64,000 nucleotides of DNA from Octopus vulgaris (taxonomy: Eukaryota), in contig OX597818.1 in NCBI GenBank assembly GCA_951406725.2, positions 90,148,001 to 90,212,000 on the forward strand, in the 5' to 3' direction. The notes under the pieces are model-generated. The model ran no database searches and was not told where the DNA came from. It saw only the letters and a program-made list of their open reading frames with translations. The translations under genes and the position numbers were made by a program. Shown piece after piece: positions 1-64,000 of this stretch; the stretch's first letter is position 1; the number at the start of each line of letters is the position of its first letter.

Positions 1-131
1 TACTGCTTGGAACTGCTCGAATACTCCGGAAGGTGCTCGAAAAATAACGGGTGTTACCTTAGTTCACTGGTAGTGAACAGCTGACACCGTAGTACATCTC
101 CAATGTTAGAAGCTGTGCAAAGGCAATAATG

Positions 132-171
<40 letters not shown>

Positions 172-197
172 TAATAATGATAATAATAATAATAATA
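1..197 (+). mobile_element. 3' end of an R4/Dong-like (RLE) non-LTR retrotransposon with (TAA)n tail
   Basis: LLGTARILRKVLEK* C-terminal motif, short UTR, then (TAA)n. Confidence 0.7.
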
Positions 198-258
198 TTT
201 CAGGATTCAGTAAAATAGCTCAAACAGAACAATCTTCACACGCAAGACATCCCCTATA

Positions 259-616
259 CAGTAATACCTCAATTATCGCGGGTGTTACGTTCCAAAATCT
301 CCCGCGATAGGTGAAAATCCGCGAAGTAGAAACAGTACTAAACTGTATATATTTTTTATCATTTTCATAATATGTATATATTTATTTTATTATAAGTGCA
401 GAACAACACCACACACTTACCTTCCAAGTTTCGTTTTCTATATAGTATGTGCGATTCTTTGTTCACTCGTCTTCGGTACACTACGTATTTTCTTTTAATA
501 TATTTATTTTAATTAATGTATAATACAGTGCAGTACTGAACTCTATTTTCATTTAGCAATTTATTAATTTTTATGCGTGAAAACGTTTATTTTACCACAG
601 AAATAATTAAAACGTA

Positions 617-683
<67 letters not shown>

Positions 684-1047
684 ATCGGCCACCGAAACCC
701 GCGATATAGCGAGGAGACCGTGATATAAATTTACATATATCAGGCAAAAAAATTCGCGATGTACTGAGTGCCGTGATATGGTGAGGGAGTACTGTATTTG
801 GAAAATCAGAGCAATTGTCGGTAACTTTCAAGGACCACGAAATGTTGATAAACCAGGTGACATACAAAGCATTACAATGGTCAGTCTACCTATATACAAA
901 CGGCATAAAAACTATAAAGTTTTGTTATACAGTAATAGATCTATATTTGTTTAACTCATTTGATACCAAGCTGCATATATTAGACAGAAAAATCCGCGAT
1001 GTACTGAGTGCGCGATAGGTGAACCGCGATATGGCGAGGGAGTACTG
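259..1047. mobile_element. Tigger/pogo-like MITE with two right ends
   Basis: TA|CAGTAATACCTC left TIR; GAGGGAGTACTG|TA right TIR ending at both 794 and 1047. Confidence 0.65.
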
Positions 1048-1468
1048 TACAACAATCACCCAATATTCTGGAAGGATACATCTCGTACAACATGAACTAT
1101 ACAAGATTAAGGCGCAATGAAATAACACAACTTGCATTACACACACACCACGTACAACAAAACACAAATTAATATAACAAGATTCACGATACCAAACCTC
1201 GTAACAAAACAAAACTGATGCAGTAAACCATCAGGAAGAGTCTACACTCGCCCCAGTTTCCAGTATAAATGTGATGTTGCACACACACACACAAGCGACG
1301 AATAGGTGCACCAATTTGATGCAGTAGAAACTAGCAGGAAACTACTGAAGAAAAAAATCAACAACAACAAAAAGAACCTAACGTACTCATGATTACGATG
1401 ACATTGGCAACAGCGCAGATAATGATGAGATGATGATAAGGAGGAACATGGGAATAGTAGTAGTAGTT

Positions 1469-1517
<49 letters not shown>

Positions 1518-1711
1518 AAGTAGTAGTAATAGTAATAGTAGGAGGTTGACGATGATGATATTGTTTATAATCTCAATTTAGCGTGACATGTTTTCTACGA
1601 GCAGGCTGACTTCCATAATATTCTTATAAAGGTGCAACCTAAACTGTCTGGAGCCTTGCCAAACAAGATTGTTCACCTCCTGAAATATATATATATATAT
1701 ATACGCACACA

Positions 1712-1808
<97 letters not shown>

Positions 1809-1810
<2 letters not shown>

Positions 1811-2229
1811 CGTAGGAGCTGCTGTGTGGTAACTAACTTGCTTACGAACCACATGGTTCCGGGTTCAGTCCCACTGCATGGCACCTTGGGCAAGTGTTTT
1901 CTACTACAGCCTCGGGCCGACCAAAGCCTTGTGAGTGGATTTGGTAGACGGAAACTGAAAGAAGCTCGTCTTATATATGTATATATATATGTATGTGTTT
2001 GTGTATATGTTTATGTGTCTGTGTTTGTCCCCCCACCCAACATCGCTTGACAACCGGTGCAGGTGTGTTTACGTCCCAGTAACTTAGCGGTTAGGCAAAA
2101 GAGAACCGATTGAATGAGTACTAGGCTTACAAAGAATAAGTCCTGGGGTCGATTTGGTCGACTAAAGGAGGTGCTCAGGTATGGCCACAGTCTAAATGAC
2201 TGAAACAAGTAAAAGAGTAAAAAGAGTAT
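1809..2229 (+). mobile_element. tRNA-derived SINE, family A (internal TA/TG microsatellite)
   Basis: Head GGCG(C/T)AGGAG..TGTGTGG with an A/B-box-like region and tail ..GAAACAAGTAAAAGAG; further copies near 3537-3835, 3893-4050(-), 6061-6428, 27575-27830(-), 48500-48720. Confidence 0.85.
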
Positions 2230-2768
2230 CTATCTATCTATCCGCTCAGTCGAAGTCGACTCTCGGTTACTCGTTGGATCAGTGTCCTCCAGTCAGTTCT
2301 ATCCTGGGCCGCTTCTTTCAGATTGGCTATGTCCATTCCGGTATCCCTCTTGATGGTGTCAAGCCAGCGGGTTCTTGGTCGACCTCTTCCTCTCTAGCCA
2401 CTGACCATTCCGAGCATGGTGTCCTTCTCCAGGGAATTTTTCCGCATAACATGACCGAAATATGCCAATCTATGCTTGGTGATCCTAGCTTCTAGCGACA
2501 TTTTCGGCCTGATTTGCTTAAGAACTTCTCCATTGGTGAGCCTCGCTGTCCATGCAATCCGTAAAAGTCTTCTCCAACACCATAGCTCGAATGCATTAAT
2601 TCTCTTCTGGTCAGCTTTCTTTAGTGTCCAGGTTTCGCATCCATATGTTGCTATTGGGAAGATAATTGCATTCACCAATCTGCATTTGGTAGCGAGTCTG
2701 ATGTCTCTACTCTTCCAGACCCTGCTCATGCTGACCATTGCCTTTCTGCCTAGTACTCTGCCTAGTAC
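2230..2768 (-). mobile_element. 5'-truncated RTE-clade LINE with 20-bp target-site duplication
   Basis: ATYGCETWTL..AFELWCWRRLLRIAW..YFGHVMR; TSD TAAAAGAGTAAAAAGAGTAT at 2210-2229 and 2769-2788; (ATAG)n tail. Confidence 0.88.
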
Positions 2769-3227
2769 TAAAAGAGTAAAAAGAGTATATATGTTTGTAT
2801 ATAAAAAGTGAAGAATGGAGTATATGGCATATTTACTCCGTATCTTACAAATCTTTCAACAACACGCAGGTGACCAATCAGACATTACATCTATAGATAA
2901 AAATGACATATTTTCTGTTTGTTTAAAATCTAAATTTCCATAGAAGAAATTTTCCGTTTTAACATTTCTGATAGCTGTCCAGCTCGTGAGTGCTACCTAC
3001 TATTTCACAAACTGCTCTAATTGCTATAACTAAGGCTTGGTCCACCTGATTTTATTTTCTTGTAACATTCTTAATAATTGCACATTTTTTAACGAAATTT
3101 TAGATACGCATTCCAAGGTGTAGTTACAAAGTTGCGGAGGAAGGTATTATTTAAGTTTAAAGACTGTTAATCGAATATATAAAAAAGGCCGCGTGAGGTA
3201 AAGGCCTGGATTATCTAATCCCTCTCG

Positions 3228-3266
<39 letters not shown>

Positions 3267-3269
3267 TTC

Positions 3270-3404
<135 letters not shown>

Positions 3405-3682
3405 GTCTCTTTCTCTCTGTCTCCCTGTCTCCCTGTCTGTCCGTCCGTCCGTCCTTCCGTCTGCATGTCTGTCTGTCTGTCTAGATATCTAGCTGTTTGT
3501 CTATAATGGCAGAATATGGTGATACATTTGGGGGCAGGTAAGAAGCTTGCTTCCCAACCACATGGTTCCAGGTTCAGTCCTACTGTGTGACACCTTAGGC
3601 AAGTATCTCCTACTATAAGCCTTGGGCCGACCAAAGCCTTGTGAGTGGATTTAGTAGACGGAAACTGAAAGAAGCACGTCGT

Positions 3683-3747
<65 letters not shown>

Positions 3748-3837
3748 CGTGTGTGTGTGTGTCTGCTTAAAAAGAAAATAAGCATGGGGTCGATAAATTC
3801 GATTAAAACTTCCTCAAGGCGGTGCCCCAGCATGACA

Positions 3838-3876
<39 letters not shown>

Positions 3877-4094
3877 TACACACACACACACATACGACAG
3901 GCTTCTTTCAGCTCCGTCTACCAAATTTCCTCACAAGGCTTTGGTCGGCACGAAGCTATAGAAGAAGATACTCTCCCAAGGTGCCACGCAGTTGGACTGA
4001 ACCTAGAACCATGTGGTTGGTAAACAGGGCTACTTACCACTCAGCCACTGGCCACCATGTACAAACGCTCAAACCTAGTCTATGTATTTGACAG

Positions 4095-4217
4095 ATATCA
4101 ACGAATGTGAACATCAAAACGGCGGCTGCTCTCAACTGTGCCATAATCTTATTGGAACCCATTTTTGCAGTTGCCAGAATGGCTATCATCTGCAGACTGA
4201 CATGAAAACATGTGAAG
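4095..4217 (+). CDS. Gene A exon: calcium-binding EGF-like domain 1 (gene starts upstream of the window)
   Basis: acag|AT...GAAG|gtaag; 123 bp, phase 1-1; [41 protein letters not shown] fits the 6-Cys EGF_CA consensus. Confidence 0.93.
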
Positions 4218-4349
4218 GTAAGATTCAGATTTTGAACTTGTTGGTTAATATTGTTTTGACATTTATTGCTTTGTTGGCAATCATTGTGACCTTTACTAAC
4301 ACTTTTGGTTATCATTGCCACCTTTACTTATCATGTTAGTTAATGCTTT

Positions 4350-4970
4350 AACCTTTAGTTACCTCGGTGGTTATTCCTATGACGTTTACTAACCCAAATG
4401 ATTATCGCAGTAACCTCTCTTGACGATGGATATCACTACGACCTTTCCTCAAATTGACTACCACTGATTTTGGCTGTCTCTGTGAAATTGACTACCACTG
4501 ATTTTGACTGTCTCTGTGAAATTTACTGACGTTGTTAGTTATAGCTGTGACACTTACTGATCTTGAATATCGCTGTGACCTCTGCTGGCCTTTCATAGTG
4601 CTACGTCCTTTTACTGACCTTGTAGGATATCAATGATCGTCATTGACCTTGTTAGTTATTACTGAGACCTCTGCTGATCTTAGACATTGCTGTGACTTTA
4701 TCGGTCTCGTTGGTTATTGCTGTGACTTTCACTGATCGCGTTAATCTTAACTGTGACGTTTACTAACTTCATTAATTATCGCGGTTACTTCTACTGACCT
4801 TGGAGATCACCTTTAGTGATTGATGTTATTGCTGTGACTTTTATAGTCGTTGTTGGTTACGCTGTGACCTTTGTTGACCTTGGATATTGTTGCAGCGTTT
4901 GGTGATTCATTTATCGCTTTGACTATTACTGACCTTGTTGGTTACGTTGGTTATGTGACCTTTACTGCTT
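4350..4970. repeat. Degenerate intronic minisatellite (~28-35 bp unit)
   Basis: Many variants of GTTATTGCTGTGACCTTTACTGACCTTG. Confidence 0.8.
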
Positions 4971-5084
4971 ATTTCAGAGAAAGAAATGCGCGGGTAAAAA
5001 TTTTAGTACAATTATAAGGTAGCAAGTTGTTATTTGGTGGAGACATTGATGTGTGGTAAAGGCGATCGCTTCACAGCAACTACG

Positions 5085-5149
<65 letters not shown>

Positions 5150-5626
5150 AGCTATGTAGTTAAGAAATTTTATCGCAACCGTGTGATTCCTAGTTCGATC
5201 CCACAATACAGCACACCTGAGGCAAGTATCTTCCGTAATTTGACTAATTGTGTGTAGAATTTAGTAGAATGAAACCGTGCAACATATACACGTTAGCTAT
5301 ATGGTTTAAGAAGTTTTATTCGCAACCATGTGGATCCTAGTTCGACCCCACGCTGCAGCACACCTGAAGCAAATGTCTTCTGCAATGACATTGGATTTGA
5401 CTAATAATTTATACGTAGACTTCGTCGCCTCTTCATCAGTATCATCATCTTTTCTGTCCTTTTCATTATAGTCACATCATACTTTGTACCGTCTGCATAA
5501 TTCTCCCTTTCGTTATTATTCCCCTCTCTATTATTCCCCTTCCTTTCCATCATATCTTCTCATCTGGCTCCTCATCATTAGAATCCTTACCAAGTTAGTC
5601 TTACGAAAATAATGGAATCCTTTCAG

Positions 5627-5749
5627 ATGTCAACGAATGTTTAATGAATAATGGAGGATGTAGCCAGCTATGTTACAATCAACCTGGATCGTTTGTTTGT
5701 TCCTGTGTCCATGGTTTCCAGTTGAGCAAGGATAGCGCCTCATGTGAAG
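5627..5749 (+). CDS. Gene A exon: calcium-binding EGF-like domain 2 (not in the ORF track)
   Basis: tttcag|AT...GAAG|gtaag; 123 bp, phase 1-1; [41 protein letters not shown]. Confidence 0.93.
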
Positions 5750-6174
5750 GTAAGAGAACTTTTCATTTCTTTCGTTTCATTCAAACTTTTTGCCTTCTTC
5801 AGTAAACGAAACATAGGTGATGTATAGCAACATCAGGAATTCAGAGAAAATTGCTTATATTGCTTAGTTCAATTCACTTTCCATTACGAGGGTGAACCAC
5901 ATCTAAAATATTTTGTTGTTCTTATTCCTCAGACGTCGATAAAATAATAACCAGTCAGTTGCGTCCGAAATGAATAATTTTCGAATTACTAACGTTATTT
6001 TAGAGAAGAAATATTTTTCAATGTTTATTGTTAATCTCTACGTTCCGGATAATCATCAACTGTGGTTCAGTCCCACTACGTAGCACCTTGAGCAAGTGTA
6101 TCCCACTGTAGATCCGAACCGACCAAAGCCCTGTGAGTGGATTTGGTAGACGGAAACTGAAAGACGCCCGTCAT

Positions 6175-6227
<53 letters not shown>

Positions 6228-6464
6228 TGTGTATCTGTGTTTGACTCATCCCATCATTGCATGACGACCAATGCTGGTGTGTTTACGACCCCGTAACTTA
6301 GCGGTTGGGCATATGAGATGATAGAATAAGTACTAGGCTTACAAAGAATAAGTCCTAGGGTCGATTTCTTCGACTAAAGGCGTTGCTCCAGTATGGCCGC
6401 AGTCAAATGACTGAAACAAGTAAAAAGGGAAAAGAGATATATAACACAATGAAGATTAGAAATG

Positions 6465-6512
<48 letters not shown>

Positions 6513-6538
6513 CATTCAATTATATATACATTCAAATG

Positions 6539-6591
<53 letters not shown>

Positions 6592-6647
6592 TTGAGTGTG
6601 TGTGTATATATGTATTTAAATATACTTTTTCATTTCTATCTCTCACT

Positions 6648-6708
<61 letters not shown>

Positions 6709-6841
6709 CTAAGCAATAAAGGGTTTGGCAACGAATTGCCTTACCACATACCGAATTTAGAAATAGCAGTCAAAGAGTTATAGCTATTTCTTCTACTACA
6801 CCCTTCATTAATTAATTTCACCCTTCATTATTACGGATAAC

Positions 6842-6873
<32 letters not shown>

Positions 6874-7196
6874 TATTATGCGAGTGTGTGAATGCTTGTG
6901 TAAATGTGTGTGCATATGTGTATAGGTGTGTATAGATAAGAACATAAACATGCGTGTATGCATATATATTTATGCGCGTATGCATCAACATGCATACTAC
7001 ACACAATCTCTCTCCCCCCACACACACATACCCCACACACTGCACATACACATATATTATGTTTCACACTCATATTTTCATACGCACACATGTGTACATA
7101 AATGTGTATACGTATGAGTATGAATGTATACATACATACATACATACATACTTACATACATACATACATACATATATACATACATACGTACGTACA

Positions 7197-7230
<34 letters not shown>

Positions 7231-7292
7231 CATACATACATACATACATACATACAAGCATGTATATATACAGGAAGGGCAACTCAATATAG

Positions 7293-7696
7293 TATATATC
7301 GTTGCTATTATATTAATCTGTCGTATATCCAAATTTGGCCAAATAAGTTTTTTCAGTATTTATTTTTGCTTGCAATAGCTGGTTCTTTTGGTCAAACTAT
7401 CCTATCTCCTGCTGCTTCAGATTCCAAGATACGAAAATTGTCAATGTGTAGTACAACGGTTTAGCATTTTTCAAAAGTATAGTAAGTCCCACTTACGACA
7501 GTTTTGCAAAAATATTCCTGACTGAAAATATTATACTTGGATGGAGTTATGATTTTATGCACCCAAAAAAGTATCATTGTTAAGCTGAACTTGTTGCTAA
7601 TGTAAAAAAGAAATGAATGGTGAAACTATTTTTTCGTTTTCTGAAAAAGCAACGTTTTGGACTTAGGACATTTTTGCATAATAGCAACGATATATA
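7293..7696. mobile_element. TA-flanked MITE
   Basis: TIR TATATATCGTTGCTATTAT (7293-7311) / ATAATAGCAACGATATATA (7678-7696). Confidence 0.65.
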
Positions 7697-8447
7697 TATA
7701 TACATGCATATACATACACGAGCACACACATTCACTCACGTACACATACGCATATATACATACGCATGTGCACTCATTCACACATATACACACACACACG
7801 CATTCCATATATACGCTTCTAGCATTTACTCAGTATACATTAATATGCATATGAGAAATAATTTACATCAATGTGTAAACATTTATCTCATCTTTATATC
7901 TGTGATAGGCAATTCATATATTTATATATTCATATATTTAGGAAAAGGAATTGATATTACCTCTTGGTATAGCTGTTGACATCTCCACTTTTACATATTC
8001 ATCGTGTTGATCTACGAGAAAAAATCCTGTCTATTTTAGAATACATTAATTTAACTAGTAAACGATTAAGTAATATGATATAAATAAGTGTATATATAAG
8101 TTTACAAATATACATTGCCAAGAAAAACCTCAGAGATTTAAAAAGTGAATGCGTGAATGTACTAAAAAATATTAGACAAATATTTATCTGAGATACCGAG
8201 TGAACATATTACGAAATGGATTTGGAGAGGGTGATGTGTAACTCCTCCGTTCATCAAAACCAAAGATGGGAAGTGTGCCGTCGAAATGAAATGAAATAAA
8301 TAAACAACAATACCCATGGCAGTGTCCCAGCAAGGTCACAGCTTCTTGAACAAGTAAAAGGAAAAGCATATATGTTCAGGCATGGCAAAGTAGTTACGAA
8401 GTACGTTATACACATTACTGACTTCTAGACTATCTATACATATAAAA

Positions 8448-8509
<62 letters not shown>

Positions 8510-8965
8510 ACACACATACACACATATATTTATGCATATACAAACATTTTATATGGGACTAATTCATTCGACTAAAAGTTCTTCAAAGCGGTACCCCAGC
8601 ATGGCTGCGGTCTAATGACTGAAGCAGATAAAAGATAAAAGGGAAAAATTAAAGATGAGTCCTGGAGACGATTTGTTCGACTAAAACCATTCAGAGCAGT
8701 TCCCTCAGTATATCTGCAGTTCAATGAATAAAAGAAATAAAAACAAACAAACAAACAACAACAACAACAAGAAAAAACCTGCAAAAAAAAATTAGAAATA
8801 ATACACCAATACCGATGACTCAGCCATGCCACATTCTCTTGATCGAGCAAGTAGAAGCATACATATCTGTAACTGTAAAGTTCTAGATAAGTACGTTGCT
8901 TACAGAAAACGAACTTGGCACTGACTGTTTTGTGGTCTGCTTCAGAAAGCTTTTTCAACTTGAAC

Positions 8966-9258
8966 TTAGTTAGTTAGTTAGTTAGTTAATTTGGCTCAAA
9001 AGCAAATAGCAAGGCCATGTAGGGGGACATGGAGTTAAGTACAGGGTGGTGTTCATGTAAAGAGTTCAGGCCACTTGAGGTCAAGGGAGGCTTTGAATAA
9101 AGCGGCCGTTGGCATCTTCACCATCTCGTCTGGCAGCTTGTTCCACGGATCCGCAACCCGGACGGAGAAAGCTCCTCTCCTTCGATTGAGATGAAATCGT
9201 CGCAGGTAGAGCTTTTCGGAATGACCCCGCAGCCGACGCTCTGGAGCAGGAGTAAACC
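8966..9258 (-). mobile_element. CR1-clade LINE 3' fragment with (TAAC)n tail
   Basis: [32 protein letters not shown], a typical CR1 ORF2 C-terminus. Confidence 0.85.
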
Positions 9259-9303
9259 TGCTGTTAATGCTGTTATTAATGTGTTTGTTTTTATGCTTTT
9301 CAG

Positions 9304-9426
9304 ATGTTGATGAATGTAAAGTGAACAACGGTGGCTGTAATAAGATGTGTAGGAATACTTACGGATCATATTCTTGTAACTGTCCATCTAAACATCAATT
9401 AGGTATCGATGAATCGACTTGCTGGC
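9304..9426 (+). CDS. Gene A exon: calcium-binding EGF-like domain 3
   Basis: ttttcag|AT...TGGC|gtaag; 123 bp, phase 1-1; [41 protein letters not shown]. Confidence 0.93.
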
Positions 9427-9494
9427 GTAAGGATATCTATTCATTCTATAATAATCTACATTAATCCCTTTTCTTTCTGTGTCTCTCCTCTTCC

Positions 9495-9545
<51 letters not shown>

Positions 9546-9549
9546 AAGG

Positions 9550-10680
9550 TAGAAAATGCTAAAATAATTTTATCATAAAAACATTTTAGTACCGGTTTCA
9601 GCTATTGAGACCTTTTCAACTCTAAGTATGGAAAACAATTAAATTTTGGAAAAAATTAAATGAAGGCGCAGGAGTGGCTGTGTGGTAAGTAGCTTGTTTA
9701 CCAACCACATGGTTCCAGGTTCAGTCCCACTGCGTGGCACCTTGAGAAAGTATCTTCTACTATAGACTCGGGCCGACCAAAGCCTTGTGAGTGGATTTGG
9801 TAGACGGAAACTGAAAGAAGCCCGTCGTATATATGTATATATATGTATATGCGTATATGTTTGTGTGTCTGTGTTTGTGCCCCCTAGCATTGCTTGACTA
9901 CCGATGTTGGTTTGTCTATGTCCCCGTCACTTAGCGGTTAGGCAAAAGAGACCGATAGAATAAGTACTGGGCTTACAAAGAATAAGTCCCGGGGTCGAGT
10001 TGCTCGATTAAAGGCGCTGCACCAGCATGGCCGCAGTCTAAATGACTGAAACAAGTAAAAAAAGAAAAAAGAGAGAAAAAAAGAAAAGTTTTTAAAAGAA
10101 TAGTTGCATAGTATTCAAATACAAGGGACATTTTCCTTGTTTCTGCCTGTCTCTGTCTCTCTTTTGACATGCGTGAGGAATGGTTTTATGTAGGTATCTA
10201 CAAAGTTATTGAAGCGGTCGGTTTTGGATGCGGGTCCTGCTATTATAGGTCCCAATTTAGATCCCTAGGAGTAGGGAGTAGGCTCTCCGACAAAGTCTAC
10301 AACTATATTACCAATTTCAAAAGTAAAACTATTCAATTCTTCAGTATTCCCAAGGTACACGAAAGTGAGAAAATAAGTAACATATTCACGAAAGCCACAG
10401 ACATGATAATAAAAGTCCCTACTCCTAATGACCTCAACTTCCTTCCTTGACATCCACAACAAGTCACTTTCAAGGCACTTGAACATTTAGCATCCTACTA
10501 CCCACAAGAGTAAACAAGAAAGATAGAGACAAGCAGAAACAAGGAAAATGCCCCTTGTATTTGAATACTATGTAAATATATTTTTAAAAAACTTTTCATT
10601 TAATTTTCATTTAATTGTTTACCATACTTACAATTGAAAAAGTCTCAATGATTGAAGCCGGTCCTGAAATGTTTTTTTCC
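9550..10680. mobile_element. Penelope-like remnant with inverted terminal repeats, interrupted by a SINE
   Basis: Arms 9575-9662 plus 10083-10165 are inverted copies of 10515-10672; the interior encodes QFFSIPKVHES..PNDLNFLP, resembling the PLE RT FYGLPKIHK..RPI region. Confidence 0.65.
9665..10062 (+). mobile_element. SINE family A, full length
   Basis: High similarity to 1809-2229. Confidence 0.85.
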
Positions 10681-10723
10681 TTTTATTTATTTTACATACA
10701 TATTTATTCAGATATATGTATTT

Positions 10724-10763
<40 letters not shown>

Positions 10764-11025
10764 TTATATAAATAAGGATAAGATCGTTAATTTAAAAATA
10801 AAATAACGATTTTATCAAGTGGTCAGCATGGAAAAAATTCCCTTCAAAGGTAATGATTATTAAAATTATAAATTAGGGTATCTACGAGATACCAACATGC
10901 TGAAAATAGCAGCCATGATCCGACTCTAAAACCAGATCATGGCTGCTATTTTCTGCATGGTGGTATCTCGTAGATACCTAATTTTATTATTTTATATATA
11001 TATATATATATATACATATATTTAA

Positions 11026-11066
<41 letters not shown>

Positions 11067-11113
11067 TAGATATATATGTATATATAAATATATATACATA
11101 TACATATATACAT

Positions 11114-11147
<34 letters not shown>

Positions 11148-11165
11148 TCAAATGGCAAATATGCG

Positions 11166-11231
<66 letters not shown>

Positions 11232-11379
11232 GTGTGTGTGTGTGTGTGTATAACAGACTACAATTGATTTTCTGTTGTAATTACCAGTGTTATTATTGGT
11301 AATTTAAATGAGAGTTCTACTTCTAGCGGGCAGTTATAGTTGTGTTCCATCATGATTGATATGTGTCTATAGCTACACA

Positions 11380-11870
11380 ATGCTATTTTAGGTCGGCAAG
11401 CTGGCCTAAGATTAATCACACCTTTATTTAACTATGTTAGAAGTGACTTTATTTAATCTAAGCAACATTGTAATAATAACCATATTGTGCCATAGAGCAA
11501 GCTGGGCCATATGATTTCTTATTTATATAAACGATATCAGTATTGACTTTAAGGAAGCTAAGCTACTATGTAACAGAAGTCAAGTGGAAATATTGGACAC
11601 CAGGTCAGAGAGTCTGCCGTTTACATTAAACATGTTAGGAGTAACTTTAGCTAAGCTATGAAATAATAGTAACTGTATTGTACTACATAGCAGAACCAGC
11701 CAGATAAGTTCCTCTTTACATTAAACAAGTTAACACTGGTTTTAGGTACGATAAGCTAAACTACTCTATAGTAGTTGCCATACTGTGTTATAGATCTGGT
11801 TGGACCAGGCAATTAGCTCCTTACATTAAGTATTTTTGTAGTGATTTTAGCTTAGCTAAGCTGCTTTATA
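11380..11870. repeat. Degenerate ~115-125 bp tandem repeat
   Basis: Recurring TTACATTAA..AAGCTAAGCT..ACTAT..TAGTAAC blocks; one more unit near 12345-12445. Confidence 0.6.
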
Positions 11871-11939
11871 ATGGATTCAAATTTTTCCACAAGGGCAGCC
11901 ATTTTAGGGAAGGGGATAAGTCTGTTCCTTCTCGAGCCA

Positions 11940-12159
11940 AGACGGACGCCGGTCCGTCGCAGGTGAGCTGCAAGATGCAGGAGGAAAGAGTGAGACAAAG
12001 TTGTGGCGAAAGAGTCAGCAGAAGTTCGCCATTACCTCCTGTCGGAGCTGCATGGAACTTAGGTGTTTCGCTCATACACACAACGCCCGGTCTGAGATTC
12101 GAACCCGCGATCCCTCGACCGCGAGTCCGCTGCTCTAACCACTAGGCCATGTGCCTCCA
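11940..12159 (-). mobile_element. tRNA-derived SINE, family C
   Basis: Minus-strand head GGAGGCACATGGCCTAGTGGTTAGAGCAGCGGACTCGCGGTCGAGGGATCGCGGGTTCGAATC with A and B boxes. Confidence 0.8.
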
Positions 12160-13246
12160 TGGAGGGATAAGTCGATTACATCGACCCCCTCCCCCCAGTA
12201 ATTCACTAGTACTTAGTTTATAGACCCAGAAAGGATGGAAGGCAAAGTCGATCTCGGCGGAATTTGAACTCAGAACATAGCGACGGGCGAAGTACCGCTA
12301 AGCATTTCGTCCAGCGTGCTAACGATTCTGCCAGCTCGCCGCCTTAAACTACTTTGTAATAGTAACCGTAGTGTATACCATAGAGCAAGCTGGGCTAGCC
12401 CCTTACAGTAACCCTGTTAGTAGTGAATTTAACAAAGCTAAGCTGCAACATCATCCTTTCTACTATATAGGCACAGGGCCCAAAATTATGGGGGAGGTGT
12501 AAGTCGGTTACATTGACCCCAGTGCGTAACAGTACTTACTTCATCGGCCCCGAAATAATAAAAGGCAAAGTCGACCTCGTCGGAATTTGAACTCAGAACA
12601 CGAAGATGGACGAAATGCCGCTAAGCATTTCGCTTGGCGTGTTAACGATTCTGCCAGCTCGCCGCCTTTAAGCTGCTATATAATAATAAGCATATTATAT
12701 TATATAAATATGCTGGATTTATTGGCAATTAAAATGCTTTCATTCTTGTACATAATGTGTAACTTTCAGTAACTTTATTTCAGCCTACTGGTGTATGATA
12801 GACCGTAATCTAACCGACTGTATGCCATGCAACCACGGCGAATATCAACCGGATCCAGGAGCTGACAATCAATTCTATCAATGTACCAATGGACTTATGT
12901 ATCTCCTAATGTGCCCACCAGGAACTATTTGGGACCAAAGAGTATGGAAATGTGGTGACAGTAAGTATTGGACATTCCATAATTTTCTTACTGTATGACC
13001 TTTAAAGTAGACACCTATTTCTTTACTACCCACAAGGGGCTAAACACAGAGGGGACAAACAAGGACAGACAAACGGATTAAGTCGATTATCGACCCCAGT
13101 GCGTAACTGGTACTTAATTTATCGACCCCGAAAGGATGAAAGGCAAAGTCAACCTCGGGGGAATTTGAACTCAGAACGTAACGGCAGGCGAAATACGGCT
13201 ACGCATTTCGTCCGGCATGCTAACGTTTCTGCCAGCTCGCCGCCTT
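12160..13246 (-). mobile_element. Three SINE family B copies (12160-12345, 12470-12668, 13015-13246) around the CBM14-1 exon
   Basis: Shared GGCGGCGAGCTGGCAGAA head and GCCGAGGTCGACTTTGCCTTTCATCC core. Confidence 0.8.
12784..12960 (+). CDS. Gene A exon: chitin-binding type-2 (CBM14/peritrophin-A-like) domain 1
   Basis: tttcag|CC...GACA|gtaagt; 177 bp, phase 1-1; PYWCMIDRNLTDCMPCNHGEYQPDPGADNQFYQCTNGLMYLLMCPPGTIWDQRVWKCGD with the FYQC..CPxGTxW..C motif. Confidence 0.9.
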
Positions 13247-13686
13247 AAAGTAGACACCTGCCATAACGTCACCTACTCCTTGGGTAAATTTAAGCGGAGT
13301 TCACTTTATGGTAAGCGCATACTGCAGATATGGACCTAAGGATTTATTCAGGTCGGATATCGATTATATAGATCTAACAAGTTTAGATCGGTATTGAAAG
13401 ATCATGAATACTGACTCTCTACCTCCAACTAATAAAAATCATTTAGAAAATCGATGGGACAGTCATGTTTGAAATACTTTTATTCATAGGTCAGCTAAAT
13501 AGGGGATGATCTACCAGATGATCAGATGAGGACTATCAACGATTTGTCCTCATCTGTCTGACATACTGGTATGCTTTCGGGGTAGAGGTGGATGTTTCGG
13601 GGCAAGAGTATCGAAGTGCTGAGTGCTGGCCAAACCATTATCACTATTTTTCATTTGTTCTCTTGGCAATCTGGTTATGCTTAGAT

Positions 13687-13771
<85 letters not shown>

Positions 13772-14124
13772 ACACAGACACATACACACATACATGAACA
13801 CACAGACACACACAGGAGCACGCACACACACACACACACATGAACACACACACATGAACGCACACATGCACACACAGACGTACACATGCACACACAGACG
13901 CACACACGCACACACAGACGCACACATGCACTCATATACACACTCAAATGGGTACACATATACAACGCTCTCTCACTCACTCACACATACATACCAACAC
14001 ACACACATGAACACACACACATACACACATACCAACACACACACATGAACACACACATGCACACACAGACACATTTACACACACAAATGGACACATATAT
14101 ACAACGCTCTTTCTCTCCCTCTCA

Positions 14125-14168
<44 letters not shown>

Positions 14169-14525
14169 AACAGGTACAAACAAACACGCATATTTCAATT
14201 GCTAAGCTAATTGAAACGTGAACAATAGTAATTTGAATAAACCCTTCGCAGTAAATACATATCGTCATCAGGGTTACCACTACTCTCCGAAAACAAGTAT
14301 GAAGAACAAGGACATAATTTCTTTTTCTTAGAATTATTTATAATAGGAGCGTCACTCGATAGACGAGTGACGCCCCAATATCAGCTTGATATGAATAAGT
14401 CATAAATTTAAGTTCCTGTGTGTATACTGTATGCTGTATACATTTGAGCCAGCGAGGAAGGGTGCACGAGGTCACGTAGCCTGCAAGAAACAGCATTGAA
14501 GTCTCTTTCAAATCGACCTTCTTAA

Positions 14526-15035
14526 CCCTTCGTGGGCCGGCGGGGTTGGAATTACACAAGAGGCCATTGGGGTCTCGAGCCCCCCCCCTTTTATTTCTGC
14601 ACATTTCCGCACTATCCATCAAGGATGGGAATGAAAAGAGGGGAATTAAGATATAATTTATTGACTGGATAAAACCTTTAGTGAAAGAAATCAACATTTT
14701 TTATAGTTTTGTAAACTATATATATGGCACAAAATATAAAATAAAACAGTACAAATACGAAGAAAATTGACTTATATAGTTCATCAGAATATCTGAAAAA
14801 AAAAAGAACAAGAAAAAATAATTTCACAGAAAGCCAATGGTGTCTAGTTGGACCCCAATGAGCATATTTTATGCTATGATATCCATATGACTGGAAATGT
14901 TTAACTTAAGATTTGTATATGCATTCATAAACTATAAAGTCATGAGATATAAAATTACTTAAGTAAAAATTGTAAAAGTTGCATAACTTTTAAAATTTGC
15001 TGGGGTTCCAAAGGATCCCGCCGACCCACGAAGGG
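14526..15035. mobile_element. piggyBac-type MITE
   Basis: TTAA|CCCTTCGTGGGCCGGCGGG ... CCCGCCGACCCACGAAGGG|TTAA. Confidence 0.85.
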
Positions 15036-15514
15036 TTAAAAGAGGAAGGAGGTATTCGGTGACGTAGCTCTGGATACCCTATGATTGTCAAATAAGACGG
15101 TATGGTCATCATCGGAATGCCTTAAATCACAAGTTTCAGGACTGACCTGGCATTAAACAACAACAATTATATATTGTTTGAAAAGGTGATGACTGGATGG
15201 TCGCGGATAAGATGTCTTTGATCATAGATCTGTTCCATTTGAGCTACCTTAGCCGAAACAACAACAATAAGACAGGCTAGTCATTGATGAGGTACCCTTG
15301 ACCGCATGTTCCTTCCTTTAAACTAAATTTAGGCGAAACAACAGCAACAAGAATGTACTGTGTTTGGAAAAGTCGGGACAGATGGTATGCCTTTGATCAT
15401 TGGGCATTTGGGCTAAACTTAGGCGAATGAAACAACGACAATAATCTATAAAATATTTCAGTTAATCAAGGAACTTTTCATTCTTTAACAGTTGAATTTG
15501 TATTCATTTTCCAG

Positions 15515-15577
15515 TTATGAAGATTGAGCTTGAGATGCTGAATGGGACCGAACCTGTGAACATGACCCTTGTAAATG
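15515..15577 (+). CDS. Gene A linker exon with two N-glycosylation sequons
   Basis: ttttccag|TT...AATG|gtagg; 63 bp, phase 1-1, open frame IMKIELEMLNGTEPVNMTLVN. Confidence 0.72.
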
Positions 15578-15962
15578 GTAGGTCTTAAAATATCTTGCTG
15601 CAAGCTCTGCCAAAGATCAGGATTTGTTCTTTCACTTTCATTGCTTACAACTTTTCTTCAATTTCTCTCTGTTTCTTAAATAGTTTCCTTCTCCCAAATT
15701 GACTTATTTATGTGAGCGATTGTTACATCTGTACTCATTGACAGGCACCTACTAACATAGCAAGTGCTGCATAATAGTGGTAAACACGGCGAAGCCAGTA
15801 CGTGGTCTGCACTCGATTTGAGGCAGCATCTGTTTATTATCGTGTCCATCACCAATAAACTGTAGAAACGAATGAACGTTACATAATTCATTTCGTGTAG
15901 TAAATTCACATTATTTTAAATTCTTATATTATATTACGTGTCTATACATTATTCTCTCTCTC

Positions 15963-16087
15963 TCTTTTACTTGTTTCAGTCATTTGACAGTGGCCATGCT
16001 GTCAAATGACACCAGCATCGGTTGTTAAGCGATGTTGGGGGCACAAACACAGACACAAACACATACACACACATACATATATACATA

Positions 16088-16135
<48 letters not shown>

Positions 16136-16312
16136 CATATATATATATACGACTGACTTCTTTCAGTTTCCGTCTACCAAATCCACTCACAAGGCTTTGG
16201 TCGGCTCGAGGCTATACTAGAAGACACTTGTCCAAAGTGCCACACAGTGGGACTGAATCCGGAACCATGTGGTTCATAAGCAAGCTACTTACCACACAGC
16301 CACTCCTACGCC
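15963..16312 (-). mobile_element. SINE family A, internally deleted
   Basis: Reverse-complement match to the family A head and tail. Confidence 0.8.
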
Positions 16313-16340
16313 TTATGGACATTTATGTGTATATCCATGT

Positions 16341-17241
16341 ACTAAGTGGTATTAAAAAGTTCCAGGAATAGTTATGTTTAATAAAAATAATTTATTTACC
16401 TAAGTTTTAATATAATCTCCTTCGAAAAAGTCACCTTGCGCAACAATACACCGGACCCAACATTCCTGCCACTTTTGGAATCCAGCCTGGAAGTCGTTTC
16501 CGTAAGTGAGTCGAGGAGTTTCTGCGATTCGCTCTGGACCTCGACATTGGTATTAAAGCAACGATCTTTGAGTTGCATTTTCATCTTGGGGAAGAGATGG
16601 AAGTCAGCAGGTGCTAAATCTGAGGAATTTGGCGGGTGCGGAGGCGATACCACGCTTTTGGCGAGAAACTCACGAGTGAGGAGAGCTCGGTGATAGGGTG
16701 AATTGTAGTCGTAAAGGATCCAGTATTTTGCGTTCCAGAGATCCGGTTGCTTTGGCCGAATGTCCTCTCTGAAACGCTTCAAAACGCCGCAGTCGAACTC
16801 TCAACTGACGGTCTGGCTGGGAGAGCGAATTCTCGATGCACAATCCCACATTTCCGCACGTGCTAGATCTTCCAGATTTCTCATCGCTTTTCAGGGATGT
16901 TCTTTCGCATTTGAAGCGTCTATGCCACTCAAAACATTGCGTGCAACCCATTGCCTCGTAACCGTAAGCTTGCCGAAGCATGCTCAATGTCTCTATAACA
17001 GACAAGTTTAACGCAAAATTTCACGTTGGCTCTTTGTTCCAACTTTCTGTTCATGACAAAACCGAAGACTACAGCATACACGTGATCCGGAAAATACGAA
17101 GTTGCGAAGTAATCACAGTGACGTCACTCGGCACACTGTGTCATAAAGGTCACTGCTAACTCCCACTGCGCATGCAACCGCGTGCTGCTATCTGTTGGCA
17201 CGCTACTGAACTGGTCCAGGAACCTTTCCATACCGATTCAC
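16341..17241 (-). mobile_element. Degenerate mariner transposon
   Basis: Frameshifted transposase pieces: HTH (QAYG..FEWHRRFK..SGRSS) and HPPNSSDLAPADFHLF (YSPDLAPxD motif); imperfect TIRs. Confidence 0.85.
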
Positions 17242-17347
17242 ATGTTAATGTGCACACACACTCACACATGCAAATGTTTGTTTCTATGTTAAGTTATGTA
17301 TATATATATACATATATATATAACGCAGGAGTAATTCAAATACTTTT

Positions 17348-17426
17348 ACTTCCGACACATGTTTCGAAGATATCACTGATATTATTCCAAAAGAATAAAA
17401 TAATGTAATCTTCTCTTCAGGGAAGT
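17348..17426 (-). ncRNA. Type I hammerhead ribozyme with minimal helix III
   Basis: Minus strand: ACTTCC-CTGAAGA-GAAGAT(long AT-rich insert)ATCTTC-GAAAC-ATGT-GTC-GGAAGT; all core nucleotides, helices I and II and a GUC site are present. Confidence 0.8.
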
Positions 17427-17503
17427 GAAGAAATGAAACGAAACTATTTATCTATTTTTCTATTTTTTCCGTGTTAATTGTTAACAAAGGAAAAATACAC
17501 ACA

Positions 17504-17538
<35 letters not shown>

Positions 17539-17705
17539 ATATATATATATATATAAACTGTAAAACAAACTGGGAGAAAAGAGACGGAACGAAGTGAGAA
17601 TTCGAAAATTCGAAAATTCAAACGAACCCGACGCGAAGCACTGTCAGACAATAGTGTAATAAATAAAATATATGCATACATACAAACATAAATGTACGTA
17701 CCGAC

Positions 17706-17792
<87 letters not shown>

Positions 17793-17805
17793 CATGTTTA
17801 CCCAG

Positions 17806-17985
17806 TGGATGACCTCTGCGTTGACAACTTCACTGGAGAATGTGTCATATGTTTACCTGACAAATACTACGAATATACAGGAGACCCACGTAAGTTTTAC
17901 CAGTGTGTGCACGATAATCTAGTTCTGCGAGAATGTCCAGATGGAACAATCTGGAACAAAGATATATCAACTTGTATCCACGAAG
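17806..17985 (+). CDS. Gene A exon: CBM14-like domain 2
   Basis: cccag|TG...GAAG|gtaag; 180 bp, phase 1-1; VDDLCVDNFTGECVICLPDKYYEYTGDPRKFYQCVHDNLVLRECPDGTIWNKDISTCIHE. Confidence 0.9.
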
Positions 17986-18289
17986 GTAAGCCCATACTTC
18001 CATCTTCTTTCGTAAATTTCATTTCAATATATCAATGTCATCTCTGCTCTTTCTGAAAACAGGTTTTACAGTTGTCAATTGTTGATAACCTAGAAGCATA
18101 CAAACAATAGTGTCACTATTTCGAACCCCTTTCTGATGCCACGTTAAGGCTCACTAAAATTAATAGTATGAAGACGAGTGGTGTGTTCAGTTGAGGAAAT
18201 TTTCGCCACATCAGATATCATACAAAATATAAAAACTACTCAGTTATAGTATTCTTGCATTATTTGCTAGTTCCAGGTTTCTTATTTCT

Positions 18290-18888
18290 TATTTCTTTAT
18301 TGCCCACAAGGGGCTAAACATAGAGGGGACAAACAAGGACAGACAAACGGATTAAGTTGATTAGATCGACCCCAGTGCGTAACTGATACTTAATTTATCG
18401 ACCCCGAAAGGATGAAAGGCAAAGTCGACCTCGGTGGAATTTAAACTCTGAACGTAGCGGCAGACGAAATACTTATTTCTTTACTGCCCACAAGGAGCTA
18501 CACACAGAGAGGACAAACAAGGACAGACAAACGGATTAAGTCGATTATATCAACCCCAGTGCGTAACTGGTACTTAATTTATCGACCCCGAAAGGATGAA
18601 AGGCAAAGTCGACCTCGGCGAAATTTGAACTCAGAACGTAGCGGCAGGCGAAATACCTATTTCTTTACTACCCACAAGGGGCTGAACACAGAGAGGACAA
18701 ACAAGGACAGACAAACGGATTAAGTCGATTATATCGACCCCAGTGTGTAACTGGTACTTAATTTATCGACCCCGAAAGTATGAAAGGCAAAGTCGACCTC
18801 GGCGGAATTTGAACTCAGAACGTAGTGGTAGACAAAATACTGCTAAGCATTTCGCCCGGCGTGCTAACGATTCAGCCAGCTCGCCGCT
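18290..18888 (-). mobile_element. Head-to-tail trimer of SINE family B
   Basis: Three ~183-bp units; only the last carries the full head. Confidence 0.85.
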
Positions 18889-19595
18889 TTTTGTTAGTTC
18901 AGGTTTCTAGCGTGACGATATTACAACACAAAAATTGACGTTTTACCGTAAATTGGTTTCCTCCTCCTTGGTATGATCTTATCTATTCGTAACGCGAATT
19001 AAATTCTGCCACTGACTTTCAAGTTAAATGGAGGTAAATGAACTTCGAAATCAATAGGAAAATATGTTTTACCTAAAGGAACTCTTCCTTACTGCAAGAT
19101 TTTCATGAACGCAAGGATTTCATAACGCTGGAGCTGCTTCTATGTGTATGTATGTATGTATGTATGTATGTATGTATGTATGTATGTATGTATGTATGTA
19201 TGTATGTATGCATGTATATATGTATGCATGTATGTATGTATTTATGTATGTATGTATGCATGTATGTATATATGTATACATGTATGTATGTATGTATGTA
19301 TGTATGTATGTATGTATGTATGTATATATGTATACATGTATGTATGTATGTATGTATGTACGTATGTATCTATGTATGTAATGAGTATGTGTATGTATGT
19401 GTGTACGTATATATGCGTGTGTGGTTCTGCGTGCATCTGTAAATGAGCATGTGTATATGTATATATATCTATATAAAGTATGAATGTATTTTACGTATAT
19501 TATATGCATGGTATATGCCAGATTCTAAACTATACGTCTATACCACTATCTCAAGAAGATTTTTATTTCTCATGTTTGATCTTTCTCTATTTCAG

Positions 19596-19631
19596 TATTA
19601 CCAGCTCCAGCGCAATTTAGGCCAGTATCAC
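19596..19631 (+). CDS. Gene A Pro-rich linker micro-exon
   Basis: ctttctctatttcag|TA...TCAC|gtgagt; 36 bp, phase 1-1; VLPAPAQFRPVS; strong splice sites. Confidence 0.7.
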
Positions 19632-20658
19632 GTGAGTAATATATTTAGTATCACCGAATTATAAATACATAACTTGAGTAGGTAGATTTTCCATCTTATC
19701 ACTAGAATTGTTGTTGTTGTTATCTTCGTTGTGGCTGCTCTTTTCGCCACATTTCAAAGCCTGCTTTGCTTCATACTTGAGTTCCGAACTCTGAAATGAG
19801 TCACAGAAGTGCGTTGTGGCATACGACTTGCCTACAGTATGTAAACCTTACTGTTTAAAAGTTTTCCTTTTTATTTTTCATTTATTGGATCTAAAGGAAG
19901 AAACCGCGCTCATGCCCTTGTACACCGTCTTAACCCAGTGAGATTGATGCCGTTTAATATTGGTCTCAAATTTTGGTGTAAGGCCAGCATTTTCGGGTTA
20001 AGGAATAAATCGATAACATTTACCCCAGTGGTCAATTGGTACTTATATTATCGATCCCGAAATGATGAAAGGTAAAAATGACTCCCACCAGCATTTGAAC
20101 TGGGAGCGTAAAGAAATGTCAGTAAGCGTCTTTCCTGGGTCAGTAACAATTCTGCCTGCTCGCCGCCTTATTGACACCATGATTATTACTGTCGCAATTT
20201 TATAATTCAACACTTGCAGGAGAAACAAAAAAAAAAAAGGAAGAGAATTCGAGAGGGTAGATATTTTGAGAAGGAAGGAATGGGTAGCGTGGAGTTTGGT
20301 TGCAACAAAGATGAAGATAAAAAAGTAGATGAGTGGCTCGGGAATTTCTAAGTAAAGGGGCATTAATCCAGTTACCTCAGAGGAACAGAAGCCATCATAG
20401 CAGTGGGAGAAAAACAAAATAGAGAGAGAAGTCAGCGCACCGGAGGTTCAAGTGTATATGTGACTTTACGCAAATTAGTCGTGTCTTCCTAGCAGTAGTG
20501 TCTGAAAAAGTACTATATCTATATTCTATTGTGGGCCTTATTTAAGCTTTAATAAAGTTTATTCGCAAAAGAACTTAACATTTTATGTGCTGATAGTGTA
20601 AAATAAGGTTAGTCCTAATAAGAATTTTATTAATATAATTTCCCCTCTCTTTAAACAG

Positions 20659-20846
20659 TGACAGAGATGTGTTTCTATCCAAATATGACCAAATGTTATC
20701 AGTGTGAGCCAGGATTCTACGAGGACGACGACAGTTGCCGACGTTTCTACACATGTGCCAACGGAGGCCTGGTCTCTATGTCGTGTCCAGATGGTACCCG
20801 CTGGAACCAGACTCAAACTCGTTGTGACAACGGTGTTATGTGCTGA
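20659..20846 (+). CDS. Gene A terminal coding exon: CBM14-like domain 3 and stop codon
   Basis: ttaaacag|TG, phase 1; LTEMCFYPNMTKCYQCEPGFYEDDDSCRRFYTCANGGLVSMSCPDGTRWNQTQTRCDNGVMC*. Confidence 0.9.
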
Positions 20847-21048
20847 ATGATAAACCAGACTAGTTTACTCTTACGTCCGTCACAGTCGTGTGTTACAACT
20901 GAAGATATTGCGTCACAGTTTTAAAAGATACAGAAAGCAACATAGAAGAGAAACTTTGCAAACATAATATATCATCAGTGACCTTCATTCATAATATATT
21001 ATACCTCGCCTCTTGAAGTATTTACAATATTCATGTATTAAATATTGA

Positions 21049-21110
21049 AATAAACGTTTCTTATGCCACACAACGAGTTGTTGTCGTCTTGTTCTTGTTC
21101 TTGTTCTTCT
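21049..21110 (+). terminator. Probable polyadenylation signal of gene A
   Basis: AATAAA at 21049-21054, about 200 nt after the stop, followed by a GT/T-rich element (gttgttgtcgtcttgttcttg). Confidence 0.6.
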
Positions 21111-21459
21111 TCTTCCAATCAGGACTCACGCAATTAGCCACGAAGAATAGTCACTAATTCGAGCCTACTCTACGCTACTAAGAATGCGTGTGGCAACTTG
21201 GAGATCCACCCACCACACGCGATAGACTGGCGGTTGCACGGACGCGAAAGCTACGTTGTTATCCTCATTCTGTAAACGGTGGCTTTTTAACGAATGAAGA
21301 GCTGAATCATCCTGGGTTACTGAGGATTCGCAATCTACACTAGGGTCTGAAAGTTCACTACACCATAGTGGGTTACACCATGGTTCCTCTGCTTTGTGGC
21401 AGAAGCAGGAAGAAAGAGTGATGGAAAGTTGTGGTGAAAGAGTACAGTGGGGTTGATCC

Positions 21460-21943
21460 TGAACGCATGAAAGGCAAAGTCAATCTCGGCGTGATTTGAA
21501 CTCAGAACGTAGCGGCAGACAAAATACATATTTCTTTACTACCCACAAGGGGCTAAACATTGAGTGGACAAACAAGGACAGACAAGGGGGTTAAGACGAT
21601 TACATCGACCCCAGTGTGTAACTGGTACTTAATTATCGACCCCGATACGATGAAAGGCAAATTCGACCTCGGCGGAATTTGAACTCACAACGTAACGGCA
21701 GACGAAATACCTATTTCTTTACTACCCACAAGGGGCTACACACAGAGGGGACAAACAATTACAGACAAACGGATTAAGTCGATTATATCGACCCCAGTGC
21801 GTAACTGGTACTTATTTAATCGACCCCGAAAGGATGAAAGGCAAAGTCGACCTCGGCGGAATTTGAACTCAGAACGTAGCGGCAGACGAAATACCGTAAA
21901 GCATTTCGCCCGGCGTGCTAACGTTTCTGCCAGCTCGCCGCCT
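21460..21943 (-). mobile_element. Head-to-tail multimer of SINE family B
   Basis: Same unit and junction (GAAATAC.TATTTCTTTACTACCCAC) as 18290-18888. Confidence 0.85.
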
Positions 21944-23542
21944 TCTCTACTATAATAATAATGGAGAATTTTCAATTGAAGCTTTACGTATTCTTTCTTG
22001 TTTTTTTTTTGTTTTTTTTGAAACTGATGAAACTGGTATTGGGTTGTCAAGAAAGTTCTTGCGGAATTTTAAATTTTGGTTTTAAATGAGGTATTTTAAC
22101 AATCGGGAAGTGAGAAAGTCATTTACGTTTCGAGCCTATGCTCTTCAACAGAAACGAACAGAAATAAACAGAGAGAGAAAATAGTGGTAAGCGATCAATC
22201 ATGGTGAATGCCGGACAGAGGTGGTCAGACAGGAGAGCTAGGGGAGATAATAAAGTAGTGGTGATCCCAAAATGAAGGTGCGCGTGCGCATGTAAGTGAG
22301 AGGGTGCATGTGCGTGTGCATAGGGTCTGATGACCTTGATGTGTGTGTGTGTGCGCATGTGTAGGTGTGTTGATGATGGTGTGGGTGCTGGGAAGTGGTC
22401 AGTGTTAGTGTGTACGGGATGGTGGGATGAAGGGTAGTGTGGTGTGGTATGGTGTGTGTGGTGTGGTGTGATGGTGTGTGGTGTGGTGTATGGGGTGTGG
22501 TGGTGTGTGGTGTGGTGGTGTGGTGGTGTGTGGTGTGTTGTGAGGGCGTTAGAGATTGGGGTGCGGGTTGGGGTGAGGGTGGGGTATATAGGATGGGGGT
22601 GGGATGGGATGTATAGGGATGGTGGGTTGGAATGTAAAGGGGTGGGGTAACGATGGAGGGTTTTTATTTGTTTCGGACACTGGACTACGGCAATGCTGGG
22701 AGCACCACATTGATAGCTTTAATCGAACAAATCAACCACAATACTTGTTTTTAAAAGTATGCTTCCTATTCTCTCGCACTCTTATGCCGAATCGCTACGT
22801 TACGGCGACGAAAACAAACCAGTATATGTTGTCAAGCTGTTGGAGGGGACAAACAGAAGCTGCTTCCCGAACAAATGCTACACAAAATTCAACGTGGGGG
22901 CTTCCATATCGGACAGCACTGTAACCTCAAATGACATTGTAACTCCCTTTAAAAATGCAGGACGCATTGGATAATATAGTTAAAGACACACTCAATCTCA
23001 AATAAGGATACCATCTGCCTGCTTCCACCTGTCGATAATTAAGTCTAACCAATTTGAAACATTTTCTCTGTGTATTTGAAAAATCACCATAATATTTCTT
23101 GTCATGGAAAGAGTGGTGCTTGTATACATCTTCTTGCATGCCTGGTATCCAGCAAAAACCTCTTAACACTTGATAATACAGAGGGTGCAAAAGCTCTAAG
23201 AATGATTTTTATATTATGTGTCACTGATACATAATGAAAAGTTAACACACTAATAAGGGAAATCATGTCTACGTGTTTAGGAAATTCGGTCCCCAACCAT
23301 ATGCCTTCGGGTTCAGTCTCATGGTACGGTACTGAGGGTAAGTGTCTCTTACTCTGAACCGGGTTGACCAAAGCCTTGTGGGTGAATTTGGTGAGTGGAA
23401 AGTAAAAGAAACTCATCGATTGTGTTATTCTTTGTCTATACATATATGTATGCATAATGCATGTATGTGTGTTTGCATGCATGTTTGCGCGTATGTATAT
23501 ATATTTATAAATTAGAGATAAAAATCACTATTATGCAACTCA

Positions 23543-23706
<164 letters not shown>

Positions 23707-23713
23707 ATAATAA

Positions 23714-24908
23714 TATGTTACAATTACTCAATAGTCAAGATAAAACTCTGAGTTTCAGATGCCGAAGTGAAAATCCACAACACCATCTCTTCGGTTATCT
23801 GGCAATCTGAAAAACGCTATGAAAAAATACCGTTATATATTAAGGGAAATTACTGTGTTATAATTCTGCTACGTATATAAATTAAGATTAAAAGTTCATA
23901 GTAAACACATAAATATGGCTAGTCATACGCTCACATGTGCGCTCACGGACCCACGTGCGTACTTATACGTCACTATGAAAACGTACACATCTTCACTCGC
24001 ATTTTTCGCCAAATGTATACGCATATATATACAAACTCATACACACACACACGCGTACCGTAAAAGTTCATACATACGTCTATATACGCACAAACACAAG
24101 AAAAACCATGGTTAAAGGTAACAGAAAAAAGCATAAGGAAGTATACAAAGCATAAAAACCACGTTCATATACGGACATGCCCTTATGCACTCATACACAC
24201 ACGCCCATATATGCACATACCCGCACATGTTTATATACGCATACAAACACACGCATATACAAAAAAATGAATATACATATGCCCCCCCCCAAAAAAAAAA
24301 GAAGAAAAAAAGAAAAAGAAAAAATACTTTAAAAAATGGAAAAATACTAAGTAAAAACGTCTATATATATATGCATTCTTTTGCCCGCATACACGCACAC
24401 ATCTAAAACTGCCCACTCATACATATTCACACACGTGTACAAATGAATCTATATACACGTCTATATAGGCACAGGAAAAAATGCAGGATAGAAGAGTACA
24501 GAAAAAATCATTATGTGTGAAAATATAAAAATATATGAAATAATAAAAGGTGTAATGAGATAAAAAACTTTTTAGGACATAATATAGAAAGCAAGTTCTA
24601 TCTGTTTTCTTTAGGGGACCAAAAACGTATCTCTAATTTATATATATTTGTTACTTTTAATCTTAATTTATATAAGTAGCAGAATTATAACACAGTAATT
24701 TCCCTTTATATAACGGTATTTTTTCATAGCGTTTTTCAGATGCCCAGATAACCGAAGAGATGGTGTTGTGAATTTCCACTTCGGCATCTGAAACTCAGAG
24801 TTTTATCTTGACTATTGAATAATTGTAACATGTTATTTTATAGATAAATTTTCTCGATTTACATAATATTGAGGTCTCTTTCTTTCTTTTGTTATCTTAC
24901 CGTTTTTA

Positions 24909-24912
<4 letters not shown>
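23714..24912. mobile_element. Truncated Penelope-like element: 3' UTR plus inverted pseudo-LTR, inside (TA)n
   Basis: Arms 23714-23890 and 24655-24832 are inverted; 24596-24630 is the ORF end RFWSPKENR* shared with the 31-kb element. Confidence 0.82.
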
Positions 24913-24967
<55 letters not shown>

Positions 24968-24968
24968 A

Positions 24969-25019
<51 letters not shown>

Positions 25020-25149
25020 GTATGAATGTTTTACTTTGGCACTTGAAGCTGAATATGTATTTCAAACATTTTTTATGAAAGTGCTCAAGCATACCTATGG
25101 TGTACTGTCCATGATTCAGAAGAGTACAATAGAACGTTTAGTACATAAG

Positions 25150-25540
25150 CTTTATAAACCCTAGCTTGTTCTTACTGGTGATTCTGCGATTTGCAAAGAC
25201 TCTCTTTTCACGTCGCTCAAATGCTTAATTCAAACACTCTTCATATCTAATCACTCATCATATCTAATGTGATGCGTTGGGTAGACCTTGTTGTACGTAT
25301 GGAAAATAATAATATTCTCCGGTAAGGTGTGCACTGGAAGGCGTACTTAACGTAAACCACAAGAAAAGGTACAAAAACTGGATAAAAGGCAACCTGAAAG
25401 AACTGAATATCAATGTAAAGAACTGGGAAACATTAACCTTGGAAAGAACTGAATGGAGGAAGCATATAAAGAAAGGCTGTAAAACTTTTTATGAGGTTCG
25501 CCTTGAACACGAAAGCCTAAAGTGCTAACTTCGGAGAAAC
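25150..25540 (+). mobile_element. Degenerate RTE-type LINE 3' fragment
   Basis: MRWV..VVRME..KRYKN..KGNLKELNINVKNWETLTLERTEWRKHI. Confidence 0.6.
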
Positions 25541-26804
25541 TCAATGAGAACAAAGTGTTGGAGGTGTGAAACGTAAGACCGTGTACTCCTTTCCAACGCT
25601 GTGTATAATAACCATCTGTAGTCCTATAAAAGATGCAACTCATAGACTGGGTGACTCGTCGTGTGTAGTGAGTGAAAGGGGCCTACAGATCGATGTTGAG
25701 TTTCAAGAGTCATAAAGCGTTTCACAGGAGTCATAGAATGGCTGGTAATTTTAGCATTTAGAGGAATCTTCGTTGTCTCATGGAGGTTCCTTCGCTAGTA
25801 ATAAGTGAAAATGGAATAAATATGCAACTAATTTTACGGCGTAGCGTGTAGATTTTTGCATATTCGCACAATGATGAACAGAACGATTTTCTAGTATTTT
25901 GTTGGTCTGCTGGTGTTTAAAAGATAATGAGTTCTTATTTCATAGTGGCTGGCTTTGTCTTTTAACAATTAAACGAGCGAAATAATTTTACAGTCTCGCT
26001 ATGTCTCTTTACGTTCACAAAATAAAGCGTTCAAATTCCGCGAAGTCGACTTTTTCATTTATTCTTGAGAGGGTGACAACATTATAATGCTATGTTTGTC
26101 TCTCCCAACTTCTCAACCGATCTTCTTTACACAGAGACCACATACTGTGTTGTCCTCTAAATACTTGACATATACAGATTTACTTTCATCCAGATTTCAC
26201 TCAAATATATCAACAAACTGTCAACATTCGGTCCTGTTTAGTGACTTCACACGAAACCAGAACAAATGTTTATGTTTCAGCCCGGGGCAATTCAACGTAG
26301 TTCCGGGGAGGAATAATTGAATATCGGTATGTAGAATAAACTAACCAGATTAATTCTCTCTTTGTTGTTAATAATTATTGCTTATATTAAAAACTGATAA
26401 TTACTGTTTATATTCTACCCAGTCTCTATTTATCCAGTTAGGGCTTGGCTGTTTCATGCATTTATTGATATACTTTTTAAATCCTCATTCCTTCTATATT
26501 TTCTCATTCATTTTTATTCATTACTTATTACCTCTTTTCAAAAAGCGGCGCGCGGGCAGGGTTTCCAACGCACAGGACAACATTGTTCGTGGTATTTCAT
26601 CCGGATTTACTTTCTGAGTTCAAATTCTGCTGAGGTCGAGTTTTATTTTCATCCTCACGGGGATCGATAAAATAAGCACCAGTTAAGCACAATATGGCGG
26701 TGTGGGGGATGGGATCACTGTAATCCATTAGCGCCTTTCCCACAAATTTCAGACCTTGTGCTAATAATAGGATGGAGTAATTAGCTTCACGGAGGACAAT
26801 GATT

Positions 26805-27032
26805 TGGCGAGCTGGCAGAAATGTTAGCACGCCGGGCGAAATGCTTAGCGGTATTTTGACTGCCGCTACGTTCTGAGTTCAAATTCCACCGAGGTCGACT
26901 TTGCCTTTCATCCTTTCGGGGTCGATTAAATAAGTACCAGTTACGCACTGGGGTCGATATAATCGACTTAATCCGTTTGTCTGTCCTTGTTTGTCCTCTC
27001 TGTGTTTAGCCCCTTGTGGGCAATAAAGAAAG
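26805..27032 (+). mobile_element. SINE family B
   Basis: Near full-length match to family B. Confidence 0.85.
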
Positions 27033-28229
27033 AAGAATTGTTATATCCTCTGATGGTAGTGAGGGAGGGAATGTAATGCTATATTTTTTCCGTCATTTTA
27101 CGTTCTGAGTTCAAAACCTGCTAAGGTCACCTGTCATTTTATCCTTTCGACATTCTATAAAATAAACTATCTGCAAGTAGTGGAGTTGATGTCATGCACT
27201 AAAACGCTCTCCTCAAAATTCCTAATCTTGTAGGCAATCTTTACATCCAACTTAATGTAGACGTTGTGTTAGAATACACAATACTGCGTTATTTATCTTG
27301 AGTAAACTTCTCATATGGACTCGTGGCACATAAAAGCACGCGTATTTATATTGTTGAGAGACGAGAAACGCCTGCTACACCCGCAGGAACTGCTAAACCA
27401 CGTGATTTCACCCTGTGTGGGCTCCTCAGAGGCAGACGTCTGGTAGCGGCATAACAGTCGAATCACCCTATCAACGAAGAATATATAGAATTTCAGTGTC
27501 TAATTTAGGAAGATTCAGCTGTTATGTCACTACCAGATGTCTGGCATTGAGGCTTTAGAATCTATCTTCTATCTTTTACTTGTTTCAGTCATCAGATTGC
27601 GGCCTTACTGGAGCACCACTTTGAAGAGTTTCTCAGTTGAACGAATAGACCCCTGTACATACTTTCTCAAGCCTAGTACTTATTCAGTCGTTGTACTTTG
27701 ATGAACCACTAAATTACTGTGACATAAACACATCAACATTCGTGGTGGTGGGAACAAACACAGATATACACACTTAATCGACGGGCTTCTTTCAGTTTCT
27801 CTTTACGAAATCCACTCACAAGGCTTTGATCCACCCATGGGTATAAAAGAAAACACTCTAGCAAAAAGACTTCTTAAAAAAAAGGTTAATAACATCCTGA
27901 TAACAGATTTTATAACTTTAAAAAAAAAACTTAATAATCTTTCAAAAATAATTTTTAAAAAGTCCCCTCTATATATATATATAGAAATGTGTTACTTCTA
28001 CTTTTCCTTTTCTGATTCACCTTTACTCTAAATGAATATTGTAAATGACCTGAGATACGCGTATTGCTTTGATTTTGTTTTCCTTTTCCATTAATATATA
28101 CCCACTGACTCGGAAGCCTATTGCGTATCCCTAGCTCCAGCCTCACCTTTGAACTTGGAGTCCAACGGATGACCTATTTTAGCAATTACGCAGCGTAGTT
28201 ATTGCTTTAGATTATCAGTAAACTAAACC

Positions 28230-28300
<71 letters not shown>

Positions 28301-28545
28301 AGAGAGAGGGAGAGAGAGAGAGGGGGTGGAAGATAGAACGAAAGAAAGAAATAAAGAGAGTGAGGAACTTGACTGAGGAAAGAAAGGCACGAATGACTCA
28401 TCTTTTTTTTTTGCCTGAACTTCTAATTGTTGTTTCTCTTGAACGCCTTGTATCGTCTATCTGTCCGAATGTTTTAATGTCCTCTATTTCGTTTTTGTTC
28501 CATATATATATATATATATATACATACATACTATCTATCTATCTA

Positions 28546-28579
<34 letters not shown>

Positions 28580-29819
28580 CAGGGTGTGGTGAATAAATTG
28601 CCTGAATTTCGCAAAAATAAAAATAACACTGGCATCTCATTTTAACAGGTATATTTACCAAAATAACGTAAAAATGTCTTGAAATAATGAGTAAATCTAT
28701 TCAATAAAATCGTCATTGACTTCAACCACAGCCTCCAGACGACTTCCGAATCTACTGCAACTCTTCTTGACGGTTTCCTTGTTTAAGTTGGTGAATGCTG
28801 CCATAATCCTCGTCTTCAGCTCATCTTTGGTGTCACAAGGGCTTTTGATGGACTCTCGCTCAACTGCGCCCCACACTTAAGAATCAAGTGGTTTGCAGTC
28901 TGGGCTCAGATATTAAGAGTGATGACGCAGAAATTGTCTGACAGCCGTGACTGGGTTCTCCTGTTTGTGTGGCATGGTGCAGAGTCCTGCTACCAAACAT
29001 AAGGTCTTCCAACAGTCACTCTGTTTTCCCAGGGTAGCACTACCTCCTTCAGGCATTTCATGTAGGCCTCTGTGTGGGAAGATGGAGGCATAACGTCACT
29101 ATCACACGAACACCATGATGTTGACTGGATATTTGATTTTTATCACACTTGGTACATGTTTTGGGGACACAGCAAGCCAGCGCTTGTTCTGTGTGTTCAC
29201 CACTACCCTGGCAGAAATTTTTTCTCATCTGAGAAAAGCCAAAGCATGTTCAGTTGCAGGAGATGCTTGAGTTTGTACGAAAGCTTTGTAGCGCAGTCTT
29301 TCCTCTTGTCCTTGATGGCTGGGGATAACAATTGGTTCTTTCTCATCTTGTATGAGGAATACTGAATGTCTTCATGCACTACCTGTCTGAGAAGAAACTC
29401 AAACATCTGGCGATGGATCTGATTGACTGGGAGGGACCTTGTCAATCATAGCCCGATCTTACCAACAGATTTAGGATTTTTTGTCTTTCAGAACAATCAG
29501 AGTGAGTTTTCCGAGCTACAGTACCTTCGTAATCACCATTAGACTTATTTAACTCTTTCCGAATCCTCTGTACTATCCTCAGATTGACACACAAACACTC
29601 TGAAATGTTCGTAATGGAGCTTCCAGCACGAATACCAAGCACTACAGCATGTAGTTTCCAAATTTCTGGAAGACTAAATTGCGTCATGGTGCTGTTTTAC
29701 TCACAGACGGTGCTCAACTGACACTACTATACTGTGTAGTCGGCAAAATCAAAAACAAAATAATGCACATAAGTGAAATTAGAAGTATAATGTGGCGACA
29801 AGTTACCCATCGCACCCTG
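28580..29819 (-). mobile_element. Degenerate Tc1/mariner transposon, probably maT/DD37D-like
   Basis: TA|CAGGGTG...CACCCTG|TA; disrupted transposase with WLFSDEKKF, QDSAPCHT and SPDCKPLD motifs. Confidence 0.85.
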
Positions 29820-30782
29820 TATATATAGTCTAGCCATATTACCTGTAAAGTAAGAGACGTTGCTTTACCAAAATAAAAAGAAAATAAATCAAGATCAAAA
29901 ATCGAAAAGAAGGAAGGAAAATTAGCGGTACTGGGATAGTACTGAACGATGGACTGCCATCTTATCTTAAGGAATATATGTCACTGGTTAAGTTTATACT
30001 GAAACCAAAGATCTCTTATAACTGTATAAATCAAACTCTGGCGTAAAATATTTTCCTTTTTATTTTTTTGGGACAGATTTTTGTTCTTTCGTTTTTGTAG
30101 ACATTTCGAAAGATTCGTGATGTGAAATCGCGTGTTAAAACAGATGTTATATTTTGGGAAGGTCTTATTGCCAATAAGAAACACACGTACTGGTTCTACT
30201 TTACTTAGAAAGCTGATAGTATCGTTGGCGCGTCGGAGGAAATGCTTTACGGTATTTCTTCTCTCTCTTTAAATTTTGCTTTGAAATCCCGCCGAGGTCA
30301 GCTTTGCCTTTGAGCTTCTCAAGGTCGGAAAAAATAACGTAACATTTCAGAAATGGAGTCGATGATATCGACTGACCTCTCCCTATAAAATCGCTGTTCT
30401 TGTGCCAAAATTTGAAGCTAATTAACCTATTAACTGATCAGTTAACCAATTAACCAATTAATTAACTAGTTAAATATATGATTAATAATTTAATCAATCA
30501 AACGTGCTGCTGTTCTGTTAGAGTTCTTTCGTCGCCTTTTGCGACCTCATAAGTAACATGCTTTCATTGTTCCAGGTCTCTCTTGTTAAGAACCAGTGTA
30601 TATTTCTTCTTATACACCAGTCTCAGTTTTCATATTCAATAGAAAGTCATCGGTACTCTTAAACCCTGCTTGACAAACACAGAAAGAAGCCGAAGCGTCA
30701 GGCACGTGTTTAGCCATCAAAAGCTTAAGCAAGATGCAATTTATGTGACTGAAACTCCCAGGCTACACGCATGAGTACACGA

Positions 30783-30874
<92 letters not shown>

Positions 30875-30893
30875 CGCGTGTATACATCTGTAT

Positions 30894-30954
<61 letters not shown>

Positions 30955-30960
<6 letters not shown>

Positions 30961-32867
30961 ATGTTACATTACTCGGTAGTCAAGATAAAACTCTGAGTTT
31001 CAGATGCCGAAGTGGAAATCCACAACACCATCTCTTCGGTTATCTGGCTATTTGAAAACGTTATGAAAAAATACCGTTAAATAAAGGGAAATTACTCTGT
31101 TATAACTCTGCTTGCCTGCGTACTTATACATCGCTCGCATTTTTCGTCATAAAAATTATATAAAAATACATAAAAAATATATAAAAAATATATAAAAATA
31201 TATAAATTCTTCTTGGGACATAACATAGAAAGCATGTTCTATCTGTTTTCTTTAGGGGACCAAAAACGTAACACAAACTTAGTCACATGTGGGCATGATC
31301 CGAAAAGCTCTGTCCTTGTATTTAGACATGCAGTAGGGTCTAAGCTGCTTTTCCAGATAAGCCATCTCTCCATGTCGCATAGACCGCACCTTCCGCTGCC
31401 GTTAGTATAGGGCTTACATCTGGCCAAAATCTTCCATTGTATGTTATAATCGACACCTTTATCTCTTAAAGACCAAATATGATTAGACAATTGTGTCGCT
31501 TTTCTTTTGTTCCAGTGCCTAAAGCTCAAAGTGTGGTTATTGAACCTGGCCTTGAAATTACCCTCTGTAAGGCCCACGTATTTCTTCGTCGAAACGGTGT
31601 CTTTAGTGGTTATAGAGTTTACGGTAGCTTCATATATGATGGTCTTGGACATGCAAGCTCCATTTAGCGGGCACAATTCTTTATTCCTGCATGAACAGCT
31701 GTTTTCTTCTTGTGTTTTTTGTATGTTATGTTTGATTATGTTTTTAAAATTGGTAGTTGAACTAAAACTAATTTTTAAATTGTGTCTATTGAAGAGTTTC
31801 CTATAAGTATGGTTAACTGGAAAATGTCTATCTATCAGTGCTAGGAAATATTTACCTATATTGAAGGCCACCTCGGGTGAGTAAGGGGGCGTAAACCAGA
31901 TGACCTTCCTATTTCTATTATTCCTTTTCTTTACTGTTGGGCTAGTGATAGGTGTATATTTTATTTTATCGCTAAAACCACTATCTTTTAAAGCCTTATT
32001 ATAAACTGGGGCAACGCTATTGAAGATGTCCTCATCAGATGAGAGGCTAGAAATCCTCTTACTAATATTTTTAACTAAATTTTTGAATACTATAGGGGGA
32101 TGGCATGAACCTACATTAATATAACTTAGTCTATCATTGGGCTTCCTATAAGGCTTATAAATATTCTTATTAAGATCTAAGGAAACGTCTAAGAAATTGA
32201 CAACCGTCAAGTTAGTATCTATAGTTATACTAAGTCCGAAGTGCTTCATTAACTGGATAATATCCTTCCTAAAACGATCTTCTGCTGGTCCATTTGTATT
32301 AGCTGTTAAGGCGAGGGCATCATCTTTGTAGATGGCGAAATGTACGTTAGGGAATGTCTTACCTAAGGTATCTAGGAGAAAAAGTCCAATTAGATCACAG
32401 ATGCCTGCCCATCATATGAACCCATGCTCACATCGAAAGCGCCCTCTGTGTCGGTGTTTTTTACCCACTTTGCGTCCTCACTGAAAAGTAAGGTCTTTCT
32501 AGCATGGAAGATTATTTCCTTATCTATGTTATGTCCCAAGAAGAATTTATATATTTTTATATATTTTTTATATATTTTTTATGTATTTTTATATAATTTT
32601 TATGACGAAAAATGCGAGCGATGTATAAGTACGCAGGCAAGCAGAGTTATATCAGAGTAATTTCCCTTTATTTAACGGTATTTTTTCATAACGTTTTCAA
32701 ATAGCCAGATAACCGAAGAGATGGTGTTGTGGATTTCCACTTCGGCATCTGAAACTCAGAGTTTTATCTTGACTACCGAGTAATGTAACATATTGTATAG
32801 ATAAATTTCCTCTATTTACATAATATTGAGGTCTCTTTCTTTCTTTTGTTATCTTACCGTTTTATCA

Positions 32868-32870
<3 letters not shown>
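30955..32870 (-). mobile_element. Penelope-like element (RT + GIY-YIG), 5'-truncated, with inverted pseudo-LTRs, inside (TA)n
   Basis: ORF 31239-32249 (NFLDV, KPND, IWFTPPYS, IIYEA..YVGLT..FKARFNNH) extends through one frameshift to ~32515 (FDVSMGSYDG, YKDD); arms 30955-31230 and 32524-32800 are inverted. Confidence 0.93.
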
Positions 32871-32948
<78 letters not shown>

Positions 32949-32951
<3 letters not shown>

Positions 32952-33328
32952 AGTGGCCGTATGGTAAGTAGCATGGTTACCAGTCACATGGTTCCGGGTT
33001 CAGTCCCACTGCATGGCATCTTTGGCAAGTGTCTTCTACTAAAGCCTCGGGCCGACCAAAGCCTTGTGAGTGAATTTGGTAGACGGAAACTGAAAGAAGC
33101 CTGTCGTATATATGTATATATGTATGTGTGTGTATATGCTTGTGTGTCTGTGTTTGTCCCCCCAACATCGGTGGTGTGTTAACGTCCCCTTAACTTAGCG
33201 GTTCCGCAAAAGAGACCGATAGAATAAGTACTAGGCTTACAAAGAAGAAGTCCTGGGGTCGATTTGCTCGACTAAAAGTCCGTGCTCCAGCATGGCCACA
33301 GTCAAATGACTGAAACAAGTAAAAGAGT
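32949..33328 (+). mobile_element. SINE family A
   Basis: Match to family A. Confidence 0.85.
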
Positions 33329-33742
33329 ATATAATAACGGAAACGTATTTATATGTATGATCCATGTCCCTCGCTCTTTAGAAACCTCTTCAAAAAGAAT
33401 AAAATAAAGAGAGAGAGACAGATCTCTCTTCCCACCGGTTAAGAAGATGGCTACGACGGCAATATTAATAATTAGTAGCAACAGCGATAATAACAGCAAA
33501 AATGTGTTTATAAACAACAATAACATGGATTTAAAATGCAGCAACAAAAACCACAGCTACAGTAACATGGGTTTTAAATACTTATTTTGATATGATAAAT
33601 AGTAATTATTTTAAGAACAAAATACAACGAAACAAATGCAAAAAAAAGAGGCGTATTTTCGTGTTGAGTGACTTTGTCCTGAGGCTAATGTCAGCTCGGT
33701 ATACCTGAAAGCAAAGAGGTCCCTATTGTTCTTGCCAGACTG

Positions 33743-33748
33743 TATAAG
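33743..33748 (+). promoter_or_regulatory. Possible TATA-like box of gene B
   Basis: TATAAG about 300 nt upstream of the gene B ATG in unique sequence; positional inference only. Confidence 0.25.
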
Positions 33749-34044
33749 TTAAGCCGATGACCGCACTTTAGAACTATTCCTTCATCTTAATCCGTTTACT
33801 TCAGACATACAGAGACAGTCACCTTTACAGTGACACCTCTGTTCGCAGTTTCGTATTTGTACCTTCTGCTACGGCTGCGGCTATCCGTGTGTAGCATTCA
33901 ATTATATCTTCTTGTTCTTGTTCTTGTTGATGCAGCTGTTTGCTATTGTCGTTGGAGCTGTGATTGTTATTGAATAAGTGGAGGTCTTTCCTCCACTGGG
34001 ACTCAAAGCCCGGATATTTTCCCCACTTTTTTTAAAATTTGGAA

Positions 34045-34133
34045 ATGCCTTTTTCGCAAACTGGAACGAAGACTATTTTCGGATGGTCGGCTTTGATTCT
34101 TCTCTGTTTTCTAAGCCAAACTGCACATGCGCA
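34045..34133 (+). CDS. Gene B first coding exon: signal peptide
   Basis: ATG...GCGCA|gtaagt; MPFSQTGTKTIFGWSALILLCFLSQTAHA has a hydrophobic core and an AxA cleavage site; ends in phase 2, matching exon 58768. Confidence 0.75.
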
Positions 34134-34297
34134 GTAAGTATATATTTTGTTTCTGCCTGCATTATGTAACATATTTATTGTCAATTAAATAACAGTAAAT
34201 CTCCCTGTCATATATACTCACATAAACATATATACATTCACATATATACATATACATATACATACATACTACATATATATATATATATATGTGTATG

Positions 34298-34368
<71 letters not shown>

Positions 34369-34386
34369 GTATATATATATATATAC

Positions 34387-34442
<56 letters not shown>

Positions 34443-34805
34443 TATTTGTTGTATATTGGAAACATCAAATTTCAAAATTGTTGCGAATTGTATTACAGAA
34501 TAGTGAGGAAGGTCGTCCTTTAGTAGTTAAGTGGCACAGGAAGTTTTCCATTATCCTCAACTGATATTGAACGGAGGCATTATTATAAGTTTATTCAGTA
34601 AATGGTTTGTGAGTGCTAATTTAAGAGAACGATGTTATAGGAGCTATTTGGTATAATTAGTATTGTGAACTGCAATAAAGAAATATAAATAGATAATCTG
34701 TTCCCGCGACAAGAAATGTTCTGTGCCCTTTTCGTCTATCGTAGATGGCGCTTTTAAAAATATGTATGCATAAATATACTTATAAATACGTACACATCTA
34801 TATAT

Positions 34806-34855
<50 letters not shown>

Positions 34856-35014
34856 GTGTGTGTGTATGTATATATGTATATATATATGTGAGTGTGTGTG
34901 TATGTATGTATATATGTATGTATGTGTGTGTATATATATATGTATATATGTATGTGTATACTTATATATATGCATATATATACATGTATATATATATGTA
35001 TATATATACATGTA

Positions 35015-35068
<54 letters not shown>

Positions 35069-35185
35069 TATATGTATATATATAAATATAAGTTAGATAT
35101 AGGTAGTTATGACAGTCTAAAGCTAAGCACTTTATTGACGTGAAACTCAGGGCAACCCCAAAGACCGATCATATCTCTCTCTATA

Positions 35186-35248
<63 letters not shown>

Positions 35249-35251
35249 TTA

Positions 35252-35352
<101 letters not shown>

Positions 35353-35581
35353 ACATACATACATACATATATTTGTATGTGTAAAGTAACAGTCTTAGAG
35401 AAAAACGATTGGTTTCATAACTAGCGTGAATTAGACATATCTTCCGTTTCTCTAAAAGATAACCGTTCCCTCTGCAAAGAATGTTTTTTTTTTTAAAAGC
35501 CACAAGAATGTCGGTGATAGTTGAAGAAATATTCCTCGTAAAAAATTATGGCCGGGCGAGTTGTCTTACTTTGCCTGATAG

Positions 35582-35935
35582 CTAGGTTTTCCAATTTTGA
35601 AGTAAAAATTTCCGAAAATATGGACAACTCTCCACTGCGTCCGTCCTGGAGTTCAGGTAACCTCCTGGCTCATATGAGATAATGAGGATTATATATTTTT
35701 CTGCCATGCACAATTTACATAGTCTTGTTCCATTGCAATAGGGCCCACAAGTTACTAGTAATTTCCACCTGGTGTTAAATGGCGTATGATCATCCTTTAG
35801 GCGCCATCCGTATGCTGCCAGTATCGTTGTGTTGCGTCTCTCCTGGACCTTGAAAGAAGATCTGTGGTTGTTCAGGCGAATTTTAAATTTGGATTCACAA
35901 GATCCGACATAAATTTTAGTGTGTGTGTCCCTGTG
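35582..35935 (-). mobile_element. Penelope-like GIY-YIG endonuclease fragment
   Basis: IYVGSCESKFKIRLNNHRSSF..PYCNGTRLCKLCMAEK..LNSR..SCP, homologous to the C-terminus of the 31-kb ORF. Confidence 0.85.
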
Positions 35936-37759
35936 TTGGAGTATGATCAACACTGACAAATTATCTTCGAGATGTTAAAATTAATGGCTGTCAGCAAAGC
36001 CCGTACTGAAATTTAATATAAAAATCAATAATAAACACAAACATGACTCCCATTTACAAAGCCAAGTCGTACAGAAACAAACTAGAGTAAGATATCTGGT
36101 TTTTCAATAGTACTCATGAGCATTGAGAACGACAGTGAAAATATGTCCTAACGAATAATGTAAATAAATTATTAGTAAGGTGAAGTTCACTTAATATGAC
36201 AACATTACTCACCATGCGCAGGTGAGTATAGCCTAGTAGTTTGTACCACGCTTTCGCCCATTGCGTTAGCTCGCTTTGTAGCCGCGAGCAGACATAGATA
36301 ATATCTTGACCCCGCTAATCTTGGCACGCATTTGAGGTTGTCGTGCATGACCTGGCTTAGAATTTTGCAATTTAAGGCTGTTGAACCACCAAGCAAAAAT
36401 AAGAAAATAATGAGTATAACTCCGTCTAAGGCAAGAAGGCAAACATTTTAAATAGCGCTCTTTAATATGGTGTTTCTCAGTGCTTGAATCGCTCATTTCA
36501 TCTCTGTTTCTCTCCGTTTTTTTTCTCTCTCTATCTCTTTGTCATTTCCTTTATCTCTTCATTTTTCTCTAACACACTTACATAGATTTATACATACATA
36601 CTCATACATAAATATTTATACATACATACTCATACATAAACATTTTGCTGATAACTTTTGGTAATCTGTTAACTAAATGAGCAAGAATAGAACTACATCT
36701 ATCAATAGCTTTCATTAAAAATGATTACAGGATGGGGCAGACAGGATAGTTCTCTGGGGCTAATGGAAAATGCTTAAAAAATATTTTCGAATTTCATTGT
36801 AGGGTACACTAGATTGCAGGTATTATGCGAAACCGATCGAGTAAGTAACTAAACAAAGTATTATTCAACTATAAATCTGTTCGAGATGACGTGTGGCCTA
36901 GTGTTTAGGGTGTGGTACTCACGACTGCGATGTCATGATTTCGATTCCCATATTGGCTGTGCATTGTGTTCATGAGCAAATCAATTCATTTCAGGTTGTT
37001 AAGTCTAAGCAGCTGTAAATGGGTAACCTTTTCACAGATTGTAGAACAAAGGTAAGATGGTGACTCAGGAAAATCACTCAAACAGATGTCTCGTTAGATA
37101 TATTTTGTATTCAGCGATCGAAAAGAAGAATAGTACAAACCGTATTATAAATCCCCCACTGGCTGGTATTGGTTGTTCAACCGGGTCGAAGATGAGTGAG
37201 TAGCTCTATTCTGGCTTGTTTGATCATTGTCATTAGGTAACTTAGTACGATGTGATACATCAGTCAGTTCCATTTTTAGTGGCGTAAACCTTGTCGCATC
37301 AATTTGGTGTTGGAAATTTAATAGAAAAAAAAAACGTTGAAAATATAGTGTAGAAATGATGTACTCCTTGTCTAAAACAAAAGGTTATGAATAGCAATCG
37401 TTTCTCTAGCTGGCGTCTTTAGATGCAGGAATCCCAACAGCGAAATGTCTGAGAGAGTGGCTCATGTGAAGTGGAAAGAAATACGCTATACTTTGTTTAC
37501 CATATTGAAACTTAGAAAAAGAGGGGTTACAACATCATCTATGATAACAGAATGGATAGGCTAGCATAAGAAAACATAGACAAATTATCTGATGGGATTC
37601 TTGAGTTTGAACGTAAGTAAATCAGTATAGTTTAAATTATGGAACAGAGAAAGGAACCGGGCAAAGAATTCATTCAAAAGGATTACTGATACATTTTATG
37701 GATAAGCAAAATTGTAGCAGGTAGCAACTCAACAAATATGCTGATAGATAGGAAGCAAT

Positions 37760-37990
37760 TCTTGCGCAGGTAAAAATATGAAAATCTTGCTTGGTACGGT
37801 CATGTATCCTGCCACAACTCCCTATCCAAAACCATTCTTCGGAACACAGTTGAAGGAGGGTGAAAGAGAGGTACACAGAGAAAATCTTGATTTGGCAACA
37901 TCAAGGACTGGACGAATCACAACTCAGCGAACCTGTTACGCATGACAGACTTTCATAGTCAACCAGTGACGACGGTTGACTATGAAAGTT
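37760..37990 (+). mobile_element. RTE LINE 3' fragment ending in a perfect 16-bp hairpin
   Basis: LAWYGHVSCHNSLSKTIL..VEGG..RG.QRK..GNIKDWT; stem ACTTTCATAGTCAACC/GGTTGACTATGAAAGT at 37949-37989. Confidence 0.65.
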
Positions 37991-39748
37991 TCTAGAGCGG
38001 CTCCCCAGCGGCCGGCTGCATCAGCTTAGGGATCTTGTTTATTAATGAGTAGGAAAAACTAACTGGATTACTCTTTTGCACTACATTATTAAGATTATCC
38101 TATTTTTGAGTAGATTTGTATTAGCACTTCGTGGAACCTGTCATCTGAACGGCAATGTCCCCAATGATATCTTCCTTGAACTGGTTGGATTTCTGCTCCG
38201 GTAGGATTCCATACATGAAACACTTTTGAGGAAGGTAAAAAAAGTGGTGAGCGGCGGGTGAGGGAGTTTGTTTGGACCTCATTTCTCAGCTGAACTATCG
38301 TCACAAAATGAATTTAAAACAAACATGTCAAAACAATATACTTCATATATAATTTCCTTAGGCATAAATTCACTTTTTCGTGGATTTTGCATGTAAAATT
38401 ATATATGAATATAAAACACCACGCCTTCGTAAGCAGGTGATAGTGTGACTCGTATAAAAGCGTTACTTATTTTGTACGCCGGTGTCGTCATATTTAAAAA
38501 ATCTATCGGAATTTACCGAGAAAACCCCAATGTATGTATGCCTGTATGTATGTATATGTATATGTATGTACGCATGGATGTATACATATATGTGTGTGTG
38601 TATTTGTACATATAATTATGTATATATGTATGAGTGAGTGCGTGTGTGTATATGTGTGTGTTTATGTGTGGTTGAGTTTGAGTTCGTAAGTATGTAAAAG
38701 TCACTGCATGTATGTAGGCAAGTGTATGTGCGTGTTATCTCTTCTCACACCCACTTTACATTAATCCCTCTTTTTAAAACACCTTAATAAATAGGTAAAG
38801 ATAATAAAGGAAATATATATACCTGTAAGGCATTATTTTACTAGCAACCACAGTTACCCTAAAATCCCTTCCCAACTCTTCCTATTTCTTCCTCCTTCCT
38901 TTCCACTTTTTCTTTCTTTCAGTTGGTTCCTGAAGAACAACATTTTATTAAAGTTGATGCAACAGGTTTGTTGCTATTATTGTTGTTTGTTTTGCAGTAC
39001 CACATCGATATTCCCGTTATTATTGCCGATGTTGTAATGCTGGTTGAACATTTTTACTTTTCCCTTTTTCTGTCTCTTTTCTATAGTACGTCTATTTCTC
39101 TCTTCGTCTCCCTCGCATTCTCATAACATGCCCACTGCTCTATATCTTTTCAAATTTTTCTTCCCCACCTTTCACTGTATGTGTGTGTGTGTGTATGAAG
39201 TTTTAAATGGAAAAAGATTGCTCTTTCACTGGGATGTATTTTATCCAAGTGTACACAAGTTTAGCTCCATGTTGATTAATACACTTTAGATTTCATTAAT
39301 TTGTGTTAATATTAGAGTTAACACTTATGAAGTTACAGTAATCCTTATAGATGCTTTCATCCATTTGATATAGAACAGAATTTTAATAATTTAATATAAT
39401 GAAAATGGTGAGTTTGAACACAGAAAAAAATCAGTTTATTTATATAATAGTGAATTTCATGTCGCCTATGTACGTTTCAATTTCTTACATTCATTCATAT
39501 TTTGCAATTGAAAGTGCATTACGCATTTAAAGGGTAAACATCTCTTCAGGGAAAAAATTGACAAACATTCGTTCACATCCTAATGGATGGTGAGTAGCTT
39601 ACAGACTTTTTATCTTTTAAATGCATCATGCAATCTTAATTGCAAAATATGAATGAAGGTAAGAAATTGAAACGTACGTAGGCGATATGAAATTGATTAT
39701 TATATAAATAAATTGATTTCCTTCGGTGTTCAAACTCTCCATTTTCCT

Positions 39749-39780
<32 letters not shown>

Positions 39781-39810
39781 TGTATGTATGTATGTATGTA
39801 TGTATGTATG

Positions 39811-40276
<466 letters not shown>

Positions 40277-40302
40277 CACACACACGCACACATATATATG
40301 AA

Positions 40303-40401
<99 letters not shown>

Positions 40402-41384
40402 ATCTATATCTATATCTCTCCCTATTTATATAAATATATATATATGGCATCTTCGGCAAGTGTCGTCTATTATAGCCTCATATCAACGAAAGCCTTGAAA
40501 GAAGCCTGTCGTGTATATATATATATATATATAAAATATATATATATACACATATATATATACGACGGACGTTTTTCAGTTTCCGCCTACCAAATTCACT
40601 GAAATTATAACTTCATCATGAAGGCTGCGAAACGGCCGTAATCCTAAGCATGACAAGGGGTTAAATAAATCTATTCACCTCGCATACCCTTTGATTTTAT
40701 ATATATATTCATGTGTGTGCCTTCTTTGTGTCTGTGTTTGTCCCCCAACCGTCACTTGACAACCGATGTTGGTGTGTTTACGTCTCCGTAACTTAGCGGT
40801 TCGGCAAAAGTCAGTATATAATAAACTGTTCTTTATGTCTGCATTAATACTAAAACTACGCATCATACAATATAGTTGTATATTGAAGAATCAATGCAGA
40901 TGAAGTACACAATGGTTGTACCAGTGCTTGAAGCAATGTTAAACATTGGTTTAACCTTCTGCTCTGGAGATTTCATTCATCTGCACTGAGTTTTAAATAT
41001 ACAGTTGTATTGTATAATGTGTAGCATTCGCATTAGTGCAGACATGAAGAATAATGTATTATGCACTGAAATTATTATTACATGATGTACGTTGCGAAAC
41101 GTCTATAAATCCTACAAATGCGATGGGGTTAAATAAATATATTCAACTCTCATACCTCTTGAATTTTCAGGACTTATATACTATTCATGACATAATTCCA
41201 TCGTCTGGATCTCCTGGATTTCAGGTGCATAGAATTCTGCATTATACTCCTTAGTGTGTAATAAATAGGTGGTCTGGTAGCCAGGTCCGCTAACGTGATA
41301 GCCATGATTCTATGAACCCATATCTGACGGTACTGATTTATATGTATATATGTATACATATATATATGTATATATGTATATATA

Positions 41385-41442
<58 letters not shown>

Positions 41443-41760
41443 GTGTGTATAAATAATATATATATCTGCGTGTATAAATATATATATACATATATACATA
41501 TATGTATACACACACATACATTCAACTGAGTTTATGTGGTAGAAGAATATACGTGTATATATATGTATATGTATATATATACGCGTATATATATACACAT
41601 ATATATGTATATATATAGATATTTATATATATATGTATACGTACATATGTATATATATATATATATACATATACATAATTAATGATAAAATTAATGATAA
41701 AATCAATTAATCATCTTATCAATGGCTAGTATGTAATAAAAACCATATAGGCAAACATGA

Positions 41761-41801
<41 letters not shown>

Positions 41802-41880
41802 TACATACAAATACATACATACATACATATATATATATATACATATATACATATGTTCATTTACATATACATACATATAT

Positions 41881-42108
41881 ATATAATTATAATTAAGGGT
41901 ACTGAGAAACACCACATACACGCTAGAGATAGACGTCAAAAGACTCTAAAAACCACTTCAAATTTCACTCCATTAGCAGAAAGCTGGGAGCAAGCTTTTA
42001 GCCATTTGCTAATGGAGTGTAATTTGAAGTGGTTTTTAGAGTCTTTTGACGTCTATCTCTAGCGTGTTGGTTGGTGGTGTTTCTTAGTACTCTTAATTAT
42101 AATTATAT
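41881..42108. repeat. ~230-bp foldback hairpin inside (TA)n
   Basis: CACGCTAGAGATAGACGTCAAAAGACTCTAAAAACCACTTCAAAT and its exact reverse complement; loop ~30 nt. Confidence 0.9.
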
Positions 42109-42109
42109 C

Positions 42110-42224
<115 letters not shown>

Positions 42225-42237
42225 CATACCCTTTTAC

Positions 42238-42638
42238 ACTTTTACTTGTTTCATTCATTTGACTGCGGCCATGTTGGAGCACCGCCTTTAGTCGAGCAAC
42301 TCAACCCCAGGACTTATTCCTTGTATGCCTAGTACGTATTCTAACGTTTTCTTTTGCCGAACCGCTATGGTACTGGGACGTAAACACACCACTATCGGTT
42401 GTCAGGCGATGTTGGGGGACAAACAAACACACAAACGCATATACACACATACATATATACATATATACATATATACAACGGGCTTCTTTTAGTTTCCGTC
42501 TACCAAATTCACTCACAAGGCTTTGGTCGGGCCGAGGCTATAGCAGTAGACACTTACCCAAGGTGCCACGCAGTGGGAATGAACCCGGAACCATGTGGCT
42601 GGTAAGCAAGCTACTTACCGCACAGCCACTCCTGGGCC
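42238..42638 (-). mobile_element. SINE family A
   Basis: Match to family A. Confidence 0.85.
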
Positions 42639-43400
42639 TATAAAAAATGACAAGCTGGCCAGTATGGAGATCGAACCCATGACTTTCGCGTTATTAGCCA
42701 CTCCTGCGCCTATATACATACACATACCACATATACCTCACATACACAGGAATACATAGATTCATATATATATATATACGTACATACATGCATGCATACG
42801 CACACACATACATACATACACACATACATACATACATACGTACATATATGTATATCACTCTGTAGCTCGCTCGCGCTTTCCCATTCATTCCTTTTGCTCA
42901 TCAATATGCATTCTCTCTCGCTTATCTCTTCCCCTTTCTGTCTTCACCTGTCTTGCGAATGTTTCGATACACAAAACATGCCTCAGGGTTACGTTTTTGA
43001 TAAATTACAGAATATTGCAGAAAACGATATACCAACATACCAACACACTAGATAAGAGGATTAGAACTCTAGCTCCCTTTCTCTCTATCTTTCCTCCACG
43101 TATTTTCCCATCAATTTATCTTCCCTTGTGTCTGTCTGACCTCTTCCTTATGCTGCGTATCACCTGCGCCATGTCAAAATGTGTTAATCTAATTCTTCTG
43201 AACTATAATGTATCTCCTGATGCATCAGTTGCTTCTAAACATGTGGCCTTGAAAACCCCAAAATCTGCATCATTTTTTTCCCTCTTCCACACAAACGATC
43301 CATTCCCTTTTTTTCTGTTCCTCGTCTTTCCCATTTCCCTCTTGTTGCATGACTGTTTCTGTTCCCCTCTCCACTTTCATACACGCACGCACGCACACAC

Positions 43401-43484
<84 letters not shown>

Positions 43485-44065
43485 ACACACACACACACAG
43501 AAATCATCCACACTCCTGTTGTAAACGACAAATATGGATTCCACAATTTTGTTGCTGAGCAACCTTCACCAATGGTTTCTTTATAGTTACTGAATCTTTG
43601 TACTGCACATAAACTCATTATTTCCGCCACTAGGACACTCGTCTTCACCCCAGCCACATACACAGGAACACGCTCACTCACACATACACACAGAGATACA
43701 TATACTCTCAGACACGCACATATATGTAGCTGTGGTTGTGTGGTAAGAAGCTTGATTGCTTCCTAACCACATGGTTCCGGGTTCAGTTCCACTGCCTGGC
43801 ACAAAAAGTACAAAAAAATGAATAAACAATATATATACTTATTACTTATTATATATTGCGTATTCATTTTTTTGTACTTTTTGTGATCTAGTTATACATT
43901 TTATAATATATTTTATTTTTTCTTGATGATTTGGTTTATGTCTATCATTGTTTGAATTACATAATAGTGGTTTTTCTCTAATTAATATATATTACATATT
44001 TATATTGCGAAATTTGATTTAATACTAAAATTGAATTTTTCCCTGTAAGTTTGGAATAATACTAA

Positions 44066-44122
<57 letters not shown>

Positions 44123-44189
44123 GTTTTTTCCTTCTTTCTTCAAATTTTCTTCCGTTTCTCGCCGAGTGTTTTCCATACACCCAGGGCAG

Positions 44190-44290
<101 letters not shown>

Positions 44291-44295
44291 TATTA

Positions 44296-44330
<35 letters not shown>

Positions 44331-44333
<3 letters not shown>

Positions 44334-45160
44334 TAGTTTTATTTTTATAGCGTGCTTTCACTTCACTACCGAGCGCAGCTCTGTGTGCCTTGGGTATGTG
44401 CTGTGATTTGTTGTGATGCTCTGATGGTTATTGTATGGAAAGTGTTCTGCGTAGGATGTGTGCAGTGCCTAGTAGTGCAATTTTCTGTATGTTATATGTG
44501 TTTGTAAGTCCTGGTGTTTTTGTTATGTATTTGTCTGAATATTTTTTTATCATGCCTAATGCACCTACTATGATAGGAATTGTTTCTGTTTTCAGATTCC
44601 ACATTCTAGTTACCTCTATTTCCAGGTCTTTGTATTTTGAGAGTTTCTCCATTTCTTTTAGAGACACGTTGTCATCTGCCGGTACTGATACATCAATTAG
44701 AAAGCATTTTTTTCTTCATGGTCTCTGACAACTATATCTGGTCTGTTGGCCTTAATTTCTCTATCTGTGTGTATCGGCATATCCCAGAGTATGGTTGCTT
44801 TCTCGTTTTCTGTGACCTTTTCTGGTGTGTGCCTATACCATCTTTTTTCTGTTGTTATTCCATAATGTTGGCATAGCTTCCAATGTATGTAGGTTCCAAC
44901 TCTGTCATGTCTGTGAATATATTCCTTCTTAGCCAGGACTGGGCAGCTAGAGATAATATGATTTATTGTTTCTTGTCCATCTCCACATATTCTGCAGTTA
45001 CTTGTAATATTTCTTTTCATTACATGTTTTTGGTAATTTCTGGTGGGGAGGCTTTGGTCTTGTGCTGCAATTAAAAATCCCTCTGTTTCTGCTTTGAGTC
45101 CTGAGCTTCTCAACCATTGCTGGGATTTTTCTTTGTCTATTTCTTTTGCGTTTAGTTTAG
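44331..45160 (-). mobile_element. 5'-truncated R4/Dong-like non-LTR retrotransposon inside (TAA)n
   Basis: CCHC finger (CRIC..HIISSC), RHD, RPDIVV, KLSKYKDL, IVGALG, LLGTAHILRR: a restriction-like endonuclease domain with one frameshift; (TAA)n on both sides. Confidence 0.9.
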
Positions 45161-45238
<78 letters not shown>

Positions 45239-45886
45239 TTGCTGGTGTTGACATGTAACAGATATATTGGCAGATGCATCCCTTTACTCTGGGAAAAGTT
45301 ATCAATATGGCATGTACATTACTTCTGCATAGATGAACAAGGTCAGCTGTAAACACACACATGCACATGTACACACACACACATACACACACACACACAC
45401 ATATACATACAGCTCCCCTCACTAGCACACACAAACATCAAGAAAGAGAGAGAGAGAGAGAGAGAGGAAAAGAGAGACACAGACGCATACTAACAGACAG
45501 ATTCCATGCACAAGTGGAGTAACACGCAATCATACACAGACATGCAGAGAAACCTTCAGACAGGCAGACATAACACAGGCACAGAGAGAAGTGCGCATGC
45601 TTATGCAGACACATGAGTACAGCAACAAAAACACTCTTCATTATAAGTCCTTCCATAGAACCAGCGTTTCAAGTTCCACGACTTTCCTTTTATATATTCA
45701 ATATATATGCAGACAGGGACTTTATATTTCATCACCGAATCTACAGCGAACGCCGCTCGATGGATTTGTATAGAAATACAAGAAGTGGTTTATTAATGCT
45801 GCTGGACTGCAACCCGTGCTAGGTCTGCAGGGTTAGGATTAGGGTGGAGGGAAAACGGTGCTTTTTACGCAGATTTGCGATATATA

Positions 45887-46049
45887 GGCGTAGGAGTGGC
45901 TGTGTGGTAAGTAGCTAGCTTACGAACCACATAGTTCCGGGTTCAGTCCCACTGTGTGGCACCTTGGGCAAGTGTCTTCTACTATAGCCTCGGGCCGACC
46001 AAAGCCTTGCGAGTGGAGTTGGTAGATGGAAACTGAAAGAAGCCCGTCG

Positions 46050-46122
<73 letters not shown>

Positions 46123-46331
46123 TTGTGTGTCTGTGTTTGTCCCCCCAACATCGCCTGACAACCGATGCTGGTGTGTTTACATCCCCGTAACTTAGCAGTT
46201 CGGCAAGAAACCGATAGAATAAGTACTAGGCTTACAAAGAATAAGTCCTGGGGGCGATTTGGTCGACTAAAGGGCGGTGCTCCATCATGGCCACAGTCAA
46301 ATGACTGAAACAAGTAAAAGAGTAAAAGAGT
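45887..46331 (+). mobile_element. SINE family A, full length
   Basis: Match to family A. Confidence 0.85.
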
Positions 46332-46653
46332 ATATGTTTTCAAGAATAAATTTTTTTATTGCGGAATCCTTTAATAACAACTGTGTAAAAATCTGAAGAT
46401 AGTAAATCTACATCTTTAGGCTTGGAAGCCCACTTGGAATTTTGAATAATGAGCGAAACATCAATTTATAACACATTTGCCGTTCCTCATTTTATTTTTT
46501 ATATTCAATTTTCTTTTGCAAAATCCTTTAGAGACAAGAGAGTTAAAATTTCAATCTCTCAAATTTATGCCTCCAGGCCCCGCATCCACTTGAAAATTTG
46601 AAATTACGTGAAACGAAGACACTTTTCGACTTTGTTTTCTTTATTATTTTTAA

Positions 46654-48139
46654 CTAGTTGGACCCGTGAAAAAATTCACGGATAATTTGAATATCGTCCA
46701 ATTAATAGTTATCATTTAATCAAAATTGTTTATTTCGCACTGTTTTGGTTAATGAATAATCTATTATTCTTTATTTTATATTTATTAATAATATAAGTAA
46801 ATATTAAGTTATTATGTGAAAGTGTATGTTAAATACATCCGTTACAGCACTTCTCTATATACAATATTTCTAGTTCAGGTGATTCCCCTTCTGTGACCAC
46901 GAGTGGATTCGTTTTGAGGTATTACTTTAACCCTCACACTCTTCATCGCCCTTGCTCTTGAAAAAGCTACGTAAAGCTGGCCATGAGTGAAGCATGGCTG
47001 TGGCAAAGGTGTGCCAACTCTATCGAATGCTTGTCCCTTTGCTTTATTGATTCTCATAGAATAGTAGAGACGAACCGGGAACTGAGTCCAATGCAGGACG
47101 AATGGAATGTTTGCATCACTTGGAGTAAGTTTGATTCTTGGAATCAGTACTCTCGTGTGAGAATGAGATCCACTTATAATTAACGTTTCGATGCTATACT
47201 CGTGGAGTTGAAGTACTTCCAAACGAGTTCCGTTGCTTAGACCTTGTGTTATAGAGAAGTTTCTAAGAGGCATAATAATTGCCCCAAATTTTAAGTTAAG
47301 ATGATGTGGAGGCATTCCAGAAGGTGTAAGAGAGAGTTTATAAAGTCCATGGGATAATTCTGGGCTTTTTCTTCGTTATCAGAAGTTACTGAGTCAGTGC
47401 TTAGATTTATCTTAGTTTCAGTCAGTGGACAATCTACTTAGAATTTCTTCATTTACTGCTAAGCTGTCCAAATGTTTAGGGGATAATATCACTCTATATT
47501 TCATTTCTTCTGCTGTAAAATAGTCGAATATATCAGATACCAAAGAATTGTTACATATGCATGCTTCAAGAATATAAAAGTATTTTCTGCGAGATTATCA
47601 AGAAAGCTTTGAAGAAATCCACTTCCAAGTTGTAGTAGCCACCTCGAAAAATCTGTTTCATTTATATTTGTTCTCATGCTTTGTGTAAGCTGAATTTGAT
47701 GAAAACACAGAAGAGCGTTTGAGGCAGGCATCAAGTACAGCTGCAGGAGGAGCTCTGGGAAACAGCTAGAAGAACTAGTCTAAAATCTCCTCCATGTGTG
47801 ATAATTTCCCCACCAAATATACTATTATTATTCATAATATCTCTTAAACAATTATCTATAACTTTCAAAGCATAAACTGGTATCATTGAAGCTTCGTTAA
47901 TAATGAAAACTTTTACTCGCCTAAGACTGTTTCCTTAATCAGAATTTGGTGGAACCTTGCACACACTTGTTTCACTCAAAGGAACTGGAAGCTTGAATAT
48001 ACTGTGAAGAGTTTTACCACCTTTCAAGCGTGTTGCAGCAATGCCAGTCCAGAAGCCAAGGGAAATAATTCTAATTTAATCCTGACTTATCTCCCTTAGT
48101 GTGACAAATACCGACGGTACACGTGTATTAATATATAGA
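46654..48139 (-). mobile_element. Internally deleted Helitron with both termini and a PIF1-helicase remnant
   Basis: 5' A|TCTATATATTAA; 3' hairpin CCGTGAA-TTTT-TTCACGG then CTAG|T; motifs LRN..GLSNGTRL, QFPVRL..INKAKGQ, FTHGQLYVAFSR. Confidence 0.92.
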
Positions 48140-48845
48140 TATTAGGTCACCGAATATATGTTTTACATGAGGTCTAGATTACACACACATTAAAATGAAT
48201 TAAACAAATTGTCAAGATTGCAGCAGAAAAGATAATTCTTCTTTGGCAAAAGGTATCCATCTCTTGTGTTACGATTGAGTCAGTTAAACTGAAAATTTTT
48301 AACTTTCCTTTGCTGACGTAGAAGGGCGACTGTGATCTGGCCGATTCTTTCTAATAAAGCTCCGAAAGTTTTGTTAAGATACGGCTTGATCTATGCCGTC
48401 AATGATCATTTTTCAATTTGTTCGTTGATCCTGTAAAAAACCTTGTTCTCTCTGTGGTATTTTTTGTCTCAACTACAACTTCAGTTTTTGTATGTGTTTA
48501 TGTTCGTGTGTCTTTGTTTGTTCCTCAACAACATCGCTTGACAACCGATGGTGGTGTGTTTACGTCCCTGTAACTTAGCGGTTCCGCAAAAGAGACCGAT
48601 AGAATAAGTACTAGACTTACAAAGAATAAGTCCTGGGGTCGATTTGCTCGACTAAAGGCGGTGCTCCAGCATGGCCGCAGTCAAATGATTGAAACAAGTA
48701 AAAGAATAAAGAATAAAGAGTTTACTTACATACACACATACATACATACATACATACATACATACGTACGTACATGCATGCATGCATACATACATACATA
48801 CATACATACATACATACATACATACATACATACATACATACATAC

Positions 48846-48876
<31 letters not shown>

Positions 48877-48896
48877 CATACATACATACATACACA

Positions 48897-49238
48897 TGTC
48901 GATTTTGAGAAATTAGGCTTCTCAACACCAGAAAGGAGAAAGCTGATTCAAAGATTACAGATCCAAGCCATCATTCGAACGGCAAAAGATTGTAAAACGT
49001 TCCACAAGTTTACTATTTAAGTATATCTGCGCATGTCTAGATATGCAAATATATGCATGAGAATACATACATAAAACAAAATATACAAATCTACAGATGC
49101 ACTGACTTCAAATACTGCACTCATACATACATAAATACCCTGTTGATGTTGAAATTCCAATGAAGGAGTCTTGTTTCTAGGTTAGAAAGCGACTCTTTCT
49201 CTATTGGCAGTAAATCTTGAAATAAAATTGAATAATGA
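48897..49238 (+). mobile_element. Probable 3' end of an RLE-type non-LTR element inside (TACA)n
   Basis: DFEKLGFS..RKLIQRLQIQAIIRTAKDCKTFHKFTI*, then ~220 nt UTR; (TACA)n on both sides. Confidence 0.55.
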
Positions 49239-50105
49239 CATACATACATACATACACACATGCATACATACATACATACATACATACATACATACATACA
49301 TACATACATACATACATACATACATACACATATATACATACATACATACATACATACATACATACATACATACATACATACACAAGGCTCTTAGTTCTAA
49401 CCACACCGAAGGCGATATCTACAATTATAGATCTTTAAACACATTAACAAAATAAATATATCAGTCGTATTTATTTTGATTGCATCGCCAACATAGCTAT
49501 TTTGAAGTGTTCATGTAGGTCAACTAGAGTGCAAAATAGGTCTTTATTTAAAATTTCACGGGGCTATATTTAGGTTATAAGACTTTTAATTAAATCAACC
49601 TAAATATGTCATTGGAACTAAATAAGTTGAACGATGCAAACAGTTACCCACACATTAAATATTTTTCAGTATCCAGCTTCGCCCTTGTACATTCTGAATA
49701 TAATTCTCGCTTTTCTAATTTAGTAATGAGAACGGAGGTCAAAATATAGTGTGTTATTTGTTCTAAATCTCTGTCTTACGTGTATAAAAGTAATCGTTAT
49801 GTTATAGAAAACGACGTTATCATAAATAATTCAATAAAAAAAGAAGCAGTGAAATGGGGAAGAATCAGATGATTAATACCACTCTGTTACAGGTGATAAG
49901 TTTAATCAAATGGACTCACCAGCGTTAGAGGTCATCAGTTGTGTATGAAAGAAATATAAACGGATGTAAATGTGTGAATGAGTCGCCAAATATGTAATCC
50001 GGTTGCAGGTAAAATGAATAAGCATTTTACTTGTTGTATATAATATAAAGTGTATTACTGGAACGTTACAAAAGTCGCTTTTGGATTACAACAGATACAT
50101 GTGTA

Positions 50106-50386
50106 CGAGGTGCGTTCGAAAAGTATCTGATATTATTTTTCCAGCCAAAAGTAATGCTTTCGGCAAAACAATGCTCGATGCGGTCGGTGAAAACGACAAT
50201 CCGAAGAGCACGCACTACACGTCTGTACTCTAGGCGTAGCAGCTGGAATTGGCCGGGGCTACCGGCGCGGAAATTTTCAAGCATGCGCAGGAAGGTTGGC
50301 GTCACCTCCCGCTGAAAGGATTTTACCCACGCAGCATTAGTTTTGGCGGGGATAAATGAAGTCGAATACTTTTTGAACGTACCTCG
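50106..50386. mobile_element. Mariner-derived MITE
   Basis: TA|CGAGGTGCGTTCGAAAAGTAT ... ATACTTTTTGAACGTACCTCG|TA. Confidence 0.8.
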
Positions 50387-52680
50387 TATCTACTGCAAAA
50401 AATGTGAAACTGCATAATCTGTGTGAGCAGCTTATTTATAAGGAAATTGCATGATTGAATGTGTGTAATAGAGACAGTCAGACTGGTTGGACAGTTAGTG
50501 GTAACTGCCCATTGAATTCGTTATGTTGTGGTTGACGAAGATGGTGGTGTTGAAGGAGTGTTGAAGGAGTATTGAGGAAAGCCTAATACGCCGGGCTGTC
50601 ATTGTGACGCTAGCGGATGCAGTAAGCCTCCCTTCTATGGATCGAGAGCAAAGCATGATTTCTCAGCTGAAGTTTCAATCCCAAAAATTGGTCCCCAGAA
50701 AATGGTTTCAACTCTTGTTTCAGCATATATTAAGGAGTTAAGTTGATGGGCTATAAGACGGAAGTCGCAAAATTCCAAACAGAACTAAACAGAATGGATG
50801 AAACGTTGATAACTAGAAAAATACAATAACAAATCGAGATCCACTAGAAATCAATCGAAAGTTTGGCAGACAGAATTTCCACGAGCTTTTACTACTTCTG
50901 ATAAAGAACATCATAATTAGAAATATATTTTTTAATGAGTATACGAAAAGGCATACATCAAAAGATAGATATGGTGCAAAAGCAGAATATAAATCTTAGG
51001 TTCCTCTCGAGAGAATCGAAAATATGAACTGCTTTATACGCGAATGTGCAATGAGCATGTGCATGTGTATGAGAGACACTAGTTATCGTATTGCGTATAC
51101 AGTTGAGAAAATATTCAAGTGGTTCTAAATATGATTCAGTATAATCATTCATCATATTGACACAGCTGTCAATCAGTTTTCAATGACTGAATCTGAAAAG
51201 AAAGGTTGCTAATTTTATTCAATGTAGGAGCAGTACTTCAGGTGATATTTAGTTGATGAAGAGCAGCGTGCTTGTAGAATCGTTAGCACCTCAGGTCAAA
51301 TGCTAAGCGGCATTTAGTCCATCCTTACGTCCCGGGTTCAAATTTCGCCGAGTTCGACATTGCCTTTCATTCTTTCGGGGTCGATATTATAAGGACCTGC
51401 TGAGAACTGGGGTCGATATAATCGACACTCTGGTCCCTTGAACTTGGTGGAATTGTGTCAAAATTTGAAACCTATACTTGGGTGGTGTCTTGAAGGAAGC
51501 GTAGAGGCTAAGTGTATTTAGTGATGCGGTCGTGAGTGATTGCTGAGGTAAAGGAACTACGACAGTTTGCAATAGACTGTACTGGGTGCGCTGAGGTAAC
51601 TGAACTTTTCCTGTGTTACTGTGCGGTCGTATATAATAGATGCAGAAGGATTTACAACTAAAAGAAGCCGAGCAGAAAGTGCATACTGGGTTCTTTATCA
51701 AAATGCAACCCATCACCAATACTAGGCGATGGTAATATGTTTGGCCAAATTATGATGTTAAGCGAGCTCAGTAGCGAGGTCTGTGAAATTTCTGGCCAAC
51801 ATGGCACATAACCAGTATCCCAAATTTGAAAATTGTCATAAATTTAGAGCTTCGTTTTGACGCATCTGGAACCTAAATTGCTAAAGACATGCGTGGAAGA
51901 ATGCATATGCGATGTTCCTGTATGCATATACGATGCAGTATTGTTGAAGCCATGGAGGAAAGCGCGGTAAAAATTGAGTGACCGAGGAAAGCATTCATGC
52001 AAAAAAAAAACAGTTAGAAATAATCAACGAAATGCATAACAATGTGAGGTTTGAGTATGTCATAAATGGTGAATACGCGAAATTCCTTAATCAATTATGT
52101 GTAATAAATTGCTTATTGGGGTGATGCTTTGGGCATATTTTAATCACATTGTCGGCAGTGTATCTATGTTTCAAATGTGTATGTGTCCTTAAAAATCAGG
52201 AAATTCGTAAACATCAGTTCAATGAAGTTTGTGCTTTCTTTTATTATGTCATCTTTTATATTTGTTTTCAGCCTTTCAGCAGTAATGTAGTACACCTACT
52301 AACGCTTTTAACGGTGAATGGAATCTCAACTCCTTTTGATCATTTTATATCAAGACTAACTAACCGAGAGTTAAATATCTAGGCCAACAGTGTTTAAACT
52401 CATCTAGCTTGCGGGCTTGATTGAAGTATAAACTAGATTTCATTGGCTCCATACATACAGTTACTCACAAATCCCTATTCATAGAATAGACCGATGTAAA
52501 TAGATAAAGGGGTCAATATATACGATAACGAATTTATCAAGAATAAACAAGGAGAGAATAAGCAAAATATTGTGCAAAAATGCGTGAGAAAGTTCATCGA
52601 CATGATTTAGGTGTATATAGTCGTAATCAGCAAAAGTCATTTGAATGAGAACGGAAGCAAAAACTATCGAAATGAATGTA

Positions 52681-53246
52681 TTGAGTTGTCCGGAAAGTTC
52701 GTGCCGATTTTTAAAGGAAAGAAAAAGGTCAATAAATACTTGCCATTACATTTTTAATCAACCAAATATGAACCATTTTGCTGCACAACGCGCCTCCATC
52801 TTTCCTTTAACTAGAAAATATCCTCTTCTCAGAATTGAGGTGGTTTCATGGCAAAGAATTCATCAAGGTATCTTTTTACATCATCCAAGGAATTGAAATT
52901 TTTACCATTGAGACTATTCTGCAGAGACCTGAATAAGTGAAAATACGAAGGAGCAATATCTGGTGAATATGGAGGATGGGGTAACATATCCCAGCCGAGC
53001 TGCAGCAATTTTTGTCTGGTTCTCAAAGCATCAAGTGCCGAAAATGAACTTTCTTATCTTCCATTTTAAAGGGTTACAGAATTAACACAGGTTATAGGAA
53101 CATAAACCCTCTTCCACGAAAGGATAGCTTAAACTGTGCTCTAAATGGAGGTGTAGTCAAATCCTATTTTATGGACTCAACCATATTCTAAAATAAGTCG
53201 AAATGTAAGCTACTATAAATCGGCACGAACTTTCCGGACAACCCAA
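52681..53246 (-). mobile_element. Internally deleted mariner
   Basis: ~30-bp TIRs TTG(A/G)GTTGTCCGGAAAGTTCGTGCCGATTT with TA TSD; HPPYSPDIAPSYFHLFRSLQNSL. Confidence 0.9.
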
Positions 53247-55028
53247 TATATAATTCTCGAGAAAACCGATGCTTGTCAGAAAGCTTGCATTGTTTTAGTT
53301 GCAAGACTTTTAAATATCACTCTTAGCTATAGAGTCCTTTCAAATAAAGACATGTGTAATTTTGAAGAAAAAGAAATATCTTTCGTCATGTCTGCAAGCT
53401 TTTAGTTCATAGTTCATAAACTTTTTAAAGCATTGGCTGAGATAACAAAAGATTCTCCAAGGTGCGCTGATTTGACTAATAAGAACCGGTGTTAATCGCA
53501 GTAAAAACTGTAACAGATCTATCGATATATATTTCACAGAATGATTAAAATTAAAATAATAATAGCTTTTTAAAAATATTATCTAAAGTCAGAGTAAGTA
53601 TTTCCACGGCCTGGACCACCTCACGGGCACAATTTTTGACAGCCCCTGATCTGGGCCATTATACAGCACAATGTTAATGTCAGGATTCCATCTTTATTAA
53701 TTCGGATAATTTTAATTCTCTAAATGTAAATATACTTCAATCCAATACCACTGGGTTAAGTCGGAATAAATCTACATTTACTATACACCACATTTGGATG
53801 ATCGAGGCACGTAGTATACTATTAATCAGTCGAATGTGTTTCCCGGTTTTGATTCCAAGTAGCAGGTGTTTCGCTTCACTAAATTTACTTATCCTGAGAT
53901 AGCTTGAATGTTAAACCGTAGATGTAGCACAAAGACTTCATAAAAATGTATGTTTAAGGCATAATACGTTGAAAAATTTGGTAGCAGTGGTAGCGTGAGG
54001 TTAGAGAAGTTAGAACATGTAGAATATCAGCTGTCTCGCAGTCGGTACTTCAGGTATCGGACTTTCAATCCTATCATGGAATGGGATGTATTTTTAAGTC
54101 ACTAAATTTAAGTGACTTTGAAAGCATGGCTATTAGACGGTAAATATAACACATTTGGGCTTAATACAGATATGTGTGTGACGCAGAATACTGAGAAAAA
54201 TTTGGTAGAGATGGTAGAGGACTGTAGATTATGCGACTGTCTCACATTTGGTACTTCAGATATCGGCATTTCGATCATATAACAGAATATGATACTTTGG
54301 CTTCGAATTTTGGCACAAGGCTAGCAATTTCAAGGAAGGGGATAAATCGATTACATCAACCCCAGTGTTCAACGGGTACTTTATATTATTGACACCGGAC
54401 GGAATAAAAGCAAAGCTGACCTCAGCGGCATTTGAACTTAGAATGTAAAGACGGACGAAGTGCCGATATACATTTTGCCCGGCGTCATAACGATTCTGTC
54501 AGCTCGCTGCCTTTAGAATTGGATACATTGTGAATTAATTTAATTGATTATACATCCTCCAGCCCCCTTAATTCATAGTTCACATCCAACTGAGACCAAC
54601 AGTATTTATAATGACCATAATATCAATAATTTACATAAGCAAATCTAATGAGCAAATTATAAATACCTTATCATACACAACAAGAACCTTGTACAGTTGT
54701 GAAAAATAACCTTCTAGATTATAACACACAAAATGTATGTTCGCTCTTTCAGGCGGTGTAATGAACTATGCTTCAACTTGACCAATTCCGAACAACCTAA
54801 GAGTAATGAAACCACGTAAGTAAACGTAGATATACTACCATATTTTGCTTTTTACTTTTAATGTAACTGAATAAATGCATGCAAATATTTACTCTGCATA
54901 GTTTAGTGTTAGTTTCGTATTAAAAGCGTTTATTTATAATGCAATATCACGTAATGTAAATCTCTCATAACCTCCAACGAGTTTTTTGAAAAGCCATGTT
55001 ATTCTACTTTTTTGTTCAGAGGAAACAG

Positions 55029-55107
<79 letters not shown>

Positions 55108-55183
55108 CATGTGAATATGTATGTATATATATGTGTGTGTGTGTGTGTATACATGTGAATATGTATGTATATATATGTATATA

Positions 55184-55234
<51 letters not shown>

Positions 55235-55573
55235 GTATATATGTATTTCACATCAATAACAAAGTCACCTTGATCCGTGAAAGAGAGGTGCGGCCAGTGG
55301 TAAGTATCCAAGGGGTAAAGAAAATCCAATGTAGAGGTAAGAGTAATAGTGGTGTTGGTAGGATATAGGATGAAAGTGAGACCACGTGAGCGCGTAATAT
55401 ATAACGGGAAGCTTTATGAAAATAAACAAAAGACGAAGGCAGGTGGAATGTTTTATTTATATTCCTGAGCGCCATACTAATACAATTGTTTGTTTGTATT
55501 CCACCTGCCTTTGTCTTTTGTTTATTTTCATAAAGCTTCCCGTTATATATATATATGTATATGTATATATATG

Positions 55574-55673
<100 letters not shown>

Positions 55674-55735
55674 TACATATTTACTATATATATACATACA
55701 AATACAGATATCTATGTATATACAAACACACACAG

Positions 55736-55775
<40 letters not shown>

Positions 55776-56914
55776 TGTTAACGTTTGCAGAGAATAGACC
55801 TAGCTATTTCTGGACGTGTTAAATTCACTATATCTGTTATGGTGTGACATGGACTATGATATGCTTATGAGGCCAAATGAGGCCGATATTTACTTTTACG
55901 GTTCCACAATCTCATTATGTTCAAAAGCTGTGTGAGATGGAGGGATCTTTTTGATAGATAGGCTCTGGCTCATACTGACAACAGTAAAGAGACACTTCCA
56001 TTGGATGAAGATGGTCACGAGGTCAAATATAAAATAGGATTTGATTAGTCGCTGAGATAACTAGGCATCAGGGGTACGTGAAGATACGAATGATACGTAA
56101 TTGTGTTAAAATTATCGTTCTCAATGGCATTTCTGATTTTCCATTCGTGAACTCTCAGATGATTGCTCAGTCTCACTTCTGATCTGCCTAGTTTGAGACT
56201 AGATGGAATGACAAATCAGTTTGTCATCAAGAGATATCTGCACCTCACTGGATTATAGTGATAAACGCTTGTACACCATGAATATCATTCTCGGGGTCAC
56301 CAAAGCGAGATGAGCAAAATCACATGAAACGGCCGGTATTAGACGAGAATGTGTCACGCGAGTGTATATATAAGTATTTCGCATTATATCCACGTAATAT
56401 GGCACATGATAATGTGGATAACATTTGAGTTAAAAGTCAAGCCTCTGTTAATAGTATCAACACCAGGTTATCAGAATAGCTGAAAATAGAGAAATACATT
56501 ACTGCTTGTATGTTAGCGACAGTAAGTTTATGTATCTATATGTATTTGTATGTAACTATATGGGTCGAAACGATCGTCGTATAAAATAAAGACTAATACC
56601 AAATCCATATTCTGGTTACTTAATCAATTATTATCATCTCACCTAACACTGCGGAATTCCTGAAGTATACGCAAACTGCGGATGACACCAGGTAGTCCTA
56701 ACCGTGCCACTTCAACACACTAATCGACACATACTCATTAGTACAAAATATTACATATATGTATATATATATATATATGCCATATTGGATCGTTAGCCCC
56801 TACACGCAATTTTTTTCTCTCCTTGTTTCTTTTCTTTGTATCTTTCTGTCGAAGAGCGTAGGCTCGAAACGTAAAAGACTTGTTTTATTTCTATTCCTGA
56901 GCGCCATACTAATA

Positions 56915-56972
56915 CATTGTTTGTTTGTACTCCACCTGCCTTCGTCTTTTGTTTATTTTCGTAAACCTTCCC

Positions 56973-57037
<65 letters not shown>

Positions 57038-57176
57038 GAAATGAAGAAAATGCTGACAAAATAATTTAAGTAATTTAAGTAATTTAATTAGGTGAAAATT
57101 CTTTTTACCGGTTGCGCATTTGTTATGCCTATCAAAAGATTAGAGTTCCTTTCTGATAGATTTTTTCCTCTTTTTT

Positions 57177-57220
<44 letters not shown>

Positions 57221-57358
57221 AAAAAAGAGGAAAAAATCTATCAGAAAAGAACTCTAATCTTTTGATAAGCATAACAAATGCGCAACCGGTAAAAATAACT
57301 TTCACCTAATTAAATTACTTAAATTACTTAAATTATTTTGTCAGCATTTTCTTCATTT

Positions 57359-57406
<48 letters not shown>

Positions 57407-57465
57407 CGGGAAGGTTTACGAAAATAAACAAAAGACGAAGGCAGGTGGAGTACAAACAAACAATG
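56915..57465. repeat. ~550-bp near-perfect composite palindrome centred on (TA)n
   Basis: 56915-56973 pairs with 57407-57465; 57033-57180 pairs with 57217-57363; TA spacers. Confidence 0.9.
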
Positions 57466-57507
57466 CATATACATATATATATATATATACATATATATAC
57501 TGCGCTT

Positions 57508-58009
<502 letters not shown>

Positions 58010-58767
58010 GAGATTGACTATGTAATTGGGTGTGCATGTGAGAACTAAAATCATGTGAGGTCTTGGTAATTTATTTGCGAATGAATGTATGTTTTATACG
58101 TTGTTACAGCGTATTCAAACATTAATTGTATCTTTAAATAGCATTTTCTCTTTCATTATCTCTCTCTGTATTTGATCGGTGGTTTTTTTCAGAACAAAGA
58201 TAAAATGGAAAAATTTGCAATTTTAGTGATTTTAGCGCCAAAGTCTTCCACAGTGTCATGTGACCTAATACAAGATCATGACTCTCAATTGTTATTCATA
58301 GTATCACATGACACATTCAGTGGATTAGCATTGCCTTATCTTTTGGCGAAATTACATTCATAGAGTTACGTCGTCCTAATATTGAGGACAGAGAACTAAG
58401 CGAATTCTATGTCTAACCTCGGGATCATCTTCAACCAATCAAACAGTATCTTAGATGACTGCAAGTAGAGCCATAGTCTAGTCATAAAAAGAAAAGAATT
58501 TTGACATTTTCCTTAGAGTTGTGGCAAATAGCATATAGTTGCAAATCTTTCCATCTTACACTGCTTCTAAAAATCAAGAAATTGTGAAACCACTTAAGTA
58601 AATGAATATAAATATTCTTAAAGACACTAAGCGCATTTTCAACTGATTTTCTTTATACTTGCACACGTGCGGAAAAAATTATATGCATGCACGTGCGCGT
58701 GTGTTGTGTGTGTGTATATGTATGTAATTAGTGTAATGGGTGGCATGATATATTTTTTTGTTTTCAG

Positions 58768-58850
58768 ACAACCGGCCAACGACGAAATTTATCAAAGATG
58801 TCATATAATTTGTGAGAAGTTTCGTTCGAATAACACAGCATGCAGATTGG
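58768..58850 (+). CDS. Gene B exon: short Cys-containing N-terminal segment
   Basis: ttttgttttcag|A...TTGG|gtaag; 83 bp, phase 2-1; QPANDEIYQRCHIICEKFRSNNTACRL; joins the signal exon to the CBM14 exon in frame. Confidence 0.72.
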
Positions 58851-59979
58851 GTAAGACTAGAAATCTTTAACTTTTTGCACTCGACACTTATACACCAATG
58901 TACTATTTTTAGACGAGCCTAATATTACAAAGCTTCTCTTTCTTCTCACCAGCCTCCTACACTTTAAACTTATACTTAGAAGAATATTTATGAAACAGTC
59001 ACTTGGATTTAAAGAGTGGGTTTGTTATGAATGTGTAGGCGCATGGCTTAGTGGTTAGGGTGTCAGCACCATGATCGTAAGATTGTGGTTTCGATTCCTG
59101 GACCGGGCGACGCGTTGTGTTTTTGAGCAAAACACTTCATTTCACGTTGCTCCAGTCCACTCAGCTGGCAAAGATGAGTAACGCTGCAATGAACTGGCGT
59201 CCCGTCCAGCTGGGGAACACATACGCCATAGAAATCGGGAAACCGAGCCCATGAGCCTGGCTAGGCTTTAAAAGGGCGTATTTATTTATTTGTTATGAAT
59301 ATTTACCGCTGCATACAAACCGAAAAGTTGGCGCTCTAAGAACTGTGTGTTGTGTAGCAACACACCATGATTAAGTGTGTTAACTTTCAAACAGCCAATA
59401 CTCTTGATTGATCTAAATAAAAAAGAAAATCTGAACAACGTTAAACCGAGGAGAGCACAGTAAAACTGGCGAATGTTGATTGATTATTAGCTCGGTGTGA
59501 TGTGTCAACATTATTGCTGTTGACATATTTCAAGGAAGGACAGCCTGAACAAGATCGGTACGTCATCTAAAACCGAAATATTTAGCAGCATCTTTACGTC
59601 TAAATATGTTACGGATATACTATGTTTTCTCCAAAATATATCTAGAACGTAGAATAGAGCTAAGTTCAAAGTCCATCGTTTAACACATTCCAAAAATGGT
59701 TACATTGTATTTACTATTATTGCTCGATGCAGAGTAGGCTTTGATGGCCACTGATATCGTACCGAACACCAAGTCATATCGCATGCTATATTTTGGAAAC
59801 TTCCGTACCCGAATAGAAGATCCTTCAGTTGTTTTGTTGTCATTGGTAAAGACACACTAGAAATCTGTTCTCCATAAGTTTTAGTAACTACTGTTTATTT
59901 AACATCAAGATATTAACAGCGAAAACAAGCATGAACTAACACGATCCCAATGTACTGTTCAGTTTATGTTAGTCTAGAG

Positions 59980-60237
59980 CAGTAGTTGTCAATAAGGGTC
60001 CATTTGGCCACTTGGAAGTTCATATAAGATTTCGGAGTTAAAATTTATCTGCAATAAATTACTTATACGTCTACAATGCATAAAATATTTTTGGCAATTT
60101 TTTAAGGCACTTCCTGATAATATTTAATTACAAAAATATTATATGATTTTTTAAAACATCAAATAGCTAGGAGAGTCCATCCGAGTAAAATAGAAATCAA
60201 AGAGTTCATAGGTAAAAAAAATGGTTAAATAACACTG
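59980..60237. mobile_element. Diverged hAT/Charlie-type MITE
   Basis: CAGT..ACTG ends; 8-bp TSD-like GTCTAGAG / GTTAAGAG. Confidence 0.5.
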
Positions 60238-60286
60238 GTTAAGAGGAACATTGCACGGGCTAGTTTCACGGCACATGGCTCAATGT

Positions 60287-60691
60287 TTTACTCTTTTACT
60301 TGTTTCAGTCATTTGACTGTGGCCAAGCTGGAGCACCACCTTTAGTCGAGCAAATCGACCCCAGGACTTATTCTTTGTAAGCCTAGTACTTATTCCATCG
60401 TTCTCTTTTGCTGAACCGCTAAGTTACGGGGACGTAAACACACCAGCATCGGTTGTCAAGCGATGTTGGGGGGGGGGCACACACTGACAAAACACACACA
60501 CACACACATATATATATATACATATATACGACGGGCTTCTTTCAGTTTCCGTCTACCAAATCCACTCACAAGGCTTTGGTCGGCCCGAGGCTATAGTAGA
60601 AGACACTTGCCCAAAGTGCCACGCAGTGGGACTGAACCCGGAACCGTGTGGTTGATACGCAAGCTACTTACCATACAGCCACTCCTGCGCC
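60287..60691 (-). mobile_element. SINE family A
   Basis: Match to family A. Confidence 0.85.
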
Positions 60692-62503
60692 TAGCTACTT
60701 ACCACACAGCCACTCCTGTTTAATAGCAAATTATTCCGTTCAATGCTACAACATTCTGTCAAGTAGTATGCCTGACAGAGAAGTGACAATTAAGTCCTAC
60801 GTCATACCGTTCAGTCCAGTACAGCATTCAGTGCAGTAGTATACCACTCGGTCTAGTGACATACCATTCAGTCTAATTCGTGTTATTCAGTCCTATGGAG
60901 CACCATTCAGTCTAGTGAAATTCCATCCGGTGATATACTAATAATTTCATTGACATTTCCTTTAGTTCAATGATACGATTTGGTTAGGTGACCCACTGTT
61001 GAGTCTATGATACGCTGTCCAGTCAAATGACTCCTCATCCAATCGAGCTTGTGTCGCATTGGGTCCAGTGAAATCATGCTCTCTTGCTGCAAATATGTTA
61101 GTCCAGAGACATACCAAGTAACCCTTGATAAAAGATTTCTGATGTAGTAACCAGTTTTCTTGAAACAATGTGAAACACTATGTTACATAGTGGAGTCATT
61201 AATTCAAACATTAAGCATTATTCTTTAGTCATCCATTATTCTTTAGTTATTCATTCTTGTGTTATTTCAGTTATTCATTCAAAGGTAACATTAAAATATC
61301 TCACACTCTTATTAATCTTGCTTTGATCACTCAGTTCAGGGGCTTTACTCTCATACCTCACTATACTCATTCTCTGAATTTGGTTCCAATAAACTCCCTC
61401 TCCCTCTCTTTCTCTCACTCATACACATCTTGTTTGTTCCTTCTCGAGCCACGCCTGGCTCATAAGGGCCGGTTTCCAGGCTTCCTTGGCGTATAGGTTC
61501 CCCACCTGGACGGGACGCCGGTCCGTCGCAGGTGAGCTGCAAGATGCAGGAGGAAAGATTGAGAGAAAGTTGTGGCGAAGGGAATCAGCAGAAGTTCGCC
61601 ATTACCTTCTGCCGGAGCCGAGTGGAGCTTAGGTATTTCGCTCATAAACATACACTTCGCCCGATCTGAGATTCGAACACACGATCCGTCGATCGCGAGT
61701 CCACTGCTCTAACCACTAGGCCATGTGCCTCCACCATACACATCTTACACAAATTATATCCATTCTTTGTACTTTCTCTACTCACTCTTCTGTTTCGCTT
61801 TACTGACTGCACTAACTCCATGCACCAAAATCCTCTCACTCTGTTCACCCCACTTACTCTGTTCACCCCTCTTACTCCCCTCACTCTTCACATAAGGCAC
61901 ACATAATTCAACTTACGCCAGCCTACACATCGTATACCACCTCACTCTATCTGTCCATGATACCTTATCACACTCAACTCTCTAATTTTGCTCATTATAC
62001 AATAAATATCTTCTAGTCTACCTCACCATCAGTCTTTCACTCCACTCGTTGTTTCACCCCATACTCTAGAACCACACTCTCACTCAAACTACTTATCTTG
62101 CTCCTCTTCTCTTTGTTTTAGTTTCTATTCATGAAATGCTACGGTCGACAGTAAACGGTGAGTTAACATTATTATTATGTCAAAAGAAGAAAAAAAAGAC
62201 AAAAAACTAGACTATGATTTAGGAACAAAGTCTGAATTTTGTGTTGGGGTACGTTTCAGTTGATATCGAAAACAGTATTTGACTGATACATTACTTTATC
62301 GGCCCCGGAGGTATGAAAGGTAAAGCTGATCACGGTGTAATTTGAACTAAGAACGTAAAACACCCCGAAGATATCCTGCATGGCATTTCATCCGATCCTC
62401 TAACCATTCTACAACCCTTGCTGCCTAAAAGCAATGTTAATTATAATTCCTTCTACTATAGGCACGAGGTCTAAACGTTTGGGGTAAGATAACCAATCGA
62501 TTA

Positions 62504-63110
62504 AGGCGGCGAGCTGGCAGAAACATTAGCACGCCGGGAGAAATGTTTAGCGGTATTTCGTCTGCCGTTACGTTCTGAGTTCAAATTCCGCCGAGGTCGA
62601 CTTTGCCTTTCATCCTTTCGGGGTCGATAAATTAAGTACCAGTTACGCACTGGGGTCGGTATAATCGACTTAATCCGTCTGTCCTTGTTTGTCTTACTCT
62701 GTGTTTAGCCCCTTGTGGATAGTAAAGAAATAGGTATTTCGTTTGCCTTCACGTTTTGAGTTCAAATTCCGCCGAGGTCGACTTTGTCTTTCATCCTTTC
62801 GGGATGCGGACTGGGGTCGATATAATCGACTAGCCCCCTCCCCCAAAATTTCGGGCCTTGTGCCTAGAGGAGAAAAGAATCGTAAGCATGTCGGGCTAAT
62901 TGTTTAGCGGCGTTTCGTGTGTCTTTACGTTCTCAGTTCAAATGCTGCTGAGATCGACTTTGCCTTTCGGGGGTCCATAAGAACCAGTTGAGCATTGGAG
63001 TCGATCTTATCGATTTAGCCCCAACTTCCGAAATTGCTGGCCTTGTACCAAAATTTGGCAGAATCGTTAGCAAGCCGAACAAAACGTGTAGCGGCATTTC
63101 GTCCGTCTTT
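62504..63110 (+). mobile_element. Tandem cluster of SINE family B
   Basis: One full unit followed by partial or diverged units. Confidence 0.8.
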
Positions 63111-63127
63111 ACTCTTTTATTATTTTA

Positions 63128-63328
63128 CTCTTTTACTTGTTCCAGTCATTTGACTGTGTCCATGCTGGAGCAACGCCTTTAGTCGAGCAAATCGACCCCA
63201 GGACTTATTCTTTGTAAGCCTAGTACTTATTCTATCCGTCTCTTTTGCCGAACCACTAAGTTACCGGAACGTAAACACACCAGCACCGGTTATCAAGCGA
63301 TGTTGGAGGGACAAACACAGACAACAAG

Positions 63329-63366
<38 letters not shown>

Positions 63367-63538
63367 CACATATACGACGGGCTTCTTTTCAGTTTCCTCT
63401 ACCAAAGTCACTCACAAAGCTTTGATCGGCCCGAGGCTATAGTAGAAGACACTAGCCCAAGGTGCCACGCAGTGGGACTGAACCCGGAACCATGTGGTTG
63501 GTAAGCAAGCTACTTACCACACAGCCACTCCTTCGCCT
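63128..63538 (-). mobile_element. SINE family A
   Basis: Match to family A. Confidence 0.85.
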
Positions 63539-63665
63539 ATATTATTTCACCCTTTTAAAATCAATAAAATAAGTACCAGTTGAACACTGCAACCAACTTT
63601 TTCCTGACTCGAAATTACTGTCCTTGTCCCAAAATTTGATGCCAATGTTTTCTCATACTTTCCAG

Positions 63666-63848
63666 TGTCAAAATTATGTTCCAAAGAAAATCTAATGACG
63701 GAATGTCAACCATGTGTAACCGGTGGATTTTACTCGCATCCGAACGACCAAGGCAGATATTACCAATGTGTTTATGGTGTACTTCTGCCAAAATATTGTC
63801 AATCTGGAACCATTTGGTACCAACATACAAGGACGTGCATCTTCGACT
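63666..63848 (+). CDS. Gene B exon: CBM14-like domain (gene continues past the window)
   Basis: ctttccag|TG...GACT|gtaag; 183 bp, phase 1-1; VSKLCSKENLMTECQPCVTGGFYSHPNDQGRYYQCVYGVLLPKYCQSGTIWYQHTRTCIFD; same Cys spacing as the gene A domains. Confidence 0.9.
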
Positions 63849-63875
63849 GTAAGCAATTTCGATTATAAAACAACT

Positions 63876-63968
63876 CTTCTTCTTCTTCTTCTTCTTCTTC
63901 TTCTTCTTCTTCTTCTTCTTCTTCTTCTTCTTCTTCTTCTTCTTCTTCTTCTTCTTCTTCTTCTTCTT
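63876..63968. repeat. (CTT)n microsatellite, one of dozens of (TA)n, (CA)n, (TACA)n, (TATC)n, (TAA)n and (TAG)n tracts
   Basis: Directly visible. Confidence 0.95.
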
Positions 63969-64000
63969 TATTCTTTCTTTTTTCTCTTGTTCTAAACCTT

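What the first reader, a model, noticed from the sequence alone, without database searches (positions are those of the whole stretch)
4095..20846. Extracellular protein joining calcium-binding EGF repeats to three chitin-binding CBM14 domains
Seen: 8 exons splice into one open frame of ~337 aa, EGF_CA x3 - CBM14 - linker - CBM14 - Pro linker - CBM14 - stop, with no transmembrane segment and six N-x-T sequons. Established: tandem EGF_CA repeats form Ca-stiffened rods (fibrillin, fibulin), and CBM14 binds chitin. Inference: a rod-like chitin cross-linker or adaptor for a chitinous structure (beak, radula, sucker cuticle, gut lining), or a chitin-sensing defence protein. I do not recognise a named gene with this C-terminal architecture.
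Basis: partly seen in the sequence, partly recalled or inferred. Interest (0 to 1): 0.7.

Follow-up and report, generated by a model that had tools for sequence, protein, structure and literature searches.

The report
Octopus calcium-rod tether with chitin-type tips
This is the tail end of a real, spliced octopus gene for a predicted secreted protein with a small head, a rod of 23 EGF repeats and three chitin-binding-type tips, which likely tethers the chitin cuticle to the tissue beneath, although all three tips lack the residue that grips chitin in the best-studied relative.

Summary
The whole gene encodes 1239 aa: signal peptide, EMI-like head, 23 EGF repeats (18 with the full calcium-binding consensus), three CBM14-fold modules, no membrane anchor. 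Contigs from 4 of 4 runs splice EGF to CBM14 at 9426/12784; in 3 of 4 one contig runs from head to CBM14 with exactly the predicted spacing. The tail is already in databases as uncharacterised models (O. bimaculoides 293/301 identical; Argonauta 81/104). Two shorter paralogues (8 and at least 5 EGFs) and a neighbouring 11-module gene share an unusual cysteine-capped CBM14 module. Chitin binding is doubtful: all three modules lack the aromatic residue essential in human chitotriosidase, and the best fold matches, Der p 23 and EHEP (tied with binders), are reported non-binders. Best reading: a calcium-stiffened tether between cuticle and matrix; rival: a self-assembling fibre like octovafibrin, which is a different protein. 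This scan has noted EGF-rod-plus-CBM14-tip designs on other DNA (octopus Delta-like cluster, Owenia). A new arrangement of known parts, not a new kind of system.

The parts
1..4094 (+). Intron before EGF 21; it leads to the 23 coding exons that lie upstream of the window at G000:C5:90088264-90146449 (signal-peptide exon, two exons of an EMI-like head, EGF exons 1-20)
   Evidence: Upstream exons; 2778 nt between exon 2 and position 9302 in 3 contigs equals the predicted sum
4095..4217 (+). EGF 21 (His at the aromatic place of the calcium consensus)
5627..5749 (+). EGF 22, full calcium-binding consensus
9304..9426 (+). EGF 23, full consensus, last repeat of the rod
   Evidence: spliced to 12784 in 4 of 4 runs
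12784..12960 (+). CBM14-fold module 1 (4-Cys core plus extra N-terminal Cys pair)
   Evidence: Pfam CBM_14 30.5 bits, cut-off 22.1; alignment
15515..15577 (+). Linker exon, 21 codons, two sequons
   Evidence: present in the O. bimaculoides model
17806..17985 (+). CBM14-fold module 2 (4-Cys core plus extra pair)
   Evidence: Pfam 38.3 bits; model pLDDT 79.8; fold matches
19596..19631 (+). Proline-rich linker exon, 12 codons
   Evidence: present in O. bimaculoides and Argonauta models
20659..20846 (+). CBM14-fold module 3 (all six canonical Cys plus extra pair) and stop codon
   Evidence: Pfam 42.6 bits
20847..21076 (+). 3' untranslated region with AATAAA at 21049
   Evidence: by my arithmetic, three of four contigs end at about 21065-21076, the fourth at about 21018

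Best explanation
The gene is spliced into one message for a 1239-residue protein, predicted to be secreted, that likely works as a calcium-stiffened spacer or tether between a chitinous cuticle and the matrix of the tissue that makes it. Shown: exon structure, splicing from head to first CBM14 module, domain order, conservation in two other octopods. Inferred: (1) the signal peptide exports it and nothing anchors it in a membrane; (2) calcium bound at the joints of the 23 EGF repeats holds them as an extended rod, roughly 60 nm if 2.8 nm per repeat is assumed; (3) the EMI-like head binds itself or another matrix protein; (4) the three tail modules hold on to the chitin-protein layer, weakly and by avidity or through other chitin-bound proteins such as the 11-module product of the neighbouring gene, rather than by the classic tryptophan platform. 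Paralogues with 8 and at least 5 repeats would give shorter spacers.
For: One contig spans head to CBM14 in 3 of 4 runs with the exact predicted spacing. 18 of 23 EGFs carry the full calcium consensus and 22 of 23 carry Gly-aromatic after the fifth Cys, missing only in the last repeat; that this residue packs on the next repeat is recalled from fibrillin work. CBM_14 above cut-off in 3 of 3 modules and CBM14 fold for module 2. The gene lies 13 kb upstream of a gene made of 11 copies of the same module, 9 of which keep the aromatic residue. Orthologues 293/301 and 81/104 identical; both exonic differences listed for the run contigs are synonymous. Octopus has chitinous sucker lining that is shed and renewed (PMC3672162, passage) and a cuticle-lined foregut (PMC9501996, passages). 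EMI domains are reported to mediate self or head-to-tail contacts in two-hybrid tests (PMC3342094, passages).
Against: No tissue data and no binding data. The Trp465-equivalent aromatic is missing in 3 of 3 modules here and 7 of 7 modules of the EGF-bearing genes; removing Trp465 and Asn466 abolishes binding in chitotriosidase (PMC4844120). All three modules are acidic (net -4, -7, -3). The top fold matches, Der p 23 (Z 6.3) and EHEP (Z 6.0), are reported not to bind chitin (PMC10619976), though chitotriosidase (Z 5.3) is within about 1 of them. The head does not reach Pfam EMI. Softening this: PMC10619976 says binding residues are not conserved among CBM14 binders, and 16 of 95 proteins with three or more modules in the hit list also lack the aromatic throughout.
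Confidence: 0.45

Rival explanations
1. The protein is a self-assembling load-bearing fibre. The CBM14-fold tail has lost sugar binding and, with the EMI-like head, joins molecules end to end, as the lectin ends of octovafibrin are proposed to do.
For: Same plan as octovafibrin (end domain - long EGF run - end domain) and similar mass, 135.2 kDa mature (PMC10336842). Aromatic platform lost in all 7 modules of the EGF-bearing genes but kept in 9 of 11 in the EGF-less neighbour. EMI head-to-tail precedent (PMC3342094).
Against: Cysteines are even in number in every domain (8 in the head, 6 per EGF, 6/6/8 in the modules), so no free cysteine is evident for cross-links. The seven modules are related by descent and are not independent losses.
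Confidence: 0.27
2. It is a soluble mucus or gut-barrier protein that binds foreign chitin, polyphenols or microbes with its tail and presents them at the end of a long stalk.
For: Three CBM14 modules joined by linkers is also the layout of EHEP, a sea-hare gut protein that binds phlorotannin (PMC10619976), and EHEP is the second fold match. Spliced contigs occur in four studies.
Against: No effector domain; a 23-repeat rod is typical of matrix proteins; only three such genes found, with no sign of the diversification expected of recognition proteins (lower bounds).
Confidence: 0.13
3. The EGF array and the CBM14 exons belong to separate genes, or the locus is a pseudogene, and the fusion is a reading artefact.
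For: Public models are fragments (301 and 104 aa) and no full-length record was found.
Against: Spliced junction in 4 of 4 runs, head-to-CBM14 contig in 3 of 4, one open frame over 31 exons, same junction in an independent model and the same exon order in two paralogues.
Confidence: 0.02

Closest known systems
Uncharacterised octopod models: O. bimaculoides UniRef100_A0A0L8GFF3 (301 aa) and Argonauta hians GAB1598776.1 (104 aa, partial)
   Same: Orthologous tail: 293 of 301 and 81 of 104 identical, same linkers
   Different: Fragments with automatic names only; they lack the signal peptide, head and most of the rod
Octovafibrin (O. bimaculoides egg-tether protein, PMC10336842)
   Same: Octopus, secreted, about 135 kDa, long EGF run between two end domains
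   Different: C-type lectin ends, 29 EGFs called non-calcium-binding, other cysteine spacing; 0 of the 4 peptides that I tested (of 22 listed) occur here. A different protein.
MEGF6 / EGFL7-type EMI-EGF proteins and Lingula XP_013380568.1
   Same: Signal peptide, EMI-type head, then EGFs of the FXa_inhibition / EGF_CA type; the head matches the Lingula head at pairwise E 5e-8; the Lingula front end points to MEGF6, EMI and EGFL7 clusters at 0.83-0.84, leads only
   Different: Tail: three CBM14-fold modules here; no CBM_14 in the Lingula protein; MEGF6 tail of laminin-type EGFs is recalled
Fibrillins and fibulins
   Same: Tandem calcium-binding EGF rod; many of the 120 listed hits carry fibrillin, fibulin or LTBP names
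   Different: No TB domains or fibulin end domain; none of the 120 listed hits carries CBM_14
CBM14 proteins: chitotriosidase CBM, tachycitin, Avr4, Der p 23, EHEP
   Same: Fold and core cysteines
   Different: Extra N-terminal Cys pair (C-x7/9-C-x2-C), no Trp465 equivalent, attached to an EGF rod
Pif / BMSP / LamG3 shell and eggcase proteins
   Same: Molluscan matrix proteins with tandem ChtBD2 domains (10.1101/2021.07.10.451900, passages)
   Different: They carry VWA and/or laminin G3 domains and no long EGF rod
Drosophila Dumpy (recalled, not checked here)
   Same: Works-like analogy: EGF-rich tether between epidermis and cuticle
   Different: Membrane-anchored ZP protein with DPY modules, no CBM14

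Membership tests
Calcium-binding EGF repeats | Six cysteines and D-x-D/N-E/Q ... D/N ... Y/F consensus | tested here: met
   6 Cys in 23 of 23; full consensus in 18 of 23 (17 plus EGF1, whose first Asp is shown); 4 lack only the aromatic, EGF14 is degenerate
Calcium-binding EGF repeats | Pfam EGF_CA above cut-off | tested here: met
   3 of 3 window exons; the 20 upstream exons were not sent to Pfam
Calcium-binding EGF repeats | Measured calcium binding and rigidity | not testable with these tools
   needs experiment
CBM14 / peritrophin-A | Pfam CBM_14 above cut-off and beta-sandwich fold | tested here: met
   3 of 3; module 2 model matches CBM14 structures, Z 4.2-6.3, the seven best rows, Foldseek E 3e-3 at best
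CBM14 / peritrophin-A | Six cysteines C1-C6 | tested here: inconclusive
   Met in module 3; modules 1-2 lack C2 and C6; Der p 23 and chitotriosidase also keep only two of the shared disulfides (PMC6128652, PMC4844120)
Chitin-binding CBM14 of the chitotriosidase type | Exposed aromatic two residues after C5 (Trp465) | tested here: not met
   Asp, His, Asn in modules 1-3; position mapped and PMC5459812; baseline 502 of 853 modules aromatic
Chitin-binding CBM14 | Measured chitin binding | not testable with these tools
   needs pull-down or calorimetry
EMI domain | N-terminal position, encoded by exons 2 and 3 | tested here: met
   PMC3342094 gives this organisation for EMILIN1; the intron falls at phase 2 in an Arg codon, as at the exon ends of octopus Pfam-EMI hits (my reading)
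EMI domain | C-terminal consensus WRCCPG(Y/F)xGxxC | tested here: inconclusive
   Close but not exact: Tyr for Trp, Arg for Pro, Trp for Tyr/Phe, longer last gap; pairwise E 4e-7 to an octopus Pfam-EMI exon
EMI domain | Seven cysteines; Pfam EMI score | tested here: not met
   Eight cysteines; no Pfam hit on either half-exon or in the genome search; the joined head was not scanned. Called EMI-like only.
Fibrillin | TB (8-Cys) domains among the cbEGFs | tested here: not met
   Contig arithmetic leaves no room for other exons between head and CBM14
Octovafibrin | C-type lectin ends, 29 non-calcium EGFs, its peptides | tested here: not met
SCUBE | C-terminal CUB domain (recalled) | tested here: not met
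   Protein ends with CBM14 module 3; only a sub-threshold Ephrin_rec_like hit on module 1 (17.1 bits, cut-off 23.1)
Pif / BMSP | VWA and/or laminin G3 domain with ChtBD2 | tested here: not met
   Neither fits in the 31-exon model

The most novel reading that the evidence does not exclude
Octopods built a small family of length-graded molecular rulers (23, 8 and at least 5 calcium-stiffened repeats) by grafting a cysteine-capped CBM14 module onto an old EMI-EGF protein; the grafted modules gave up chitin binding and now dock onto the 11-module chitin-binding protein encoded next door, or onto the EMI head, so that the two neighbouring genes form a two-part anchor that sets the spacing between the sheddable sucker or gut cuticle and its epithelium.
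Probability: 0.15. Interest if true: 0.68.

Novelty: new variant of a known kind. Interest (0 to 1): 0.42.

Why it matters
How cephalopod chitinous linings (sucker cuticle, foregut cuticle, beak) are fastened to and released from soft tissue was not described at the protein level in the passages I read. A secreted rod with a matrix-type head and CBM14-fold tail, in three lengths and beside a dense chitin-binding-type gene, is a concrete candidate that can be tested with tissue RNA data and pull-downs. It also corrects fragmentary public gene models, and offers a natural pair of related CBM14 modules with and without the aromatic platform. It does not introduce a new fold or a new kind of system.

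Tried and rejected
Word-based protein searches found no full-length orthologue: exon 8 gave 1 candidate and no hit; the O. bimaculoides fragment gave 423 hits of 875 candidates, the 120 listed being EGF-rich proteins without CBM_14; the head exon gave no candidate. These are weak negatives by the tool's own warning. Of the first 150 of 1815 profile hits to the CBM modules, none carried EGFs by my local scan. The ESM Atlas gave only leads of 0.81 or less for the tail fragment. A single-sequence fold of the 301-aa fragment failed (pLDDT 35.5) and was not used. No RNA holder listed on record and no tissue named, so the expression site stays open; contigs drop rare isoforms, so read-through into the neighbouring gene is not excluded. 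An upstream VWA domain (matrilin-like) was considered and rejected: no room in the contigs. Identity with octovafibrin rejected. A script search for signal-peptide exons by hydropathy missed the true one. Literature: the searches octopus+chitin-binding+EGF (14 listed), ChtBD2+EGF_CA+mollus, ChtBD2/EGF/domain architecture/cephalopod (25 of 29 listed), DgCBP/beak and octopus/sucker/cuticle/chitin/proteome showed no paper describing this protein; most were seen as listings only and supplements of proteome papers were not checked. No complex prediction was sent: the head is split over two exons and no specific pair had enough support.
Full report
Observation. All have AG acceptors, the first seven GT donors, all phase 1-1, and they give one open frame of 336 residues plus stop with six N-x-T sequons and no hydrophobic segment. 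Pfam EGF_CA (30.5, 31.6, 29.4 bits; cut-off 27) and CBM_14 (30.5, 38.3, 42.6; cut-off 22.1) pass in all six domain exons; FXa_inhibition scores higher still on the EGFs. An AATAAA lies at 21049.

Source. The window is G000:C5:90148001-90212000 in a 2.8 Gb genome. The neighbouring gene matches an Octopus sinensis model at up to 100% per exon, so this is an octopus.

The whole gene. Places upstream of the window are given as negative window coordinates (G000:C5 position = 90148000 + coordinate). A scan of 200 kb on each side found 20 more EGF exons upstream, from -45518 to -1551, all on the + strand with phase 1-1 splice sites, and two exons for a cysteine-rich head at -49603 to -49502 and -47391 to -47312. 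Contigs of four public runs (four studies, two organism labels; 4 of the 24 runs listed; RNA status is a guess on record, but the contigs skip introns exactly) all join 9426 to 12784 across a GT..AG intron. All four also cover exon 2, followed by exon 3 and preceded by the same upstream letters, which locate exon 1 at -59736 to -59666 with an in-frame ATG and a signal-peptide-like sequence (judged from sequence, no predictor run). In 3 of 4 runs one contig holds both exon 2 and the CBM14 junction, 2778 nt apart, exactly the sum of exon 3 and 22 EGF exons; in the fourth the two places lie on two contigs. Downstream of 12960 the contigs run 688, 686, 697 and 639 nt; 467 are coding, which puts three ends 16-27 nt after the start of the AATAAA (my arithmetic). 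The protein has 1239 residues in 31 exons over 80.6 kb, 166 cysteines, 11 sequons, no RGD, its strongest hydrophobic stretch in the first 26 residues, and a mature mass of 135.2 kDa, pI 5.05.

The rod. All 23 EGFs have six cysteines; 18 have the full calcium consensus; four lack only the aromatic and EGF14 is degenerate; 22 have Gly-Tyr/Phe after the fifth cysteine and only the last lacks it. That such repeats form stiff rods is established for fibrillin (recalled). About 60 nm follows only if 2.8 nm per repeat is assumed.

The head. Eight cysteines in 61 residues, N-terminal, on exons 2-3, ending in a near match to the EMI consensus WRCCPG(Y/F)xGxxC given in PMC3342094 (passages). It matches the head of a Lingula EGF protein (pairwise E 5e-8) and an octopus Pfam-EMI exon (E 4e-7), but Pfam EMI does not find it. 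I call it EMI-like.

The tail. Each module begins with an extra cysteine pair (C-x7/9-C-x2-C). Modules 1-2 have only four of the six canonical cysteines; module 3 has all six. A model of module 2 from 16 aligned modules (pLDDT 79.8) matches CBM14 structures: Der p 23 Z 6.3 (rmsd 2.4, 47 aligned), EHEP 6.0 (3.0, 54), chitotriosidase 5.3 (3.3, 50), Blo t 12 5.2, Avr4 5.0, tachycitin 4.2; rows within 1 are tied. In chitotriosidase Trp465, two residues after the fifth core cysteine, has the strongest effect on binding (PMC5459812, passages; PMC4844120, passages). Here that place holds Asp, His and Asn. Avr4 uses Trp100 and Asp102 either side of that cysteine (PMC6128652, passages); module 3 has Asp there, but Argonauta has Ser. 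EHEP and Der p 23 are stated not to bind chitin, and binding residues are said not to be conserved among binders (PMC10619976, passages). In the profile hits 502 of 853 modules have the aromatic and 16 of 95 proteins with three or more modules lack it throughout (three octopod proteins left out), so the lack is a warning, not proof.

Relatives. The tail is in databases as O. bimaculoides A0A0L8GFF3 (293 of 301 identical) and Argonauta GAB1598776.1 (81 of 104), both uncharacterised. Thirteen kb downstream on the same strand starts a gene for a secreted-looking 1350-residue protein with 11 such modules and no EGF (O. sinensis LOC118763360); 9 of 11 keep the aromatic. Its Argonauta counterpart has a nearby locus number, suggesting conserved order. 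Two paralogues repeat the design: C29 with an EMI-like half-exon, 8 EGFs and 2 modules, and C26 with 5 EGFs found and 2 modules; their expression was not tested, and none of their four modules has the aromatic. Three genome searches found the full capped module only at these loci (lower bounds). Besides the octopod proteins, the cap pattern appeared in 2 unnamed proteins among 164 examined. Squid and cuttlefish could not be checked.

Mechanism. Most likely a secreted calcium-stiffened tether between a chitinous cuticle and the tissue matrix (0.45), the tail holding weakly by avidity or through other chitin-bound proteins. Octopus has such cuticles on suckers (PMC3672162, one passage) and foregut (PMC9501996, passages). 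The main rival is a self-assembling fibre (0.27) on the plan of octovafibrin (PMC10336842; abstract, one section, part 1 of the discussion and the supplement read), which is a different protein. A soluble barrier or defence role is less likely (0.13). An artefact is nearly excluded (0.02). The remainder covers uses I have not thought of.

Novelty. All parts are known families; the arrangement EMI-like, 23 EGF, 3 CBM14 was not found described in my searches (mostly listings; PMC13425148 and the Argonaut eggcase preprint read as passages; supplements of proteome papers not seen and may list it). Earlier notes of this scan describe EGF rods tipped with CBM14 in an octopus Delta-like cluster and in Owenia; I did not check them, but they suggest the design recurs. 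One of them gave the octovafibrin lead. Verdict: new variant of a known kind, interest 0.42.

Noticed in passing
window 34045-63847 and on to about window coordinate 122931 (G000:C5, + strand): Neighbouring gene for a 1350-residue protein with 11 cysteine-capped CBM14 modules and a glycine-rich stretch (O. sinensis LOC118763360, listed as isoform X50, so many isoforms); 9 of 11 modules keep the chitin-stacking aromatic. A better direct chitin-binder candidate than the finding itself.
   Followed up: partly
G000:C29:16790533-16829000 (-) and G000:C26:15165230-15195700 (-): Two paralogues with the same EGF-then-CBM14 layout (8 and 5 EGFs found, two modules each); for the C26 copy no further EGF or head exon was found within 60 kb upstream, so it may be partial.
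   Followed up: partly
G000:C29:16861876-16877725 (+): Another EMI-like head followed by at least five EGF exons, four of them identical in protein sequence, divergently placed beside the C29 paralogue; its 3' end was not fetched.
   Followed up: no
window 31242-32411 (-): Open frame resembling a Penelope-type retroelement reverse transcriptase (label recalled, not tested).
   Followed up: no
window about 16400-17200 and 28560-29800: Stretches that look like decayed DNA-transposon copies, one inside the intron between linker 1 and module 2 (by eye, not tested).
   Followed up: no
proteins P0143 and P0065 (unnamed database records): The capped CBM14 module also occurs in two unnamed proteins; P0143 adds a Ser/Thr-rich stalk and a hydrophobic C-terminal stretch, so a membrane-bound form of the module may exist in some organism.
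   Followed up: no
G000:C5:90069585-90074571 (upstream of the gene): Two long open frames (530 and 1120 residues) of a LINE-like element (label from sequence motifs, recalled).
   Followed up: no
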